Below are positions 1-64,000 of a stretch of 64,000 nt of DNA, one piece after another. Where the stretch lies: positions 1,593 to 65,592 of the forward strand of contig JBFMAF010000038.1 of NCBI GenBank assembly GCA_040755995.1, written 5' to 3'. Positions within the stretch are counted from its first letter, which is position 1; the number at the start of each line of letters is the position of its first letter. The notes below the pieces were generated by a model that saw nothing but the letters and a program-made list of their open reading frames with translations, ran no database searches and was not told where the DNA came from. The DNA is from Acidobacteriota bacterium. GTDB lineage: Bacteria; Acidobacteriota; CAIWXX01. Made by a program: the position numbers and the translations under genes.

Positions 1-171
1 CCGCCATTCTACCGCGGTGAAGCGCCGCTCGGACTCGGTGCTTCGTCCTGTGTAATCGCCGGTCCAGACGCGGCCGCCCAGCCGTCAAGCGCTCGAAGGC
101 GAGGACGGCGCAGCTGCGGTTGACACGCCGTTCGGCCTGGGGCTAGGATCGCGATCGGAGAGGCTTCCCGA

Positions 172-3100
172 GTGGTCGTGTCGTCGCGAGTCCTGTGCGT
201 GTCATTGTTCGGGGGGCTGCTCATCGGCTCCGTCGCGCAGGCCGCGCGGCTCCCGATCAAGACGTATACGACGGCGGACGGGCTGGCCCGTGACCACGTG
301 AATCACATCCTCTGTGATTCGAAAGGCTACGTGTGGCTCTGCACCACGGAGGGACTCTCCCGATACGACGGGTACGAATTCAGGAACTATGGTATTGCCA
401 ACGGCCTACCACATCCGTCTGTCTCGGACATTGTGGAGGCCGGGGAGGGCCGCTACTGGGTGGCCACCGGAGGCGGACTGTGTCTGTTCGACGCCGTACG
501 AGGCGGGAAGTTCACAGTCTACAGGCCGGAGGAGACTGGAGGCGGCAGGTATGTCGGCACGATCAGACGGAGTCGGTTCGGGTGGCTGTGGTGTGCCACG
601 AGTGCCGGGCTCTTCAAGATGCAGCAGTACGGAGACAGGATGCAGTTCGAGAAGGTGGACTTCGGAATTCCACCACTAGCCTGGGAAGGCCCACGTGTGC
701 TCGACATCGTCGAAGATCGCTCGGGACGCCTGTGGATTGCAGCTGAGGGGGAGCTCCACAGATATGACAGCAAGACTCGCACCGCCGCCCGCATCCCCGG
801 CTTCGCCCCTCCCTCCAACGGCGTCGGTGTCCTCTTCGCGGACCGCGATGGCCGCATCTGGGTGGGGACGACGAACGGAGTCTATGTGCTGGCCCTGGAT
901 GCCGGAGGTGAGGCCCGGCTGGAGCGTTCCTGGGAAGCGGCGCAGCTGCCGCTGATGTCCCACATCACGTCGCTGTTCCAGTCTTCCGACGGCACCATCT
1001 GGGTGGGAGCCTTCCGCGGGCTGACATCGTTCCGTCCGGATGCAGATGCCGGCGGATTCGACCTGCGGTCCTACACGAAAGCCAACGGCCTCAGCGATGT
1101 GGGAATCTCGAGTCTCGCCGAAGATAGAGACGGCAACCTGTGGGTCGGTACGGAGGTCGGCGGGGTGATGAAGATCTCGCAGAGCGGGTTCGTCTCCTAC
1201 GACCAGGCCGACGGGCTGGGAGGCACTCGGATCGATGCGATCTTCGAAGACCTGCAGGGCGATCTCTGTGTCTACACGACACATCTGGACAACATCACAA
1301 TATCGAGGTGGACGGGAAGCGGCTTCCGAGTCACCCGACCGAATCTCCCTCGCGGGATCACGTACACAGGGTGGGGCACTCACCAGCTCGCTCTCCAGGA
1401 CCACACCGGCGAATGGTGGATACCCACCGGGCAGGGGCTGTGTCGCTACCCGCGGGCGTCGAGCCCAGATGCCTTGGCGACGATGCCGCCCAAGGCGGTC
1501 ATGACATCTCGGGATGGACTGCCGGTAGACGAGATCTTCCGGCTCCACGAAGACCCTACCGGGGACATCTGGATTGGAACGATTGGCCCCACCGCGGGCA
1601 ACCTGAGTTGCTGGCACCGGGAGAGCGGGAAGCTCCAGCGCTACGTCGAAGGGGTTCCTCCGGAAGCGCCGACGGCGTTCCGCGAGGATCGCGCGGGCAA
1701 CCTCTGGATCGGCTTCTACCTCAGAGGTCTTGCGCGCCGTCGAGGAGAACGCTTCGACAGGTTCACAGAGAAGGAAGGCGCCCCAGCCGGCTTCATCTTC
1801 GATCTTTTCCTAGACAGCCAGGGCCGGATGTGGGTGGCAAGCCACCGCGGCGGGGTGGCGCGGATCGACGAGCCGGGCGCGCAGCACCCGAGCTTCACGC
1901 GATACACGACGCGCGAGGGTCTCTCGAGCAACGATGTACGCTGCATCACGGAGGACCGATACGGGCGGATCTACGTCGGCACCGGACGCGGCGTCGACCG
2001 GCTGGATCCGCGAACTGGACGAATCCGGCACTACACGACGGCCGACGGCCTGGCCTCCAGCGAGCAGCAGGTCGCATACAGGGATCGCAATGGAGTGCTT
2101 TGGTTCGGTACGATGGCTGGCCTGAGCCGCCTCGACCCGGCTCCCGACCCGCCATGCACTCCACCGCCGATCCTGATCCAGGGGATCCGGATCAGCGGCG
2201 AAGCCCTTCCGATTTCAGAGCTGGGAGAATCGGAAGTAGCGGCACTCGAGCTGGGTCCGACACAAAACCGCATCCAGCTCGACTTCATCGGGCTGGGCTT
2301 CGCAGCAGGAGAAGTCCTCCGCTACCAGTGGAGACTGGATGGGGCCGACCCTGACTGGGGAAGTCCTTCGCCCAGCCGATCGGTCAACTACGCACGACTC
2401 GCACCAGGCCGCTACCGGTTCCTTGTGCGCGCGGTGAGCTCCGACGGATCGACCAGCACCTCCCCCGCGTCCGTCTCCTTCGTGGTCTTGCCACCCATAT
2501 GGCGACGCTGGTGGTTCATCTCAGTCGCCGTCGTGTTCTCCGCTTCAGCATTGCTCACTGCGAATCATCTTCGGGTCAAGCGATTGCTCGAGCTCGAACG
2601 GGTGCGCACCAGGATCGCCACCGACCTCCATGACGACATCGGCGCGAGCCTTTCGCAGATCACCATTCTGAGCGAGGTGCTCCGGAAGAAGACCGGCGAT
2701 CAGGAGATCGAGTTCTCCGGGCCGCTCGATCAGATCGCCAAGACCTCGCGCGAGCTGATGGAGGCCATGAGCGACATCGTCTGGGCGATCAACCCGCGCA
2801 GAGACCGCCTCAGCGACCTCGTCATCAGGATGCGGCGCTTCGCAAGCGACATGCTCGCCTCCCGCGGAATCGCGCTGCGAATGGATGTGCCTGACAGCAG
2901 CCACGGCGACACGGCTCTCGGGGCGGACCTCAGACGGCACGTGCTGCTGATCTTCAAGGAGGGTGTCAACAACATCGTCCGCCACTCGAAGTGCGGAGAG
3001 GTGTCGATAGCGATGAGGATTCACGGCGGGTGGCTCAGCCTGCTGCTACGGGACGACGGCACGGGATTCGATCTTGGTAGCACGACCGGGCACGGACAAG

Positions 3101-3255
3101 GGCTGGCCAGCATGCGCGCGCGAGCGTCGAGCATGGGTGGCTGCCTCGACATCCGCTCGCGACCCGGCGGCGGGACCGAGATCGAGCTGCGGGTCCCTGT
3201 CGCCGGCCGCCCACACAGATGGGACCTCGGCGGGGCGCAGGCCCGGCCACAGTGA
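172..3255 (+). CDS. Sensor histidine kinase with N-terminal signal peptide, a long periplasmic region of two-component-regulator beta-propeller/Y_Y_Y-type repeats (repeated W..GT..GL..Y/F motifs), a TM helix, a HisKA_3-type dimerisation box (RIATDLHDDIGASLSQI) and HATPase_c (GHGQGLASMRARA...GG)
   Basis: 1027-aa ORF. Repeated 'RxWxGTxxGL' propeller motifs. H-box of NarX/DegS (HisKA_3) type. G1/G2 ATP-lid motifs near the C-terminus. Followed by a NarL-type response regulator. Confidence 0.8.
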   Translation: MVVSSRVLCVSLFGGLLIGSVAQAARLPIKTYTTADGLARDHVNHILCDSKGYVWLCTTEGLSRYDGYEFRNYGIANGLPHPSVSDIVEAGEGRYWVATGGGLCLFDAVRGGKFTVYRPEETGGGRYVGTIRRSRFGWLWCATSAGLFKMQQYGDRMQFEKVDFGIPPLAWEGPRVLDIVEDRSGRLWIAAEGELHRYDSKTRTAARIPGFAPPSNGVGVLFADRDGRIWVGTTNGVYVLALDAGGEARLERSWEAAQLPLMSHITSLFQSSDGTIWVGAFRGLTSFRPDADAGGFDLRSYTKANGLSDVGISSLAEDRDGNLWVGTEVGGVMKISQSGFVSYDQADGLGGTRIDAIFEDLQGDLCVYTTHLDNITISRWTGSGFRVTRPNLPRGITYTGWGTHQLALQDHTGEWWIPTGQGLCRYPRASSPDALATMPPKAVMTSRDGLPVDEIFRLHEDPTGDIWIGTIGPTAGNLSCWHRESGKLQRYVEGVPPEAPTAFREDRAGNLWIGFYLRGLARRRGERFDRFTEKEGAPAGFIFDLFLDSQGRMWVASHRGGVARIDEPGAQHPSFTRYTTREGLSSNDVRCITEDRYGRIYVGTGRGVDRLDPRTGRIRHYTTADGLASSEQQVAYRDRNGVLWFGTMAGLSRLDPAPDPPCTPPPILIQGIRISGEALPISELGESEVAALELGPTQNRIQLDFIGLGFAAGEVLRYQWRLDGADPDWGSPSPSRSVNYARLAPGRYRFLVRAVSSDGSTSTSPASVSFVVLPPIWRRWWFISVAVVFSASALLTANHLRVKRLLELERVRTRIATDLHDDIGASLSQITILSEVLRKKTGDQEIEFSGPLDQIAKTSRELMEAMSDIVWAINPRRDRLSDLVIRMRRFASDMLASRGIALRMDVPDSSHGDTALGADLRRHVLLIFKEGVNNIVRHSKCGEVSIAMRIHGGWLSLLLRDDGTGFDLGSTTGHGQGLASMRARASSMGGCLDIRSRPGGGTEIELRVPVAGRPHRWDLGGAQARPQ

Positions 3256-3361
3256 TCGACAACCCCACCTGAACAGGTGGTGACGGGCGAGTGAGTGCGC
3301 ACTATACTGGGAACGTAGAACGGTCGGGGACGGCACTCGCGACAGCAGGAGGAGCCCAGCC

Positions 3362-4045
3362 GTGAGGGAGAGAGCGGGAGTCGGCGGGAGGGAGACGCGG
3401 GAGGACGGGCTCATCCGCGTGACCGTCATCGAGGACCAGCAGCCGATCCGGGACGGGCTCTGCATGCTCATCGCGGGCACACCGGGCTTCGTCTGCGCCG
3501 GCAGCTACGAGTCGATGGAAGCGGCCCTTGCGGGCATCGACCGGGCTGTGCCCGACATCGCCATGGTGGACATCGCGCTCCCAGGAATGACAGGCATCGA
3601 AGGGATCCGGTTGCTCAAGCAGCGACACCCGAACCTGGTCGCGCTCATGCTGACGGTGTACGACGACGATGAGCGCATCTTCGATGCGCTGTGCGCAGGG
3701 GCCTGCGGCTACATGCTCAAGAACACGCCGCCGGCGCGGTTGCTGGAGTCGATCCGTGAGGCCGTCGATGGTGGCGCGCCGATGTCACCCGAGGTCGCGC
3801 GGCGCGTGATCGAGCTGTTCCGCCAGGTGCGGCCGCCTGCGAGCGCCGAGCACGACCTGACTCCGCATGAGCGACGTCTCCTCAAGATGCTCGTCGAAGG
3901 GCACAACTACACGACCGCCGCCCAGGAGCTCGGTGTCAGCATCAACACGATCTCGTTCCACATGCGGCACATCTACGACAAGCTGCACGTGCACTCCAAG
4001 TCGCAGGCCGTGGCGAAGGCTCTCCGCGACGGCCTCGTGAAGTAG
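3362..4045 (+). CDS. Response regulator, NarL/FixJ (LuxR-HTH) family. The true start may be the internal GTG near 3420 (VTVIEDQQ).
   Basis: REC motifs (VIEDQ..., acceptor Asp in MVDIALPGMTG, LTVYDD, K in CGYMLK). C-terminal LuxR HTH (LTPHERRLLKMLVEGHNYTTAAQELGVSINTISFHMRHIYDKLHV). Confidence 0.85.
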   Translation: MRERAGVGGRETREDGLIRVTVIEDQQPIRDGLCMLIAGTPGFVCAGSYESMEAALAGIDRAVPDIAMVDIALPGMTGIEGIRLLKQRHPNLVALMLTVYDDDERIFDALCAGACGYMLKNTPPARLLESIREAVDGGAPMSPEVARRVIELFRQVRPPASAEHDLTPHERRLLKMLVEGHNYTTAAQELGVSINTISFHMRHIYDKLHVHSKSQAVAKALRDGLVK

Positions 4046-4064
4046 CCCGCGATTAGCTCGTGGT

Positions 4065-4080
4065 GACGCCGCGCGGCGTC
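4065..4080. terminator. GC-rich 16-nt perfect palindrome (GACGCCGCGCGGCGTC) just downstream of the response regulator. Possible terminator stem or protein site; no U-tract.
   Basis: Perfect inverted repeat read directly from the sequence, 20 nt after the stop codon. Confidence 0.25.
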
Positions 4081-4149
4081 GCACGCACGTCCGGCTCGGG
4101 CGTCCATCCTCGTCACAAAGCCACCTGTACATGTGGCGACAACGCGCCT

Positions 4150-4218
4150 GAGCCGCGCGATCATTTCAGAGGATATCGACGAGGCAACCGACTCATCGTG
4201 AAGTGAGGAGGAAATACG
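4150..4218 (+). repeat. Conserved about 70-nt 5' leader/promoter-proximal segment shared with 7030-7093 (about 85% identity). It includes the RBS AGGAGG and is followed by the conserved N-terminus MRHKH.
   Basis: Direct comparison of the two upstream regions: tttcaga(g/c)gatatcgacgagg...atcgt(g/c)aagtgaggagga. Confidence 0.7.
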
Positions 4219-5928
4219 ATGCGCCACAAACACTTTCCTATGCCAGAGCACCTTCATGCAATGGCCGGCATGCTCACCGCCGCGTGCGTGGTGCTCGGGC
4301 TCTGCGTGGTGGCTCTGTCCGGAGCGAGCAGCGACTTGCCGGCGCGATCGGCAGCAGACAGCCACATCGTCGGGATCGATCGGGGCGCACGGAATGGCCA
4401 GCCCAATCCGGACTCGCCCTTCGTAGTCGACGGTGAGCTGGTGTGGAACACGTTCCTCGGCAGCGCCGCGTTGGACGGGGCTGAGACCGTCGCCGTCGAC
4501 CCGAGTGGGAACGTGTATGTGGCGGGCATCAGCGGTGCCACCTGGGGCACGCCCGTGAGACCCTTTTCCGGCAGCAGTGATGCCTTCGTGGCCAAGCTGG
4601 ATCCGAACGGGACCGTGCTGTGGAGCACATTCCTGGGTGGAGCTGGATCCGACGGTGCCTCCGGCATCGCTGTGGACGCCTTCGGGATCACCTACGTGGT
4701 GGGTAGAAGCAAGGCCACCTGGGGTACGCCGGTCAGGCCATATGCCTCCGGCGATGACATCTTCGTGGCGAAGCTGGACCCGAGTGGGGCACTCCTCTGG
4801 AACACCTTCCTCGGCGGTGTGAACGAGGACTGGGGCCTTCGCGTAGCCGCGGACGCCTTTGGGAATTCCTGCGTGGCCGGTCAGAGCAGCGGCACGTGGG
4901 GCTCGCCGGTCAGGCCTTACACGGCTGGGTACGACGGCTTCGTGGCGAAGCTCGACGCCGCCGGGTCTCTCCTCTGGAACACCTTCCTCGGCGGCACGGC
5001 AGGGGACGGTGCCACGGGCGTGGCTCTGGATGGTTCCGGCAACACGTACATCTCCGGTTCTAGCTATGCCGGATGGGGCTCCCCGGTCAGGCCATACTCG
5101 GGCACTCCGGATGCTTTCGCGGCCAAGATGGATCCGAACGGACTGCTCGTCTGGAACACCTTCCTGGGTGGAGGAGGGTGGGCCACGGGCGAGGGTATTG
5201 ATGTCGACACCTCAGGCACCGCGTACGTGGTGGGCGACAGCGGCGGCACCTGGGGCTCGCCCGTGAGGCCGTACACGGCTGGGTCGGATTCCTTCGCTGC
5301 CAGGCTGGACGCCAACGGGCTTCTCGTCTGGACCACATTCATGGGCGGCGCCGTCGATGATCGCGGGCGAGCGATCCAACTCGGCGGCACCGGGAGTGTC
5401 TGCGTCGTAGGCAAGAGCGACGGCACATGGGGATCACCTCTGAGGCCGTACACAGCAGACGCCGACGCGATCGCGGTGAAGCTCCATGCCGATGGATCAC
5501 TCATCTGGAACACATTCATCGGCGGCACCGGACGAGACTTCGGCTACGGGATCGCGCTGGACAGCACAGAGGACATGCACCTGGTGGGCTACAGCAAGGC
5601 GAGCTGGGGCACGCCTGTGAGGCCCTATACGGCGGACGCAGACGTGTTCGTCGCAACGCTCGCGCATGCTCCGCCCGGTCCGACCGTCACGCAGATCAAG
5701 TCCAAGAAAGCGACCCGCGGCAGCGCAGCGACGATCATCGGCACGGGCTTCTCGACGAAGAAGACGGACAACGTCGTCTACTTCGGCAAGAAGAAGGCCG
5801 ATGTGAAGAGGGCCACTGCCAAGAGGCTCAGTGTGAAGATTCCGACGAAGTGCAAGAAGGGAAAGAACAGCGTGTACGTCGTCGTGAAGGGCGTCAAGAG
5901 CAACGTCGTGACATTCACGGTGAAGTAG
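4219..5928 (+). CDS. Secreted SBBP beta-propeller-repeat protein (about 10 repeats of 'WNTFLGG..D.G.GIAVD..GN.YV.G.S...WG.PVRPY.G..DAFVAKLD..G') with a C-terminal IPT/TIG-like domain
   Basis: Signal/TM-like N-terminus. Highly regular roughly 50-aa repeats typical of the SBBP (Acidobacteria-type) repeat. C-terminal 85 aa 'PPGPTVTQIKSKKATRGSAATIIGTGF...VVKGVKSNVVTFTVK'. Confidence 0.75.
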   Translation: MRHKHFPMPEHLHAMAGMLTAACVVLGLCVVALSGASSDLPARSAADSHIVGIDRGARNGQPNPDSPFVVDGELVWNTFLGSAALDGAETVAVDPSGNVYVAGISGATWGTPVRPFSGSSDAFVAKLDPNGTVLWSTFLGGAGSDGASGIAVDAFGITYVVGRSKATWGTPVRPYASGDDIFVAKLDPSGALLWNTFLGGVNEDWGLRVAADAFGNSCVAGQSSGTWGSPVRPYTAGYDGFVAKLDAAGSLLWNTFLGGTAGDGATGVALDGSGNTYISGSSYAGWGSPVRPYSGTPDAFAAKMDPNGLLVWNTFLGGGGWATGEGIDVDTSGTAYVVGDSGGTWGSPVRPYTAGSDSFAARLDANGLLVWTTFMGGAVDDRGRAIQLGGTGSVCVVGKSDGTWGSPLRPYTADADAIAVKLHADGSLIWNTFIGGTGRDFGYGIALDSTEDMHLVGYSKASWGTPVRPYTADADVFVATLAHAPPGPTVTQIKSKKATRGSAATIIGTGFSTKKTDNVVYFGKKKADVKRATAKRLSVKIPTKCKKGKNSVYVVVKGVKSNVVTFTVK

Positions 5929-5976
5929 GACCGTGGCGGTGAAGCCAATCCCGATCGTCAAAATGGAGGTCAAGCA

Positions 5977-6888
5977 ATGAAACGATTGAGTCTCGGTGGA
6001 GGAATCGCGGTTGGATTCGTGCTCTCGCTGGCGCTCGGATCGCCGGCCATGGGAGCAGAGGAGAAAGGCGGCGGCTCTGTCCAAAGCCTGAACGGCCTGA
6101 AAGGCAAGCTGAACCTCGCGGGAGGTCTGGGCACATCGATCGCCAAAACCAATCGCAAGACCCTGACCATCACCGGCCTCACCTTCCCGTACTCGGCGCC
6201 GGTGTCCACGACTTTGCCTTCATTCCAGGTCACGAACAACGTCCCCGCCGGGCACTCTAGCATCGCCATCAAAGCCGAGGTCAAAGGCTACGGCACGGCC
6301 ATCGACGCCACCGACAACACGGGCCTGCCCTCCGGCTGCGCATTGCGTGCCTACTCTGGATGCGGTTACGCCCTCGACGCCTGGGGGAACGTTGGCGTCT
6401 ATGGGAACGTTGACCTCAGCGGCACTCTTTCCAAGGGCGCCGGCTCCTTCAAGATCGACCATCCGCTGGATCCGGAGAACAAGTATCTGTACCACTCTTT
6501 CGTCGAGTCGCCGGACATGATGAACATCTACAACGGCAACGCCGTCCTCGACGAGAACGGAGAGGCGACCATCGAGATGCCGGAGTGGTTTGGTGCGCTC
6601 AACCGGGATTTTCGGTATCAGCTCACGTGCATCGGCGGCTTCGCTCCGGTCTACATAGCCGAGAGGATGCATGGGAACCGTTTCAAGATCGCCGGGGGTC
6701 AAGCGGGCTTGGAGGTTTCCTGGCAGGTCACCGGCATCCGCAAGGATCCTTTCGCCAACGCGCACCGCATTCCGGTGGAAGAGGAAAAGCCGGATGAAGA
6801 GCGTGGGTATTACCTGCATCCTCGCGAGGCGGGGCAGCCGGAGGAGCTCGGGATCTTGTGGAGACAGCGATCTGACAGCGTGCGTTGA
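5977..6888 (+). CDS. Secreted protein (signal peptide MKRLSLGGGIAVGFVLSLALGSPAMG) with a conserved C-terminal domain carrying the motif DHPLDPENKYLYHSFVESPDMMNIYNGNAVLDENGEATIEMPEWFGALNRDFRYQLT. Family not resolved (reminiscent of tail-fibre/adhesin-like surface protein C-domains).
   Basis: 303-aa ORF with signal peptide and a good RBS (GGAGGTCAAGCAATG). Inserted between two SBBP paralogs. Confidence 0.55.
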   Translation: MKRLSLGGGIAVGFVLSLALGSPAMGAEEKGGGSVQSLNGLKGKLNLAGGLGTSIAKTNRKTLTITGLTFPYSAPVSTTLPSFQVTNNVPAGHSSIAIKAEVKGYGTAIDATDNTGLPSGCALRAYSGCGYALDAWGNVGVYGNVDLSGTLSKGAGSFKIDHPLDPENKYLYHSFVESPDMMNIYNGNAVLDENGEATIEMPEWFGALNRDFRYQLTCIGGFAPVYIAERMHGNRFKIAGGQAGLEVSWQVTGIRKDPFANAHRIPVEEEKPDEERGYYLHPREAGQPEELGILWRQRSDSVR

Positions 6889-7029
6889 TGACCGCGCAGT
6901 CCATGCAGGCTTGGATAGGGCATGCTCATCGCCGAGAAGCCGGGATTCCCTGCGCCGCTCTTTCCTCTCGCCGCACGGGTCTTCGTGATCACAGCGCGAA
7001 CGGTGCATGCGCCGCAGTGCGATTGAGTC

Positions 7030-7093
7030 TCCCGATCCTTTCAGACGATATCGACGAGGTAGCTGATTGATCGTCAAGTGAGGAGGACATCCG
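7030..7093 (+). repeat. Second copy of the conserved SBBP-gene 5' leader (see 4150-4218)
   Basis: About 85% identity to 4150-4218, including RBS and spacing to ATG. Confidence 0.7.
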
Positions 7094-8782
7094 ATGCGTC
7101 ACAAACACTCTCCCGTCCAAGAGAACGCTTGTGCAATGACCCGCATGGTCACCGCGGCCTGCGTGGTGCTTGGCCTTCTTGTGGCGGCGCCACCCGATGC
7201 GAGAGGCGATCCACCGGCGCGATCCGCTCGGGGCGCAGTGAATGGCCGCGCCAATCCCCACTCGCCCCTCGTGGCCGACGGCGAGCTCGTCTGGAACACC
7301 TTCCTGGGTGGAGCGGACTATGACGAAGTGTGGGCGATCGCAGTGGACAGTGCCGGATGCTCATACGTGGTGGGCAGATGCGGCGCTAGTTGGGGCTCCC
7401 CGGTCAGACCCTACACAGCGAGCCTGGATGGCTTCGTTGCGAAGATTGATGCGCACGGGGCACTGCTGTGGAACACCTTCCTGGGGGGTTCCAGCTATGA
7501 CTCGGTCAACAGGATCGCCCTGGACGGCGCCGGGAACGTATATGTAGTGGGCGACAGCCAGGCGACCTGGGGCCTGCCACTACGGCCATACACAGCCATG
7601 AGTGATGCCTTCGCGGCGAAGCTGACCCCGAGCGGTGCGCTCCTCTGGAGCACGTTCCTCGGCGGCTCCGCAAATGACGGCGGCTACGGGATCGCCGTGG
7701 ACAGTGCCGGGAGTCCCTGCGTGGCCGGCACGAGCGGCGCGGCTTGGGGCTCCCCGGTCAGGCCCTACACGGCGAACCAGGATGGCTTCGTTGCGAGACT
7801 CGATACCAACGGATCGATCTTGTGGAACAGCTTCATGGGCGGGGGCTCCTGGGAATCGTGCAGCCAGGTCGCATTGAATGGGAGTGGAGCTGCGTACGTC
7901 TTGGGCCAGAGCCCGGCGAGCTGGGGATCGCCCGTAAGACCGTACACCGGAGGCGACGACATGTTCGCGGCGGAACTGGATGCGGGCGGGTCACTCGTGT
8001 GGAACACGTTCCTCGGCGGAGGCGGGAGCGATAGAGCCGGCGACATCGCCGTGAACGCGGGCGGGGTGGTATCCCTTGTGGGAACAAGCGATGCCAGCTG
8101 GGGCTCGCCCGTCAGGCCGTACTCTGCGGACAAGGATGCCGTCGCAGTCAGATTGAACGCGGCGACCAGGGCGCTCGTCTGGAGCACGTTCCTCGGCGGA
8201 GGCGGAGATGACCGTGGATGGGGGATCGCACTGGATAGCGACGGGAACGCATACGTTGCCGGTCCCTCGGCAACTGCCTGGGGTACGCCGGTCAGACCAT
8301 ACAGCGGATACTACGACGCTGTCGCGACGAAGCTGGATGTGAACGGAGCGGTAGTGTGGAACTCGTTCCTCGGGAGCGTCGCAGTCGACGCCGGAACCGG
8401 CGTCGCCCTGAACGGCACTGGTGATGTCTACGTGGCAGGTCACAGCGAAGCCACGTGGGGTGCACCTGCCAGCCCCTACACGGGGAACACCGACGGGTTC
8501 GTCGCCAAGCTGGCGCATGTTCCTCCGGGTCCCACGATCACGCAGATCAAGTCCGAGAAAGCAACTCGCGGCAGCGCAGCGACGATCATCGGCACAGGCT
8601 TCTCCACGAAGAAGACCGACAACGTCGTCTACTTCGGCAAGAAGAAGGCCGACGTGAAGCGGGCGCGAACGACCCGGCTCCAGGTGACCATCCCGAACAA
8701 CTGCAAGAAGGGGAAGAACAACGTGTACGTCGTCGTCAAGAGCGTCAAGAGCAACGTCATGACATTCACAGTGAAGAAGTAG
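7094..8782 (+). CDS. Secreted SBBP beta-propeller-repeat protein with C-terminal IPT/TIG-like domain (paralog of 4219-5928)
   Basis: Same N-terminus (MRHKHSP...), same repeat architecture, and a near-identical C-terminal about 250-bp coding segment (8521-8779 vs 5675-5925). Confidence 0.75.
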   Translation: MRHKHSPVQENACAMTRMVTAACVVLGLLVAAPPDARGDPPARSARGAVNGRANPHSPLVADGELVWNTFLGGADYDEVWAIAVDSAGCSYVVGRCGASWGSPVRPYTASLDGFVAKIDAHGALLWNTFLGGSSYDSVNRIALDGAGNVYVVGDSQATWGLPLRPYTAMSDAFAAKLTPSGALLWSTFLGGSANDGGYGIAVDSAGSPCVAGTSGAAWGSPVRPYTANQDGFVARLDTNGSILWNSFMGGGSWESCSQVALNGSGAAYVLGQSPASWGSPVRPYTGGDDMFAAELDAGGSLVWNTFLGGGGSDRAGDIAVNAGGVVSLVGTSDASWGSPVRPYSADKDAVAVRLNAATRALVWSTFLGGGGDDRGWGIALDSDGNAYVAGPSATAWGTPVRPYSGYYDAVATKLDVNGAVVWNSFLGSVAVDAGTGVALNGTGDVYVAGHSEATWGAPASPYTGNTDGFVAKLAHVPPGPTITQIKSEKATRGSAATIIGTGFSTKKTDNVVYFGKKKADVKRARTTRLQVTIPNNCKKGKNNVYVVVKSVKSNVMTFTVKK

Positions 8783-8911
8783 GAGTGTGCCGGTGTGCAG
8801 GCAGCGGGGCTTCTTCGCGATGTGGGGCTCCGAACAGCAGATGGGTTGGATGAGCGCCCCGTGTGCCCGTCTGGTACAGCCGGGGACCTACCAACTCTGG
8901 GAGGAGATCCA

Positions 8912-10636
8912 GTGAGACGGAGACACGATCCCTCGTACCACGGTCTGCATCTAACATCCCGCGCGCTGCTCGGGGTGTGCATTGTGTTCGGGCTTTCGGT
9001 GGCGCCGCCACCCCATGCGAGAGGTGATCCACCGACACGACTCACTGCGGACCGCGACCTGTCCAGTCTAGACAAGGGCGTTCCGATTGAGGAGCAGGCG
9101 CCCGGCTCAGCCTCCGTTGTGGACGGCGAGCTCGTCTGGAAAACCGTCTTCGGCGGATCCGGCCACGGAAGTGCCGCCGCGATAGCGATCGACACTGCCC
9201 AGAACTCCATCGTGGTCGGCCAAAGCGAAGCCGGCTGGGGCTCGCCCGTCAGGCCGTACGTAGGAGACTGGGATGCATTCGTGGTGAAATTCGATGCCAA
9301 CGGGACTCTCGTCTGGAACACGTTCCTCGGTCACGTCATGATGGATACTGGGGAGGGAGTCGCAGTCGATCACGAGGGGAGTATCTATGTGGTGGGTTCG
9401 AGCCATGTCGGCTGGGGCTCTCCGGTCAGGCCCTTCACAGCAACAGACGCCCATTTTGAAGACGCGTTTGTTGCGAAGCTGGACGCCGACGGAAATCTCG
9501 TTTGGAACACCTTCCTAGGCGGTTACGAAAGAGATTATGGCCTGGGGATCGATGTGGACCTCTCGGGGCACGCGTGCGTGGTGGGCTGCAGCTACGGCGC
9601 TTGGGGCTCACCCGTCAGGCCGTTTGCGGTGGGGGCCGATGGATTCGTGGCGAGGCTCGAGGCAAACGGGGCACTGGCCTGGAGCACGTTCCTCGGGGGT
9701 CCGGGTCATACAGAGACTACTGGGATCGGACTGGATTTGGGCGGAGCAGCATACGTGGGAGGGTGGTCAGACTACACCTGGGGCGTGCCAGTCAGGCCAT
9801 TTGCGGACTCGTTCGATGCCTTCGCTGCGAAACTGGATGCCAGCGGGGCCCTCATCTGGAACACGTTTCTAGGTGGCACCAACATGGACACAGCGCGCGG
9901 GATCGCGGTGGGCAGCGGTGGAAATGCATATCTGCTGGGATCCAGCTTGTCTGGCTGGGGGACACCGGTGAGACCCTTCACACCGAATGACCCGAGCTGT
10001 ATGGGCTACCTGGATGCGTTCGCGGCGAAGCTGGATGCAGGTGGGGAGCTTGTGTGGAACACCTTCCTCGGCGGTGGTTGCGAAGATGGCGGGGACGGGA
10101 TCACACTCGACACCAGCCAGAACGCCTACGTTGCGGGCGTTTCCAGCAGCGGCTGGGGCTCGCCCATCAAGCCGTTCGGGGGGGATTACGACGGGTTTGT
10201 TGCGAAAGTGGATGCAGGTGGTGCGCTCGTCTGGAACACGTTCCTGGGCGGCACTTCTCACGACACCGCAAACGGCGTCGGCTCCGACGGCACCGGGGTC
10301 CTCTATGTGACCGGCAACTGTCCTGGCGACTGGGGGGGCCCCGGGGGTGAGATGTATCTCGCCAAGCTCGCGCATGCCCCCCCTGGCCCCACTATCACAC
10401 AGATCAAGTCGAAGAAGGCCGCCAAGGGCAGTCCCGCAACGCTTGTCGGCACGGGCTTCTCCACGACCAAAGCCGACAACGTCGTCTACTTCGGCAAGAA
10501 GAAGGCCGAGGTCAAGACCGCCAGGACGACGAGACTCAAGGTGAAGATCCCGAAGAACTGCAAGAAGGGAAAGAACAACGTGTACGCGGTCGTCAATGGC
10601 GTCAAGAGCAACGTCGTCACGTTCACGGTGAAGTAG
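8912..10636 (+). CDS. Third secreted SBBP-repeat / IPT-TIG paralog. GTG start at 8912 is preferred over the upstream ORF start at 8795.
   Basis: RBS GGGAGGAG 6 nt upstream of GTG. Hydrophobic N-terminus, SBBP repeats, and a C-terminal IPT-like domain that is about 85-90% identical at DNA level to the other two copies (10375-10633). Confidence 0.7.
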   Translation: MRRRHDPSYHGLHLTSRALLGVCIVFGLSVAPPPHARGDPPTRLTADRDLSSLDKGVPIEEQAPGSASVVDGELVWKTVFGGSGHGSAAAIAIDTAQNSIVVGQSEAGWGSPVRPYVGDWDAFVVKFDANGTLVWNTFLGHVMMDTGEGVAVDHEGSIYVVGSSHVGWGSPVRPFTATDAHFEDAFVAKLDADGNLVWNTFLGGYERDYGLGIDVDLSGHACVVGCSYGAWGSPVRPFAVGADGFVARLEANGALAWSTFLGGPGHTETTGIGLDLGGAAYVGGWSDYTWGVPVRPFADSFDAFAAKLDASGALIWNTFLGGTNMDTARGIAVGSGGNAYLLGSSLSGWGTPVRPFTPNDPSCMGYLDAFAAKLDAGGELVWNTFLGGGCEDGGDGITLDTSQNAYVAGVSSSGWGSPIKPFGGDYDGFVAKVDAGGALVWNTFLGGTSHDTANGVGSDGTGVLYVTGNCPGDWGGPGGEMYLAKLAHAPPGPTITQIKSKKAAKGSPATLVGTGFSTTKADNVVYFGKKKAEVKTARTTRLKVKIPKNCKKGKNNVYAVVNGVKSNVVTFTVK

Positions 10637-10679
10637 CTCGGCGCCTCAACTGAATCAACTCAACCAAAGGAGGTCGAGA

Positions 10680-11465
10680 ATGAACAAACGTGCAATCGTG
10701 GCACTCCTGTCGGTTCTCGCCGTGACGGCGTGCCTCTCGTATGCGCAGGAAGCCTCGGAATCGATCGAAGATGTCGCCACGGTTGGTCAGACCGGGTGGA
10801 GATGGTGCAGCAAGTGCGAGGGCATGCATTTCATCACCAACGGTCTTGGCCCGTGTCCCGCGGGCGGGACGCACGACGTGGCTGGCAGCAGCCTGTACAA
10901 GCTGATCAACAACGACTTCACCGCCGACGGGCAACATTGGTGGCGGTATTGCAAGAAGTGCAAAGGCCTTTTCTACGGGGGTCACGAAACCCAGGGCGTC
11001 TGCCCGGCCGGCGGCGCTCACGACAGCTCGTGGAGCGGGGACTACTGCGTCATTCACAACAGCACCGCAGCGCCGGGCCAGCAGAACTGGAGGTGGTGTT
11101 CCAGGTGCGAAGGCCTCTTCTACGGCGGCCATGCATCCCTGGGCACCTGCCCGGCCGGCGGGCAGCATTCGCTGTCGGGCAGTGGCAACTACACACTGCT
11201 CTTCGAGACTAAGGACGCAGTTGTTTGGGGAAGGGTGACAGACTCCAGTGCCGCGCCCGTTGCAAAGGCCAGCGTCAAGATCCAGGGGAAAGCCGGCACC
11301 AAGACGATGAAGAGCGCCACGGATGGGAGCTACGGGTTCGCCGGCTTGAAGCAGGGCAAGTACACGTTCACCGCCAGCAAGAAAAACGTTGGAGATGCGA
11401 AGCGAACCGCCAGGCTGCAGAGCGGCGACGCGAAGAGCGTCGCCCTGGTGCTGAAGAAGAAATAG
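10680..11465 (+). CDS. Secreted protein with three tandem roughly 55-aa Cys-rich modules (WRWCxKCEGLFYGG...G.CPAGG.H...GSG.Y) followed by a carboxypeptidase-regulatory-like (CarboxypepD_reg) beta-sandwich domain
   Basis: Signal peptide MNKRAIVALLSVLAVTACLSYA. Three clear repeats each containing C-x2-C...C...C. C-terminal 'GRVTDSSAAPVAKASVKIQG...GSYGFAGLKQGKYTF'. Confidence 0.65.
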   Translation: MNKRAIVALLSVLAVTACLSYAQEASESIEDVATVGQTGWRWCSKCEGMHFITNGLGPCPAGGTHDVAGSSLYKLINNDFTADGQHWWRYCKKCKGLFYGGHETQGVCPAGGAHDSSWSGDYCVIHNSTAAPGQQNWRWCSRCEGLFYGGHASLGTCPAGGQHSLSGSGNYTLLFETKDAVVWGRVTDSSAAPVAKASVKIQGKAGTKTMKSATDGSYGFAGLKQGKYTFTASKKNVGDAKRTARLQSGDAKSVALVLKKK

Positions 11466-11483
11466 CGCACTGCCCGGCGAAAC

Positions 11484-11501
11484 CCCGCCGCCGGCGGCGG
11501 G
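11484..11501. terminator. 18-nt perfect GC palindrome CCCGCCGCCGGCGGCGGG immediately after the 10680-11465 gene. Terminator-like hairpin without a U-tract.
   Basis: Read directly from the sequence. Confidence 0.3.
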
Positions 11502-11550
11502 AGTGTGAATGAGCATGTGAAACAATGAAACGCCATCGCAGGAGATTATC

Positions 11551-12543
11551 ATGAAACGAATATTGATCATCCATGCCCTTCTGCTCGGATACGTGGCCTC
11601 AGCGCACGCCGCCGAGTACTACTACGTGCCTCTGATCCGGCAAGAGGCAGATGGCACCTGGGATCTCTACTGGATGAAGCTGAATGAGAGCGGCAAGCGG
11701 GTGAAGGGACCCCGATTGATCCGGAACAGCGCAGGCATCGTGGGATCAGCGACGATCACGCCGGAAGGGAATAAGGTGTACTTCAGCGAATCCCCCGCCC
11801 CGTTGGTGGCTCAGCAGCTCTACTCGCTTGAAGTGAATCCCAAGAACGGCAAGGTCGCGAGCGCTCCGGTCGCACTGACGGGCGGATCGTATGTGTACTT
11901 GCACGGCGTGAGCCTCTCAAAAGACGGCAAGAAGCTTGTGTACGCCAGATGGGACTACGACTACACGCCCGCAGCCATCGATGACATCTTACTGCAGAGA
12001 TTCAAGAAGAACGGCTCTTTGTCGACAGTGACGAAAGCGATCGCGACAGTACCTGGTGTCAACGAATGGCTGCCGTTCATAACGGAGGACGGCAGGAGCG
12101 TCTACTATTGCCTGGAGGACGGCGGCAAGAACAGCATCATGCTGCAGCGGGTGAAGCGGCTCGGGGCTCCGGCCGGCCCGCCGATCCCGGTGATCCAGAT
12201 CCCGGGCGAAGACGTGCGCCAGCCGATGGTGGAGGCTGGAGGAACCTGGATGTCATATATCCGATACGCTGCCTGGGACGACAACAACCTCTACGTGACC
12301 CGACTTTCCGGCAACGGTCTCCCAACCGGAGCGCCGATCAAGATCACGTCGCTGGGTGCGGACCAGTGGCCCGCAGGCGGCCTGACGCGAAACTCGAAGC
12401 TGCTCGTCTACTCGGTCCTCAGTCCCGCGCCCACATGCCCGGTCTACTCTCAGAAGCTCGATGCCAACGGCCATCCGGCAGGTGCGCCGAAGCTTCTGAA
12501 CAGCTCGTCCTGCACGCAGTATCCCTGGGTTCTGCCGGACTAG
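11551..12543 (+). CDS. Secreted TolB-like/PD40-type beta-propeller protein (hypothetical)
   Basis: Signal peptide MKRILIIHALLLGYVASAHA. Repeated 'S.DGK.l.Y' propeller-like segments. RBS AGGAGA. Confidence 0.55.
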   Translation: MKRILIIHALLLGYVASAHAAEYYYVPLIRQEADGTWDLYWMKLNESGKRVKGPRLIRNSAGIVGSATITPEGNKVYFSESPAPLVAQQLYSLEVNPKNGKVASAPVALTGGSYVYLHGVSLSKDGKKLVYARWDYDYTPAAIDDILLQRFKKNGSLSTVTKAIATVPGVNEWLPFITEDGRSVYYCLEDGGKNSIMLQRVKRLGAPAGPPIPVIQIPGEDVRQPMVEAGGTWMSYIRYAAWDDNNLYVTRLSGNGLPTGAPIKITSLGADQWPAGGLTRNSKLLVYSVLSPAPTCPVYSQKLDANGHPAGAPKLLNSSSCTQYPWVLPD

Positions 12544-12648
12544 TCCTGCGGCCCGTGGGGCGAACTGCGACGAGCACGTTGGAATGAGCCCGGTGGATGG
12601 CCACCGGGGCGGAAGATGGGCTGAGTGTGACGACTCCGGGCGTGTGCT

Positions 12649-13116
12649 GTGCCGTGTGGGAGAAGGGGCATGAGACTCAGAGCAATGGTGTTCGTGTTAG
12701 TGGCCTTCCTGGGAGTTCCAATGCTCGCTTCCGGTGAACAGAATGCCGGCAAGAACCAGGTGTTCGTATGGGGTGGTGCATGCGACCTGTTCGACGAGAT
12801 GTCGACCGCAATCTATGGAGCCTCCTATGGTCGCTATCTGACGAGATGGCTGATGCTGGAGGCGGGAGTCGAAGGCTACAGCGGCGACGTCTCCGGCACG
12901 TGGTCAAGAATCAACGCGCTCTTTGAGATTCCGACCGGGAGTCGGTTGGCCGCCTATGCGATTGCGGGTACCTCCAGCTTCTATCCCGACCTTGGAGCAG
13001 GGGCGAAGATCAGATTCGCCTCGCGTGTGGGGATACGCCTCGAATACACGCGGGCCTATGACGATGACGAGGGCTGGTACGGCAACATTCGCGGCGGAGT
13101 CACCCTCAGCTTCTGA
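12649..13116 (+). CDS. Small outer-membrane beta-barrel protein (OmpW/OMP_b-brl-like)
   Basis: Signal peptide, alternating amphipathic strands, and a C-terminal ...GGVTLSF aromatic terminus. Confidence 0.6.
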   Translation: MPCGRRGMRLRAMVFVLVAFLGVPMLASGEQNAGKNQVFVWGGACDLFDEMSTAIYGASYGRYLTRWLMLEAGVEGYSGDVSGTWSRINALFEIPTGSRLAAYAIAGTSSFYPDLGAGAKIRFASRVGIRLEYTRAYDDDEGWYGNIRGGVTLSF

Positions 13117-13126
13117 GATCAGAGCG

Positions 13127-13608
13127 TCAAGATCCATCTCGGCATCCTTGACGGGGGGAGTCTCGCCACGAGTCGCCTTCTCCAGTATCTCTCCCATCGT
13201 CAGGCCCTCTGCGTACGGCGGCTGGCCCGTGAGTAGCTCTTGCAGGATGATGCCGAACGACTACATGTCGCTTGCGGCAGTGACCGCCTCGCCACGTGCC
13301 TGCTCGGGGCTCATATAGGTTGCCGTGCCCTTCAGCCCGCCCGCTCGGGTTCCATGCATGTCTGTCATCCGCAGCGACACCCCCCACGCTCCCCTGGCCT
13401 CCGGTGCACTCTTGACCGGAGTCGGCGGGAGGGAGAACTCGCCCGCCCGAACGAGGCCAAAGTCGGCGGTTTCATCCGGCCGGGCCGGCGCGCCAGAACC
13501 GCCCTCCCACTCTGTTCCTGCTGCCGCCATCGCCGATTCCCCAGATCTCACGCTGGTGCAGTGCGGCATCTGCCCGTGCGAGGAGTGTCTGTCGCATACT
13601 CGCGACAT
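13127..13608 (-). pseudogene. Fossil of a Ser/Thr protein kinase (activation-loop-to-C-lobe fragment) interrupted by an in-frame TAG at 13261-13263
   Basis: Minus-strand translation gives ...DFGLVRAG...[38 protein letters not shown]..., so a stop replaces the conserved Tyr of the DxYSxG motif. No HRD/VAIK region upstream. The 3' part overlaps the OMP gene on the other strand. Confidence 0.5.
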
Positions 13609-13773
13609 CCGTCGGCCGGTTCGTCGCGCCCGCGCGACCCCCGTGCTTGCGGCGATGTCTAGGGTCCGTCTCCAAGCGCTTGATCAGAAGCAGCCGCATT
13701 CGAATCGGGCAACCTGCTTCACGGCACCGTCTATGGGCACGCGACTTGCATCCCGAGAGACAGGAGGCAAGCT

Positions 13774-14325
13774 TTGAGCAAGGTTGCGGTCACGCAATGG
13801 CTGGGTCGAGTGGCTCCGGTATTCGACACCGCTCGCCAGGTTCTGGTGGTCAATGTGCAAGACGGCTCGGCGGGCTCGCGTCAGGAAGAGGAGTTGCCGG
13901 ATGGAGGGCCCAGCCGCCGGATCCAGGCGCTCTGCGTCCTCGGGATCGACACGCTGATCTGCGGCGCCATATCGAGGCCACTCGCCGGGATGCTCCGCTC
14001 GTGCGGCATCTCGATCATTCCATTCGTGGCCGGATCGGTCGAGGAGATCCTGAAGGCCTACATCTCCGGGAGACTTCCGTCGCCACGGTTCGCCATGCCG
14101 GGATGTGCACAGGGGATACGACTTGGCGGCCGTGGGCCGGGCGGCCAGTGCGTCTGCCCAAGATGCGGTCACCGGGAGCTGCATCGGAGGGGCAGGCCGT
14201 GCAGTGGAGAGGCCTGTCCGGCGTGTGGGTCACAAATGATCAGAGAGGGAGGCCCCTCTCGCGGGAAAGGAGGAGTACCATGGCAGGACCAGCCAGCGAA
14301 GGGTTCGCGGAATGGGCAAGAATGA
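13774..14325 (+). CDS. NifX/NifB-type dinitrogenase FeMo-cofactor-binding domain (PF02579-like) protein with a fused C-terminal Cys4 zinc ribbon (CVCPRCGHRE...CSGEACPACG). TTG start.
   Basis: 'VAVTQWLGRVAPVFDTAR..LVVNVQDG....ICGAISRPL..GISIIPFVAGSVEEILKAY' matches the NifX/NafY fold signature. Zn ribbon homologous to the separate small protein at 18301-18519. RBS GACAGGAGG. Confidence 0.7.
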   Translation: MSKVAVTQWLGRVAPVFDTARQVLVVNVQDGSAGSRQEEELPDGGPSRRIQALCVLGIDTLICGAISRPLAGMLRSCGISIIPFVAGSVEEILKAYISGRLPSPRFAMPGCAQGIRLGGRGPGGQCVCPRCGHRELHRRGRPCSGEACPACGSQMIREGGPSRGKGGVPWQDQPAKGSRNGQE

Positions 14326-14621
14326 GCGGCCGTGGAGCCGGCTACTGCGGAGGAGCCGGCGCCGGAGGTTCTGCTGGGCGGGGCTCGCGCGTGCGGCACA
14401 CCCCAGGGCACGGCTGGCGCCACGTCTTCCGGACATCCTGGATTCCGGGATGGATGCGGTTCGGGCAGGAGTGGGAACCACTCTCGCCGGCCGGCCGCAC
14501 CGAGCTCACCCATGAGTCGGAGAAGGAGTACCTGCAGCAGGAGATCAGCGCACTCCAGGACCAGCTCGATATCGCCAAGAGACGCCTGGAAGAGCTCTCT
14601 GCTGCCGATCAGAAGAAGTGA
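14280..14621 (+). CDS. DUF5320-family protein (Gly/Arg-rich N-terminus 'MAGP...GRGAGYCGG', W-rich middle 'WRHVFRTSWIPGWMRFG', C-terminal coiled coil)
   Basis: RBS AAGGAGGAG. Paralog of 18550-18924. Lies in the C-terminal part of the longer track ORF 13647-14621, whose N-terminal part is considered spurious. Confidence 0.65.
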   Translation: MAGPASEGFAEWARMSGRGAGYCGGAGAGGSAGRGSRVRHTPGHGWRHVFRTSWIPGWMRFGQEWEPLSPAGRTELTHESEKEYLQQEISALQDQLDIAKRRLEELSAADQKK

Positions 14622-15041
14622 TGAAAGACTGAAGGCGAGGTGCCCGGGCATTCGCGAGTCCATAGGGGTGAGATGCGCCCGCGTCGAGCGGCACGTCCTC
14701 TCGCGAATGTCGATGCCTCACTGCGTCCGGTCTCCCACGAAGGGGGGCGCTGCGCGCAGGAGGCTCGGAGAACCCGAGCGGATCTCTTCATCGCGTCTCC
14801 CTGCCACGACGTATCACTGTCTACTACGATGGGGCGCCGCCACCCCGTCCGCTCCACCCCAACAAGTGGTCGGGGGACCGGGTCGATTGTCGACCCGCGC
14901 GGCGCATCTCGGGGAGGGCCGGTGAGCTGCGCTCCTCCGGTCTCACCGTCCCTCCCCATTCTTTTCGGGCCCTCGGAGCGGGCGTACCGGCTCGCACACC
15001 GCCCGTGCGACCGGCTATAATCGCCGCGAGGTGACGGAGGG

Positions 15042-15980
15042 GTGAGGTCGCGAATCGGAGTCGAAGCGGCGTTGGGCGCTCTCTGGTCAGTCTGGCTCGC
15101 CACCGCGGGATGTTGTGGTGGTGCGCCTCTCATCGTCGACACGGACATGGCCCTGGACGACGTACGGGCCATCGCCCTGCTCTCCAGTTCCAGGACCCTG
15201 GCCATCATTGCCGTCGTCACGTCTGACGGCTCGTCCGGCGCTCGAGCCGGATACGAGAGTGCAGTGAGGGTACTCCGGGCGCTGGGACTCGATCGTGTCC
15301 CGATCGGGATGGGCCCGTCGCTGGACGCGCCTCCACCCCCCTGGCGCGGGCTCTCCGAGGCGCTCGGATGGTCAGCCATCGTGTCATCGGGCCCCGGCAC
15401 ACAGCCTGCACAGCGCGAGCCGCCGGCGGACGCCGTCTCTGTGATTGCCGGCGCATTGCGCGACTCAGCCGCGCCCGTTGACTACGTCTGTCTGGGACCG
15501 TTGACCAACCTCGCACAGCTGATTCATGAGAAGCCGGAGCTGGCGACTCGAATCGCGAGAGTCCTGTATGTCGGATCGACGAGGCCCGATCCGACTCCGG
15601 GTTGGAACACGCTTCGCGACCCGTCCAGCACCGATCGGGTCTTCGGCGCCGACATCGCGATCTGCGCGTTCGACATGGATGATCCGGATGTGCTCAGATT
15701 CGATTCCGGCCTGTGGCAGGAGGTAGGGCACGTCGAATCAGCCGCAGCGCAGCTGATCTATGGCCTGCATCGCGACAGTCGCGTCCAGGCGCTGCTGAGG
15801 GAGCGGCACTTCCGAGCGTGGGATGAGACAGTCCCCCTCTACCTGCACGACCCTGCCATCGCGCATCCTGAACCGTTCCCTGGCCGGCCGCGGGGGATCA
15901 GGATCGGTGCCGTCGACGTCGATGCCGCACGAAACGCCTACTTGGCGATCCTGAAACAGCGTCGATCGGGACGGCCATGA
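15042..15980 (+). CDS. Inosine-uridine-preferring nucleoside hydrolase family protein
   Basis: N-terminal 'LIVDTDMALDDVRAIALL' (DxDxxxDD motif of IU_nuc_hydro). Confidence 0.7.
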   Translation: MRSRIGVEAALGALWSVWLATAGCCGGAPLIVDTDMALDDVRAIALLSSSRTLAIIAVVTSDGSSGARAGYESAVRVLRALGLDRVPIGMGPSLDAPPPPWRGLSEALGWSAIVSSGPGTQPAQREPPADAVSVIAGALRDSAAPVDYVCLGPLTNLAQLIHEKPELATRIARVLYVGSTRPDPTPGWNTLRDPSSTDRVFGADIAICAFDMDDPDVLRFDSGLWQEVGHVESAAAQLIYGLHRDSRVQALLRERHFRAWDETVPLYLHDPAIAHPEPFPGRPRGIRIGAVDVDAARNAYLAILKQRRSGRP

Positions 15981-16137
15981 TCGCCCGAAAGGCTTCGGCC
16001 GAGCCCGCATCGACCAGCACGTGCGACCACAACCGTGCGTCTGACCGGCTTTCCGCGCGTTCGCAGTGCGGCAGCCGGGGTTTCGTTTGAGCCGTTGCTT
16101 CGCACACGACCTGTGCCATTAAGCAAGGAGATACCAC

Positions 16138-17403
16138 ATGGAAGCGTCCAATCGACCTGAGTACTTGAGGAAGCACTTCTATCTGGATTGCGGATTCGCC
16201 ACGCGTGCCCTGCACGCCGGCGAGCACATCGGGCAACCGCATTTCACGAATCACACCAACGCCATCTTTCAAACATCGACATTCACATTCGAGACGGCAA
16301 AGGACGGTGCGGACCTGTTCGCCGCTCGGAAGGAGGGCTTCGTCTACACGCGCATGGGCAACCCGACGGTGCTCGTGCTCGAAGCGAAGCTCGCGGCCCT
16401 CGAAGGCTGCTCGTACAAGCTGGCGCACCCCGAGAAGACCGTGTCGTGCATCGCGTTTTCCTCGGGGATGGCCGCCATCTCCTCCACGATGATGGCCATG
16501 CTGCGCCCCGGCGACACCTTGATCGCCGGGCAGGTTCTCTATGGTGCCACGGAGGATTTCTTCCGGACCGTGCTGCAGCCGCTCGGGATACGCTGGGTGC
16601 CGATCGAGACATCGGACCTGGACCTTGTGGAGGCCGCGTTGCGCGAGCACGAGCGCGCACGTGCCGTCTACTTCGAGACGCCGACCAATCCCTTGATGGG
16701 GGTCACCGACATCCGGGCGCTATCGAATCTCGTGCGCAGCGTCAGGCCCGACTGCCACATTGTCGTGGACAACACGTTCGCTACGCCGTTCCTGCAGAGA
16801 CCGCTGGAGCTCGGCGCAGACGTGGTGCTGCATTCCACGACCAAGTACATCTGCGGGCACGGTACCGTGATCGGTGGAGCCGTCATCACGGTGGACGACC
16901 AGGTGCGCGCGCACCTCTACCACATGATGAAAGACTTCGGCGGCTGCCCGTCGCCGTTTGATGCGTGGCTCGTGAACACGGGCTTGAAGACACTGCCCCT
17001 GCGAATGCGCCAGCATTGCGCCAACGCCCAGGGCATCGCCGAGTTCCTCGAGCGGCACCCGAAGGTGGATCGCGTCTTCTACCCGGGGCTGCCCTCCTCG
17101 CCACAGCACGATCTCGCGAAGAGGCAAATGAGCGGGTTCGGGGGTATTCTGTCCTTTGAACTCAATGGCGGCTACGGGGCTGCCGAGAAGGTCATGAACG
17201 GCGTGCGGCTGTTCACGCTGGCCGTCTCCCTGGGCTGCGTCGATTCGCTGATCCAGCATCCGGCCTCCATGACCCACGCCATGATTCCGCGTGAAGAGCG
17301 AGAGCGCAGCGGCATCTCCGATGGGCTGCTTCGTCTCTCGGTCGGGGCCGAGGATCTGAACGACCTGCTGGGCGACCTCGAGAGCGCGCTCGGCGGCGCG
17401 TAG
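16138..17403 (+). CDS. PLP-dependent Cys/Met-metabolism enzyme, methionine gamma-lyase / O-acetylhomoserine sulfhydrylase family
   Basis: '...[16 protein letters not shown]...' and the PLP-lysine region '[16 protein letters not shown]'. 421 aa, RBS AAGGAGA. Confidence 0.85.
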
Positions 17404-17674
17404 CGAAGACCGGTCAACACCGGGCTCCCATTGATGGGGGAGGCGGCGCGGCATGGAAGGAGGTGACACGATGGCTCTGCGCTATCACCATACCTGATTC
17501 AGTGCGGGCGGAATGCACGGGATGCATTGGCTGTCCGGAGCTGCTGCGCCGTGCGTGCCACCTGCCGGCAGCGTCACCGCCTGTCTTCTCCGTTGTTGAT
17601 CGCCCTCCAGACGCCGCCGAACGAGGCCTCGACGTGCGCAGCCCAAACACCAACCGACAACGAAGGACTGTGGC

Positions 17675-18025
17675 ATGGCTGATCCCTCAAGCGTCGTCTT
17701 CGTCTTCAACTCCTACGGCATGGGCCATACCGAGAATGCCGATCTCAAGCTCGTCCTGGCCAAGAAGGCCCTGACGATTCTGGCGACCATGGAACCGCCG
17801 CCTCGGCGAATCTGCTTCTACGCAGACGGTGTCAAGCTCTGCGTGAGAGGTTCGCCCGTACTGGGCGAGCTCCACGCCCTGATGCGCCTCGGTGTCGAGC
17901 TATTGCTGTGCTCGACCTGCATCGAGGCGCTCGGCCTGAAGGATCACGTGGCCGTCGGGACAGTCGGCGGCATGGACCAGATGATCACGACCATGGTGAG
18001 CGGCAGTCACGTCGTCACACTGTGA
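17675..18025 (+). CDS. DsrE/DsrF(TusD)-like small sulfur-relay-fold protein (tentative)
   Basis: 116 aa. 'VVFVFNSYGMGH', '...LLLCSTCIEALGL...' with conserved Cys, similar to DsrE/DsrF-like proteins. First gene of the long + strand cluster. Confidence 0.45.
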   Translation: MADPSSVVFVFNSYGMGHTENADLKLVLAKKALTILATMEPPPRRICFYADGVKLCVRGSPVLGELHALMRLGVELLLCSTCIEALGLKDHVAVGTVGGMDQMITTMVSGSHVVTL

Positions 18026-18300
18026 CGGCGCGGCATGCAGTAGCGGAAACGCGACCCATCGAGTCGGCATCAGTAGCCTCAGGGCGACAGGGGTCGACCC
18101 TTGTTCGAAGGCCGAATGTCACTAGAACCAGGTTGATCAGACGACTAGCGGTCCTTGGAACCCAGCCCAAAGCCGCTGGCATCGGCTTTGCAAGAGAACG
18201 GGTGGGAGATGAAAGGCGGGCACAGTCGCATGTGTGAGATACGCGATCGTGGCATCAAACGCCGGCGGTGTGCCACGCCGATTCGACAGGAGGAACGATC

Positions 18301-18519
18301 ATGATTGGAAGAAGAGGAAGCAGAGAGGGTGGCCGCCGCGCGGGCGGGCAGGGCCGGGGCGGTCGGGGTCTCGGCCGGATGGGCGGAGCTTTCGCAGCCG
18401 GCCCAGGCGGCAACTGCGTCTGCCAGCAGTGCGGCCATCGCGAGTCACATCAACGCGGAGTGCCCTGCACCGGACGGATGTGTCCCAAGTGCGGCACAGC
18501 CATGACAAGAGAACCATGA
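18301..18519 (+). CDS. Small Gly/Arg-rich protein with a Cys4 zinc ribbon (CVCQQCGHRE...CTGRMCPKCG)
   Basis: RBS CAGGAGG. Zn ribbon homologous to the C-terminal fusion on the 13774-14325 protein. Confidence 0.5.
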   Translation: MIGRRGSREGGRRAGGQGRGGRGLGRMGGAFAAGPGGNCVCQQCGHRESHQRGVPCTGRMCPKCGTAMTREP

Positions 18520-18549
18520 CGACATAGCGATGACAAGGAGAACAACATC

Positions 18550-18924
18550 ATGCCAAGAGGTGACAGAACGGGGCCCGTGGGGATGGGTCCGATGACGGGG
18601 CGCGCTGCAGGGTACTGCGCGGGGCTCGGTGTGCCCGGCTATTCGAATCCCGCTCCCGGACGGATGTTCCGGGCGGGAGTCGGAATGGGCGGAGGAGGAC
18701 TGGGCCGCGGGTTCGGCGGCGGTGGTCGCGGATGGCGACACTGGTTCCACGCCACTGGTCTGCCCGGTTGGATGCGATTCGGTGGGTGGGCGGCACCCTA
18801 CGCGAAGCCTGACCGCGAATCGGAGAGGCGCACACTGCGGAATGAAGCACAGGCCTTGAAGGCCACCCTGGACTCGATCCAGAGTCGACTCTCCGAGCTG
18901 GAGGCCGGTCCAGACAAGCCGTGA
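18550..18924 (+). CDS. DUF5320-family protein (MPRGDRTGPVGMGPMTGRAAGYCAG..., WRHWFHATGLPGWMRFGG, coiled-coil C-terminus)
   Basis: RBS AAGGAGAA. The N-terminal 'MPRGD.TGP.GMGPMTGR..GYC' is the hallmark of DUF5320. Paralog of 14280-14621. Confidence 0.7.
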   Translation: MPRGDRTGPVGMGPMTGRAAGYCAGLGVPGYSNPAPGRMFRAGVGMGGGGLGRGFGGGGRGWRHWFHATGLPGWMRFGGWAAPYAKPDRESERRTLRNEAQALKATLDSIQSRLSELEAGPDKP

Positions 18925-18995
18925 ACCCGTGGAGAGGAATCCGTACCGGTGACTCTGACCACCAGTCCGAAGCAAGACGCTGCGGGGAGGATACG

Positions 18996-19358
18996 ATGAA
19001 GATTGCCTTCAGTACGTCGGGGCAGACCCTCGATGCCCCTCTGGACGGGCGTTTCGGCCGGGCGCCGAGGTTCCTCGTGTACGACGTCGAGCGTGCCGAT
19101 TTCAAGATCGTCGACAACACACAGGCATTCGATGCGATGCAAGGAGCAGGCGTCCAGGCGGCGGAGACAGTCACACGTGCAGGGGCGGGCTGCGTTGTGA
19201 CGGGGCACTGCGGGCCGAAGGCCTTCCGGGTCCTCTCTGCTGCCGGCATCGAGGTCTACACGACCGGCGCAGCCAGCGTGGCCGAGGCCCTGGAGCTCTT
19301 CCGCTCTGGGAAGCTCGTGCCCGCCACGGGTCCGGACGTGGATGGGCACTGGGCATGA
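18996..19358 (+). CDS. NifX/NifB-type dinitrogenase FeMo-cofactor-binding domain protein
   Basis: 'MKIAFSTSG..LDAPLDGRFGRAPRFLVYDVE...GAGCVVTGHCGPKAFRVLSAAGIEVYT' is a textbook NifX-like signature. Start chosen at the internal ATG with RBS GGGGAGG. Confidence 0.8.
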   Translation: MKIAFSTSGQTLDAPLDGRFGRAPRFLVYDVERADFKIVDNTQAFDAMQGAGVQAAETVTRAGAGCVVTGHCGPKAFRVLSAAGIEVYTTGAASVAEALELFRSGKLVPATGPDVDGHWA

Positions 19359-19882
19359 GGGCGACCGACCGAACTCTTCGGAGCGTCACTTACAAGCCGA
19401 TCGGCACAGTGCGGAGCGAGCATCGAGATCCCGAGCGGACGCCGATCCAGCCGACCCATGCGAGAGGTTGCAGGGGCCGCCTGCAGATTCGCCCGGAGGT
19501 GGCCGCAGGACTGAAGGACCTGGACGGTTTCTCTCACATCCTGCTGATCTACCACCTTCACAAGGCAGGCGGGCCGATGCTGACGGTGAGGCCGTTCATG
19601 GACGAGGCTGAAAGAGGTGTCTTTGCGACGAGGCATCCACGGCGCCCGAACGCCATCGGCATCAGCGTCGTGCGGCTTGTTCGGATCGAAGGTGAGACTT
19701 TGTACGTCGACGATCTGGACATTCTCGACGGCACGCCACTGCTCGACATCAAACCCTTCGTCCGCAGGTTCGACACGGTCGGGACCTCCCGTGACGGATG
19801 GGCGGGGCGGGTGGATGAGAGGACGGCCAGGCTGAGGGGTCGCAGAGGTTGTCGAAGGAGCCGGTCATCGGACCGGCGTTGA
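19355..19882 (+). CDS. TsaA/TrmO (YaeB, UPF0066) family tRNA-methyltransferase-like protein
   Basis: 'GFSHILLIYHLHK', 'GVFATRHPRRPNAIGISVVRLVRIEGETLYVDDLDILDGTPLLDIKPF'. ATG overlaps the upstream stop (ATGA). Confidence 0.75.
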   Translation: MRATDRTLRSVTYKPIGTVRSEHRDPERTPIQPTHARGCRGRLQIRPEVAAGLKDLDGFSHILLIYHLHKAGGPMLTVRPFMDEAERGVFATRHPRRPNAIGISVVRLVRIEGETLYVDDLDILDGTPLLDIKPFVRRFDTVGTSRDGWAGRVDERTARLRGRRGCRRSRSSDRR

Positions 19883-19887
19883 CGACG

Positions 19888-20766
19888 ATGAGCAAGAAAT
19901 TCGTCATCGCGGTTGCCTCGGGAAAGGGCGGGACGGGCAAGACGACCGTGGCTGTCAATCTTGCCCGTGTGCTGCCGGACCCGGTGCAGCTGATGGACTG
20001 CGACGTCGAGGAGCCGAACTGCCATCTGTTCCTGGACGGGGCGACCAGGGGCCAGGAGGAGGTCCATATCCCAGTGCCCGCAGTTGACGAGTCGCTCTGC
20101 GATGCCTGCGGCGAATGCAGCCGGATTTGCCAGTACCATGCCATCGTGTCGCTCAAGACCAAGCCTCTCCTGTTCCACGACCTCTGCCACGGATGTGGCG
20201 GATGTGCACGGGTCTGCCCTCCAGGTGCGATCCGCGAAGTGGGCCACCGCATCGGGGTCATCGAGACGTCGACGTCGGATCGCATCACCCTGATCCAGGG
20301 GCGGCTGGACGTCGGTGTCCCAACTGCCCCGCCGTTGATCCGCGCCGTGAGGGACCGTCGCCGGGACGACATGCCTGCCATTCTGGATGCGCCGCCCGGA
20401 ACCTCGTGCCCGGTCATCACGACCGTCAGAGACTCGGACTTCGTGCTGCTTGTCGCCGAGCCGACCCCGTTCGGATTGCACGACCTGGAGCTGGCGATCG
20501 AGCTTGTGCGGCAGCTGCGGATACCGTTCGGAGTCATGGTCAATCGTGCGGGGTCTGGAGACGAACGCGTTCGCACGCTCTGCCAAGACGAAGGAATCGA
20601 GATACTGCTGGAAGTGCCGGAAGATCGTAGAGTCGCCGAGAGCTGCTCGAGAGGCGAGATCCTGGTGGATGTGCTGCCGGAGTACCGGCGGCTCTTCGTG
20701 CGGCTGCTGGAGACGGTCCTGGAGCGGTGCAACCGGGCAGAAGGAGCCAGACATGCCCACGTATGA
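19888..20766 (+). CDS. MinD/ParA-superfamily P-loop ATPase with inserted 4Fe-4S dicluster ferredoxin domain
   Basis: Deviant Walker A 'SGKGGTGKTT'. Two CxxCxxCxxxCP motifs (CDACGECSRICQYHAI; CHGCGGCARVCPPGAI). Confidence 0.8.
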   Translation: MSKKFVIAVASGKGGTGKTTVAVNLARVLPDPVQLMDCDVEEPNCHLFLDGATRGQEEVHIPVPAVDESLCDACGECSRICQYHAIVSLKTKPLLFHDLCHGCGGCARVCPPGAIREVGHRIGVIETSTSDRITLIQGRLDVGVPTAPPLIRAVRDRRRDDMPAILDAPPGTSCPVITTVRDSDFVLLVAEPTPFGLHDLELAIELVRQLRIPFGVMVNRAGSGDERVRTLCQDEGIEILLEVPEDRRVAESCSRGEILVDVLPEYRRLFVRLLETVLERCNRAEGARHAHV

Positions 20767-21016
20767 GTATGAGTGCGGGAGATGCGGTCACAGGTTCGAG
20801 CGCATGCAGTCAATCACCGATGCGCCTCTCGAACGATGCCCCGAGTGCGACGGAGAGATCCGGCGCCTGGTGAGCGGCGGGGCCGGGTTCATCATCAAGG
20901 GGGGCGAGGCGGGTCGCCCCGGTTCTCACGCAGGCGACTGCGCTATCGAGCAGCGCGGGCAGACCTGCTGCGGCCGTGAGGAGCGGTGCGACAAGCCGCC
21001 GTGCGGGGGCAGATGA
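20753..21016 (+). CDS. FmdB-family zinc-ribbon small protein with Cys-rich C-terminal tail
   Basis: 'MPTYEYECGRCGHRFE...CPECDG' is the FmdB (CxxC..CxxC) signature. Tail '...GDCAIEQRGQTCCGREERCDKPPCGG'. RBS GAAGGAG. Confidence 0.7.
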   Translation: MPTYEYECGRCGHRFERMQSITDAPLERCPECDGEIRRLVSGGAGFIIKGGEAGRPGSHAGDCAIEQRGQTCCGREERCDKPPCGGR

Positions 21017-21969
21017 TCACACAGCATGCGGCCGGGCACGTCTACGGTCCCGTCTCTTCACGACGTCTGGGCAGATCCCTTGGCGTGGACCTGGTCCCCT
21101 TCAAGACCTGCACGTATGATTGTGTCTACTGCCAGTTGGGCCGCACCACAGACAAGACGACGGTTCGTACCGAATACGTGCCGGCCGATATGGTGTTCGA
21201 TGAGCTGCAGGCAAAATTGGCGACCACGAAGGCTGTCGACCATGTGACAATCGCCGGTTCCGGCGAGCCGACATTGAACTCCCGGGTGGGCGATCTCGTC
21301 ACAAGGATCAAGGCCCTCACGAGCATCCCGCTGGCCGTCCTGACAAACGGATCGCTCCTGTGGATCCGCGACGTGCAAGACGCACTCATGGACGCAGACC
21401 TGGTCCTCCCCTCGCTCGACGCCGGCGACGAGAACCTCTTCAGGTACGTGAACCGACCGCACAGCGACATTCGCTTCGCGACGATGGTCGATGGCCTCGT
21501 GCAATTCAGGGAGCGCTTCTCCGGACGTCTCTGGCTCGAGGTGTTCCTGCTCGGAGGGGTCACGGGAATCCGCCCGGAGGTCGAGAGGATCGCGGCGCTT
21601 GTGCAGCGGATTCGACCTGAGCGAGTCCAGCTCAACTCCGTCTCTCGGCCTCCATGCGAGGATTTCGCCTTCCCCGTGCCTGCAAGACAGATGGAGGGGT
21701 TCGCAGATCTGTTCGAAGTAGGTGCTGAAGTCGTCTGCGTCGAAAGAGGCGAAGGGGAAGGTGAGATTGTGGAGGCGAGTTCGGTGACCGACGAGGCGAT
21801 CCTGGCCCTGCTGAAGAGACGGCCGTGCACCGCCAGAGGGGTCGCTAGGGGGCTCGGCATCCATCTCAGCGATGCGACCAAACGATTGCACCGGCTGGCG
21901 CAGCAGACCGAGGTCAGACTGCTCCGCAGGCACAGGAGACTCTTCTACTGGGTCGACAACACACCATGA
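21013..21969 (+). CDS. Radical SAM protein (CTYDCVYC). ATG at 21013 overlapping the FmdB stop is preferred; the track ORF starts at 20986.
   Basis: 'YGPVSSRRLGRSLGVDLVPFKTCTYDCVYCQLG' is a CxxxCxxC core with the upstream GPV.SRRLG motif seen in small COG0731-type radical SAM enzymes. Confidence 0.8.
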   Translation: MITQHAAGHVYGPVSSRRLGRSLGVDLVPFKTCTYDCVYCQLGRTTDKTTVRTEYVPADMVFDELQAKLATTKAVDHVTIAGSGEPTLNSRVGDLVTRIKALTSIPLAVLTNGSLLWIRDVQDALMDADLVLPSLDAGDENLFRYVNRPHSDIRFATMVDGLVQFRERFSGRLWLEVFLLGGVTGIRPEVERIAALVQRIRPERVQLNSVSRPPCEDFAFPVPARQMEGFADLFEVGAEVVCVERGEGEGEIVEASSVTDEAILALLKRRPCTARGVARGLGIHLSDATKRLHRLAQQTEVRLLRRHRRLFYWVDNTP

Positions 21970-22898
21970 CCAGAGAGCTTGTCGTCGTGAGCGGCAAAGG
22001 CGGAACAGGGAAGACGAGCCTCGCCGCGTCCTTCGCGGCCCTGGCGCGCCGTCCGGTGATCGCGGACTGCGATGTCGATGCGGCGGACCTGCATCTGGTT
22101 CTGACACCGCGAGTCGTCGAACGGCACGAGTTCTGGAGCGGCCACGAGGCCGTGGTCCGAACGGCGGACTGCACACTCTGCGGTGCCTGTCTCGGGGACT
22201 GCGGCTATGGAGCGATCAGGATGGAAAACCAGCAGGACGGCAGGGCGACCTTCTCGGTGGATCCTCTGTCGTGCGAGGGGTGCGGTGTCTGCGTGCGATT
22301 CTGCCCGGCACAGGCGATGGATTTCCGCGAGAGATTGTGCGGCGAGTGGATGGTGTCGGAAACCCGCTGCGGACCGATGGTCCACGCACAGTTGGGGATC
22401 GCCGCCGAGAACTCCGGCAAGCTCGTCTCGACCGTCCGGCGCGCGGCGCGCCGCATCGCCGAGGACAACGGTCATCCCCTGGTCATCGTCGATGGGCCGC
22501 CGGGGATCGGATGCCCGGTCATTGCGTCGATCACCGGCGCGGATGCCGTGCTGGTGGTCACCGAGCCCACACGGTCCGGAGAACACGATCTTCGACGAGT
22601 AATCGAGCTGTCTCGTCACTTTCAGATCCCCTCGTGGGTGTGCGTGAACAAGAGCGACATCAATCCTGAGCTGACGGTGCGAATCGAGGCGGAGGCACGG
22701 AGCATGGGATGTGAGGTCGCCGGGCGGATTCCCTGGGATCCGTCCGTCACCGGCGCCCAGCTCGCAGGCGCCTCCGTGGTCGAGTACGGCAACGGACCCG
22801 CCGCCAGCGGCATCCGGAGCATCTGGGAGAGGCTGGAGCATGTCGTTCTGCTCGGAGCCCCTGGTGAAAGGAAACTCGCTGCGGCGGCGGAATCTTGA
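21966..22898 (+). CDS. Second MinD/ParA-type P-loop ATPase with 4Fe-4S dicluster domain
   Basis: 'SGKGGTGKTS'. 'CTLCGACLGDCGYGAI' and 'CEGCGVCVRFCPAQAM'. ATG overlaps the radical-SAM stop. Confidence 0.8.
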   Translation: MTRELVVVSGKGGTGKTSLAASFAALARRPVIADCDVDAADLHLVLTPRVVERHEFWSGHEAVVRTADCTLCGACLGDCGYGAIRMENQQDGRATFSVDPLSCEGCGVCVRFCPAQAMDFRERLCGEWMVSETRCGPMVHAQLGIAAENSGKLVSTVRRAARRIAEDNGHPLVIVDGPPGIGCPVIASITGADAVLVVTEPTRSGEHDLRRVIELSRHFQIPSWVCVNKSDINPELTVRIEAEARSMGCEVAGRIPWDPSVTGAQLAGASVVEYGNGPAASGIRSIWERLEHVVLLGAPGERKLAAAAES

Positions 22899-24069
22899 TG
22901 CCGTCGAGGAGGATGTGCGACGCTGCCTTCACCGGGACCTGCGCCATTTCTGGTTCATCTGCTCGGAGCTGAACAACCTCGGCCGCGAATTCGCCCTCGT
23001 CCTGGCGGAGCGGATGCTGCGGATGAACGAGCAACGCGGCTCCGACCGGTTCACGTGGAAGTCGTACATGTTGCCGCGCTCGTTCTCGCAGAGCGATTTC
23101 GATCTCCTCTACAGATCGGGGTTCGTCACGACGTGGAATCCGGTCGAGTCGTTCGATGACGCCCAGCTCGCCCTGTCGCGCTCGCCCTACAGCGCGCGCG
23201 ACGCGTCGCTCTTCCTGGGGCGCGACTTTCGCGCGAGAAGGAAGCACGGTCGCTTGCCGCCATTGCCTGTGTCTATCTTCCTGGGCGACCAGCACCTGAC
23301 CCCGGAGTCGCTCTCGCGTTGCGTCCAGCGCTTCAACCGCGAGCGCCTCTGGAGAGTCTGCGGCGGCGCAGTGGCAGTCCACGCCCTTCGCGTCTGGGAC
23401 TTCGAATCCCAGGGCGTACCGGAAGGGGAGGCGGTCACGTTCGCTCCCGAGGGGACTGGACGCCTCGATCTCGCCCACCCAACGTATCACTTTCCGGCGG
23501 AACTGCTGCGCGACTTCGGCAGCCGCGAGGCCGTGATGGTCCTCCACGATCGTCTCCTCTCGACGTTCTTCTCGCATGGGCACCGGAATCGGCCGGAGTG
23601 GTGCCGGTTCCTGGCTCGACACGCATCGCCCACCACACTGCATCGGGAATTGCTGCGCATCGGAAGCGAGGCCGTGCTCAAGGATCCTTCCGTCGAAACG
23701 CTTCGCGATCTCATGACGCCGTCACGCGACAACGAGGCGAGCTGCGAGGCCGTGGCAGAGCGCCTGCTCGGACTGCTCCGGCGGGCGTATCGACGGGACC
23801 TCGAGCGGATCTACCGGTTCCTGGAGATTCCCTCCGACCGGCGGGGGAGGATTGCGATCGACGAGTACGACCTGCACGAAATTCTTTATCGGAAGTTCGA
23901 GACCACGGAAGGGCTCCTAGCCGCCGTGAAACGGCGGTTCCGCCAGCGAACCGGCTCGACGCTCCTCCTGCTGTTTCGTTCAGAGCTCCATCGCCGAAAC
24001 GTCCTGCTGGACCCGCTGCACAGGAAATGGATCTTCCGGCATCTCGACCGACCAGGTTCATCGATATGA
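22840..24069 (+). CDS. Hypothetical protein resembling the post-Cys-motif half of a B12-binding radical SAM enzyme, but lacking the B12 domain and the CxxxCxxC triad
   Basis: 'SLRRRNLDAVEEDVRRCLHRDLRHFWFICSELNN' aligns by eye with 'RKTRYHSVERVLDEIEYVSRKGLRRFWFADPSF' of the bona fide B12-rSAM at 46048-47352. The start overlaps the MinD gene end. Weak call. Confidence 0.35.
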   Translation: MSFCSEPLVKGNSLRRRNLDAVEEDVRRCLHRDLRHFWFICSELNNLGREFALVLAERMLRMNEQRGSDRFTWKSYMLPRSFSQSDFDLLYRSGFVTTWNPVESFDDAQLALSRSPYSARDASLFLGRDFRARRKHGRLPPLPVSIFLGDQHLTPESLSRCVQRFNRERLWRVCGGAVAVHALRVWDFESQGVPEGEAVTFAPEGTGRLDLAHPTYHFPAELLRDFGSREAVMVLHDRLLSTFFSHGHRNRPEWCRFLARHASPTTLHRELLRIGSEAVLKDPSVETLRDLMTPSRDNEASCEAVAERLLGLLRRAYRRDLERIYRFLEIPSDRRGRIAIDEYDLHEILYRKFETTEGLLAAVKRRFRQRTGSTLLLLFRSELHRRNVLLDPLHRKWIFRHLDRPGSSI

Positions 24070-24752
24070 CGACACACGCCATCATCGGAGGAATGGGGCC
24101 GCTCGCCTCGGCCGCGTTCCTACAAACCATCTACGAAAATCACGGCTGGGATCGCGAGCAGGAGCTGCCGGATATCCTGCTCCATTCGCTTTCCTCGGTC
24201 CCCGACCGCACTTCCACCTTGCTGTCCGGGCGGGACGATCTCCTCCTCGAACGCCTGCGGTGCGCGCTGCGGCAGGTCAACCTGCTTGATCCCGCATCGA
24301 TCGTGATCTGCTGCGTGACGTCTCATCATCTCCTCGACCGCCTGCCGGAGGAGATTCTGCCGAAGATCATCTCGCTCACCGACACGGCGCTGAAGACCGT
24401 TGCGGCGAAAGGCGAGCGCGCACTTCTCCTGGCCACCCGCGCCACCTATGAGCTGCGCGTCTTCGAACGGAGCCGGCACTACGCGGCGGCCGCGCCGCTG
24501 ATCGTGACACCCGAGCCGGCGGATCAGGAGCGCGTGCACGCGATGATCTATGACGATCTCAAGAAAGGCCGGCGGATCGCAGAAACAGCCGACGCACTTG
24601 CGGCCATGACCGCGCGGTACGGAGTCGGCGCGTTCATCGCCGGCTGCACCGAATTCCATCTGGTGACGCGTCATCTCCGGAAGAACCGCGTGGCGACGCC
24701 TTCCTTTATCGATCCGCTGATGACGATCGCTGACAAGGAGATGAGGGCATGA
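24066..24752 (+). CDS. Asp/Glu/hydantoin racemase family protein (aspartate racemase-like)
   Basis: 'IGGMGPLASAAF', 'CCVTSHH', 'AGCTEFHL' are the two catalytic-Cys motifs of the family. ATG in frame inside the long track ORF. Confidence 0.7.
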   Translation: MTTHAIIGGMGPLASAAFLQTIYENHGWDREQELPDILLHSLSSVPDRTSTLLSGRDDLLLERLRCALRQVNLLDPASIVICCVTSHHLLDRLPEEILPKIISLTDTALKTVAAKGERALLLATRATYELRVFERSRHYAAAAPLIVTPEPADQERVHAMIYDDLKKGRRIAETADALAAMTARYGVGAFIAGCTEFHLVTRHLRKNRVATPSFIDPLMTIADKEMRA

Positions 24753-26605
24753 GTCCGGCTTACTCGAACGCCACTCTGCGGGAGAGGATCGTCGAGCTCG
24801 TCGGGGACGTCTCGGGGCTCAGTCCCTCCTCGATCGATCCAAACGCCAACTTCTTCAGCCTCGGACTGAACTCCCTGATGTTCATGCAAATCCGGGACCG
24901 GATCGAGAGGGAGCTCGGCGTCGAGCTTGCGGTGAGCCAGTTCACTAACGATGTCTCAACGCTGGTGAAGCTGACCGGATACCTGGAGGAGCGGCTCGCA
25001 CTCGTTCCTTCCTCCGAATCTCAGCCGCCGCCAGTTCCGGATCGCTCCGATCAGACCGGACGGACTGGGGAGACTTCCCTCGACCTTTCATCACTCTCGG
25101 GGCTCGATACGCTCTTTCGCCGCCAGCTCGATGTACTGGAGCGGCAGAACGAGATCCTGCTCTCCGCCTTCCTCAACGGCGGCGGTGCGGCCCCCGCTCC
25201 GTCCCGCCCCGCGCCGGCTCCCCCCGGGAAGGCCTACGTTCCCTTCAAGGCGATCGTGACGTCGCGTTCCTCCGGCGTTGCCCAGGAGCATGTCGAAGCA
25301 CTCGCGCGGCTCCTGGGCGAGAAGTGCAAGTCGACGAAGGACCTTACCCAGAAGCATCGTCGCGTCTTCGGCAATAATCGCGCCATCGCCGGGTTCCGGC
25401 CAGATTGGAAGGAGATGGTCTATCCGCTCATCGCCGCCCGTGCGGACGGCTCGCGGATCTGGGATCCTGACGGGAACGAATACATCGACCTCACTATGGG
25501 CTTCGGCGTGGCGCTCTTCGGCCACAACCCCGCGTTCGTGATGGAGGCGATCCGGGCGGAGCTCGCAAACGGCATGCCACTCGGCCCGCTCTCGCCGCTG
25601 GCGGGGGAGGTTGCGGAGCTCATCGCCGAGCTTACCGGAGTCGAGCGCGTGGCCTTCTTCAACTCGGGTACCGAGGCCGTGATGGTGGCACTCAGGCTCG
25701 CCCGGACTGTGACTGGCCGCGCCAGGGTCGCGATCTTCTCGGGTTCCTTTCATGGAAGCTTCGACGGCATACTTGCGATCCGCGGCGCGGGCGGCAGGAC
25801 GCTGCCCATGCTGCCGGGCAGTCCCGCGGGCATCGTCGCCGATGTCATCGTTCTCGACTACGACGATCCGGCCTCGCTGGATTACGTGGCGGCGCACGGC
25901 GGGGAGCTGGCAGCGGTCCTCGTCGAACCGGTGCAGAGCCGTCATGTCGAGATCCAGCCGCGCGACTTCCTGCACCGGCTCAGGGAGCTGACCGCCGCGT
26001 CCGGAACCGCGCTGATCTTCGACGAGGTCATCACTGGCTTCCGGATCCATCCGGGCGGCGCGCAGGCCAGGTTCGACGTGCGCGCTGACATCGTAACCTA
26101 CGGCAAGATCATCGGCGGCGGGCTTCCGATTGGGATCGTGGCCGGTCGCGCCGAATTCATCGACGCGGTGGACGGAGGGATGTGGCAATACGGCGACGAA
26201 TCCTATCCCGCGAAGAAGAACACCTTCGTGTCTGGGACCTTCTGCCACCATCCCCTCGCGATGGCCGCCGCGCGCGCCGTGCTTCTTCACCTCAGGAGAG
26301 AGGGCCCGAAGCTCCAGGAGGACCTGAATCAGCGCACCGCGGCGTTCGTGACCCGCATGGCCGATCTGTTCAGGGACAGGAGCTGGCCGATCCGCATCGC
26401 CTGCTTCGGCTCGCTCTTCAGGATGGATCTCATGCCGGATCACGAGCTCCTCTACTACCACCTGCTTGACAAGGGCGTCTATGTCTGGGAGGGCCGCAAC
26501 TGCTTCCTCTCGACCGCGCATTCAGACGGCGACATCGAAGCGATCGAAACGGCGATCCGCGCATCCGCGGAGGCCATCGAGCGGGCCGGGCTCTTCCACC
26601 ACTGA
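24749..26605 (+). CDS. Fusion of an N-terminal acyl/peptidyl carrier protein domain to a class-III (glutamate-1-semialdehyde aminomutase-like) PLP aminotransferase
   Basis: N-terminus 'FFSLGLNSLMFMQIRDRIE' (PP-binding, Asn instead of the usual Asp before the Ser). Body 'FNSGTEAVMVALRLAR', 'FDEVITGFR', 'YGKIIGGGLPIG' (PLP-Lys region). ATG overlaps the racemase stop. Confidence 0.8.
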   Translation: MSPAYSNATLRERIVELVGDVSGLSPSSIDPNANFFSLGLNSLMFMQIRDRIERELGVELAVSQFTNDVSTLVKLTGYLEERLALVPSSESQPPPVPDRSDQTGRTGETSLDLSSLSGLDTLFRRQLDVLERQNEILLSAFLNGGGAAPAPSRPAPAPPGKAYVPFKAIVTSRSSGVAQEHVEALARLLGEKCKSTKDLTQKHRRVFGNNRAIAGFRPDWKEMVYPLIAARADGSRIWDPDGNEYIDLTMGFGVALFGHNPAFVMEAIRAELANGMPLGPLSPLAGEVAELIAELTGVERVAFFNSGTEAVMVALRLARTVTGRARVAIFSGSFHGSFDGILAIRGAGGRTLPMLPGSPAGIVADVIVLDYDDPASLDYVAAHGGELAAVLVEPVQSRHVEIQPRDFLHRLRELTAASGTALIFDEVITGFRIHPGGAQARFDVRADIVTYGKIIGGGLPIGIVAGRAEFIDAVDGGMWQYGDESYPAKKNTFVSGTFCHHPLAMAAARAVLLHLRREGPKLQEDLNQRTAAFVTRMADLFRDRSWPIRIACFGSLFRMDLMPDHELLYYHLLDKGVYVWEGRNCFLSTAHSDGDIEAIETAIRASAEAIERAGLFHH

Positions 26606-26649
26606 GAGCTACCGAGGCCACGCCCTCCACGTCAACGCCCGTTTCCGTC

Positions 26650-26668
26650 GTCAACAACGGTTGACATC
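26650..26668. promoter_or_regulatory. Motif GTCAAC-N4-GTTGACATC (contains -35-like TTGACA). Recurs at 62541-62559, with a wider-spaced variant at 62388-62434.
   Basis: Exact recurrence read from the sequence in two intergenic regions. Confidence 0.3.
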
Positions 26669-26707
26669 CTGAAGGGCCGGCCCGTTCCAAGGTTCCAAGA
26701 CCAAGGC

Positions 26708-26736
26708 TTGACGTCCGAGGCGATTTGTCCTAGATT
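26708..26736 (+). promoter_or_regulatory. Candidate sigma70-type promoter for the ABC exporter: TTGACG, 17-nt spacer, TAGATT
   Basis: -35/-10-like hexamers with canonical spacing about 65 nt upstream of the 26800 start, in a 190-nt intergenic gap after a long coupled operon. Confidence 0.35.
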
Positions 26737-26799
26737 CGTCAAATGTTCACGACCGAAATCGAAGTCATTGGATTATTCTAGCGCTGGCGTGGCCGTCCA

Positions 26800-28446
26800 T
26801 TGAGAGCCCTCGGACCGATCTCGCGACTTTATCAATTCGTGGTGAAGGAGTCGCCGGAGTCTTGGAAACTCGTTCTCTACATGGCGCTCCTATCCGGAAT
26901 CGCCAATGGGGTGCTTCTGGGCGTCATCAATGCCGGAGCATTGGCGGCCTCCTCGGACTCGACGAGCTTGCGCCTGCTGCTGCTTTTCGCCATTGCAATG
27001 ACGGTCTTCGTGATGGCGAAGAAGATGGCTCTCGTCCGCTCCACAATCACCGTCGAGCGGCTGGTGAAGCGGCTTCGGATAAGGGTCTCTGACAAGATCC
27101 GGAAGTGCAAGTACGTCCTGTTGGAATCGCTCGGTCGCGGAGATCTCTATACGAAGATCTCGCAGGACACCAACTTCATCTCCCAGGCCTCCCACGTCAT
27201 CATCAACGCTGCTCAAGAGGCGGTCGTCGTGGTGTTCTGCCTGGTGTACATTGCCACACTATCGTTTGCGGCCTGCTTCGTCACAGTCATCTCCATCTTG
27301 CTCGCTGTCTACATCTATTACTACCATCAGAGGGCGCTCCTGGCTGACCTCAAGGAGTGGACGAGACGTGAAGCCGTCATGTTGGATTCGCTGGGGCACC
27401 TCGTCGACGGATTCAAAGAGGTCAAGGTTAACCGGAAGCGGAGCGACTCCTTGTTCGACTCGATCAAGTTCATCGCTGCGGATGCTGAGACCCTGAGGAG
27501 CAAGACCGGCATTCGGTTCGTGACCGATGTCATGTTCGCCCAGGTGTTCTTCTACCTCCTGATCGCCACGATCATCTTTCTTCTGCCTCGACTCGTGCCG
27601 ACTTACGCCGATGTGGTGATCAGGACGACTGCGGCGATCCTCTTCATCATCGGTCCGCTGGAGGCGGTGGTGAGCGCCGCCCCGATCCTTTCGCGAGCGA
27701 ACGTTGCCCTCGATAACCTGTACAAGCTCGAGGATCTTCTCGACACGGCCCAGGAAGATGGGGAACCGGTGATGGCGGAGGGCTTTTCGGGATTCCGGGA
27801 GATTCACGTCCGAAGCCTCGTTTTCAGCTATCTCGATCCGGCCGGCGTGCCCACGTTCACGATCGGGCCGATCACGTTTTCTCTCCCTCGCGGCCAGATG
27901 CTGTTCATTGTCGGAGGGAATGGGACGGGCAAGTCGACCTTTCTCAAGCTGCTCACCGGTCTCTATTATCCGAGGCAGGGGCTGATCAGAGTCGACGATC
28001 AGGAGATCCACCCGGGCAACCTGGCGGCCTATCGGGATCTCTTCTCGCCCATTTACTCGGACTTTCATCTCTTCGACCGTCTCTATGGATTGGAAGATAT
28101 CGAAGAGAGCAAGGTCACGGCGTTGCTCAGCGAGATGGAACTAGAGGGGAAGACGGAGTACCTCCATGGCAAGTTCTCGACGCAAAACCTTTCCTCCGGC
28201 CAGCGCCGTCGCCTCGCGCTCATCGTCTCGCTCCTCGAAGACAAAGACGTCTACGTCTTCGATGAGTGGGCCGCGGACCAGGATCAACGTTTCCGGAGGC
28301 ATTTTTACGAAGTCATCCTGCGGGATCTCAAATCGAGGGGCAAAACGGTCGTCGTCATCACCCACGATGATCGGTACTGGAGCACGGCCGATCGACTCAT
28401 CAAGATGGATTACGGAGAGATGGTCGAACAGGACGGCCTCGGCTAG
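26800..28446 (+). CDS. Fused permease-ATPase ABC exporter of the cyclic-peptide/siderophore-peptide transporter type (SyrD/PvdE-like, TIGR01194-like)
   Basis: N-terminal 6-TM domain. Walker A 'GGNGTGKST', signature 'LSSGQRRRL', Walker B 'VYVFDEWAADQD'. 548 aa. Confidence 0.8.
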   Translation: MRALGPISRLYQFVVKESPESWKLVLYMALLSGIANGVLLGVINAGALAASSDSTSLRLLLLFAIAMTVFVMAKKMALVRSTITVERLVKRLRIRVSDKIRKCKYVLLESLGRGDLYTKISQDTNFISQASHVIINAAQEAVVVVFCLVYIATLSFAACFVTVISILLAVYIYYYHQRALLADLKEWTRREAVMLDSLGHLVDGFKEVKVNRKRSDSLFDSIKFIAADAETLRSKTGIRFVTDVMFAQVFFYLLIATIIFLLPRLVPTYADVVIRTTAAILFIIGPLEAVVSAAPILSRANVALDNLYKLEDLLDTAQEDGEPVMAEGFSGFREIHVRSLVFSYLDPAGVPTFTIGPITFSLPRGQMLFIVGGNGTGKSTFLKLLTGLYYPRQGLIRVDDQEIHPGNLAAYRDLFSPIYSDFHLFDRLYGLEDIEESKVTALLSEMELEGKTEYLHGKFSTQNLSSGQRRRLALIVSLLEDKDVYVFDEWAADQDQRFRRHFYEVILRDLKSRGKTVVVITHDDRYWSTADRLIKMDYGEMVEQDGLG

Positions 28447-28527
28447 CGCGACCACGCCTCAAACCATCGAGTCGTGGCCTGGCGCTGAGAGTCAAAAGTT
28501 GATCGTCGTTAGAGGAGTAACTTCGAA

Positions 28528-29370
28528 ATGAAGTGGAGAGATATTCGCGCCTGGATTGGCCATAGCCTTCCGTACCTGATCATGACAGCTCTCATCTTGC
28601 TCTTCGCCATCGTGTTCTTTGCGCCCCGGATATTCATCGTCGTTCACTCGGGCGAGGCCGGCGTCTTCTATCGTATGTTCCTCGGCGGCACCGTCACGGA
28701 CAGGGTGTATGGCGAGGGGCTCCACATCATATTCCCCTGGAATAAGATGTACGTGTACAACGTCCGGCTGCAGGAACGGGGCGATGAGCTCGATGTTCTG
28801 ACCAAGAACGGTCTCCGATTGCACCTCAAACTTTCAATCCGATTCTACCCGGAAAGAGACGTGATCGCAGTCCTCCATCAGAGGATCGGCCCTGACTACG
28901 TCGACAAGATCATCATCCCCAGCGTGGAATCGATCGTCCGGCAACGAGCGGGCGAGATGAGTGAGCAGGACGTCTACACGACACAGCACGCCTTCGTCCA
29001 GAGCCTCCTCGCGGAATCGTATGCGGATGTCGGCCAGAGCTATCTCAAGATACATGCCGTGATAGTCCGCGAGGTACGACTGCCGGAGCCGATCCAGAAG
29101 GCGATCGAGCAGAAGCTCGAACAGGAGCAGCTGGCGGCCGCGTATGTCTACAGGCTCGATCGTGAGTTGCAGGAAGCCAAGCGGAAAGCCATTGAAGCAG
29201 ACGGCTACAAGATGTACAACGATACCGTCAACTTGTCGTTGACGCCGGCGCTTCTCAAGTGGAAGGGCATCGAAGCCACCAAGGAGCTCGCTCAATCACC
29301 CAACACAAAGGTCATTGTCGTGGGGAATGGGGATCAAGGTTTGCCGGTTCTCCTCTCCGGCGAGAAGTAG
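28528..29370 (+). CDS. SPFH/band-7 (prohibitin/HflC-like) membrane protein
   Basis: N-terminal TM then 'VHSGEAGVFYRMFLGG...' SPFH core. Coiled-coil C-terminus. Confidence 0.8.
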   Translation: MKWRDIRAWIGHSLPYLIMTALILLFAIVFFAPRIFIVVHSGEAGVFYRMFLGGTVTDRVYGEGLHIIFPWNKMYVYNVRLQERGDELDVLTKNGLRLHLKLSIRFYPERDVIAVLHQRIGPDYVDKIIIPSVESIVRQRAGEMSEQDVYTTQHAFVQSLLAESYADVGQSYLKIHAVIVREVRLPEPIQKAIEQKLEQEQLAAAYVYRLDRELQEAKRKAIEADGYKMYNDTVNLSLTPALLKWKGIEATKELAQSPNTKVIVVGNGDQGLPVLLSGEK

Positions 29371-29634
29371 GCGCCGGGAGCGCGAACAAGCGCTTCGGTT
29401 TCTGGGGTCCTTCTTCGCCTCACTGCTCTTGTCGCCGGTCATCGGAGTCCCGCTTCTGCTTGCGGCCAGGGGCCCCCAATCCGAGCGTGAGCGGATCTCC
29501 CGGTCCACGGCCTCCCTTTGCCCCCGAAGTTGTTGCGCACCCGGCGTGAGCAACCGACTTGACTCTGTCCAGTCTCAGAGAATAGAGTCGAACTTGTCGG
29601 TGACTCATAATCCTCAGCCAATGGAGGTAACTCT

Positions 29635-30183
29635 ATGAGGAAGGAAGCAGCAAGACCTGTGGAGGGGGCCCCGGGGGAACCGAAACCCGAAACGCCAGCC
29701 GGGAGCAAGGCAACGGCATCGAGGGAAGCGCAGGCGCAACCGATCATCAACAAGTACATGATCGGATCGCTCGTAGCAGGGATCATCCCGGTCCCAATCG
29801 TGGACATCGCTGCCGTCACGGGCATCCAATTGAAGATGCTCCACTCGCTGTCGCGGCTCTACGAGCTCGAATTCAGGGAGAACGCCGGGAAGTTCGTCAT
29901 CGGATCTCTCGTTGGCGGCATCGGTTCGAGTGCGCTGGCGTGGGGGATGTTCGGCAGCCTGGTGAAGGCCATTCCCATCATCGGCCCTCTGGCGAGCCGC
30001 ATGACGATGCCCGTGCTGGCCGGCGCAAGCACCTACGCGCTCGGCAAGGTGTTCGTACAGCACTTCGAGATGGGAGGGACCTTCCTCAATTTCGACCCGT
30101 CGGCTGTTCGCGAACACTACGAGAAGCTCTTCAAGGAAGGGCAGCAGGTCGCCTCCGAGATGGCCAAGGAAGCCTCCGCCTAG
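29635..30183 (+). CDS. DUF697-like (YcjF-type core) membrane-associated protein
   Basis: 'IGSLVAGIIPVPIVDIAAVTGIQLKMLHSLSRLYELEF' and Gly-rich amphipathic segments. About 78% aa identity to the inverted paralog 36900-37487. Confidence 0.55.
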   Translation: MRKEAARPVEGAPGEPKPETPAGSKATASREAQAQPIINKYMIGSLVAGIIPVPIVDIAAVTGIQLKMLHSLSRLYELEFRENAGKFVIGSLVGGIGSSALAWGMFGSLVKAIPIIGPLASRMTMPVLAGASTYALGKVFVQHFEMGGTFLNFDPSAVREHYEKLFKEGQQVASEMAKEASA

Positions 30184-30261
30184 CTCACGGTTGACCCGCC
30201 GCGGGCCCATTGCCGGGGTCCGCCTTGACCCGAGGGGGTCGCAGTGACTAGGCGGTAAGAT

Positions 30262-30275
30262 CCTAATCGATTAGG
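30262..30275. promoter_or_regulatory. Perfect 14-bp palindrome CCTAATCGATTAGG. Identical core recurs at 36809-36822.
   Basis: Read from sequence. Sits about 80 nt after the DUF697-like gene and about 33 nt beyond the 3' end of the RND operon. Confidence 0.4.
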
Positions 30276-30306
30276 GCCATGAGGACTCCCGCCCTCAGCG
30301 ATCGGG

Positions 30307-31764
30307 TCATGATGACGACTCTTGAGTCTGTGCACTCGCGGGCTGCGGCGTCCATCCGCCACCAAGGGCCTTGTAAAGTTGGACCACTGACTGAAGCTGC
30401 GCCAGCTTCCCCTGCGCGAGGCCGATTTCCGCTGCGTAGAGCTGACGCTGGGCGTCGAGCACCTCCAGGTAGCTCGAAACGCCCCCTCGATAGCGCTTGT
30501 CAGTCAGGCGCAGATACGTCTGGCCGGCTTCAACCTGCCTCGTCTGCGCCTCGATCTGCGATTGCAGAGTCTGGTAGGTAACGAGCGAATCGGCCACTTC
30601 GGCAAGCGCGGTGAGCACCGTGCTGCGATAGCTCAGGGCCGCCTGCTCCATCTGCCACTTCGCAGCGCGCACGTTGTACCGCCCCGGCACGTCGAGCAAC
30701 GGCCAGCCGACGCCCGGTCCCCACGAGAAGATGCCGTCAGTCTTCCCACGGAACAGGTCCGCCAGAACCGTGCTCATCGTGCCCGCGAATCCTGTCAGCG
30801 AAAGCAGCGGGAACGGGAAGGTCGAAGCCTTGGCTACTCCGACCCGAGCCGTCGCGGCGATGAGATCCTGCTCGGCTTGCCTCACATCAGGACGCCTTTC
30901 GAGCAGCTGCGAAGGGAGCCCGGCAGGGATCACCGGCGGGAGCGGCATGCCCCGCGCCTCATCGGGAAGAGCAATTGCCTCGGGCGCACGCCCCCTCAAC
31001 CCGCTCAACTCGTTTTCCACCTCCGCGATCTGGCGGATGATTGCCGGTAACTGCGCCTGCACCGAAGCGAGCTGCCCAAGCGCCTGCGCCTCTTCGGTAC
31101 CGGAGGCGACTCCGCCACGACCGAGCTCGCGCACCAGATCCAACGACTTCTGGTCAGCCTGGATCGTTCGCTCGGTAATCACCTTCTGCTCGAGCAGAGA
31201 CCGCAGCTGGAAATAGTCGGATGCCACCTGCGCGACGAGCGCCGAAACCGCTGCGCGCCGCGCCTCCTCGGTCGATAGCAGGTCGGCAAGCGCCGCCTGT
31301 GACGATCGTCGAATGCGCCCGAACAGATCGATTTCCCAAGATACCGTCAACCCGCCGGTGTAGGTGCTTCCCGACCCGGCCTTGTAAGACACGAGTCGGC
31401 CGGTGCCCGGATCGAGGGCCAGCCCCTCGGACGCCGGCCGGGCCGACGTGTCGAGCACCCCTTCGACCACGGGCGCAATGCCGGCCAGGGCAGCGCCGTG
31501 GCGTGCACGCGCCTCTTCGACCCGTGCAACGGCAATCCGCAAGTCGAGGTTGTTTGAAAGCGTCTCCTTGATGAGGCCGGTCAGAACCGGATCCTGGTAG
31601 AGCTCCCACCAGCCCATGTCGGCGAGCGACTTCGGTTCCGTCTGCGGCACCTCGCTGCGATAAGCTTCGGGGGCGTTCGTTTCGGGCCGCCGGTACTTAG
31701 GCCCCACGGCACAGGCGGTTGAAAGAAGGAGGCACCCAATGACGGTTCTCGACGCCAGACTCAT
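30307..31764 (-). CDS. RND efflux outer-membrane factor lipoprotein (NodT/OprM family)
   Basis: Lipobox 'LLLSTAC', two-repeat OEP architecture, overlaps the upstream RND permease stop. Confidence 0.85.
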   Translation of the reverse strand: MSLASRTVIGCLLLSTACAVGPKYRRPETNAPEAYRSEVPQTEPKSLADMGWWELYQDPVLTGLIKETLSNNLDLRIAVARVEEARARHGAALAGIAPVVEGVLDTSARPASEGLALDPGTGRLVSYKAGSGSTYTGGLTVSWEIDLFGRIRRSSQAALADLLSTEEARRAAVSALVAQVASDYFQLRSLLEQKVITERTIQADQKSLDLVRELGRGGVASGTEEAQALGQLASVQAQLPAIIRQIAEVENELSGLRGRAPEAIALPDEARGMPLPPVIPAGLPSQLLERRPDVRQAEQDLIAATARVGVAKASTFPFPLLSLTGFAGTMSTVLADLFRGKTDGIFSWGPGVGWPLLDVPGRYNVRAAKWQMEQAALSYRSTVLTALAEVADSLVTYQTLQSQIEAQTRQVEAGQTYLRLTDKRYRGGVSSYLEVLDAQRQLYAAEIGLAQGKLAQLQSVVQLYKALGGGWTPQPASAQTQESSS

Positions 31765-34700
31765 CGGAGATCGCCTCCTTTCCCGACATATTCGGGCGGG
31801 GAGGCCGGCACGCGCTGCCGTCCCACCCGTTCAGAGATCTTCGTGATGGCAGCGAACAGCACTGGGACGATGAAGATGGCCAAGCCGGTGGCTGCGACCA
31901 TTCCGCCGAAGACGGACGTCCCGAGCGCGTGGCGGGCGCCCGCCCCGGCCCCGGCGGCAATCACGAGCGGCACGACCCCGAGGATGAACGCAAGCGAGGT
32001 CATGAGGATCGGGCGCAGCCGGACCTTCGCGGCTTCGGCCGCGGCCTCCGGGATCGACATCCCCTTCTCGCGATTCGCCTTCGCAAACTCGACAATCAGG
32101 ATCGCGTTCTTGGCCGAGAGGCCGACGAGCAGGATCAGCCCTATTTGCGCATAGATGTTGTTCTGGAGCCCGCGCAGCAACTGGGCCGACATGGCGCCGA
32201 AGACCCCGAGGGGCACGGCAAGAAGCACGGCGAACGGCACGGACCAGCTTTCGTACAGCGCCGCCAGGAAGAGGAAGACGAATACCAACGCGAGCCCGAA
32301 GACGACGGGCGCCTGCCCGGCCGACTCCTTCTCCTGCCGGCTCATCCCGGCCCACTCGTAACCATAGGTCGCAGGCAGGACTTCGGCTGCGAGCTGCTCC
32401 ATGGCCTTCATCGCATCCCCGGAGCTGAACCCGAGTGAGGGGCGGAAGCCGATCTGCGCGGTCCGGTACACGTTGTACCGCTCGATATTGGGCGGGCCGC
32501 TGGTCGGCTGCGGCCGCAGGAGCGTCGTCAGCGGCACCATGTTCCCGCGTTCACTACGTACGTAGAAGAAACCCAGCGCGCTGATGTCGCCGCGAAACTG
32601 CGGCTCGGCCTGCATGATCACCTTGTAGGTCCGCCCGAATCGGGTAAAGTCGTTGATCTGGTATCCGCCGAGGAGGCTCTGGAGCGACATGAAGATGTCG
32701 GTCACCTGGACCCCGAGCTTCTTGGCCTTTTCGCGGTCGACTTCGAGCTGATACGAGGGCGTCCGGTTGCTGAACACGCTGTAGACTTGCGACAGCTCCG
32801 GCCGCTTCCCGGCTTCGGCGACGAGCCGCCCAGCGACATTTTCCAGCTCTGCAGGCGAGCCGCCTCCGCGGTCCTGCACCATGAACTGAAATCCCGTACC
32901 GCTGAATCCAGGAATTGGAGGCGGCGGGAACACGATAGCCACGGCGTCAGAGATCGAGCTCGCGGCGGCCATGATTCGTTGGATGATGACTCCGACCTGT
33001 TCTTCGTCGGCCTTGCGGTCATCCCACGGTTTCATCGCAACGACAAACAGCCCCGTGTTGGGTTTGTTCGTCCCGCTGAGCATGTCGTATCCTATGATGT
33101 CCAGCGTTCCCTGGACGCCGGCGATCCCCGGCAGCAATTTGTCCAGCTGGTCGAAGGCGGCAATCGTTCGGTCCAGCGCAGCCGCATCGGGCAGGGTGAG
33201 ACAGCCGAACAGGTATCCCTGGTCCTCTTCCGGAACGAATCCCGTCGGCACAGCCTTCGTGATCGGCACGGTGGCGAATGAGAGGATGACGAGTGCGAGG
33301 AGCATTACGGCGGCGCGCCGGAGCGCGGCGCGCACGGCTCGGCCATAGCGTTCGGTGATTCGATCGAACCACGCGTTGAAGCCCCCGAAGAGCTTCGACC
33401 TGAGCCCCCGCCTGGAGGTGTCGTGGGGTCTCATCATGAGGGCGCAGAGGGCCGGGGTGAGCGAGAGGGCGATGGTCGCCGAGAGCGCCGTCGAGACGGC
33501 GACCGTGACCGCGAACTGCTTGTACAGCTGCCCCGCGATCCCTCCGAGGAACGCGACAGGGACGAAGACCGAGCACAGGACCAGGGCGATCGCGACGACC
33601 GGCCCGGAGACATCGTCCATCGCCTTCCTGGTGGCCTCGCGCGCGTTCAGCCCGTACTCGCGCATATGGTGCTCGACCGCCTCCACCACGACGATCGCAT
33701 CGTCGACGACGATGCCGATCGCGAGCACCATGGCCAGCAGGGTCAGTGTATTTATGGAAAAGCCGAGTAGTATGAAGGACGCAAATGTGCCGACGAGGGC
33801 CACCGGGACGGCCAGCATGGGGATCAGTGTCGCGCGCCACGTCTGCAGAAAGAGGAAGACGACGATGAACACAAGAAGCAGCGCCTCGAAGAAGGTCTTG
33901 ACGACTTCGGCCAGCGACGTTTTGACGAACACGGTGTTGTCGATGAACACGCTGTACTCGACGTCCGGGGGGAAGCGGGGCGCCAGGCGCTTGAGCTCCG
34001 CCCTCACCAGGTCCGACGTCTCGACGGCGCTCGCATCCGGCGTCAGGTTGACGGCGAGCACGGCCGCCGGCTTGCCGTTCATCCTCCCGATGAAGGAGTA
34101 GCCCTGCGCCGCGAGCTCCACGCGGGCGATGTCTCTGATCCGCACGAACGATCCATCCGGCTGCGACCGCACGATGATGTTCTGGAATTCCTCGGGTTCG
34201 ACCAATCGCCCCTGGACACGCAACGTGTACTGGAAGGCCTGCCCCTTCGGGGCCGGATACTGCCCAATCTGGCCCGCGGGGGCCTGCACGTTCTGCTCGG
34301 AGACCGCGTGGACGACGTCGGTCGGAGTGAGCCCCAGGCGGGCCATCTTGTCGGGGTGTAGCCAGATGCGCATCCCGAAGTCGGACCCGAATGCCTGAAC
34401 GTTGCCGACGCCCTTGACCCGCTTGATCACGTCGACGATGTTGATCGTGCCGTAGTTGTTGAGCCAGAGGTCGTCGTAGGTGCCCTTTGGGGAATAGAGC
34501 GAGATGTACATCAGCGTGTCAGGGGACTGTTTCGTGACGACGACACCGGCGCTCTTGACTTCGGAGGGCAGCGAGCCCTCGGCCTGGGACACGCGATTCT
34601 GGACGAGCACCGTCGCGATGTCGGGGTCCGTCTCCAAGGCGAACGTGACCTGCAGCGCGTACGAGCCGTCGCCTCCGCACTGCGAGTCCATGTATATCAT

Positions 34701-34922
34701 CCCTTCCACACCGTTCACCTGCTGCTCGATCGGTTGCGCCACGGCCTCCTCGACCACGTCCGGGCTAGCGCCGAGATAGATCGACGAGACGTTTATGACG
34801 GGCAACGTGATGTGGGGATACTGGGCCACAGGGAGATTGACGAGCGAGATCACGCCCGCAATGGTGATGATCAGAGCGACGACGATGGCGAACACCGGCC
34901 GGTCGATGAAGAACCTCGCCAT
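31761..34922 (-). CDS. RND efflux permease (AcrB/HAE1 family)
   Basis: 1053 aa, 12-TM/two large periplasmic loop architecture. Motifs such as 'FIDRPVFA', 'AIGIVVDDAIVVVE'. Confidence 0.9.
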   Translation of the reverse strand: MARFFIDRPVFAIVVALIITIAGVISLVNLPVAQYPHITLPVINVSSIYLGASPDVVEEAVAQPIEQQVNGVEGMIYMDSQCGGDGSYALQVTFALETDPDIATVLVQNRVSQAEGSLPSEVKSAGVVVTKQSPDTLMYISLYSPKGTYDDLWLNNYGTINIVDVIKRVKGVGNVQAFGSDFGMRIWLHPDKMARLGLTPTDVVHAVSEQNVQAPAGQIGQYPAPKGQAFQYTLRVQGRLVEPEEFQNIIVRSQPDGSFVRIRDIARVELAAQGYSFIGRMNGKPAAVLAVNLTPDASAVETSDLVRAELKRLAPRFPPDVEYSVFIDNTVFVKTSLAEVVKTFFEALLLVFIVVFLFLQTWRATLIPMLAVPVALVGTFASFILLGFSINTLTLLAMVLAIGIVVDDAIVVVEAVEHHMREYGLNAREATRKAMDDVSGPVVAIALVLCSVFVPVAFLGGIAGQLYKQFAVTVAVSTALSATIALSLTPALCALMMRPHDTSRRGLRSKLFGGFNAWFDRITERYGRAVRAALRRAAVMLLALVILSFATVPITKAVPTGFVPEEDQGYLFGCLTLPDAAALDRTIAAFDQLDKLLPGIAGVQGTLDIIGYDMLSGTNKPNTGLFVVAMKPWDDRKADEEQVGVIIQRIMAAASSISDAVAIVFPPPPIPGFSGTGFQFMVQDRGGGSPAELENVAGRLVAEAGKRPELSQVYSVFSNRTPSYQLEVDREKAKKLGVQVTDIFMSLQSLLGGYQINDFTRFGRTYKVIMQAEPQFRGDISALGFFYVRSERGNMVPLTTLLRPQPTSGPPNIERYNVYRTAQIGFRPSLGFSSGDAMKAMEQLAAEVLPATYGYEWAGMSRQEKESAGQAPVVFGLALVFVFLFLAALYESWSVPFAVLLAVPLGVFGAMSAQLLRGLQNNIYAQIGLILLVGLSAKNAILIVEFAKANREKGMSIPEAAAEAAKVRLRPILMTSLAFILGVVPLVIAAGAGAGARHALGTSVFGGMVAATGLAIFIVPVLFAAITKISERVGRQRVPASPPEYVGKGGDLR

Positions 34923-34931
34923 AGCGCGCTC

Positions 34932-36107
34932 CTATGTCCCCGCGAGATCCGACTCGGTCACGGTTGTTATCTTCAGCCTGGTGCCAGGTTGGGCCTTCAA
35001 CTGGCCCTCGACGACGACCCGCTCACCGGGCTTGAGCCCTTCCAGTACGACCCACAAGTTGTCGATGCGAGGCCCGACGCGGACCGGGCGCATCTCGGCA
35101 ACGTCGCCTTCTGCAACTACGGTCACGAAGTACTTGCCGAGCACCTGCGAGACGGCCTCTTGCGGGACGAGCAGAGCGTCAGGCAGAGTCGTGTACGTCA
35201 CGCGCACCCTGGCGAACATGCCGGGACGGAGCACGAGATCCGGGTTCGAGAACTGGGCCCTGAACATCAGCGTTCCCGTGTCCTCAGAGATCGCGCGATC
35301 GGCGAAATCGATCTTCCCCTCATACGGGAATGGCGATCCGTCGACGAGGAACAGATGCGTGCGTGCCCGGCTGGCCGCCTCGTCCAGCGCCTTCGTCCCC
35401 TCCCGCTTCCATCGCTCCACGATGTCCAGGTAGTCTGTTTCGCTGATTGCGAAGTAGACATAGGCCGGGTCGTTCTGCGAGACCTTCGCCAGCACAGTCT
35501 GGCCGGCGGTTGCCAACCCGCCTTCCTCGATCATCTGCAGGCCGACCTGCCCGTTGACCGGAGACCGAATCAAAGAGTCGTCCAGATTGAGCTCGGCCTG
35601 GCGCACCGATGCCTGCCGCGCCTCTACCTCGGCTTTCGCCTGTTCGAGTGTAGCGATGGCGTTGTCGAGCGTCTCCTTCGGAATGGCGTTCTCGGCCTGC
35701 AGAGGGCGATAGCGATCGACATCCTGCTGGGCCTTGATCAGTCCCGCCTGGGACTGCGCGAGCAGCGCCTTGGCGTCGTCGAGCGCCGCAGCGTAAGGGC
35801 GCGGATCGATTTCGAAGAGAACCTCGTTCATCTGCACGACGGCCCCCGGCTGGAACGCCCTGCGCTTCAGGATCCCGCTCACTTTGGAACGCAGCTCCAC
35901 TTCAAGATACGCGGCGACCTGGCCTACAAACTCGGCGTGGATCGGCGTCGTACGCTGGATGACGGCCATTGCCTTGACCTCCGGGGCCTGTGGTGGCGCC
36001 GCCGCCTTCTGGCAACTGATCCCGCTCACCGCGGCGGCGAGAGAAGCGGCCAGCACGCAGAATGTGGGTCGGCAGAGTTTACGTTCCAGGCTCTCGATGG
36101 ATTTCAT
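34932..36107 (-). CDS. RND efflux periplasmic adaptor (membrane fusion protein, HlyD/AcrA family)
   Basis: Lipoprotein-like N-terminus, coiled-coil hairpin, beta-barrel segments. Precedes the permease. Confidence 0.85.
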   Translation of the reverse strand: MKSIESLERKLCRPTFCVLAASLAAAVSGISCQKAAAPPQAPEVKAMAVIQRTTPIHAEFVGQVAAYLEVELRSKVSGILKRRAFQPGAVVQMNEVLFEIDPRPYAAALDDAKALLAQSQAGLIKAQQDVDRYRPLQAENAIPKETLDNAIATLEQAKAEVEARQASVRQAELNLDDSLIRSPVNGQVGLQMIEEGGLATAGQTVLAKVSQNDPAYVYFAISETDYLDIVERWKREGTKALDEAASRARTHLFLVDGSPFPYEGKIDFADRAISEDTGTLMFRAQFSNPDLVLRPGMFARVRVTYTTLPDALLVPQEAVSQVLGKYFVTVVAEGDVAEMRPVRVGPRIDNLWVVLEGLKPGERVVVEGQLKAQPGTRLKITTVTESDLAGT

Positions 36108-36784
36108 GGTGAACCCCTCCTCTTGAGGCTCTTGACCTCGGGCGGTTCATGCTCCAATATGTTCCTCGACTCCTTGGTCTCCGTGATGCGCGATGGCATG
36201 ATGGCGAATGTCACCGTGAAGGGGACTGTCTTTCGGCTCGACCCTTTCTGGTGCTTTTCGAAGAGTCTCATGCAGCGCTTCTGGAGATCGCGCTTGAATT
36301 CGACTGCCGCGGACGGCGGCAGATGCACCACGTAACTTCCGGCAAGGAAAGGGAAGGCGAATCCCTCGGATCTCAGGGTCTCTACTCCTTCACGATGTCG
36401 TTCGTGGATCCAGGCAAGCGTGTACTGCAGGTAGAAGTTCACCTCGTTTGTCGGTTCGGCAAGGGCCGCCTGCCATTCATTCTGATCGGTGGCATAGAGC
36501 TTCTCGGTGATTCCGTTGGGGCCCGGGCGCGTGCCCTGGAGCTTGACGAGATGAACGGCGAGGAGCGTCTGCAGGTGATGGTGGACAGCGGCATTCGAGA
36601 GGAAGAGGCTCTTGCCGAGCTCCCGCTGCGTCATGGCATCGCTGCCTCGGAGGATTTCGATTATCCGCACGCGGATGGGATGAAGGAGGGCCTGCCGTAG
36701 GGCCCTTCGTCGCCGGTCCTCGGCCGCCGCGCCCGTCCGATCGAGCGGCCGGACGTCAGCCGGGGTCAGAGTGATGTGACCCAT
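36104..36784 (-). CDS. ArsR/SmtB-type winged-helix transcriptional regulator (first gene of the RND operon)
   Basis: 'HPIRVRIIEILRGSDAMTQRELGKSLFLSNAAVHHHLQTL'. RBS GGAGG. Confidence 0.65.
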   Translation of the reverse strand: MGHITLTPADVRPLDRTGAAAEDRRRRALRQALLHPIRVRIIEILRGSDAMTQRELGKSLFLSNAAVHHHLQTLLAVHLVKLQGTRPGPNGITEKLYATDQNEWQAALAEPTNEVNFYLQYTLAWIHERHREGVETLRSEGFAFPFLAGSYVVHLPPSAAVEFKRDLQKRCMRLFEKHQKGSSRKTVPFTVTFAIMPSRITETKESRNILEHEPPEVKSLKRRGSP

Positions 36785-36808
36785 TGCATTCCTCCTCTGG
36801 CTCAGGGC

Positions 36809-36822
36809 GCTAATCGATTAGG
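36809..36822. promoter_or_regulatory. Second copy of the palindrome (GCTAATCGATTAGG) about 25 nt upstream of the ArsR start codon. Candidate operator.
   Basis: Identical 12-bp core CTAATCGATTAG to 30263-30274. Shared flanking GGTAAG on the same relative side. Confidence 0.45.
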
Positions 36823-36899
36823 CCCTTACCATGGAGTGGCGAGATTCATTTCGTGTCGAAGCGGGCCGAGGAAACCGGCCCGCGCACTGCGGCAATGAG

Positions 36900-37487
36900 C
36901 TAAGCCGTCGTGTCCTTGCTCATTTCGGAAGCGACCTGTTGTCCTTCCTTGAACATCTTCGCGTAGTGTTCGCGGACAGCAGCCGGGTCGAAATTGAGGA
37001 ACGTGCCTCCCGCCTCGAAGTGTTGAACGAACACCTTCCCGAGAGCATAGGTGCTGGCCGCGGCCATGACGGGCATCGTCAGCGAGCCAGCCAGGGGGCC
37101 CAGGATTGGAATGGCCTTCACGAGGCTGCCGAATGTCCCCCACGCGAGCGTGCTTGATCCGAAACCGCAGACGAGAGATCCGATGATGGACTTCCCGAGG
37201 TTGTCCTTGAATTCGAAACCGTAGAGGCGCGAAAGCGAATGGAGCAACTTTAGCTGAACGCCGGTGATTGCGGCCACATCGACGAGTGGGGCCGGGATGA
37301 TCCCAGCTACCAGTGACCCCACCATGAACTTGTTAACGATTCTCTGGGCCTGCAACTCCTTTGTTTCCATGGCGCTTGGGCCGGTTGGCGTCTCCTGCTT
37401 CTGTTCCTCCGGGGCTCCCTCCAGTGGTTTCGTGGCTTCTTTCCTCATAGAGCTACCTCCAGTGGTTGAGGACAGCGAGATCTTCAT
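36900..37487 (-). CDS. DUF697-like protein, inverted paralog of 29635-30183 (start possibly at internal MRKEATKPLEG)
   Basis: About 78% identity over 150 aa to the + strand copy. Confidence 0.55.
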   Translation of the reverse strand: MKISLSSTTGGSSMRKEATKPLEGAPEEQKQETPTGPSAMETKELQAQRIVNKFMVGSLVAGIIPAPLVDVAAITGVQLKLLHSLSRLYGFEFKDNLGKSIIGSLVCGFGSSTLAWGTFGSLVKAIPILGPLAGSLTMPVMAAASTYALGKVFVQHFEAGGTFLNFDPAAVREHYAKMFKEGQQVASEMSKDTTA

Positions 37488-37731
37488 AGTTTCGAGTCTA
37501 ATCCCGGTGCATAAGGACTGTCAATCGTTTTCGTGGCGTTCCGACGCCTGCTCACCGTCGATCCTGCCCGCGCTCGAAGGAAGGCGGGCCGGCGGCGAGG
37601 AGGAGCAGGAGCCCGATGATCGGCGTGAGGAAAATTGAGGCAAAGAAATAACCCCAAAATCCGAATCGCTTGTTCATGCCCAACACCGCAATGGCGATGC
37701 TCGCTATGAGATACATGAGATAGAACATGCT

Positions 37732-38982
37732 TCAATCCCCTTCGTCGGGCTGCGTTGAATCGCGAAGGACGGCCGATTGAGTCTGGCTCTCGGGCTCCCA
37801 GGGCACTGTCCGGGTCTCGGAGCCGGGCACGATCTCGAAGTGCCCGCGTTTCACCACCTTGACGAAGATCTCCCGCCCGACGGGATCGCCATACGCGGTA
37901 AAGGACATGTCTTCGCCGACCCCATGGAAAGGGCCCTCGTGGTAGAGAGTCGTGGCCACGACGAGCGGCATCGTGGAGTGAGTCCTCTCGACAGCCTGTG
38001 CATATACCGAAACGGCCTCGTACCCGAGAGACGCGGCCAGGTCCGGGTAGTGTCCGAACCTCGTTCGGAATCGCCTGCTGAATCCCATTTCGAGGTCGCT
38101 GCCGCCCGCCGTCGGATCGAAGATCGTCGGAACGTATGTCCCATCCGCCGCTGCTCCGGCGAGCCGCCAGAGGTTGGGCGAATCAATTTCGTGGCCACCC
38201 ATCAACGGCTGCGTGATTCCCATCTGGCGCGCCTGCTTGATGACCTTGGCGGCGAGGGGAAGGCTGTCCAGGACGAGCATGGCGTCCATGTCGGTGCTGC
38301 GCGCATCCGCCAGGAGCGGGCGGAAGTCCCGGCACTCGGAACCATAGGAGCTGACGAACGAGGCCTTGATGCCTTCAGGATCCCCGAAGTAGAGGAACAT
38401 GGCTGCGTAAAGGCCCTTGTAGCCGTCTCGATTGAACAGAATCCCCACCTTCTTGAACCCTGCACGGGCGGCGAACAGCGCGAGGCACCTGCAGGATTCC
38501 TGGGCAGGCGGGATCACTCTGAGCACGTGTTGGAACCTGTGTGATGTGAGGCTGGGATCGGAAGCAAAGGGAGCGATGAACAGAATTCCAAAGTACTCGT
38601 ATGTCACGGACGCAGAGATCGCGGTCTCAGAGGCTACGTGCCCGATGACGGCCATGAACCGGGGCGTCCTGCCGATCTTTTCGGCGACGTCTGCGGAGGT
38701 ATCGGGGTTCTCCTCATTGAAGTAGGTCGGGACCAGCCGGCGCCCGCCGAAAATGCCCTTCACATTGACATCGTCTACGGCGAATTGAACCCCATCGAGA
38801 AAGTGAGTTTTGTCGGCGAACGGCCAGACGATCGCAATGTCGATCGGTCCGTCAGAGGTCTCTGCCCAATCGACGCGCATTTCCGCATAGCGCTGGTACA
38901 GATTGTTCTGGCCGTAGGAGTAGTAGCCGATGGCGGCGGCCACTGCGGCAAGGATCGCGAGCATCGGGGCCGTCCTTTTCAT
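37732..38982 (-). CDS. Periplasmic substrate-binding protein, Leu/Ile/Val-binding (Peripla_BP_6) family, without adjacent permease genes
   Basis: Signal peptide. 'IAVIGHVASETAISASVTYEYFGILFIAPFASDPSLT'. Confidence 0.65.
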   Translation of the reverse strand: MKRTAPMLAILAAVAAAIGYYSYGQNNLYQRYAEMRVDWAETSDGPIDIAIVWPFADKTHFLDGVQFAVDDVNVKGIFGGRRLVPTYFNEENPDTSADVAEKIGRTPRFMAVIGHVASETAISASVTYEYFGILFIAPFASDPSLTSHRFQHVLRVIPPAQESCRCLALFAARAGFKKVGILFNRDGYKGLYAAMFLYFGDPEGIKASFVSSYGSECRDFRPLLADARSTDMDAMLVLDSLPLAAKVIKQARQMGITQPLMGGHEIDSPNLWRLAGAAADGTYVPTIFDPTAGGSDLEMGFSRRFRTRFGHYPDLAASLGYEAVSVYAQAVERTHSTMPLVVATTLYHEGPFHGVGEDMSFTAYGDPVGREIFVKVVKRGHFEIVPGSETRTVPWEPESQTQSAVLRDSTQPDEGD

Positions 38983-39211
38983 TCTCCGCGCTCCCGTCGC
39001 CTACTTCTCGCCGGAGAGGAGAACCGGCAAGGCGTAGCACGCGAGATCATTTCGATTCATTTCACCAGATGGCCACCCCGATGTCAAGAGGAACGGAGAT
39101 TGATTCAGAGCGTCATTCGGATCAAGGGCTCCTGAGGATTGTGCCATCTCGAGCTCGACCCGGGTGGTGTTCCCGTGATCGAGCCCGAGATCGGCTACCT
39201 GACGCCCCGTC

Positions 39212-40261
39212 CTACCGATCCTTCTTGGGATCGTGCTTCCGATTCTCGGCGCCTTTGGGCGCGGCCTTCTGCTTCTTCACGGCCGGTTTCGAGGCCACGT
39301 TCGAAGGCTTGCCTCCGTGCTTCGCCTCTATCTTCGTCTGAGTCGGCGCCTGGGCCCGCTGTGGCTGCGTGGGCGTCCGCACTACGCCTTCGTGACCGCC
39401 GCCACGAGAGTCCACCCGAGGCTTGGCCGTCGCGGGGGCCGACTGGTGCATCGGTCGATGCTCAGGCTCGTCCTTGCGAGGCGCGGCTGACTTCTGCACC
39501 TTGTCGTGGTCGTCGGTTCGCCGTACGACCGGAGCCGATGCGGGCTTCCGCGCAATCATGGAAGCCTGCTTCAGCACGACCGCCTCGTGGGCCTGCGGAA
39601 CGACCATCTTGACACGACGGCCGTCGACCGCCATCTCACGCTGTTTGACGGACTGAACCGGAATCGATCGGCGGGTCACGCGTTCCATCACGTCTCGCCT
39701 CGGCGCCGACGAGGTGAACTGGACCGTCTTCCGCACCAACAGGTTCTGAACGACGGCCGGCTGGGCGCTGTACGCGCCGTAGTCGTTGTATGTGAACCGG
39801 TCCGCACCGACGAACACCCAGAGGCTCGCCCGAGCTGGGCTGTAGCCGTAGGCTCGTGCGACGTGGCTGGGGCACCAACCGACGTAGCCGTCGCCATACG
39901 ACCAGACTACATCGGCGGGCTGCCATTCATAGCCCGGAACCCAGACCCACCCAAACGCATCGGTGAAGACCCAGTCACCGTAGTGGTAGACGGACCAGCC
40001 CCACGGCTCGTTGGAAACCCAGGTAGGTCCGTACGAAGTGTACACCCAGTGGCCGTAGAGATACGGTCGCCATCCAACGCGCGTCGCCGCATACGGCCGC
40101 CAGCACCTTCCACGGGACGCCACTTCGAGCCAGGTGCCGTAAGGAGCCAGCGTCTCGTGGTAGCCGAACGAGAAACTGAAGGAGACGCCGGCTGGAGCCA
40201 GGCTCCCGCTGCCGAACAGCAGAGTCGACAGCGTCAGTAGAGTTGCGATCTTGAGTTTCAT
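39212..40261 (-). CDS. Secreted hypothetical protein with Trp/Tyr/Gly-rich repeats (WxPYxxGxWVxT...) and a Lys/Ala/Pro-rich basic tail
   Basis: Signal peptide MKLKIATLLTLSTLLFGSGSLA (start moved to this Met). Repetitive aromatic-rich core. Confidence 0.45.
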   Translation of the reverse strand: MKLKIATLLTLSTLLFGSGSLAPAGVSFSFSFGYHETLAPYGTWLEVASRGRCWRPYAATRVGWRPYLYGHWVYTSYGPTWVSNEPWGWSVYHYGDWVFTDAFGWVWVPGYEWQPADVVWSYGDGYVGWCPSHVARAYGYSPARASLWVFVGADRFTYNDYGAYSAQPAVVQNLLVRKTVQFTSSAPRRDVMERVTRRSIPVQSVKQREMAVDGRRVKMVVPQAHEAVVLKQASMIARKPASAPVVRRTDDHDKVQKSAAPRKDEPEHRPMHQSAPATAKPRVDSRGGGHEGVVRTPTQPQRAQAPTQTKIEAKHGGKPSNVASKPAVKKQKAAPKGAENRKHDPKKDR

Positions 40262-40554
40262 GTCTAAAACCTCCTCGTACACCGTTCAGTCATCAGGATG
40301 TGCAAGCGAGGTGCCAGGTCGACGGTGAGCGGCTTCAAGCACTTACCCGCCGCTCGCCACTTGACGCGGCGTCCTCTGTGAAGGACAGCAGCGGCTCGGG
40401 CCCATCTAACGGACAGAGAACACAGGCCGAGCCCCCGTCCAACGGTGGGGACAGTCGCTGCTGGATTTGCCACATCCTGCGTCGTGTCGCCGTACGTCCC
40501 GGCTCATGCCGGGGCGTCGCTGTGGGCCACATCACCGCTTCGATGCGCTGCGAA

Positions 40555-40587
40555 GTGAGCAGGGTCACAGCTGCGAGGGTTGAGCCT
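40555..40587 (+). repeat. 33-bp direct repeat GTGAGCAGGGTCACAGCTGCGAGGGTTGAGCCT (copy 1)
   Basis: 32/33 identical to 42295-42327. Confidence 0.85.
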
Positions 40588-41100
40588 CAAATCCGGGAGT
40601 CATTCATGCGCTCCAGGAATCTCACGAACGGTCCAAAACACTGCGGGCATCGTTCAATGACGACTGGATACTGACCTACATGCAGTATCAACGGTGCGTC
40701 CACCGTGTCTTTGTAGCGGTCCCCATGCGCTCCGAAGAGGTCCTCGACGACGCGTTTGGGAGGTTGATTGTGATCCTGGTCTTCGACTGGGACGGTCCAT
40801 GTGATCTTGAGCTGGTTCGTCTTTAGCCGCGTCTTCAGCGACTCATGTGCTGCCAAAACGAGCGCTTCAAGATCGTGCTTGAAGCAGAACACGCGGAATC
40901 GGCTTCTGAGTCGTTCATGAGGTTGAACGCTTTTCGATGACAAGGCTTCGTCGAACAGCCGCAGCACTCCTTCTCTATAATTCCTCGGGTGTGACGTGCG
41001 GGAACACCTTGTCGCGAGGGTAGAGATCAGGCAGCGCCACCACGACGGAATCCGGATCGTTCCTTAGGATGTTAACCGCCTTCACCGGGATTTTCTTTAG
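40587..41100 (-). pseudogene. Reading-frame-discontinuous remnant downstream of the ATPase. Ends 'VVIERCPQCFGPFVRFLE'. Tentatively DUF4276-like, as known partners of AAA_21 ATPases.
   Basis: Coding continuity 'FPHVTPEEL|YREGVLRLFDEAL' needs a 1-nt frame change near 40975. Family assignment is from memory only. Confidence 0.3.
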
Positions 41101-41810
41101 GAGATCTCGCTTGTTGTCTCCCCGACTGCGCATCGGGAAGAATTCGATCGCAACGCCCTCGGCTCTCTTGCGCGCGAGGAGATCGCTGAGTACAGGGTGA
41201 TCAGCTCCGGGTTGGTCACAGTGCTCAGTGCCAGTTGGTTTGGGCGCTTGAGGGCGATCTCCTGCTTCGTGAGTTTCTTCGACTTCGCATCCTGGATGAG
41301 CCCTTTTCGTTCTCCGATGTTCAGGAAGAGGTAAGGATTCTGATCACGAGGCCGAGCAGTCTGCACGCGTTCGAACGAGACATGGGTCCGACCGACCGGT
41401 CCCATGAGCTCCCCCTGATATCTCAGCGGGTACTGCTGATGGAAGTCCATGTCGAGACTCCACCAGAATCGCTCTGCGCCGGGAACGTGAAAGATCTGCT
41501 GCCCGATGGACCCGGCAACGATCTCGGGAGGGATATCCTGGTAGATACTGTCGCGGAGGAATTTCAGAAATTCGAAGAGACTGGATTTCCCCGAGCCGTT
41601 TGCCCCCACGAGGATCTCGAGCGGTGTGAGCTCAGCCTGGAAATCCCGGAAGGGTCGATACCCCTTGATCTTCAGGGACTTGATAGTCGGCTTGCTGCTC
41701 ATGTCTGTGCTCCCTGGGCGATCATGCCTCAAAATGCCGACTGATCGGCTGACCTTCGCTATCGCCAGCTGCGTCGGAATCGAGGACCACTCGAACTTCC
41801 CTTTCGTCAA
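41097..41810 (-). pseudogene. P-loop ATPase of the AAA_21/ABC-like (AbiEii/OLD/RecF-like) kind. N-terminal half only. C-terminal half displaced into another frame.
   Basis: 'IKSLKIKGYRPFRDFQAELTPLEILVGANGSGKSSLFEFL'. No Walker B/D-loop in frame. An 'HPVL'-containing continuation appears in the -1 frame. Confidence 0.45.
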
Positions 41811-42294
41811 CGCTTCCCAGTGCCCCCTGGCCTCCCTCGGTTGCCGTTCAACCAGCGCGCTCCAGGCAGTACGCCGCGGTCTCTACCATGGCAGTGTCCA
41901 GAACTCTGGATCGGCTCGGCAAGCCGAGAGGATTGGTTTCCACGAGACACGTGGCCACGGCTGGATCGTCCGACGACAGGGTCGTGATTTGTCGCGTCTC
42001 ATTCAGCAACGCTCCCCCTTCTGGAGACGAGTTGTGCACTTGAATGAAGTGGAGACAGCATCCATGATTGCACCTAACGGCGTTCTAGACCGCATCGAGA
42101 AGAATCACCAGCAACCGAGATCTTACTCTGAACGCCGCGAAGAGTCCACCGGGTTAGGTGGTCAGGCGGTCAGTTGAGCGCCTAAGCCGCGTCATCGCCA
42201 AGCGCCTCGGAGGTCCGCCAATCACGTATCGACGCGCTTGCGGTTGGCTACAGGATCGCGCCAATTGTAGCCGAAAAGGTCCGCTACAGCGGCT

Positions 42295-42327
42295 GTGAGC
42301 AGGGTCAGAGCTGCGAGGGTTGAGCCT
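42295..42327 (+). repeat. 33-bp direct repeat (copy 2) GTGAGCAGGGTCAGAGCTGCGAGGGTTGAGCCT
   Basis: See 40555-40587. Confidence 0.85.
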
Positions 42328-42469
42328 TGACGTCGGCAACTCGGGGCACTACCTTCGAGATTGCGAGAATGTTGGAGGCAACTCTCGCAGAGAAGAGGGA
42401 ACGTTGAGGTGATCGGCAGATGGACCCGCGGGCGTTATCGGGGTCAGGTGCCTCACGCTCCAGGTTACG

Positions 42470-44109
42470 ATGGAAAGGAGAAAGACGATGAGACGAGTTA
42501 GCACGATCGGTTCGATTCTTGCCGCGCTCGTACTGGCGGCAGGGGTCGTTGCCCAAGCTGCAACCCAGGAGCCCAGCAAGGGTACGCCGCTGGAGTCTGG
42601 GAACATCGTTGCGGTCAGCTACCTGTCCAAGACGAATACCACTCTTGATCTGGTAGGGACGGCACTCTCGCCGCGGTCGAGGGGCAAGGTGGAAGTGAAG
42701 ACACACGACGACAAGCCCACGGAGGTCAAGGGGGGAAATCGAGGGGTTGCAGAGTCCCTCTCGGTTCGGTCCAGAGTACCTCACGTATGTACTGTGGGCC
42801 GTCACGCCCAACGGACAAGCGAAGAACCTAGGCGAGCTGCGGCTCGACGGCGATGAAGCCGACATCGACACTTCACTCGAATTCCAATCGTTCGGGATCG
42901 TGGTAACGCCGGAGCCCTACTTCGCCGTGATGCTTCCCAGCGGCACTGTCGTCGCTGAGAACGTCCTCCGTCCGGATACGAAGGGCAAGGTGACAGCGGT
43001 TCGTTCAACCTATGAGCTGATGCCGCGTGGCAGCTACGCAGCTGCGACCCCGGCCGAAGGCTCGGCCGGGCCCGTAGGGAACCCGAAGGATCCGTTGGAC
43101 CTCAGACAGGCTCGCAACGCCCTGCACGTTGCGCAGCTGGCCCATGCCGACCGCTACGCTTCGGAGATCTATGCGAGGGCAAAGGAGCAGCTCAACACTG
43201 CCGAGACCTACTACTCGAAGGACGTCGACAAGAAGGCCATCAGCCAGCAAGCCCGCACCGCAGTCCAGACTGCGGAGGAGGCGCGGATGGTATCGACACG
43301 CCGCATGGCCGAGGAAAAGGAGGAGATGGCCAAGCAGGCGGCAATTCAGGCGGAGGCAAGACGGCGGCAGGTTGCCGAACAGGCCAGGCTGACGGCCGAG
43401 GAACAGAAGGTGGCCGCCCAGCGGAAGCAGGCAGCCGCGGAGGTCGCGAAGGCGGATGCCGAGATGCAGGCCAGGAAGGCGCAGCAGGAGCGTGAGGCGG
43501 CAGACAGGGCCAACCAAGGACGAGGCCCTCAGGGCCGAACGCGAGGCCCAGCTCCAGAAGCTTCAGGCTGAAACCGAGGCCGTCAGGGCCAAAGCGGCCG
43601 CAGACGAAGAGGCCCGCCAGCGCTTGAAGGCCGAAACAGAACGAGCTGAGCTGCGCGCGAAGCTGCTCAGACAATTCAATGAGATCCTGCCTACGCGCGA
43701 GACCGAGCGCAGCCTGGTCGTCAACATCGGTGACGTGCTCTTCGATTTCGACCGGCACTCGCTACGCGACGAGGCCCGAGAAAAGCTCGCGCGTTTCGCG
43801 GGGATACTGCTCAACTACCCCGATTTGAAGATCCGGTGCGAGGGGCACACGGACAGCATCGGAACGGCTGAGTACAACCAGGACCTATCGGAGAAGCGAG
43901 CTCAAGCCGCTGCCGACTACCTGAACACGCTCGGCGTGGACAGATCACGCCTCTACTATGAAGGCCTCGGAGAGAACGCGCCGATCGCGAGCAACGACAG
44001 CCGATTCGGCCGGCAGAAGAACCGCCGGGTCGAGATGATCGTCTCAGGAGAAGTCATCGGCGTACCGGTGTCGAGCTCCGGCAGCGCAGCCGGCGGGGCC
44101 ATGAGGTAG
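42470..44109 (+). pseudogene. OmpA-family protein (signal peptide, Ala/Glu/Gln/Arg-rich coiled coil, C-terminal OmpA peptidoglycan-binding domain) split over three frames
   Basis: Frames join as ...PTEVKG|EIEGLQSPSRFGPEYLTYVLWAV... across a GGGGGG run at 42730-42735, and again near 43505-43520. C-terminal 'LVVNIGDVLFDFDRHSL...EGHTDSIGTAEYNQDLSEKRAQAAADYL' is OmpA_C. Could be sequencing error or a real frameshift. Confidence 0.6.
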
Positions 44110-44182
44110 GCACGGGCCCTTCGGGCTGGCCGGTCGAATTACTACGGATGTAGTAACTCGACTATCGACACGGAGCCACAAT

Positions 44183-44217
44183 CCCATCCTCCGTCCCCTC
44201 GGGGGACGGAGGATGGG
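44183..44217. terminator. Strong hairpin: 16-bp perfect stem CCCATCCTCCGTCCCC / GGGGACGGAGGATGGG with 3-nt loop, between convergent genes
   Basis: Read from sequence. Located between the OmpA-like gene end (44109) and the TPR gene end (44366). Confidence 0.5.
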
Positions 44218-44365
44218 CGCCTCCGACGTCGCGCACCCGATCAGGCCCTGACGGGCGAGCCCTCTGAGGCGATCACGGAGGCGGGATCTCGTGCAGGTTG
44301 GCAGTCGCCTCAGGCCACGGGCCTCGTGCACCCGGCGGGACTAGTCACAGAACTTCACAACCGCC

Positions 44366-46051
44366 TCATCCGCTCCTGCCTTCCAGACGCCTGAGGCTGT
44401 CGCGCGCGAAGTCGATCGAGGGGTCGATAGAGAGCGCCCGGCGGTACATTCTGACTGCCCCGTCCCTGTCACCCTTGTCGCGCATGCAGCTGCCCATGTT
44501 CGCCCAGTCGATGGCGGAGCGAGGATCGATCTCGATGGCCCTTTCGAAGCAGGCGATCGCGAGGTCATACTCCCCTCGTTTGAAGTGGCAAAACCCCGTG
44601 CAATTGTGCAGCTCTTTGCACCTGGGGTCGAGAGCGAGCGCCCTGGCGGAATACTCCAGCGCCTGCTCGAATTCCCCCAAGCTCTTATGACACTCGGCGA
44701 TGTAGAAAAGAACATGGAACAGGTCCTCCTCGGCAGGGCCGCGATCGAGTGCGGAGATCAGGTACTCCAGGCCCCTCCGTGGCTCCCCCTTCCCCATCCA
44801 GCTGAGGCCGCTGAAGAAGTCAAGCGGGCTGTCCTCCATACCGGCTGACGCCGCATCGTCGAGAGCACGCAAGGCGTCATCGAATTCCTCGATGCGATAG
44901 TGGCAGACGCCGCGATGGAACTGGGCGTCGGCTGCCATCGGGCCGGCGAGTCCGAGCTGAACGGCCTCGCTGAACCGATCCGCAGCTTCTATGTAGTCGC
45001 GCCACGCGAATTCGCAGCGCCCCATCTGATAGCGGATTTCGGCGGCCTCCGGGTCCTTCTCCCGCGCCGCCCTGAGCCATCTCATGCTCCCTTCGAGGTC
45101 CCCTTTCTCGTACGCCGCGATGCCGAGCTGGAGCAGCACCGGCGGAGAGAGACGGTCGACTGTGAAGCGGTCTGACCGCGCGGCCAGGGTCGCGATTGTT
45201 TCCGCGAGTCTTTCGCAACTCGTGGCTCCGGCCAGCAGATGTGTCTGCAGTTCATCGAGGGCGTCGCTCCGCCGGTTCAGCTCAATGGCCCGCTCGATCG
45301 TCTGCCAGGATTTCACAACGCAGTCCACACAGGCGTCTTGTGCGTCGCCCCTCCCCTCCATGACGCAATGCTCGATTCTCCCGCCCGAGTCGATAATCGT
45401 GAATCCGTCGCATGGGGGCCCGTTGGATCCGCAGGACTCCAACCAGCGATCGACAATCGCGTTCACATAGAGCGCATCGAGCGCTGATCGCGGCTGAAAG
45501 GCGCTCGACTCCATCAGGTAGACTCTCTCCCAGGGCCGCACACCCTGATCCGCGATCGGAAACTGACTGCTGATCAGGAGAGACGGCAGAAAGAAACGCT
45601 GCTGCAGGAACGTTGCGAGCCGGGCCGCGTCGCTGATGGAGGCGGGGTCGTCCACGAACAGGATCGGGAAGATGCGGAGGCGCGCGACGATGTGATGCCT
45701 GTATGCTTCCTCCTGGAACGGTGCACAGTGTGCGTGCAGCCTGGCGTACGCCTCCCGGCACGCCCTCAATGTATCCGCCCCGAAAACATGAACGGGGCGG
45801 GCGGTGATTTGAAGGAACTGCTGATCGGCCAGCATCTCTGAGACCTTCCGAATGACCTCGCGGCTCGTGCTGCCGTCGACCGGACCCGCCGGCTCGATGA
45901 GGTAGCAGGTAGCAGAGAGGTTCATGCGGTTGAGGAGTTGCGGGAGCGCATCCAGGAGCCCGTCGCGTGCCTGGTCATCGCAAAGGCAAAACAGATCGGT
46001 GATGCACTCGTTGACCCTCCCTGCGCCCACCTCTTCTGCCGGTCCGCTCAC
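44366..46051 (-). CDS. Protein with uncharacterised about 300-aa N-terminal domain and C-terminal TPR repeats
   Basis: Multiple canonical TPR motifs in the C-terminal half. Start overlaps the B12-rSAM stop by 4 nt. Confidence 0.7.
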   Translation of the reverse strand: MSGPAEEVGAGRVNECITDLFCLCDDQARDGLLDALPQLLNRMNLSATCYLIEPAGPVDGSTSREVIRKVSEMLADQQFLQITARPVHVFGADTLRACREAYARLHAHCAPFQEEAYRHHIVARLRIFPILFVDDPASISDAARLATFLQQRFFLPSLLISSQFPIADQGVRPWERVYLMESSAFQPRSALDALYVNAIVDRWLESCGSNGPPCDGFTIIDSGGRIEHCVMEGRGDAQDACVDCVVKSWQTIERAIELNRRSDALDELQTHLLAGATSCERLAETIATLAARSDRFTVDRLSPPVLLQLGIAAYEKGDLEGSMRWLRAAREKDPEAAEIRYQMGRCEFAWRDYIEAADRFSEAVQLGLAGPMAADAQFHRGVCHYRIEEFDDALRALDDAASAGMEDSPLDFFSGLSWMGKGEPRRGLEYLISALDRGPAEEDLFHVLFYIAECHKSLGEFEQALEYSARALALDPRCKELHNCTGFCHFKRGEYDLAIACFERAIEIDPRSAIDWANMGSCMRDKGDRDGAVRMYRRALSIDPSIDFARDSLRRLEGRSG

Positions 46052-47352
46052 GACACGATCCTCTTGCCGCCGTCGATCGAGGCAGCCGCCCAGAGGCTCC
46101 GGACCCTCTTGATCTCCGACTCGCTCATGCAGTCCGTGTGGTAGCGTCCCCCGGCGGAAATGTAGAGCGGTGGGGACTCCGGAGCCACGCAGATACCGAA
46201 CCGCGCAGGCTCGCGCTGCACTTCCGTGCCGAAGTACAGCTGCATCTGCTGCGCATTCGTATTCCCGCGAATCGGGACTTCGAGACTCTCAACGAAACGG
46301 AGCGTCGCCACCGCGTCCTCGAAACTTTCGCCCGGCAGGCCGTATTGGGAAAAGACCTCGACGCCGATGCCGGCGTCCTGCGTCAGCCGGACCGCCCTCT
46401 CGAACTCGCCCGAATCGATCGGCTTGCGAATCCGCTGCAGCACGTCTGGCGATGCCGATTCAAGACCATACGCTATAGTATGGACTCCCGCGTGCTTCAT
46501 CTTGTTGAGGAGGTCCGAATCGACGAGGTCGGCACGGGTCTCCAGCCAGAATTCACTATCGAGGCCTCGCCGTAGGAGACCATCCAGAAGGCCGTGGATG
46601 CGAGTTCGATCGAGGGTGAAGCTCGGATCGGCGAACCAGAAACGCCGCAGGCCCTTACGCGAGACGTACTCGATCTCGTCGAGCACGCGCTCGACGGAGT
46701 GGTACCGCGTCTTGCGGCCGAAGGCCTGGGGAGTGTAGCAGAACGCGCATCGATAGGGGCATCCCCGCGACGCCAGCAGAATCGCCTCGTCCATCCGATC
46801 GATCTCCAGGGCACCAGTGAGATAGGGCGACGGGTAGTCGTCGAGCTCCTCTTTCGAATCGACTGCGGGGCCTTCCCACGCTCCCCCGCTCGGACGCCGC
46901 CCCATCATGCATGGCGTTCCATCGATTGACTCCCCAGCACGCATCCGTTCGGCCAGCCCCATCATGGCAACCTCGCCCTCACCCCGGCAGACGAGGTCTA
47001 TGGACGGCAGTTGCCGGAGCGCCTCCGGCGGCAGAAACGTCGCCTGCGGGCCTCCGATCACAGTCGTGCAGTCCGGCAGCAGGGACTTGCAGAGGCGCCC
47101 GAGCGCCTGGACGAAGAAGATGTTTCTCTGGTAGGCGGAGAACCCCACGATGGCCGGGCGGAAGTCCAGGAGCAGCCGCCCGATCAGATTGAGGGACAGG
47201 CGCGTGTCGCTACCGATCTGGAGAATCTTCACGGAGTACCCCTGCTCCGCGAGGTAGGCCGCGATGTAGCCGAGCGAAATGGGAGTCTGTACCGGCAGGA
47301 AGGGGCTGCACTCGATGAGCAGCACCCTCGGGTGGATTGGACTGCCCATCAA
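46048..47352 (-). CDS. B12-binding-domain radical SAM protein (class B)
   Basis: N-terminal B12-binding fold ('RPAIVGFSAY..IGGPQATF'), 'ASRGCPYRCAFCYT' CxxxCxxC. Confidence 0.8.
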   Translation of the reverse strand: MMGSPIHPRVLLIECSPFLPVQTPISLGYIAAYLAEQGYSVKILQIGSDTRLSLNLIGRLLLDFRPAIVGFSAYQRNIFFVQALGRLCKSLLPDCTTVIGGPQATFLPPEALRQLPSIDLVCRGEGEVAMMGLAERMRAGESIDGTPCMMGRRPSGGAWEGPAVDSKEELDDYPSPYLTGALEIDRMDEAILLASRGCPYRCAFCYTPQAFGRKTRYHSVERVLDEIEYVSRKGLRRFWFADPSFTLDRTRIHGLLDGLLRRGLDSEFWLETRADLVDSDLLNKMKHAGVHTIAYGLESASPDVLQRIRKPIDSGEFERAVRLTQDAGIGVEVFSQYGLPGESFEDAVATLRFVESLEVPIRGNTNAQQMQLYFGTEVQREPARFGICVAPESPPLYISAGGRYHTDCMSESEIKRVRSLWAAASIDGGKRIVS

Positions 47353-47400
47353 GTCGCCCGAATCCCCGGCCCTTCTGTTTCGGCCCGCGCGAATCCCCGC

Positions 47401-48981
47401 CTATGGCCGTTGGAATTCGCAATCCTCGTTCCAGCGGATCTCTCCCTTGCGCTCGGCGATCCGCTCCACGATCCTGACAACCAGCTCGGCGACCTGCACC
47501 TGGCCGCTCAGGTCCCATGTGTCATCCACCTCGTCCGACGGCTGGTGGTACTGCGTGCGGATGTACTCCACTGCGACGCTCTCGCCCCAGCCGGCGGGGC
47601 GGCCCTCGTACTCGAGCCCCGAGCTGAGGGTGAAACCGGGAACGCCGGCGCGCGCGAATGAGAAGTGGTCGCTGCGGAAGTAGTAGCCCTTCTCAGGGAA
47701 CGGATCCGGCGAGATCTTCATGCCGGCCGATTTCGCCGCTTCCGCGACGATCGCATCGAGATCGCTCTTCTCGGCTCCCTGGGCTCGGGCGTCGAGCGTG
47801 CGGCCGCGCGAGTTGCCTCCGTCGACGTTGACCACCGCGATCGTCCGATCGAGCGGCACCACCGGGTGATGAACGTAGTACTCCGATCCCAGCAGGTTCT
47901 GCTCCTCCCCCGTGTACGTCAGGAACAGGACGCTGTCCTTGGGGTGCACGATGGCGAGGGCGCGCGCACAGGCCAGGAGGGTTGCAACGCCGACCGCATT
48001 GTCGTGCGCGCCGTTGTATATGGCGTCGCCGGTAGCGTCCGGCTTCCCGATGCCGAAATGGTCATGATGAGCGCTGACGACGACGTACCGTTCCTTGGTG
48101 ACAGCCCCTGGAAGCATGCCGATGGCATTCGGCGCGCTGAGGTGCCTGATCTGATTCTCGAACGTTGCCTTCACCGTGACATGCAGCGGCACTGGCTTGA
48201 AGTCAGGTGAGGCCGCGGAGGCCACGAGAGTCTGGAGGTCCTTGCCTGCCATCCCGACGACCCGTTCTGCCACGTCTCCGCGAAGCCAGGCGCGGAGCTT
48301 GAGCGGGTCCTGTTCCTGCTCCGGCAGGAACCGTTCGCCCGACCACGATTGCTGCGGTACCTGCCAGGGGTAGCCCGCCGTGTCCTCGATGTGGATCAGG
48401 ATCGCGCCGGCCGCGCCCTTGCGTCCTGCCTCTTCGTACTTGTAAGTCCATCTGCCGTAATAGGTCATCGCGCGCCCGCCGAAGAACTTCTCGTCTGTCG
48501 ACGGCGGGTCGTTCACGAGCATCAGCAGCACCTTGCCGCGGACGTCCACGTCCTTGTAGTCGTCCCACTTCTGTTCTGGTGCGGAAATCCCGTAGCCGAC
48601 GAACACCAGTTCGCCATCCAGGTTGACGGACGGGCTGACCACACCGCTCCCGCCGACGATCTCGTCGTAGTACCTGGCGGTGATGACCTCGGAGCCCTTC
48701 TGGAACGCGACGGTCATCGACTGATCCGCAGTCATACCGATCAGCGGGACCCCTTGAATGTAGCTTCCTGAGTTGCCCGGGAGCAACCCGATGGCCTTGA
48801 ATTGCTCCGCGATGTAGTCCGCCGCCAGCCGCTCCCCCTTTGACCCTGTTCCGCGACCTTCCATCTTGTCATCCGCTAGAATGGCCGTATGCTTCATGAT
48901 TTCTTCGCCCGTGATGGGCTGAGCGTCTGCGCGCACGATGGCGATCAACGCAGCCGCTGCAATGATGATTCCCCTGTTCAT
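47401..48981 (-). CDS. Secreted M28-family metallopeptidase with PA domain
   Basis: Signal peptide. 'SAHHDHFG', 'VNVDGG', 'SDHFSFARAGVP' Zn-ligand regions typical of M28. Confidence 0.75.
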   Translation of the reverse strand: MNRGIIIAAAALIAIVRADAQPITGEEIMKHTAILADDKMEGRGTGSKGERLAADYIAEQFKAIGLLPGNSGSYIQGVPLIGMTADQSMTVAFQKGSEVITARYYDEIVGGSGVVSPSVNLDGELVFVGYGISAPEQKWDDYKDVDVRGKVLLMLVNDPPSTDEKFFGGRAMTYYGRWTYKYEEAGRKGAAGAILIHIEDTAGYPWQVPQQSWSGERFLPEQEQDPLKLRAWLRGDVAERVVGMAGKDLQTLVASAASPDFKPVPLHVTVKATFENQIRHLSAPNAIGMLPGAVTKERYVVVSAHHDHFGIGKPDATGDAIYNGAHDNAVGVATLLACARALAIVHPKDSVLFLTYTGEEQNLLGSEYYVHHPVVPLDRTIAVVNVDGGNSRGRTLDARAQGAEKSDLDAIVAEAAKSAGMKISPDPFPEKGYYFRSDHFSFARAGVPGFTLSSGLEYEGRPAGWGESVAVEYIRTQYHQPSDEVDDTWDLSGQVQVAELVVRIVERIAERKGEIRWNEDCEFQRP

Positions 48982-49168
48982 GATGCTCCTTCCATGTCGC
49001 CGACAAGCGCGACTCCACCATTATAGCGCGTCTTGTTCGGCTCGAGATCCTCGACATCCGGCACACTCGGGAAACCCGTCTGGGAGGCTGTCTACAAGCT
49101 GTTTGCCCCGGGCGCTGACCTCGCAACAACTCCACGACATATTCCGTACTTGAAAAACGGGAGGACAG

Positions 49169-50026
49169 ATGGCCAGAGAAAGAAGTGGGATATCGTCGAT
49201 GGGAACAGTGGGGACCTTTCTCAGAGTCGGGTCATGTTCTGAGACGCTTTTCAATGTTCTCGACCGCGCATTCGAACACCCGTTGAAGCAGGAAGAGCGC
49301 GCATCCATGCCCTTTGTGGGCGGATTGATGCGGCATGGATACCAGTGCGGCATGATCTGGGGCGCCACGCTCGCCGCAGGGGCACGGGCATATCGACTTC
49401 TTGGCCCCGGCCCGCAGGCTGAAGCTGCAGCAGTTGTCACGGCGCAGAGGCTTGTCGAGTCCTTCCGTGCTCGCAACAAGCATATCAATTGCCTCGAGAT
49501 AACTGAGTTGGACAAATCGTCATCGACTATGCAGATGATCATGTTTTTCCTCATAAAGGGCGGGACCATAGGCTGCTTTCGCATGGCCGCAGGGTATGCA
49601 CGGGAGGCATTCAGCGAGATAAGTACAGCTCTCTCCGAAAAGCGTATCGAAGCGCCCTCCCCTCCCGTAAGCTGCTCGGCAATGCTGGCACGAAAGACGG
49701 GTGCAGCCGACATGCATACGGTGATGGCGGCTGGACTTGCGGGCGGTATCGGCTTGAGCGGAGGAGCCTGTGGAGCATTGGGAGCCGCAATATGGCTTCT
49801 CGGATTGGACTGCCTCCACCAAGGTACCGATGACAATGTCTGGAAATCAAGTGTATTTCAATCGAGGGCCGCTGAGACGATTGATAGATTCTTGAAATGC
49901 ACCGATCATACATTCGAGTGCTCCGAAATAGTCGGTCGGAGGTTTGAGGACGTAGAGGACCATGCGGGTTACTTACGCGAGGGAGGCTGCTCGAAGATTG
50001 TCGAAGTATTGACCACTCACAGGTAG
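49169..50026 (+). CDS. C_GCAxxG_C_C-family putative redox protein
   Basis: N-terminal 'GSCSETLFNVLDRAF' and 'GIGLSGGACGALGAAIW' motif region. Confidence 0.55.
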   Translation: MARERSGISSMGTVGTFLRVGSCSETLFNVLDRAFEHPLKQEERASMPFVGGLMRHGYQCGMIWGATLAAGARAYRLLGPGPQAEAAAVVTAQRLVESFRARNKHINCLEITELDKSSSTMQMIMFFLIKGGTIGCFRMAAGYAREAFSEISTALSEKRIEAPSPPVSCSAMLARKTGAADMHTVMAAGLAGGIGLSGGACGALGAAIWLLGLDCLHQGTDDNVWKSSVFQSRAAETIDRFLKCTDHTFECSEIVGRRFEDVEDHAGYLREGGCSKIVEVLTTHR

Positions 50027-50034
50027 GATAGTAG

Positions 50035-50250
50035 TTAATCCAGTGCGGTGCATAGGTACCGTCTCGGATCTCGTCCAGCATCCGTTTCATCTTCTCCCGC
50101 GTTGCGTCGTTGACCACCCGCTGTCCGCCGGGGTAGTCCCCGTGCTCGGCCGTGTCGCCCACCGAGTCTCATGTAGTTGAGCCCGCCGGGGAACATCAGG
50201 TCGACGATCAGCTTCAGCTCGCGCAGAACCGCAGTGATGCATGTGCCATC
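50035..50250 (-). pseudogene. ilvC: Fossil of the C-terminal part of ketol-acid reductoisomerase (ilvC) with a 1-nt deletion
   Basis: Minus-strand frames give 'VLRELKLIVDLMFPGGLNYMRL' + 'GDTAEHGDYPGGQRVVNDATREKMKRMLDEIRDGTYAPHWI', matching the conserved IlvC '...GGL..MRYSISDTAEYGDY..GPRVI.....MK..L..IQ.G.FA..W'. Restoring one base gives MRLSVGDTAEHGDY. No N-terminal part present. Confidence 0.6.
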
Positions 50251-50304
50251 CTCTCTCGTGGCTCGGGGCGGTGCACGGGCTGAGTTTCGCGCCGCCCGAC
50301 ACGC

Positions 50305-53004
50305 TCACCGCGCTCCCTCGACGAGGAAGAGGTGTGAGATCGCTCTCTCGCAGACGTAGGCGTAGCTCTTCTCGTCGGCCGCGACGGCGACGTGGGCAAG
50401 CTGGATCACACCTCCGAGGTCGGCCGGCGCAAGTGTCCACACGAGCTCCCGCCGTCCGCTCTCGACGTCGACGCGCTCGACTCGGAGCGGGATCTCGCCC
50501 GACCGGTAGGCGAGCACCGAACGCCCGTTACGGGACCAGCGGATGGCCTTGTCCTCTGGCCCTGTGCCGGGAACAGAGCGCCCCTCCCCACCCGCCACGG
50601 GGTAGACCACGAATCCGCCCCCGATCGCGCTCACGAGGATCGAGCGTGCGTCCGGGGAGACGATGCCGTTCGTCATTCCGTCGGGCGTGACTTGTCGAGG
50701 CGTGTCCCCGGCGAAATGCTGCACGTAGCACCGTGTCGTGCCCCCCGCCTCGTGGCCACAGACAAGGGCGGCTCTCCCGTCCGGAAAGAACTTCGCCGAA
50801 TCGAACACGTCTATTCCGCCCCTGTCGAGCTGCCGCGCCTCCCCCGCTCCGGCCGGATAGAGCACGAGCTGCTGCGGCGAGGTCGGCACGACGGCGAGGA
50901 CCGACGTCCCGTCGGGAGAGAGGTCGAAGGAACTTCCGTCGCCAAGCCGGACGACGGGCGATCCGTCGGTGCCGCGGAGACACAAGGCGTACTGGGGCCC
51001 CACGCTCCCGTTCTGCTCGGTGAAGACGATCGTCTTGCCGTCTGTCGAGAGCGCGGGGAAGTACGAGGAATCGAGCCATTCGAGGCCGCGCTCGACTGAC
51101 TGGCCGGCACCCAGCACCGGCATCTCGGCCTGGATCTGATCGCGCGTCACGAGCCAACGGCCGTCGCGAGACGTGTCGCGGATCGTGAGGCTGCCGGCGG
51201 TCTCGATCGCGACGCGGACCCGGCCCGAGAGCGAGACGGCGTTCACGGCGAAGTCCGCGAACGAAGTGCCGCGCGAGAAGAGCACTTCTCCGCCGCCCGG
51301 CGTCCACGCCAGGCCTTCCACGCCCCAGTAGACCGGGGTCAAGATAGTCTTCCGGCCGGAGAGGTCCAGGACGGCGACGTTCCCCTGGTCGTCCCACTTG
51401 GCGCCGTGCTCGACGAAGGCGATGCGATCTCCGTGCGGGGAGAACCGAACGTCGCTGAAGTAGCCTCCCGTCTCGCACAAGACCTTGCCAATCGGGAACT
51501 CCAGCCGGTCCTTCCCACCGGCCTCGCGGATCACCGCCAGCCCGCCGCCGTCCGGCGACCAGTCCGCCTCGCGCACGTTCTCGAGCACGTCCCGCGGAGC
51601 GCCGCCTTCGAGCGGCATGCGCGCGAGTGTCCCGTGAAAGAGGTTGTGGCCAATGAACCGCGCCCGCGTCAGCACCGCCAGCTCACCCTTCGACGAGACG
51701 GCGAGCAGCTGCGCGCCGCGGAGCCCGATCGGCTTCGGGTCGGGGAAATCGGCGCGGACGGTGAAGAGCTCCGGCGTGTTTCCCTGCAAGGCCGCGCTGA
51801 AAACGATCGTGCGCCCGTCCGGAGTGGCGCGCGCGGCGAAGATCGCCTGCCGCCGCAGCGTGAGCTGCCTGTAAGAGACGGCGTGTGGCGCCCGCACCGC
51901 CCGCACCGTCGCGTAGACGGCTGCGGCCGCCACGGCCAGGAGCGCGACGACCGCGACCCGGAGCGCCCGGCGAGCCTGTGGTCTCCCGCTGGCCCTCGCG
52001 CTTCCCGCCGCGGACGACGAGACCGGCGAGAGCGCCTCCAGGTCGAAGGCCAGGTCGCGCGCTGACTGGAAGCGCTGCTCCGGCTGCTTCTCCAGGCAGT
52101 GGCGCACCACCCGATCGAGGCCCGGCGCGATCCCAGGGTTGGTGATGGAGAGGTCCGGCGGATCCTGTAGCAGGATCGCCGAGAGGCTGTCAGCGGCCGT
52201 CGCTCCGCGGAACGCCCTCCGGCCCGAAAGCATCTCGTAGAGCATCGCGCCGAAGGAGAAGATGTCGGTGCGGTGGTCCACGGTCTGGCCGCGCACCTGC
52301 TCGGGAGACATGTACCCCACGGTGCCCATCACCGTTCCCGGCTCGGTGGCCAGCCGTTCCGTGGGCGCGCTCGTTTCCTCCTCGCCGTGACGGCGCGCCG
52401 TCTTCGCGAGCCCGAAATCGAGGATTTTGACGTGCCCCTCCCGGGTGACTACGACGTTCTCGGGCTTCAGGTCGCGGTGGACTATCCCCTTCTCGTGCGC
52501 GGCCGCGAGGCCCTCGGCGATCTCGCACCCGTAGGCGAGGCACTTGCGTTGCGGAATCGGCCCGGCAGCCAGCGTCTCACGCAGCGTCTCGCCTTCCAGC
52601 AGCTCCGTGACCGCGTACGCGGTGCCGTCGTGTGTCCCGAAGTCGAAGATCGAAAGGATGTTCGGGTGCGAGAGCGCGGCCACCGCGCGCGCCTCGCGCT
52701 CGAAGCGGGCGAGGGCACCGGCGTCCTCGGCGAGCGATGCCGGCAGGACCTTGATCGCGACCTCGCGTTCCAGCTTCGTGTCGCGCGCTCTGTAGACCTC
52801 GCCCATCCCGCCCGCGCCGAGAGGGGCGACGATCTCGTAAGGCCCCAGTCGTGTACCTGGCTCGAGGCTCACCGCGCCCGCTCCGCCGGCAAGAGGTGCG
52901 AGATCGCTCTCGTGAAGGCGTAGAAGGGGCGCGTTCGCAGCGATTGGCTGTGGATCATCGCTAGTACGGCTTGAGGCGAAAAACACGTTGCGATTGAGTC
53001 GCAT
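50305..53004 (-). CDS. Ser/Thr protein kinase with TM segment and C-terminal TolB-like (PD40/WD40-like) beta-propeller
   Basis: '[14 protein letters not shown]', 'VAIKVL', 'HRDLKPENV', 'DFGLAK', '[10 protein letters not shown]'. Long C-terminal propeller repeats. Confidence 0.85.
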
Positions 53005-53294
53005 TCTTGGGGCGGTGCCTCATTGGCCCTCAATTCCCACGGTTCTGACTTTCGACCTTCGACTCTCGACGCGAGGCTCCGCCGCACCAGCCGCGACATG
53101 CCTCGTCTGTCTGAGGCGGAGCCTCGCTAAAGGGTAAGGCTGAGGTGTCTTGATGTCAAGTGTTCCTGGGAGCCCCGAGACCGCCATCACATGCTATTTG
53201 CGCGCAATCGATCCAATACAGATATGGGTAAACTGGCTTCGGAGATGTTGGAACGGACGCCTGTCCCGGAGGCGGCAGTCTAGGGCGCGCCGGG

Positions 53295-54767
53295 ATGCTG
53301 GTCTTCAGGAATTTGCCCACTGTGATGATCGGAATCCCCCGCCGTTCACCCGGCGTGACCATCGCCGGTCAGACATCGCCGGGCGGGATCATCGTCCGGG
53401 GATTCCATACGACCGAAGAGCCGTTCATCGATCAGGAGGTCGGCCGGATCAACGATCCGGACGTGCGCCACGCGGAGAACTGGATCTTGCGGCACATTCG
53501 ATCCAGACCCGCCGGAAGCGGGCTGGATGACGGCCTTCGCATCCGCTACACGAAGAACGCAATCGTCGATCATTGCTCTATTGCGAACGCCGACGATGAG
53601 ACCGTCGAGATCTCATTCGCGAGTAACATCACGGTGCAGAACTGCATCTTCGCTGAGAACATCAGCGAGCACTACATTTACGGTGGCATGCTGATCAACT
53701 ACACGAACCCGGCGGACGGGTTTCCGCTGGACCGGCTGAGCATTCATCACAACACGTGGAACCGGATCGAGGGACGGATGCCGGAGCTGTCCCGCGGCTC
53801 GCCGGCGGCCGGCGGGACATACATGGACATCGAGCTCGCGAACAACCTGCTCTGGGACCCGGGCTACTTCATAGACGTCAACCAGACGACCATTTCCGGC
53901 ACGGGCGACGGCGATCCGGTCTACTACCACCTGAACTGGATCGGCAACTATGCGTATGCCCGGGGAGACTTCCCGTACGGGATGATATGGTTCCCCGTGA
54001 ACGATCCGAATCACAGCACGATATACTTCGGCGACAACCGCATGAACCTCTACGGCGATCGGTATGACTACGGATTGATCTACTGCTGCAACGATTACCC
54101 ATCGGCAAGTGTTGAGAACGATCCGCCCTCCTATGCGCGACAGGCGCGCCACCCGTTCCCGCCGATCACCTACCAGCCGAGCTCGGGCCTGCGCGCGTAC
54201 ATGCAGGCGAGCGCCGGAGCTTTCCCGCGGGATCCGATGGACAGGAGGCTGATGGGGCCGGTCGGAACCGGTGTGATCGATCCGGCGCCGCGCAACCGGA
54301 ATCAGCATCACGATGCCTTCGCCGTGGACTGGACGACACCGCCCCCCGCGCCTCAGGATAGCGACTCGGACGGAATGCCGGATAGCTGGGAGACCGCCCA
54401 CGGGCTCGATCCGACCCGCCAGGACCACAACGGAACCGTGCTTTCGCCGCTCGGGTACACCAACCTCGAGGTCTATCTGAACGAGCTGGCGGGGACACCG
54501 GTGGGTGATCCGGCGCTGCGCATAACGCGCGTCACGAGCAGGAAAGGCGCGCCTGGAAGCTCTGCGAGCATCCTTGGCTCCGGATTCGGAGCTGACAGGA
54601 GTGTCGTCGGCGCGTGGTTCGGATCGACCGGCGCAAGAGTGAAGGGTGTCACACCGGCGAAGATCCAGGTCACTGTCCCACGATCTCTACGCCGGGGCCA
54701 GACGGTCGGAGTCCACGTCAGCGTCGCTGGAGTTCCCAGCAACACGGTGCGGTTCCGAGTGAGATAG
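53295..54767 (+). CDS. Right-handed beta-helix polysaccharide (pectate)-lyase-like protein with Ca-binding DxDxDG segment and C-terminal IPT/TIG-like domain. No signal peptide; possibly 5'-truncated.
   Basis: 'IVDHCSIANADDETVEISFASNITVQNCIF' style parallel beta-helix repeats. 'DSDSDGMPDSWETAHGLDP'. C-terminal domain similar to the SBBP paralog tails. Confidence 0.5.
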   Translation: MLVFRNLPTVMIGIPRRSPGVTIAGQTSPGGIIVRGFHTTEEPFIDQEVGRINDPDVRHAENWILRHIRSRPAGSGLDDGLRIRYTKNAIVDHCSIANADDETVEISFASNITVQNCIFAENISEHYIYGGMLINYTNPADGFPLDRLSIHHNTWNRIEGRMPELSRGSPAAGGTYMDIELANNLLWDPGYFIDVNQTTISGTGDGDPVYYHLNWIGNYAYARGDFPYGMIWFPVNDPNHSTIYFGDNRMNLYGDRYDYGLIYCCNDYPSASVENDPPSYARQARHPFPPITYQPSSGLRAYMQASAGAFPRDPMDRRLMGPVGTGVIDPAPRNRNQHHDAFAVDWTTPPPAPQDSDSDGMPDSWETAHGLDPTRQDHNGTVLSPLGYTNLEVYLNELAGTPVGDPALRITRVTSRKGAPGSSASILGSGFGADRSVVGAWFGSTGARVKGVTPAKIQVTVPRSLRRGQTVGVHVSVAGVPSNTVRFRVR

Positions 54768-54827
54768 CGGTCGGCGGGCGCGGCCGCCGCGCCTTCGCAT
54801 GCTTCATCGGTCCGAGACAGCTCCTCG

Positions 54828-55160
54828 CTAGTCGCCGTGGTCTACGACGAACTCCCACGCGTGGCCCGAGAGCTTCAGCGCCTTGTACACCGAGGTGGTC
54901 ATGTGGCGCAAGACCAGCTTCAGGTTCCGCTTCTCGGCGGTTTCGCGCAGCTCGAGGAGTCCCCGCAGGCCGTCGCCATCCAGGTGATCGACGTCGGCGA
55001 AGCTAAGAACAAGGCGCTCCACCTCCTTCGGGATCATCTCCATCACCCGCGTCTCGATGAAGTCGATCACGTCGCGATCGAAGGTGGCCGAAGGGATGCT
55101 CAGGAGAACGGAGTCTTTACCGGTCGGCTTCAGGACCTCGTTGGCATCTATCTCAATCAT
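54828..55160 (-). CDS. STAS-domain anti-sigma-factor antagonist (SpoIIAA-like)
   Basis: 110 aa. 'VLSFADVDHLDGDGLRGLLEL' STAS core. Confidence 0.75.
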   Translation of the reverse strand: MIEIDANEVLKPTGKDSVLLSIPSATFDRDVIDFIETRVMEMIPKEVERLVLSFADVDHLDGDGLRGLLELRETAEKRNLKLVLRHMTTSVYKALKLSGHAWEFVVDHGD

Positions 55161-55178
55161 CTCTGGCTCTCCTTCCGA

Positions 55179-57791
55179 TCAGATTCCCTTGCCGTGGTAC
55201 GCGTCGCGGAAGAGGTTCATGAGCTCCTTGGCCAACGGGAACCGCGGGTTGCTGCGGCCGCTCGGGTCGTCCGCAGCGATCTTCACCATCTCGCTGAGAT
55301 TGTCCTCGAGCTTCTCCTCGCTGACCCCAAGCCCCGCAATCGTGCTCGGTACGTCGACCTCCTTCATCAACCACAAGATCTTGTCGATGAGCTTGTCGAC
55401 CTTCTGCGGGACGGTCTTCCCGCCGAGCCCGAGGAAGTCCGAGATCGCCGCGTATTTCTTGTCGGCGATGTATGACTTCACGTTCGGGAACGGCATGAAC
55501 TTGGTTGGAATGGCGGCGTTGTAGCGGATCGTGTACGGCAGGAACACAGCGTTCGCCCGGCCGTGAGAGATCTTGAACCGCGCTCCGAGCGCGTGAGCGA
55601 GGCTGTGGTTGATCCCCACGAACGCCGAGGAGATCGCGATGCCCGCCATGCACGCCGCGTTGGCCATCTTCGCACGCGCTTCTTCGTCCTTCCCGTTCTT
55701 GTAGGCCGTCGGGAGGTACTCGAAGACGAGCCGCAACGCCTGCAGCGCGAGCGCGTCCGTGTACTCAGACCAGAAGATCGACACGTACGACTCGATCGCG
55801 TGTGTCAGGCAGTCGAGACCGGTGTCGGCCGTCATGCCGGGAGGCATCGACATCGTCATCTCGGGATCGATGATTGCGATGTCGGGCGACAGCGAGTAGT
55901 CGCCCAGCGTCACCTTGAGGTTGTCCTTCGACGTATCCGAGATCACGGCGAACGGCGTGACTTCCGACCCGGTGCCGCTGCTCGTCGGAATCGCGATGAG
56001 GCGCGCCTTGTTGCCGCCGGTCGGGTACTCGGCCACCCGCTTCCGCGGATCCAGGAACGGAACGCTCAGCGACTCGAACTTGAGATCCGGGTGCTCGTGG
56101 AACAGCCGCATCGCCTTGGCGGCGTCGATCACCGACCCGCCGCCGATCGCGATGATCACGTCGGGCTGGTAGCGCTGGAGCACCCGAACTCCCAATGCGA
56201 TCGTCTCGTAGGTGGGCTCGACCTCGACCCCCGTGAACGAATGCACGTGCATATTGGTCTTCAGGTGCTTGCGCACGCGGTCGACCAGCCCGAGGCGTTC
56301 CAGCACGCTCTGCGTCACGATGATCGCCGTCTTGCCCTCGATCGTCCGCAGGTTCTCGATGGAGTTCTTGTTGAAGTAGATCTGGTTCGGCACGCGGAAC
56401 CACTGGTGAGCCGGCGTGCGCGACGCGACTCTCTTGATGTTCATAAGGTGATGGACGTTGACGTTCTCGATCGTGATGTTGCCGCCTCCGGTCCCGCACC
56501 CGAATGAGAACGTCGGCACCAGGTCATTGTACACACCACCCAGCGCGCCGATCGAGGCGGGCGAGTTGACGATGATGCGACCGGCGTTGATCGCCTTCGC
56601 GAATTCTTCGATCACCGGCTCGTTCTCGGAGAAAATGCTGGCGGTATGCCCCAGCCCGCCGAAGTGGCTCACGTCAAGCGACAGGTTGATCGCCTCGCGC
56701 GGCGACTTCACCGGGATCACTCCCAGCACCGGGCAGAGCTTCTCGACCGACAGCGGGTGTTCGCGCCCGACGCCGCACAGCGGCGCAATGAGCAGCTTCG
56801 TCTCGGGCGGCACCCTCAGGCCGATGAAGCTCGCGATCTCCGTGGCCTTCTTGCCGACGGCCAGCGGCTGGCACATCAGCTTCTCGCGGTCCACCAGCGT
56901 CCCTTCGAGCTGCTCGACCTCCTCCGGCGAACAGATGTACGCGCCGAGGTTCTTGAACTTGTCCAGCACCGCGGGGTAGATCTCTTCGTCCACCATGACG
57001 GTCTGCTCGGATGCGCAGATCGTCCCGTTGTCGAACGTCTTGGAAACGATGATGTCTACGACCGCCATGTCGATGTTGGCGGATTTCTCGATGTAGACGG
57101 GGGTGTTGCCGGAGCCGACGCCGAGCGCCGGCTTGCCGGAGCTGTAGGCCGCCCTGACCAGGCTCGGGCCTCCCGTCCCCCAGATCAGCGACACGTGCTT
57201 GTGGCGCATCATGTACTGCGTGTCCTGGATTGACGGAGAATCTATCCACTGGATCGTCCCCTTTGGCGCACCGTTTCTCTCGGTAGCCTCCGCCATGACG
57301 CGCGCGGCCTCGTTCGAGCATGCGCAGGCGCGGAAATGAGGGTTCACGATTACCGCGTTGCGCGTCTTGAGAGAGAGGATCGACTTGAACAACACGGTGG
57401 AGGTCGGGTTCGTGATCGGCGTGACGGCGAGTATGACGCCGATGGGCTCGGCCACTTCCTTCAGGTTCCGGTCCGGGTACTCCCGTATGACGCCCACCGT
57501 CTTCACGTCCTTGATGTAGTTCCAGACGAATTCGGTGGCCACCATGTTCTTGATGACCTTGTCCTCGATGAGGCCTATGCCGGTCTCGAGAACGGCCAGG
57601 CCTGCCAGGTTCTGTGCCTCCTCCAGGCCCGCCAGCACCATCTCCCTGGCAATCCGGTCGACCTGCTCCTGCGAAAACTGCGACAGGATCGCCGCGGCCA
57701 CGCGCGCATTCTCGACGAGCGAATCCAAATGCTCGCGTCGCCGCCGTGTCTCCTCCTCGATCAAATTCGCGTCAATTGGCTCAGTAGCCAT
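55179..57791 (-). CDS. adhE: Bifunctional acetaldehyde-CoA/alcohol dehydrogenase
   Basis: N-terminal ALDH domain, C-terminal Fe-ADH domain, about 870 aa. Start taken at MATEPID with upstream RBS, not the longer ORF start at 57893. Confidence 0.9.
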   Translation of the reverse strand: MATEPIDANLIEEETRRRREHLDSLVENARVAAAILSQFSQEQVDRIAREMVLAGLEEAQNLAGLAVLETGIGLIEDKVIKNMVATEFVWNYIKDVKTVGVIREYPDRNLKEVAEPIGVILAVTPITNPTSTVLFKSILSLKTRNAVIVNPHFRACACSNEAARVMAEATERNGAPKGTIQWIDSPSIQDTQYMMRHKHVSLIWGTGGPSLVRAAYSSGKPALGVGSGNTPVYIEKSANIDMAVVDIIVSKTFDNGTICASEQTVMVDEEIYPAVLDKFKNLGAYICSPEEVEQLEGTLVDREKLMCQPLAVGKKATEIASFIGLRVPPETKLLIAPLCGVGREHPLSVEKLCPVLGVIPVKSPREAINLSLDVSHFGGLGHTASIFSENEPVIEEFAKAINAGRIIVNSPASIGALGGVYNDLVPTFSFGCGTGGGNITIENVNVHHLMNIKRVASRTPAHQWFRVPNQIYFNKNSIENLRTIEGKTAIIVTQSVLERLGLVDRVRKHLKTNMHVHSFTGVEVEPTYETIALGVRVLQRYQPDVIIAIGGGSVIDAAKAMRLFHEHPDLKFESLSVPFLDPRKRVAEYPTGGNKARLIAIPTSSGTGSEVTPFAVISDTSKDNLKVTLGDYSLSPDIAIIDPEMTMSMPPGMTADTGLDCLTHAIESYVSIFWSEYTDALALQALRLVFEYLPTAYKNGKDEEARAKMANAACMAGIAISSAFVGINHSLAHALGARFKISHGRANAVFLPYTIRYNAAIPTKFMPFPNVKSYIADKKYAAISDFLGLGGKTVPQKVDKLIDKILWLMKEVDVPSTIAGLGVSEEKLEDNLSEMVKIAADDPSGRSNPRFPLAKELMNLFRDAYHGKGI

Positions 57792-57989
57792 GTAACACCT
57801 CTCATCCTGAAGTTCGCCAAGTTCAGCAGATAACGTAGCACATGATCTCGAACCTTTCAAAGGGAAACTGTGCGTCGTGCGCGCCCAACGCACTGCGTCA
57901 GAATCGCAGCACGCTGCGAAACTCGGATTGGGGGCAGTCCATCCACGGGCAGTTGAAATCCCGCAGCCCGGCGAATATGCTCTGACTAG

Positions 57990-58637
57990 GTGAATGGAGC
58001 GGAGTTCATGAGCACAGAGGTCTCATTCGAAGACATAAAGCAGATGTTCCGGGAGACTGACCGGAAGTTCCAGGAGACCGACCGGAAGTTCCAGGAGACT
58101 GACCGGAAGTTTGAGCAGACTGACCGGAAGTTTAAGGAGACTGACCGGAAGTTTAAGGAGACTGACCGGAAGTTCCAGGAGACGGCGCAGAGGCTGCGCG
58201 AGGTCGGCGAACAGGTGGGCGGGCTGGGCAATCGTCTGGGCGAATTCGTCGAGGGGGTAGTGCGGCCGGGACTGGTTAGAATCTTCCGCGAACGCGGTAT
58301 CGATGTCATGGAGACGCACCGTGATCTGGAGGCCACGCGCCGAGGTCTGTCCGCGCAGATAGATATTCTTGTCGTGAACGACGCGGACGTGGTCGCGGTG
58401 GAAGTGAAGTCGAAGCTGCGGACCGAAGACGTGGACGAGCACATCGAGCGGCTGGGGAAGTTCCGTGCGCTCTTTCCGCGTTATGCGGATGCGAGATTGC
58501 TCGGAGCGCTGGCCGCGATGGTCGTAAGCGACGAGGCGCTCGCCTACGCGAGCCGGAAGGGCATGTTCGTGATAGGGCAGCGCGGAGATGCGGCTGCGAT
58601 TCTGAATCCGGAGGGATTCAAGCCGGCCGAATGGTGA
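57990..58637 (+). CDS. DUF3782-like PD-(D/E)xK-fold protein with an N-terminal array of ETDRKFQ heptads
   Basis: C-terminal 'DILVVNDADVVAVEVKS' (D...E.K). N-terminal repeats encoded by a 21-bp tandem array. Confidence 0.5.
   Translation: MNGAEFMSTEVSFEDIKQMFRETDRKFQETDRKFQETDRKFEQTDRKFKETDRKFKETDRKFQETAQRLREVGEQVGGLGNRLGEFVEGVVRPGLVRIFRERGIDVMETHRDLEATRRGLSAQIDILVVNDADVVAVEVKSKLRTEDVDEHIERLGKFRALFPRYADARLLGALAAMVVSDEALAYASRKGMFVIGQRGDAAAILNPEGFKPAEW
58054..58179 (+). repeat. Six tandem copies of a 21-bp unit GAGACTGACCGGAAGTTCCAG (0-4 mismatches), in frame, encoding (E/Q)TDRKF(Q/E/K)
   Basis: Counted directly in the sequence. Inside a CDS, so not a CRISPR array. Confidence 0.9.
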
Positions 58638-58854
58638 GTGTCCAGCGAGTCCGCCCCCGGCGAGTGGACTCGCGTGTCGAATTCGATCCCCCTGTAGCCC
58701 ACGCCGAACGGGCAGCGCCCTCCGGGACCGGTGGAGATCCCGCCCAATCAGCGGCCGCGCCGCACACCCTTGGCGCCGGATCGGCGGCCGGCTGCTTTGA
58801 CAGCTCTGGAACTTGGCCATAGAATGAGTGCTGAACTTAGCTGGTGAGGTGTAT

Positions 58855-59424
58855 ATGAAGAGGATGAGTCTCATCCCGATACTCGTGCTGGCCGTATGCG
58901 CGCTGACGGCGTCGGCAGCGGTTTCGCAGACCCTTGCAGAGGTCGCGAAGCAGGAGAGAGAGAAGAGAAAAGACCAGAAGGGCAAGCCGGCCAAGACCTA
59001 TACGAATGCCGACCTGGCCAAGCTAACGGGCGGCGCTGTAACGACCGTCTACGCCGACACCACCTCCGACGATCTGACGGCCGGCGCCGGCGACGAATCA
59101 GCACAACCTGCGGCCGAGGACGAGAAGAAGGACGACAGGGGCGAGACCTATTGGCGGGCGCGGGCCGAACAGGCACGCGAGGAAGAAGCGCGGGCGAAGG
59201 AGCGACTGGAGTTGCTCATAGTGAAGCAGCAGAGTCTCAACGCCGATTTCCTCAACATCTCGGACCTGGCTCAACGAGACCTGGCCAGCGCCGAACTGCT
59301 CCGGCTGAGCGACAAGATCGAGGATGCGCGCGAGGAGGTCGAACGAACGACCCAGGTGAGGACCGACATCGAGGAAGAAGCGCGGAGGGCCGGTGCCTTG
59401 CCGGGCTGGCTACGGGGCGAGTAG
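58855..59424 (+). CDS. Secreted hypothetical protein, Ala/Glu/Arg-rich coiled-coil
   Basis: Signal peptide MKRMSLIPILVLAVCALTASA. ORF with start moved to the Met after an RBS-like GGTGAGG. Confidence 0.45.
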   Translation: MKRMSLIPILVLAVCALTASAAVSQTLAEVAKQEREKRKDQKGKPAKTYTNADLAKLTGGAVTTVYADTTSDDLTAGAGDESAQPAAEDEKKDDRGETYWRARAEQAREEEARAKERLELLIVKQQSLNADFLNISDLAQRDLASAELLRLSDKIEDAREEVERTTQVRTDIEEEARRAGALPGWLRGE

Positions 59425-59520
59425 CGCTCTGATCCTGCGACAGGACGACATCTGCTGAAGACACCCAGGAATGCGGCGCGGCGCAAGCCGTAACGAATCT
59501 CCCCGTCACTTGGTTCGTCG

Positions 59521-60453
59521 TCACGTATCTTCATGCCCTGGCTCACCGACGGCCCCTCTGTCCATGTGCAGCGCCCGGAAATCAGCGGCGCTGTATTGAG
59601 CGACGGCTGCGTTCGTCTTGATGCCCTTCCCCGCGGATTCATTGCCCTGCGGTTCTTTCGTGATCTCGGGTGACCAGAGCACTTCGGGGAATCCCGGCTC
59701 GGAGGCTCTGGCAATCAAGACCTTCATTCCGTACTTCGCGCCGAGAGACCGGACAATGCGACCATAGAGAGGATAGGAGACCATTGGCGTATGCCCTGAC
59801 CCTACCTGTTCATGTAACTCTTCAAGGGTCAACGGCGGCTTGTCTGTCTCGAATTGACCGGCGCAGGTCACCGCGAGGCCTTCAAAGAACCACGTCGGCC
59901 CCATGGCCTCTGCCGATCCATACCACGCTATTGCCACTTGTTCATGTGCCCTGTGAGCCAGTTCGTGGAGTATGAGCTGATGATAGTTCTGTTCGGCCCA
60001 CGGCCATTCGGGATAGAGCTCCTGCCAGATGTCCTGGTACGTTCCGCGAGAAACCAGAAAGAGCTTTGCCCCTTCGACAGTGCCGGAGAATGTTTCGGGG
60101 ATGCTCTCAGCGGGCGCAGCATACGCTTTCGCCAAATACTCTCGTGCCTTCGATGAACTCTCAAATATCATGACTGAGTCGATGATCTTCGGGTCAGGCA
60201 ATCTGAACCCCGAGGACAGGAAAAAGGCGGAGACTTCACCCAACGCCATTGCTACATCCTTCTCGTACATGCTGCGTTCATGCTCAAGTGACGCGGGCAC
60301 CTCAAATCGTAAGGGTTGAGCGCCGACTTCTGGAGTAGTGCGGCCGCGAAGGGGTGCGTTGCAGGCTGCCAAGAGGAACATGGCTGGGACCAGGCGGTGG
60401 GCAAGAGTGTTTCGGATTAGGGGCACGTATGACTCCTTTCGCTTTGCAGGCAT
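59521..60453 (-). CDS. Putative zincin-like metallopeptidase (HExxH: ILHELAHRAHE), lipoprotein-like N-terminus
   Basis: HExxH + downstream E. 'MFLLAAC' lipobox-like. Confidence 0.45.
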   Translation of the reverse strand: MPAKRKESYVPLIRNTLAHRLVPAMFLLAACNAPLRGRTTPEVGAQPLRFEVPASLEHERSMYEKDVAMALGEVSAFFLSSGFRLPDPKIIDSVMIFESSSKAREYLAKAYAAPAESIPETFSGTVEGAKLFLVSRGTYQDIWQELYPEWPWAEQNYHQLILHELAHRAHEQVAIAWYGSAEAMGPTWFFEGLAVTCAGQFETDKPPLTLEELHEQVGSGHTPMVSYPLYGRIVRSLGAKYGMKVLIARASEPGFPEVLWSPEITKEPQGNESAGKGIKTNAAVAQYSAADFRALHMDRGAVGEPGHEDT

Positions 60454-60510
60454 CTAATTGTCCGGCCAGGCTGCCGCTCACTCAACCGAAGACTATCTCT
60501 GAGGTTGATT

Positions 60511-60708
60511 TCAATTCGACTGTCCCGCGCCCAGCTCCCGGATCCAATCCTCTATGACCTGGGCGGCATGTTTGCTGTAGTTGCTATGACCGTCTCGGGC
60601 CAGAATCACTCGGTATCCCAGCTTCTTCGCACCCATACAGGTGGCTCTGACGCACGCATAGGTGACCAGACCCGTGACCACCAGACTTCCTATGCCCCTT
60701 GAGTCCAA
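60511..60708 (-). pseudogene. C-terminal fragment of an isochorismatase/cysteine-hydrolase family protein
   Basis: 'LVVTGLVTYACVRATCMGAKKLGYRVILARDGH' is the conserved catalytic-Cys region. No N-terminal half in frame. Confidence 0.5.
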
Positions 60709-60805
60709 TTCCTTTTCCTTCGTGGCATCGGCTCAGTTCAACCACGACTTGCAGGCAGCCCTGCCGCTCCGCTGTGAAGTCCCATTGGTTAGACCGCTCC
60801 GGCAT

Positions 60806-61519
60806 TCATCCGGAACATCTCCATGATCGGCACCGCCCCGCGGCTGCGCTGGGCGACACCAGGGCCATCGGCTGAGAGGGGGGATAGATGTTGAGGGCCT
60901 GATCGCCACCGATTCGGGCCACTTCAGCCTCCCAGTCTGGCCAACGCCAGGTCTCGTAGAACAGGTCGACGTTGCCTGTAAAGCACCAGCATAGGAAATC
61001 ACTGTATCCGCACTCCATGTCCTCCCACCGAAGTGAGTCGGGTGCGAAATACCACACCGTGTGCTTGCTGCCCCCGAAGCGACCACCGTCGAGAGCGAAG
61101 AACCCACCCACGACATCATCGGCGACTAGCACCCAAGCGGGAGGCGTATCGCTTTCCTGCATACCACACGCGAAGTTCCAGTCAGGCAAGGAGCGGGGCA
61201 AACGAGGATGGCCTGAGCCGAGAATCCTCATCCATCCATGATCTACCAGAAGGCCACCCGTATGAAAGATCACGGCACCCATCGGAGACCGCGTCGTCAC
61301 CTGCACTGAGACGAGAGCCTGGCCCGCGTGGACGGAGGGTGGTAGAACCTCGACCGGCCTGACAGCCTTGCTGATCCACCCTTGCACCAGTGGCCACGCC
61401 GGCTCGTCTCGATTCACCAGTTGGTCGAGATCCTTCTTCACGTAGCCCATCTCTGTGTCGGTCCAGCGGCGGAGTTCACCCTCGATGGCCCGCGCCACTC
61501 GGGTGGAACCACGTGTCAC
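60806..61519 (-). CDS. Conserved hypothetical protein (Trp-rich; possibly DUF2625-like)
   Basis: 237-aa ORF with plausible codon usage. No recognisable catalytic motif. Confidence 0.4.
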   Translation of the reverse strand: MTRGSTRVARAIEGELRRWTDTEMGYVKKDLDQLVNRDEPAWPLVQGWISKAVRPVEVLPPSVHAGQALVSVQVTTRSPMGAVIFHTGGLLVDHGWMRILGSGHPRLPRSLPDWNFACGMQESDTPPAWVLVADDVVGGFFALDGGRFGGSKHTVWYFAPDSLRWEDMECGYSDFLCWCFTGNVDLFYETWRWPDWEAEVARIGGDQALNIYPPSQPMALVSPSAAAGRCRSWRCSG

Positions 61520-61636
61520 ACCCCTTTGATATCGGACTCATGGACACTCTGGAGACCTCACGGTGCCTCGTCACGCCGTTCTGCGCCTGTCACCCCTGTC
61601 GTGCACGCCTTCCTGCTGTCGGTCAAACGGCAACGG

Positions 61637-61933
61637 TCACGGGCGGCGGTTGAGCACAGCGGAACTGCGGTCCGGTGCAGCGCCTTGCTGCGCGGCCTTG
61701 ACGATTTCGCACTTTGCATAGACGAATTCAGGGTCAAGATCAATTCCAGAGTCCCATTCGATAGTGTCGAAGGCAACTCGCACCCGCTTGAAAGCCTCCT
61801 GGTCCTTGAGCCGTTGGAACACGCCGAACCCCAGAATCTGCTTCATGTCCAGCGTACCAGTCTCGCCGTTGTCAAAGACGATAGAAAGCATGTAGTCTTC
61901 ACCGGGCACTACTTCTCTCACTGATGGATACAT
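61637..61933 (-). CDS. DUF2442-family small protein
   Basis: 'YMLSIVFDNGETGTLDM...FDTIEWDSGIDLDPEFVY' is the DUF2442 signature. Confidence 0.6.
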   Translation of the reverse strand: MYPSVREVVPGEDYMLSIVFDNGETGTLDMKQILGFGVFQRLKDQEAFKRVRVAFDTIEWDSGIDLDPEFVYAKCEIVKAAQQGAAPDRSSAVLNRRP

Positions 61934-61944
61934 CAGCCTGCTCC

Positions 61945-62172
61945 TTACTGAAGAGGTTGGATCTTGAATGTCTCTTCCCCATTCATCACCAGGTTCCAGT
62001 CGGCCATGAGTTCGTTCTGGTGCAGTTCAGCCCATGCCAGCACCAGTTTCGTTTGCTTAGTGGGAAGATCTCCTTCTGTCACTTCGCACGTACGAATCCC
62101 CAGTGTGGCTTTGTGTTCTACATAGTACACATGGAAATGGTCGGCATGCTTCTTCCCTCTTCGGTGAATCAT
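61945..62172 (-). CDS. DUF4160-family small protein (partner of DUF2442)
   Basis: 'HFHVYYVEHKATLGIRT...GDLPTKQTKLVLAWAELHQNELMADW'. Confidence 0.6.
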   Translation of the reverse strand: MIHRRGKKHADHFHVYYVEHKATLGIRTCEVTEGDLPTKQTKLVLAWAELHQNELMADWNLVMNGEETFKIQPLQ

Positions 62173-62650
62173 ACGCCTTATCTTCTGTCGGCGAACCGAT
62201 GTTCAGACGGTTTTCGCCTGGACCCTGTCTCTCGCCTCTCCCTCCAGATGCTACGCCGCGCGGAAAACGGCGTCAAGATGGTCGCCATCAATGATTTGCC
62301 GAACTCCCGAGGCCTTCGCCGCTTCTTCGTGGCTACCGCATGACACGCCCCGCATCTCTCCTCACAACGTGTCCACCGGGCCCTGGCCGTCAACGAATGT
62401 AGACACGTAAACCACGGTTGACATCGACGGTATGTCGGCTCAGATACCCCGGCGCGTCCTCGCCCGAAGCACGCCTGCGCCGTTCTGCGGGACTTCGAGA
62501 CCGGCCCGTCTCTCTCAACGTCTGTCCCCGCCCGCGCGCCGTCAACTGGCGTTGACATCGGGGCCGCGCACGACCCTTCTCTTTCAACAGCTTGCGGTTC
62601 CGGCCGGTTGGCATCGAGCACGCACTCCTCCGCTTGCCAGGAGGTGCAAC

Positions 62651-62989
62651 ATGGGACTCAATCTACTGGAAGCGTTGGTCGCATCGAGCGTATTCCTGTT
62701 CGGCGCCATGGCGGTTGCGCCGCTTCTGACCGAGGCAGCGTCAGCCGCCAGGCGAGCGGATAGCCTGCTTGAGGCTACCACCGTCGCTCAGAACAGCCTG
62801 GACAGCCTCCGCGACGCGATTCAACGGGGAGAACCCGTGGAATCGTACGAGTGCGACCAGGCCGGGTTCCACGTCGTTCAATCGGTCGGCAGCCTGGACG
62901 CGGACTTCTACTGCTTGAGCGTTGCCGTCTCGGAGATGAGAGGGCGGCGCAATCTTGTGGAGCTCATCTCCTTTGTGGAGAAGCCATGA
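62651..62989 (+). CDS. Type IV pilin-like/pseudopilin (minor pilin) with degenerate prepilin N-terminus (G-LNLLEALVASSVFLFG)
   Basis: RBS CAGGAGGTG. Hydrophobic N-terminal helix after a Gly-X-X-L-X-E-like motif. Confidence 0.45.
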   Translation: MGLNLLEALVASSVFLFGAMAVAPLLTEAASAARRADSLLEATTVAQNSLDSLRDAIQRGEPVESYECDQAGFHVVQSVGSLDADFYCLSVAVSEMRGRRNLVELISFVEKP

Positions 62990-63810
62990 GGCGCACGCGG
63001 AGGAGACCATCCATCGCGTGGGCTGTCGATCATGCCGGCCACACTCTTGCCGAGGCCGCCGTGTCTCTCATGCTGATCTCGCTGTTCGTGCTGGCCGCCT
63101 TCCGGTGCTTCTCCGCGGCCAGGGACACCGCCGCGCGGATCACATCGCGCGCCTTCGGTGTCGACTCGCTGCGACTCGCAGCTGACGCGATGACCCATGA
63201 CCTGTTCTGCGCTGGGTCGGGACTGGTCTCCGACGACAGCGGGTTCGCTCCGCTGGTCACCGGTCCGCCTTTGCCTGGCGGGCCCTGGACGGACTCGGCG
63301 ACAGTCTACGCGAACAATGCCGGCCAAGTGGTGGTACTCGCGGCGCCGGTCTTGCGCGGCGACAGGCAGTTGCGCGCCATCAGTGCGAGTGTGGAGGATG
63401 GCGACCGGGTGTTGCTGCGCGCAAGCGGAGCGTGGGAGGCCGCCCGTGTCGACGACGTCCGCCGCCACGGCCCGGAGACGCACATCACGCTGCAGAGCCC
63501 GTGCGCCCACGACTACACTTCTGCAGCCGGCGTCACCATCGTCCAGTACAGTTACGATCGGCGATCTCGGCGCCTGTACCGCTCCGTTAACGGCGGCACG
63601 CGCCAGCCGTTACTGGAGGAGTGCACTGGCCTGAGACTCTGCGTGATCACGAGGCAAGATGGGCGGCCCGTCTTCGGACCCGTCGACTTCGACAGTCTTC
63701 TGCGGGCCGACTGCAACTACGATCTCTCCGTCGCTGGCAAGACCGTCTCTCGACGGGTTCCTTTCCTGGTCGGCCACCTGGAGTCGGGGTTCTTTGGGAG
63801 GAGTCTATGA
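62986..63810 (+). CDS. Pseudopilin/minor pilin-like protein (prepilin motif G-HTLAEAAVSLMLISLFV)
   Basis: Start overlaps upstream stop (ATGA). Class-III signal-peptide-like N-terminus. Confidence 0.5.
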   Translation: MRRTRRRPSIAWAVDHAGHTLAEAAVSLMLISLFVLAAFRCFSAARDTAARITSRAFGVDSLRLAADAMTHDLFCAGSGLVSDDSGFAPLVTGPPLPGGPWTDSATVYANNAGQVVVLAAPVLRGDRQLRAISASVEDGDRVLLRASGAWEAARVDDVRRHGPETHITLQSPCAHDYTSAAGVTIVQYSYDRRSRRLYRSVNGGTRQPLLEECTGLRLCVITRQDGRPVFGPVDFDSLLRADCNYDLSVAGKTVSRRVPFLVGHLESGFFGRSL

Positions 63811-64000
63811 AGAGACATGAAGCGGCGGTCCTGGAAGAGCGCGGAAGCGCACTGCTTCTGGCCGTCATTCTGGTGAGTGTGTTGTTGGCCGTCGGGGCGG
63901 CGGTAGCGGTCGGCTCGCGAGGATCGGTCATGGCCTCGACCCAGCGATTGAGGTCGCTGGAAGCCGAGAATGCCGCCCGATCCGCGGTCCGCCTGCTATC
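63807..64000 (+). CDS. Third pilin-like protein (PilX-like N-terminus), 3'-partial at window end
   Basis: 'MKRHEAAVLEERGSALLLAVILVSVLLAV'. Start overlaps upstream stop. Confidence 0.4.
   Translation, partial: MKRHEAAVLEERGSALLLAVILVSVLLAVGAAVAVGSRGSVMASTQRLRSLEAENAARSAVRLL

Follow-up and report, generated by a model that had tools for sequence, protein, structure and literature searches.

A decayed ABC ATPase and DUF4276 gene pair between 33-bp direct repeats in an Acidobacteriota contig

In a 64,000-nt stretch of an Acidobacteriota contig (hereafter the window), a DUF6600 gene and an ompA-family gene point away from each other, and the intergenic region that separates them contains a segment of 1,707 bp (40588-42294) that is bounded by two nearly identical 33-bp direct repeats. 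Which genes did this insert carry, can they still give a product, and how did the insert come to lie between two copies of one sequence? The original prediction had described a decayed two-gene defence-type module, consisting of an ATPase and a DUF4276 partner, and this description is supported by our analysis, in which the best PADLOC models for the two remnants are HEC-01A and HEC-01B. The genes around the insert are of the housekeeping type, not defence genes, and lie in mixed orientation. The GC content of the insert is 57.2%, versus a window mean of 63.0%, and ranks among the lowest 1.7% for segments of 1.7 kb. Read on the minus strand, it contains, in this order, a putative pglX tail of about 18 codons, ATPase codons 1-172, and DUF4276 codons 19-216. 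The features are listed below; L001 is an intact relative of the gene pair, and L090 is a locus with an ortholog of the ompA-family gene.

40555-40587, no strand: left repeat copy, with C at position 14, as in L090
40587-40985, minus strand: DUF4276/HEC-01B remnant, reference residues 87-216, stop TGA at 40589-40587
40975-40978, minus strand: +1 frameshift inside DUF4276, GAG GAA TTA T AGA, stop TAG at 40977-40975
40978-41193, minus strand: DUF4276/HEC-01B remnant, reference residues 19-89, in a frame unlike both neighbours
41187-41193, minus strand: deletion junction, about 704 nt absent relative to L001
41187-41702, minus strand: HEC-01A-type ABC ATPase remnant, residues 1-172 of about 390, 73% identity to L001
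41703-41847, minus strand: spacer from the pglX relic to the ATPase start, no recognisable feature
41848-41904, minus strand: putative 3'-terminal relic of a pglX N-half from a split gene (BREX-type methyltransferase), ..VLDTAMVETAAYCLERAG and stop
41905-42294, no strand: unassigned 390 nt, no protein-family, RNA-family, or tRNA match
42295-42327, no strand: right repeat copy, with G at position 14
42328-42487, plus strand: native sequence upstream of the ompA-family gene, about 78% identical to L090
42488-44109, plus strand: ompA-family gene, about 539 aa, two frameshifts

Gene content of the insert and its relatives

An AAA_21/ABC-type ATPase with a Walker A motif, as had been proposed, is indeed encoded on the minus strand. 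Its N-terminus scores 43.6 bits with the Pfam family AAA_15 and 28.0 bits with AAA_21, and the Walker A sequence GANGSGKS is kept, while the ABC signature, Walker B, and the H-loop are gone. The PADLOC HEC-01A model PDLC04182 matches with E=8.1e-14 over profile positions 2-179 of 406, that is, beyond the P-loop. The C-terminal half had been thought to be readable after a change of frame, but it is absent from every frame: a tblastn search with the intact 390-aa ATPase of L001 aligned residues 1-172 only (41702 to 41187). Past residue 172, the ATPase frame stays open for 29 junk codons until a stop at 41097-41099. The resulting 201-aa stump is labelled 'AAA family ATPase' in the public annotation (P0001), which serves as a warning about automatic annotation. 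When the ATPase fragment was used as query against plasmid and phage collections, weak and distant matches were the only ones obtained.

The predicted small TOPRIM/DUF4276-like partner is also present, in two pieces. Its C-terminal piece reaches 35.7 bits with Pfam DUF4276 (gathering score 30.2), and the HEC-01B model PDLC04189 matches the window piece with E=5.6e-5. In tblastn comparisons with the DUF4276 protein of L001, identity was 57% over residues 87-210 (40985 to 40614) and 46% over residues 19-89 (41193 to 40978). Residues 1-18 are missing, including the N-terminal VEG glutamate motif; in L001, the N-terminus reads MMVIVYVEGPSD.

HEC-01 is a PADLOC candidate system formed by the ABC ATPase HEC-01A and the TOPRIM-like HEC-01B (Payne et al., bioRxiv 10.1101/2024.01.29.577857). 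The pair of L001, 73% and about 55% identical to the window remnants, matches both models full length, with E=1.2e-51 for HEC-01A (PDLC04175, profile 4-352 of 363) and E=5.1e-12 for HEC-01B. Gene order and strand in the window are as in this relative, in which the two genes overlap, and the methyltransferase/BREX-type context fits the 'embedded' origin of HEC systems. In contrast to an intact member, both window genes have been destroyed by a deletion of about 704 nt and a frameshift, and the window pair is a pseudogene remnant of a HEC-01 family member. Since HEC-01 failed to protect E. coli from the phages with which it was challenged (10.1101/2024.01.29.577857), the family is no more than a candidate for defence even when intact.

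Other systems are more distant. The DUF4276 domain has been placed in the TOPRIM superfamily, where Mad4 is homologous to it (PMC12065111), and the window ATPase partially matches the MADS3/mad3 models; however, the NCBIfam MADS3 cut-off is 420 bits, compared with 36.4 bits for the window fragment and 101.8 bits for the intact L001 protein, and no other mad genes are present. The window module is related to MADS and is not a member of it. The ATPases of PARIS, Gabija, and the OLD family belong to the same AAA_15/21 tree (PMC11464382), and these systems likewise pair an ABC ATPase with a TOPRIM-type nuclease. Yet the AriA, GajA, and Old models cover only the first 45 or so residues of the window fragment (the AriA match is given as residues 43-87), and the window partner is DUF4276 instead of DUF4435 or TOPRIM_OLD, with no match to DUF4435.

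The third gene trace is the pglX relic, for which the support comprises about 17 residues, or 53 nt, in all. It aligns with L096 in blastn (53 nt at 77%, E=5e-5) and in tblastx (15/19), shares 14 of 17 residues with the C-terminal end of the PglX N-half in L096, and matches the PADLOC PglX model PDLC02526 with E=0.006 at profile positions 623-638 of 640, corresponding to the last 16-18 residues only. A frameshift-tolerant comparison of 41905-42330 with the C-terminal region of the L096 PglX did no better than shuffled controls. L096 itself is BREX-like: in this island PglX is split, and embedded genes, BrxC, and a HEC-01A remnant are also present. The insert seems to be a fragment of a larger defence island or what remains of one. 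The notion of a self-contained two-gene cassette has to be given up, as the insert also contains the putative pglX tail and the 390 unassigned nucleotides. Six-frame pieces of 41690-42340 had no Pfam match at E<=10, and a tRNA/tmRNA scan and Rfam searches (whole window at gathering scores; 40250-42500 at E<=1) yielded nothing relevant.

Deletion, frame changes, and assembly quality

Changes of frame had been predicted at about 41190 and 40975. Both positions stand (41187-41193 and 40975-40978), but only the second is a frameshift. The first is a deletion junction, because the ATPase match ends at residue 172 and the next bases encode DUF4276 residue 19. One deletion of about 704 nt has brought ATPase codon 172 next to DUF4276 codon 19 in a different frame, and ATPase residues 173-390 and DUF4276 residues 1-18 were lost with it. 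At the junction, the 7 nt GTACTCA read both as the ATPase end ..LYS and as the DUF4276 sequence VLS.., an overlap that possibly represents a microhomology. The +1 frameshift in DUF4276 (TTA-T-AGA) lies outside any homopolymer run. No functional product is possible from the insert.

The adjacent ompA-family gene, 81% identical to its ortholog in L090, has two frameshifts, one caused by one G too many in a G6 run (42730-42735) and the other by a CCAA duplication (43510-43517). Indels cluster here, with three within 3.5 kb, and about 42 kb of the window consist of uninterrupted ORFs of at least 300 codons. The single-base indels, read from a metagenome-assembled genome, are provisional, and one neighbouring case lies inside the G6 run.

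An assembly or sequencing artefact would mean that the real genome has an intact ATPase and DUF4276 pair, and that the breaks in the contig stem from indel errors or from assembly faults (a collapse or a chimera). The metagenomic source and the homopolymer frameshift would suit this explanation. However, the loss of about 704 nt of coding sequence is beyond repair by indel correction, the longest exact match between the repeats (19 nt) is too short to mislead usual assemblers, the other two indels (TTA-T-AGA and the CCAA duplication) are not homopolymer errors, and the other long ORFs of the window are unbroken. We therefore give an artefact very little credence.

The 33-bp repeat and the mode of entry

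The predicted pair of 33-mers proved exact in its coordinates and in its 32/33 identity. Both copies are on the plus strand, their sole mismatch is the C/G at position 14, and the likeness between them ends abruptly at either edge. The left copy overlaps the DUF4276 stop codon by one base, its own last and the third of the codon, and the right copy runs straight into the native sequence upstream of the ompA-family gene. A scan with up to 3 mismatches found just these two copies in the 64 kb; shuffled controls gave 0 matches in 100, and the chance expectation of a second copy is about 0. An exact search with N at position 14 yielded 0 matches in each of three public collections (genomes, metagenomes, and viral contigs), and the 17-nt core had no match in 89 retrieved loci.

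When up to 10 mismatches were allowed across 611 kb of retrieved loci, L090 was the one match. Upstream of its orthologous ompA-family gene, it has a 24/33 version of the 33-mer in the same register, and, going leftwards, homology between the window and L090 includes the right repeat and then stops, with about 78% identity on the right side of it. Because L090 has this 24/33 copy at the same position, the comparison identifies the 33-mer as native host sequence that would have been duplicated at insertion. The proposal of duplicated attachment or target sites is thus supported for a duplicated target by L090; for an attachment site it is not, with no integrase, tRNA, or attC found. TTGAC directly follows the repeat in the window and in L090 alike. 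A seemingly conserved TTGAC-N17-TACnTT after the right repeat is a mere impression, since zero sites passed a sigma-70 promoter scan of 40200-42550.

No empty site was recovered via either neighbour gene. For the DUF6600 gene on the left, a genome scan, a protein search, and a profile-based metagenome scan returned only distant, non-syntenic paralogs. On the right, the upstream sequence of L090 is 238 nt long with just 44 nt to the left of its 33-mer, and these resemble neither the left flank in the window nor the insert; two further loci from the search via the right neighbour (L091 and L092) are not syntenic with the window. A dif/Xer-type site was considered and rejected, as the 33-mer is not palindromic and does not seem to resemble dif consensus sequences.

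A narrower version of our main explanation, tied to one mechanism, is an integrase-mediated islet in which the 33-mer would be the attL/attR core and a tyrosine or serine recombinase would have acted in trans, or would have been encoded on an island of formerly greater size and later been deleted. As in att-bounded genomic islands, GC-poor foreign DNA lies inside sharp-edged direct repeats of native host sequence, here 33 bp long, and att cores of islands are commonly 15-60 bp. Further internal deletion is evident in the insert, and the mismatch at position 14 suits a difference between attP and attB, with the left copy retaining the C of L090. Unlike such islands, however, the window segment measures only 1.7 kb and lacks an integrase, a tRNA, or another usual target. 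No recombinase family was found inside the segment or up to about 15 kb away (six-frame pieces of the insert; ORFs from 24.7 to 54.8 kb), and there is no tRNA, tmRNA, or other RNA gene at the site. The viral, genome, and metagenome collections searched contain no second instance of the 33-mer, and hence no known attP or second attB; moreover, the left repeat abuts the DUF4276 stop, which leaves no space for arm-type sites there. An integrase is a possible but doubtful agent of the insertion.

Could the repeat have another origin than the insertion, in a short local duplication or in a Campbell-type single crossover by general recombination at 33 bp of chance homology, or could the module be an old, vertically inherited resident? 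No flanking repeats were found around the homologous cassettes L001, L003, and L004, no mobility gene is present, and 33 bp exceeds the minimal length for RecA-dependent recombination, all of which would agree with this idea. Yet the repeat edges are the exact limits of the GC-poor segment and of the L090 homology, the neighbours are not defence genes, and a second copy would practically never occur by chance, which makes such an origin unlikely.

An integron gene cassette, with the 33-mer as part of an attC after the ORF, is effectively refuted. By eye, the stop on the coding strand is directly followed by GCTCAAC (RYYYAAC-like), and GTTGGAC (GTTRRRY-like) occurs about 140 nt downstream; but the R''/R' and L''/L' arms, also compared by eye, lack complementarity (R''/R' agree at 5/7, the adjoining bases not at all), and the repeat of 33 nt is less than a full attC. 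Neither an integron integrase nor a cassette array was found, only ordinary neighbours in mixed orientation.

A more far-reaching idea is that the 33-bp site upstream of the ompA-family gene is a dedicated entry point for integrase-less 'embedded' defence cassettes that travel with a split pglX tail, combined with a hotspot of site-specific recombination or insertion at HEC-01A codon ~169-179. Breaks at this codon range do occur in unrelated lineages: besides the deletion described above, L093 has a Tn3-family transposon there, L096 has deletions, and P0011 has an internal deletion. We consider the combined idea highly improbable. If true, entry site and hotspot would constitute an unrecognised route for the exchange or switch-off of defence modules, and either a reusable 33-mer site or a real recurrence of HEC-01A break points could give insight into how small modules move and are inactivated.

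Origin and decay of the insert

The insert is probably what erosion has left of anti-phage DNA acquired by horizontal transfer, and it lies between host 33-mers that would have been duplicated; this is the explanation that we favour. The source may have been a BREX-type defence island with a HEC-01-like pair downstream of a split pglX, of which the insert would be a fragment or the last survivor. This DNA would have entered the DUF6600/ompA-family intergenic region directly upstream of the conserved upstream region of the ompA-family gene, leaving the native 33-bp host sequence on both flanks, either by target duplication or by recombination at the 33-mer. Decay would then have involved the single deletion of about 704 nt, possibly via the GTACTCA microhomology, fusing ATPase residue 172 to DUF4276 residue 19; a later +1 frameshift would have broken what remained of DUF4276, and pglX would have been reduced to its approximately 18 codons. 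In the ancestral pair, the ABC ATPase may have sensed infection and licensed the TOPRIM nuclease, as analogy with OLD, Gabija, and PARIS suggests.

Our verdict is that the insert is an ordinary eroded defence-island remnant, a genomic fossil that is neither a working nor a new system. As it stands, its significance is small, adding another case of defence genes that were acquired, placed among housekeeping genes, and eroded. It is nevertheless a clean, small case of erosion, in which the deletion junction, the host-derived repeat, and the putative pglX tail, which hints at the donor context, are all legible in the sequence.

A 33-bp direct repeat of native host sequence

The sequence GTGAGCAGGGTCA(C/G)AGCTGCGAGGGTTGAGCCT occurs twice on the plus strand, identical at 32 of 33 positions, and bounds a 1,707-bp insert lying between two divergent genes.

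Features of the repeat-bounded segment and its neighbours
39212-40282, minus strand: DUF6600 gene, left neighbour, divergent from the right neighbour
40555-40587, plus strand: left copy of the 33-mer
40587-40967, minus strand: DUF4276 ORF, 35.7 bits (gathering score 30.2), profile positions 89-192 of 192
41097-41810, minus strand: ATPase ORF with Walker A motif GANGSGKS, matching AAA_15 (43.6 bits), AAA_23 and AAA_21 (28 bits)
41848-41904, minus strand: probable 3' end of the N-half gene of a split pglX
42295-42327, plus strand: right copy of the 33-mer
42488-44109, plus strand: ompA-family gene, right neighbour, about 539 codons, broken twice relative to an intact, 81%-identical ortholog

The repeat reported in the original prediction is present, with no further copy on either strand of the whole 64-kb window at up to three mismatches and none in 100 dinucleotide-preserving shuffles. 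The flanks of the two copies have nothing in common outside the 33 nt. In its local region the 33-mer ranks first among direct repeats; it is not ranked with the window's large repeat families, in which 177-nt coding repeats at 4-10 kb predominate. Exact matches were absent from GTDB species-representative genomes, JGI metagenomes, and IMG/VR.

The window holds several other repeats. Three large tandem paralogs at 4144-10636 consist of 177-nt (59-codon) repeats in up to 20 copies, 60-80% identical, and have in common a conserved 278-nt 3' end (5651-5928, 8502-8779, and 10359-10636). An inverted duplication surrounds an RND efflux operon (29341-30283 and 36801-39030); it comprises DUF697 paralogs in 577-nt arms (29611-30187 and 36896-37472, 78% complementary), a 30-nt pair (30254-30283 and 36801-36830, 87%), and a 49-nt pair (29341-29389 and 38982-39030, 94%), with a periplasmic-binding-protein gene situated between the arms on the right. 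A 57-nt direct repeat (79%; 50303-50359 and 52867-52923) lies near both ends of a Ser/Thr kinase gene (50305-53004, minus strand), and at 58022-58204 a 21-nt unit (GACCGGAAGTTCCAGGAGACT-like) is repeated seven times in tandem, forming a heptad coding repeat.

The context of the 33-mer was found in L090, a contig of 2,223 nt bearing the ortholog (P0195) of the right neighbour. The 238 nt upstream of that gene align at about 78% with window positions 42293-42487 and include GTGACTGAGATCACAGGTGCGAGGGCGGAGGCT in register; this agrees with the repeat at 24/33 positions, and TTGAC comes next in both sequences. No other sequence within 611 kb of fetched loci comes within 10 mismatches of the 33-mer. 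This in-register, solitary counterpart upstream of an orthologous gene shows that the 33-mer is native host intergenic sequence and that its right copy stands in the original context. At position 14, L090 has C, as in the left copy. Either the right copy may later have changed (C>G), or the two copies may differ as attP and attB would. The similarity extends leftwards no further than the right copy, beyond which the insert starts, and the remaining 44 nt of L090 to the left, which contain a possible divergent ORF start (MRRSEATRLQR..) about 10 nt from the site, resemble neither the left flank of the window nor the insert. L090 is therefore no demonstrable empty site, and gene order differs between the two genomes exactly here. 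Searches from the left neighbour gave only distant, non-syntenic DUF6600 paralogs.

The G+C content of the insert is 57.2%, compared with 63.0% for the window, placing it in the lowest 1.7% of 1.7-kb windows, and the surroundings are of housekeeping type (RND efflux, periplasmic binding protein, TPR, radical SAM, M28 peptidase, and Ser/Thr kinase genes). The segment appears to be foreign DNA, and it is flanked by a duplicated 33 nt of host sequence. The conventional explanation, that a recombinase acted at the 33-mer in trans or has since been lost, is a doubtful one: the repeat itself speaks for it, but each other supporting element is missing, and a recombinase or transposase looked for between 24.7 and 54.8 kb was not found. 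Transposition with a 33-bp target duplication is a candidate, although 33 bp is unusually long for such a duplication. A single crossover by general recombination at short homology is possible, as is an unrelated local duplication that made the repeat. An integron attC site was ruled out, the core sites not being complementary and neither an integrase nor a cassette array being present.

Remnants of an ATPase and its DUF4276 partner

The assignment of the two ORFs to an AAA_21/ABC-type ATPase and a DUF4276 partner, made in the original prediction, was borne out, with Pfam matches of the ATPase confined to its first ~90 residues. The best PADLOC models belong to HEC-01, a candidate system that pairs an ABC ATPase with a TOPRIM-like protein: HEC-01A for the ATPase (E=8e-14, profile 2-179/406) and HEC-01B for the partner (E=5.6e-5). 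The AriA, GajA, PtuA, and Old models match the P-loop region of the ATPase only, and among NCBIfam models only MADS3 was matched, far below threshold (36 bits, cut-off 420). A protein search with the N-terminal fragment led to L001, a locus encoding an uninterrupted 390-codon ATPase and an overlapping 216-codon DUF4276 gene, which match HEC-01A over its full length (E=1.2e-51) and HEC-01B (E=5e-12); this ATPase scores 101.8 bits against MADS3 (cut-off 420).

Matches of the L001 proteins in the window (tblastn)
41702->41187: ATPase residues 1-172, 73% identity
41193->40978, second frame: DUF4276 residues 19-89, 46% identity
40985->40614, third frame: DUF4276 residues 87-210, 57% identity

ATPase residues 173-390 have no match in any window frame, and residue 172 runs straight into DUF4276 residue 19; a single deletion of about 704 nt has therefore fused the two codons. 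Both frame changes had been placed correctly, but the C-terminal half of the ATPase, thought to be readable by changing frame, is absent and not frameshifted. The 7-nt sequence GTACTCA (41193-41187) reads as homologous to both sides of the junction, which makes a microhomology-mediated deletion plausible. Judging from the motifs of L001, the ABC signature LSDG, Walker B ICIDEPD, and the H-loop ATHS were lost, together with the VEG motif at the N-terminus of the DUF4276 protein, which stands where the conserved TOPRIM glutamate of DUF4276 has been described (PMC12065111). Within DUF4276, one extra base (minus strand GAG GAA TTA T AGA) creates a stop codon at 40977-40975.

Almost all relatives of the ATPase N-terminus (P0001-P0074) are truncated, several independent lineages breaking at reference codons ~169-179.

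Break points at codons ~169-179
Window: deletion at codon 172
L096 and L097 (BREX-like loci): deletions after codon 174
L093-L095: Tn3-family transposase with tyrosine recombinase directly after codon ~174
P0011: internal deletion of residues 175-232
P0002, P0021, and P0043: breaks in the same range

A second cluster of end points lies at codons 109-118. The intact ORF of L001 was called from internal Met100; such gene calling biases the truncation picture, since intact genes are thereby under-represented among N-terminal matches. We report the clustering as unexplained and subject to ascertainment bias, and not as a finding. In L093 (5001-9379; also L094 and L095), a HEC-01A homolog is cut at about codon 174, and directly after the cut come a sequence starting GGGG, a gene for a tyrosine recombinase, and pieces of a Tn3-family transposase; it looks as if a Tn3-family transposon went in at almost the codon where the window's deletion starts. 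In P0066, ATPase residues 1-92 are fused in frame to a DUF4276 C-terminus, and L003-L005, from three lake samples, have one frameshift in common.

A probable pglX tail upstream of the ATPase

The 592 nt from the ATPase start to the right repeat contain no Pfam, Rfam, or tRNA match. Across all fetched loci, blastn and tblastx gave one match, between window positions 41860-41912 and L096 326-378 (77% over 53 nt, E=5e-5); at both loci the matched stretch and the ATPase share a strand. In L096 it lies at the extreme end of a gene, with ..VLDAAMVETAAYVLEAAS as the C-terminus of the product; the C-terminus of the window ORF reads ..VLDTAMVETAAYCLERAG, 14 of 17 residues being identical, with a stop next in both. 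Tested alone, this 78-residue ORF matches the PglX N-half model (PDLC02526, profile 623-638/640, E=0.006), the sole match among nine pieces tested. Similarity of 41905-42294 to upstream PglX was not above shuffled controls. From this short match of 17 residues, 41848-41904 is probably what is left of the N-half gene of a split pglX, at its 3' end, and the segment a fragment or remnant of a larger island. The pglX tail therefore argues against the self-contained two-gene cassette originally proposed. HEC systems have been described as genes embedded in methylase-containing defence loci (bioRxiv 10.1101/2024.01.29.577857), which the pglX tail beside HEC-01 remnants fits.

In L096 (1-10561; also L097), a BREX-like island has PglX split into an N half (647 aa; PDLC02526 profile 514-639/640, E=7e-51) and a C half (747 aa; E=5e-150) by PADLOC. 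Three small genes, one of them DUF4258, are embedded between the halves, which are followed by a HEC-01A remnant with several deletions, a VapB-like gene, a PIN gene, and BrxC (E=5e-219).

Local decay and the nature of the segment

Three overlapping ORFs make up the ompA-family neighbour as one gene, with GC3 phase switches near 42730 and 43450-43520, and their conceptual fusion matches OmpA-family proteins of 510-610 aa end to end (best P0195, 81%, 100% query coverage). At one break, a run of G has gained a base (G6 at 42730-42735; G5 in L090), and the other is a 4-nt CCAA tandem duplication (43510-43517; one CCAA in L090). The G6 change is of the type that sequencing errors make, whereas the CCAA duplication and the DUF4276 indel are not. 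Three indels in 3.5 kb, beside ~42 kb of the window in unbroken ORFs of at least 300 codons, point to local decay and not to a generally error-prone assembly. An assembly artefact behind the repeat or the deletion is likewise unlikely: the longest exact match between the repeat copies is 19 nt, and indel correction could not restore 704 nt of coding sequence.

The original prediction thus holds in part, both in its observations and in its interpretation. The segment reads as a HEC-01-like ABC ATPase/TOPRIM module, reduced to pseudogenes and accompanied by a pglX tail; when it was inserted, a native 33-bp sequence was duplicated upstream of an ompA-family gene, and that gene is now decaying too. 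The segment has no present function; its longest product, publicly annotated as 'AAA family ATPase' (P0001), is a 201-residue stump of the Walker A region and 29 junk residues. If OLD, Gabija, and PARIS are a guide to the ancestral pair, its ABC ATPase would most likely have detected an infection cue and controlled a TOPRIM-type nuclease. In E. coli, HEC-01 did not protect against the tested phages (bioRxiv 10.1101/2024.01.29.577857). The remnant is a further case of a known kind.

Follow-up and report, generated by a model that had tools for sequence, protein, structure and literature searches.

Prokaryotic endonucleases of the PD-(D/E)XK type with N-terminal coiled-coil stalks are known under the names DUF3782 and DUF1626 (PDDEXK_10, PF07788, COG5493), and the joining of a coiled coil to a PD-(D/E)XK domain has already been described (Knizewski 2007, PMC1913061; Hartmann 2016, PMC4786415). 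According to the second of these accounts, DUF3782 corresponds to the coiled-coil stalks of this endonuclease family, which are formed by plain heptads in the bacterial members and by beta-layer nonads in the crenarchaeal ones (Hartmann et al. 2016, PMC4786415). The subject of the present analysis is a 209-residue protein encoded in a 64,000-nucleotide stretch of DNA from an Acidobacteriota bacterium (hereafter, the window). NCBI names it a DUF3782 protein, and it has plain heptads and a lysine at position 134, whereas in the crenarchaeal members nonad/hexad beta-layers (MATKDD) occur and the motif III lysine is often missing. Because the architecture is already described and the gene is annotated as DUF3782, we do not present it as a new kind of system. 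The available portions of the literature searched (PMC1913061, PMC4786415) hold no description of an ETDRKFQ heptad under selection, of its turnover at the DNA level or of strain ladders in seven-residue steps, and it is these properties that concern us here.

Several better-known systems offer partial parallels. The C-terminal domain of NucS/EndoMS, AF1548 and the nuclease domains of Can2/Card1 are likewise minimal PD-(D/E)XK folds, with a sequence identity of only 13-18%; NucS uses a DNA-binding domain and Can2/Card1 use CARF sensors where the window protein uses a coiled-coil stalk, and no functional equivalence with any of these proteins, AF1548 included, is implied. RmuC has an analogous two-part design, in which a restriction-endonuclease-like domain comes after a long N-terminal coiled coil; it is larger than the window protein and membrane-anchored, and tandem identical heptads are not a known feature of it. 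The Pfam RmuC match of the window protein (E = 0.04) covers the coiled part only and does not amount to significant homology. With regard to the repeats themselves, the stalks of trimeric autotransporter adhesins (NadA) and the spacer of HsdS resemble the present case in that in-frame repeats vary a helical spacer in register-preserving steps. In the type I enzymes EcoR124I and EcoR124II, the central spacer of HsdS holds a four-residue repeat twice versus three times, and such a change of spacer length can alter the specificity of a DNA enzyme. However, the adhesins are exposed on the cell surface and subject to immune selection, whereas the 209-residue protein shows no evident N-terminal signal peptide, and the HsdS spacer parts two DNA-reading domains, whereas the stalk described here precedes a nuclease head. 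With a parallel stalk, the nuclease heads would keep the same geometry whatever its length, so that an effect of stalk length on specificity is speculative.

The gene lies toward the end of the window and comprises the following features, with coordinates counted from the first letter of the window:

57953-57981, plus strand: promoter-like TTGAAA-17-TATGCT, a weak sigma-70-like candidate (9/12 in a consensus scan), in the divergent intergenic region common with adhE
57996-57999, plus strand: Shine-Dalgarno-like GGAG, read from the sequence, 8 nt upstream of the ATG
58008-58637, plus strand: coding sequence (ATG at 58008, stop codon at 58635-58637) of the 209-residue predicted DUF3782-type stalked PD-(D/E)XK nuclease, from the ORF list and homologues
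58026-58052, plus strand: N-terminal cap heptads F7-R15 (FEDIKQMFR), where the a/d register starts, from the alignment consensus and register analysis
58053-58178, plus strand: six 21-bp units encoding (E/Q)TDRKF(Q/K/E) heptads, residues 16-57, from Tandem Repeats Finder, the codon table and a repeat search
58179-58268, plus strand: degenerate heptads and the conserved stalk-nuclease junction ETAQRLREVGEQVGGLGNRLGEFVEGVVRP, residues 58-87, from the alignment and Pfam
58269-58634, plus strand: predicted PD-(D/E)XK nuclease domain, residues 88-209, with three beta strands, helix, strand, helix and strand(s)
58362-58364, plus strand: GAT codon of D119, the motif II Asp of D...ExK, invariant in 58/58 aligned sequences
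58401-58409, plus strand: codons GAA GTG AAG of E132-V133-K134, the motif III ExK, with E132 and K134 invariant in 58/58

The open reading frame is a 100% match to NCBI entry MEW6367722.1 (P0001 in our set), [quoted passage not shown] on a 76-kb contig of a metagenome-assembled genome (MAG), and has a GC3 of 0.76. There is a second GGAG at 58001-58004, 3 nt upstream of the ATG at 58008, and an in-frame alternative start, GTG, at 57990; the residue numbers 75-215 used in the preliminary description count from that GTG and not from the ATG. The gene and adhE (55179-57791, minus strand) are divergently oriented, and downstream of the former lie a small lipoprotein-like open reading frame and then DUF2625 and DUF2442 genes. 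An antisense frame of 323 codons (58023-58994) is taken as spurious, being antisense to a coding sequence with thousands of homologues.

A word-index search returned 4,947 homologues of the 209-residue protein at E<=1e-3. Its Pfam DUF3782 (PF12644) match, at 24.0 bits (E = 4.3e-05, residues 42-101), falls 0.4 bits below the gathering threshold of 24.4, which is passed by the homologues P0017 (24.5) and P0063 (30.3). The match to PDDEXK_10 (PF07788, formerly DUF1626) covers residues 118-152 only and, at 16.5 bits (E = 0.008), does not reach the threshold of 21.2; PDDEXK_10 is hence a related family of which the protein is not a member by the Pfam criterion. Marginal Pfam matches to NERD, PDDEXK_10 and Hjc fall on residues 89-152. 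Many homologues carry a precomputed DUF8196 (PF26618) assignment, and UniRef calls the Beggiatoa protein DUF8196. This family is not among the 25 Pfam families shown for the 209-residue protein, and three homologues with the precomputed flag (P0002, P0007 and P0086) likewise gave no match at E<=0.001 in the Pfam scan, in which the model was probably absent or its matches too weak. Apart from a marginal PD_DExK match, the NCBIfam and PADLOC scans yielded coiled-coil noise alone (SMC, Rad50, JetC) and support no named defense system, and in PHROGs the helical part alone matched tape-measure-like coiled coils, with no match for the nuclease domain. Among PDB sequences, phmmer and profile searches recovered no close solved relative, only coiled-coil noise and a weak match to VC1899.

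The case for a nuclease comes from the conserved residues and the structure model. The D...(D/E)-x-K signature, on strands 2 and 3, is represented by D119, E132 and K134, each invariant across all 58 aligned family sequences, and an AlphaFold2 (AF2) monomer model built with the 58-homologue alignment (pLDDT 89) contains a single helix over residues 7-95, followed by the order strand-strand-strand-helix-strand-helix-strand. Confidence is 88-92 over residues 11-40 and falls to 58-73 around residues 61-80. Named alongside the nuclease model are the nickase N.BspD6I, an XisH-like protein and many restriction and defense nucleases. The preliminary description had proposed a nuclease-like fold behind a charged coiled-coil-like array, and the model agrees, with the predicted helix running directly into the PD-(D/E)XK fold. 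From this fold and the intact signature, the protein is predicted to be a DUF3782-type stalked PD-(D/E)XK nuclease. At the junction between the two parts, which falls inside the partial Pfam DUF3782 match, G78, F80 and P87 are invariant in the alignment of 58 homologues, and the N-terminal cap is kept family-wide as xxEDIxxLFRE in the alignment consensus.

The best tandem array found by Tandem Repeats Finder in the window occupies 58046-58183, with a period of 21, 6.6 copies, 91% matches, no indels and a score of 213, versus 55 for the runner-up among the 31 rows returned for the 64 kb; it is the only strong tandem repeat of the window. A second, separate repeat search also recovered the 21-nt spacing. 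In codon phase, the unit consensus is GAG ACT GAC CGG AAG TTC/TTT CAG/AAG, and the six encoded heptads are, in order, ETDRKFQ, ETDRKFQ, ETDRKFE, QTDRKFK, ETDRKFK and ETDRKFQ. Six in-frame 21-bp repeats had been reported at 58054-58179; they are real, and their coordinates are 1 nt lower. The claim that they encode ETDRKFQ heptads holds exactly for three of the six units, the other three differing at the b and c positions. Also sound is the statement that this is not a CRISPR array, as the units stand head to tail without spacers and code in frame inside a conserved open reading frame. Their mean pairwise nucleotide identity is 90.5%, and units 4-6 share a 37-nt perfect match at a 21-nt offset. 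The array comes from a MAG, and if this is a short-read assembly, the number of units in 126 bp of near-identical repeats could be wrong; gross misassembly is less likely, since the substitutions are unit-specific.

The codons of the array bear on its age. In the confidently predicted genes of the window, Thr is encoded by ACT in 10% of cases, Phe by TTT in 11% and Arg by CGG in 27%; in the array, ACT is used in 5/6 units, TTT in 3/6 and CGG in 6/6. As rare codons are common to the units, their DNA identity reflects common descent and not peptide selection alone. Further, in the closest relatives by nuclease domain, at 62-71% identity, the stalk measures 35-64 residues and holds just 1-4 heptads, most of them ETDR[RK]M, so the six-unit array is best read as a lineage-specific expansion. 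The array is hence young and lineage-specific at the DNA level, in line with the recent expansion suggested in the preliminary description.

The relatives present a different picture at the peptide level. In Thiocystis and Beggiatoa, ETDRKFQ is kept with mixed codons (GAA/GAG, ACC/ACG/ACA/ACT, GAT/GAC and CGA/CGG/CGC/CGT), and across 42 genes the fraction of identical residues that use the same codon in different units lies between 1.0 and 0.33. For the window array it is 0.84, whereas one gene (L048) combines 91% amino acid identity between units with a fraction of 0.33, and another (L039) has eight units of 100% amino acid identity with a fraction of 0.74. By this comparison, arrays of all ages coexist in the family. 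Since residues are kept while codons are scrambled in the relatives, we infer purifying selection on the heptad peptide, and ETDRKFQ is not private to the window gene but a motif whose protein-level conservation extends across the family. Retention of the peptide with diverged nucleotides rules out a DNA-level function and argues against a neutral linker. The 21-nt spacing does equal two turns of B-DNA, which would suit iterons or a structured RNA for which coding is incidental; besides keeping the peptide rather than the nucleotides, however, the homologues, in their thousands, match the open reading frame over its full length, and an Rfam search of 57000-59600 gave a single subthreshold chance match. 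We therefore treat such a reading as already refuted, with next to no chance of being correct.

What this peptide forms is suggested by its register. An a/d seam runs unbroken from F7 to V84 (F7, I10, F14, T17, F21, T24 ... F56, T59, L63, V66, V70, L73, L77, F80, V84), and each heptad of the array takes the register F(a) Q(b) E(c) T(d) D(e) R(f) K(g). When 391 heptads of 66 relatives, a sample from a word-indexed search and as such biased toward ETDRKF, are combined in a logo, the logo has T at d in 95%, D at e in 81%, E at c in 80%, F at a in 77% and R at f in 76%, with K/R/Q at g. An HMMER search with the nuclease domain alone, which is unbiased with respect to the heptad, matched 2,921 clusters (50% identity) at E<=1e-3 and 1,138 at E<=1e-10, from 1.84 billion cluster representatives. 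Among the best 150 of the 2,921, nearly all have a charged, repetitive N-terminal helix of 35-160 residues; of the 133 among these with an N-terminal part, two or more TDR motifs occur in 35 and two or more [TASN][DE]R motifs in 72. In this same set of the best 150, successive motifs are spaced by 7 (97 cases), 11 (40), 18 (17) or 14 (11) residues, all of them classic coiled-coil periodicities. The heptad periodicity, the continuous a/d seam and the restriction of insertions to 7n or stutter/hendecad sizes together identify the stalk as a candidate coiled coil.

The charge pattern speaks to its orientation and oligomeric state. A parallel stalk is favored, as g is basic and e acidic and the two would attract each other in g-e' pairs. 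An antiparallel arrangement, a ruler with nuclease heads at both ends, was judged unlikely, since e-e' contacts between acidic residues and g-g' contacts between basic ones would then be repulsive. The R-hxxhE trimerization motif (Kammerer 2005) is defined as Arg(g)-h(a: I/L/V/M)-x-x-h(d: L/I/V)-Glu(e) (PMC3653964); the heptad, K(g)-F(a)-Q-E-T(d)-D(e), has the same charge pattern and none of the four defining residues, and the motif as defined was accordingly rejected. A weak alignment (E = 0.0012) links the stalk profile to the TD-type ADTDAAL heptads in a chain of NadA, a trimeric adhesin. Moreover, the crystallized DUF3782 coiled-coil protein Tcar0761, which lacks a nuclease domain, is described as a trimeric coiled coil closely resembling the crenarchaeal stalks (PMC4786415). 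The beta-branched T at d, the weak NadA alignment and the trimeric Tcar0761 all point to a trimer as the most likely oligomer.

The stalk is, at the same time, very charged, with only one strongly hydrophobic residue per heptad, and a single alpha-helix of the ER/K type should be weighed, a rigid ruler reaching to the N-terminal tip of a monomer or of a nuclease-domain dimer. Each heptad has four charged residues out of seven, the sequence contains E(i)-K(i+4) and R(i)-E(i+4) pairs, and the helix of the AF2 monomer is straight and confidently predicted over residues 11-40. Such a helix would, however, leave unexplained the conserved F(a)/T(d) seam, the basic-g/acidic-e pattern typical of parallel coiled coils and the indels that follow 7/11/18 coiled-coil periodicities; stalks of relatives, moreover, are reported to crystallize as trimeric coiled coils (PMC4786415). 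We hence hold a single-helix ruler to be improbable and prefer the parallel coiled coil.

Comparison of stalk lengths in the family adds a second line of evidence. Among the top 120 homologues, the distance from cap to junction modulo 7 is 3 in 66 proteins, 0 in 27, 4 in 11 and 1 in 3; these classes fit the presence of zero, one, two or three four-residue stutters, as the series covers 107 of 110 proteins. Stalk length differs in 19 of the 38 pairs with a nuclease-domain identity of at least 93%, and all 24 internal gaps between such near-identical pairs measure 7 (10 gaps), 14 (6), 21 (1), 11 (5), 4 (1) or 18 (1) residues. The compared sequences thus show heptad number apparently changing only in register-preserving steps, of 7n or of 7n+4/11/18. 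The same is seen within 90%-identity clusters. Inside any one such cluster, the full-length members share the N-terminal cap and the same 137-residue C-terminal part, and ladders in steps of seven occur in four clusters, with stalks of 49, 56, 63, 77, 84, 91 and 112 residues in one; 42, 49, 63, 70, 77, 84, 91, 105 and 112 in another; 52, 73, 80, 94, 108, 115, 122, 143 and 150 in a third; and 70, 84, 98, 105 and 112 in the fourth. Heptad number in the family spans 2 to about 20, also within 90%-identity clusters.

The clearest instance comes from a Methylovulum-like organism, in which one syntenic locus (MCP, DUF1640-like gene, cheR, nuclease gene, cheW, cheB, moeA) has a 210-residue allele on 20 contigs and a 259-residue allele on 14. 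The flanks of the two representatives are 98.4% and 99.76% identical, and in the gene a 147-bp indel, corresponding to seven heptads, is the sole difference. Some metagenomic length variants could be assembly artifacts; taken across these loci and clusters, length hypervariability at the strain level is nevertheless real for the family. For the window locus itself, the searches brought up no close relative: its 90% cluster has one member, a metagenome scan found no C-terminal domain above 45% identity, protein searches found no relative closer than about 60-70%, and an exact-protein look-up returned no contig.

These data bear on two further readings of the array. If it were a neutral low-complexity linker, subject to drift by 21-bp slippage and with neither sequence nor length relevant beyond tethering, it would be expected to lose both sequence and phase. 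What is seen instead is conservation of heptad residues while synonymous sites are randomized, with T at d kept in 95%, indels confined to register-preserving sizes and long arrays with old, diverged codons that persist, as in the eight-unit L039. The wide span of heptad numbers even within 90% clusters suggests that length is only weakly constrained, and the closest relatives function with 1-4 heptads; overall, we find a neutral linker hard to credit.

The preliminary description had also pointed to a potential contingency (length-variable) locus, and variable length does hold for the family as a whole. A true contingency locus, with reversible, high-frequency slippage in heptad number serving as adaptive bet hedging within a population, would account for the near-identical, slippable units of the window array (six units, 90.5% identity, the 37-nt match at a 21-nt offset in units 4-6), for the many length alleles inside 90% clusters and for the two alleles, each found in many samples, that share a syntenic locus. 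Against this, every change is in frame, so that length changes and no on/off switching results; the protein, having no signal peptide, is not an exposed antigen; and the stability of the alleles across 14-20 contigs suggests inheritance over rapid switching. We consider such a locus rather unlikely, and continue with the view of the array as the coding sequence of a coiled-coil stalk that changes by heptads.

The genomic setting of the family is remarkable mainly for its lack of partners. A scan of one genome per species confirmed 387 loci, of which the best 80 come from Competibacteraceae, Chromatiales, Methylococcales, Thiomargarita/Beggiatoa relatives, Magnetococcales, Desulfamplus, cyanobacteria and others, with multiple copies in several genomes and tandem gene arrays at some loci, up to the four copies of L072. 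Across 83 loci there is no conserved neighbor or small partner open reading frame, the most frequent recurring neighbor family being present at five; a cluster of small open reading frames from seven loci was set aside as a partner, since these lie on the minus strand at the 5' edge of the gene and are most likely antisense of the part of the repeat region that the tblastn match did not reach. No defense genes, methylase or antitoxin adjoin the gene, here or in relatives, and there are no relatives in 72,556 PLSDB plasmids, 50,697 INPHARED phages or 2.9 million IMG/VR viral contigs. The neighbors are adhE here, accA/tilS in Thiocystis, malate synthase/LysR in Beggiatoa and the cheR-cheW chemotaxis operon in the Methylovulum-like genome. 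With neither a conserved neighbor nor plasmid, phage or viral relatives in these searches, the gene is best described as a singleton of the chromosome that is not partnered by a methylase, antitoxin or sensor.

This placement between unrelated housekeeping genes, or even inside the cheR-cheW operon, recalls a free-standing selfish element of the homing endonuclease kind, for which the stalk would be an oligomerization handle and nothing else; the patchy distribution, the several paralogs per genome and the invariant catalytic residues are what such an element would lead one to expect. It sits poorly with the empty plasmid, phage and viral searches, with the lack of flanking terminal repeats of clear significance in a repeat search around the nuclease gene and with the tandem paralogs of L072, which resemble ordinary gene duplication, and we give this origin a small chance.

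Taking these findings together, we consider it likely that the gene product is a small, chromosomally encoded "stalked nuclease" of the DUF3782 family and that the repeats code for its stalk. The stalk would be a parallel homo-oligomeric coiled coil, probably a trimer, that gathers Mg2+-dependent nuclease heads at its C-terminal end, where the stalk would run on without a break into the first core helix of the nuclease. Copy number might shift by replication slippage or unequal recombination between 21-bp units, and each unit would add or remove about 1 nm of stalk. With regard to function, a role in genome conflict, as a defense-like or selfish nuclease, seems more plausible than one in core DNA repair, because the gene is a partnerless singleton, patchily distributed, often multicopy and hypervariable in length; this is the least certain of our proposals.

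A bolder version of the same proposal, which we think possible though improbable, is that the stalk is an adaptive, population-level variable ruler on a trimeric PD-(D/E)XK nuclease engaged in genome conflict, with selection keeping the heptads and many lengths. If so, the F-x-x-T-D module would be trimer-specifying, and many stalk lengths would be maintained within species; length would alter the reach of the nuclease heads or a partner or inhibitor that engages the N-terminal tip, analogous to the way in which changes of repeat number in the HsdS spacer retune type I restriction enzymes.

The family in which this takes place is large, the nuclease domain alone matching about 2,900 clusters at 50% identity, and ranges over Gammaproteobacteria, Cyanobacteria, Magnetococcales, Desulfobacterales and Acidobacteriota, with the related DUF1626 in Crenarchaeota. 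Its stalk pairs strong purifying selection on a seven-residue unit with VNTR-like variation in unit number between near-identical strains, a pairing rarely seen in an apparently intracellular enzyme. For annotation, this accounts for the variable gene lengths and for mislabeling of the proteins as tropomyosin-like or SMC-like. The family further constitutes a clean natural system for the evolution of coiled-coil length under register constraint, and the length alleles at a syntenic locus offer a concrete handle on what the DUF3782 nucleases do.

The gene neighborhoods of the nuclease family in other genomes, each locus in its own coordinates, include the following features:

L091 2451-2924 and L093 2430-2924, DUF1640/CCDC90-like coiled-coil gene, two genes upstream of the DUF3782 nuclease gene (the same syntenic locus in a Methylovulum-like organism)
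L072 3064-6525, four family paralogues in succession (Ca. Contendobacter odensis)
L017 137-1066, minus strand, recurring neighbor gene of Desulfamplus loci, with relatives in L025 and L040

The DUF1640/CCDC90-like product is a coiled coil anchored in the membrane at its C-terminus, and the versions from L091 and L093 are exactly one heptad apart (DKRFEQV, three versus four copies). This neighbor differs in length between the same two strains as the nuclease does. Its heptad is similar to the DRKFQET unit of the nuclease. Hartmann et al. (2016; PMC4786415) linked DUF1640 and DUF3782 through a common beta-layer motif. The recurring Desulfamplus neighbor (L017, L025, and L040) also possesses a short tandem peptide repeat of its own, GRQEGRQEGRQEG. 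Besides the array of four, paired tandem paralogues of the family are found at four other loci (L015, L020, L031, and L061).

In the window, the nuclease gene (58008-58637, plus strand) is surrounded by the following features:

50305-53004, minus strand, Ser/Thr kinase of 899 aa with a PD40/WD40-like repeat match
54828-55160, minus strand, STAS-domain protein
55179-57791, minus strand, adhE-like bifunctional aldehyde/alcohol dehydrogenase
57898-57910 and 58593-58605, perfect 13-nt inverted repeat (TCAGAATCGCAGC / GCTGCGATTCTGA)
58023-58994, minus strand, antisense ORF of 323 aa overlapping the whole nuclease gene
58797-58825, sigma-70-like promoter-like site (TTGACA-17-TAGAAT, 11/12) ahead of the next ORF
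58855-59424, plus strand, ORF with a lipoprotein-like signal peptide, MKRMSLIPILVLAVCALTASAAV
60806-61519, DUF2625 gene
61637-61933, DUF2442 gene

The upstream neighbors, all on the minus strand, together span 50305-57791. The inverted repeat has one arm in the intergenic region upstream of the nuclease gene and its second arm within the 3' end of the CDS; as a rough estimate, chance alone would give about 0.01 pairs of this kind in 1.15 kb. The antisense ORF, in whose frame the 21-bp repeats read as LLELPVS units, was set aside as an artefact of G+C-rich sequence.

Downstream, the lipoprotein-like ORF is preceded by the top-scoring sigma-70-like site of the region, and its product, for which no Pfam match was found, has a highly charged and probably helical body. 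Beyond it, G+C falls to 0.54-0.58 over 59600-62200, versus a window mean of 0.63, in a stretch of small genes of unassigned function that holds the DUF2625 and DUF2442 genes and a 310-aa ORF without a Pfam match. This segment, adjoining the nuclease gene, is possibly variable or acquired.
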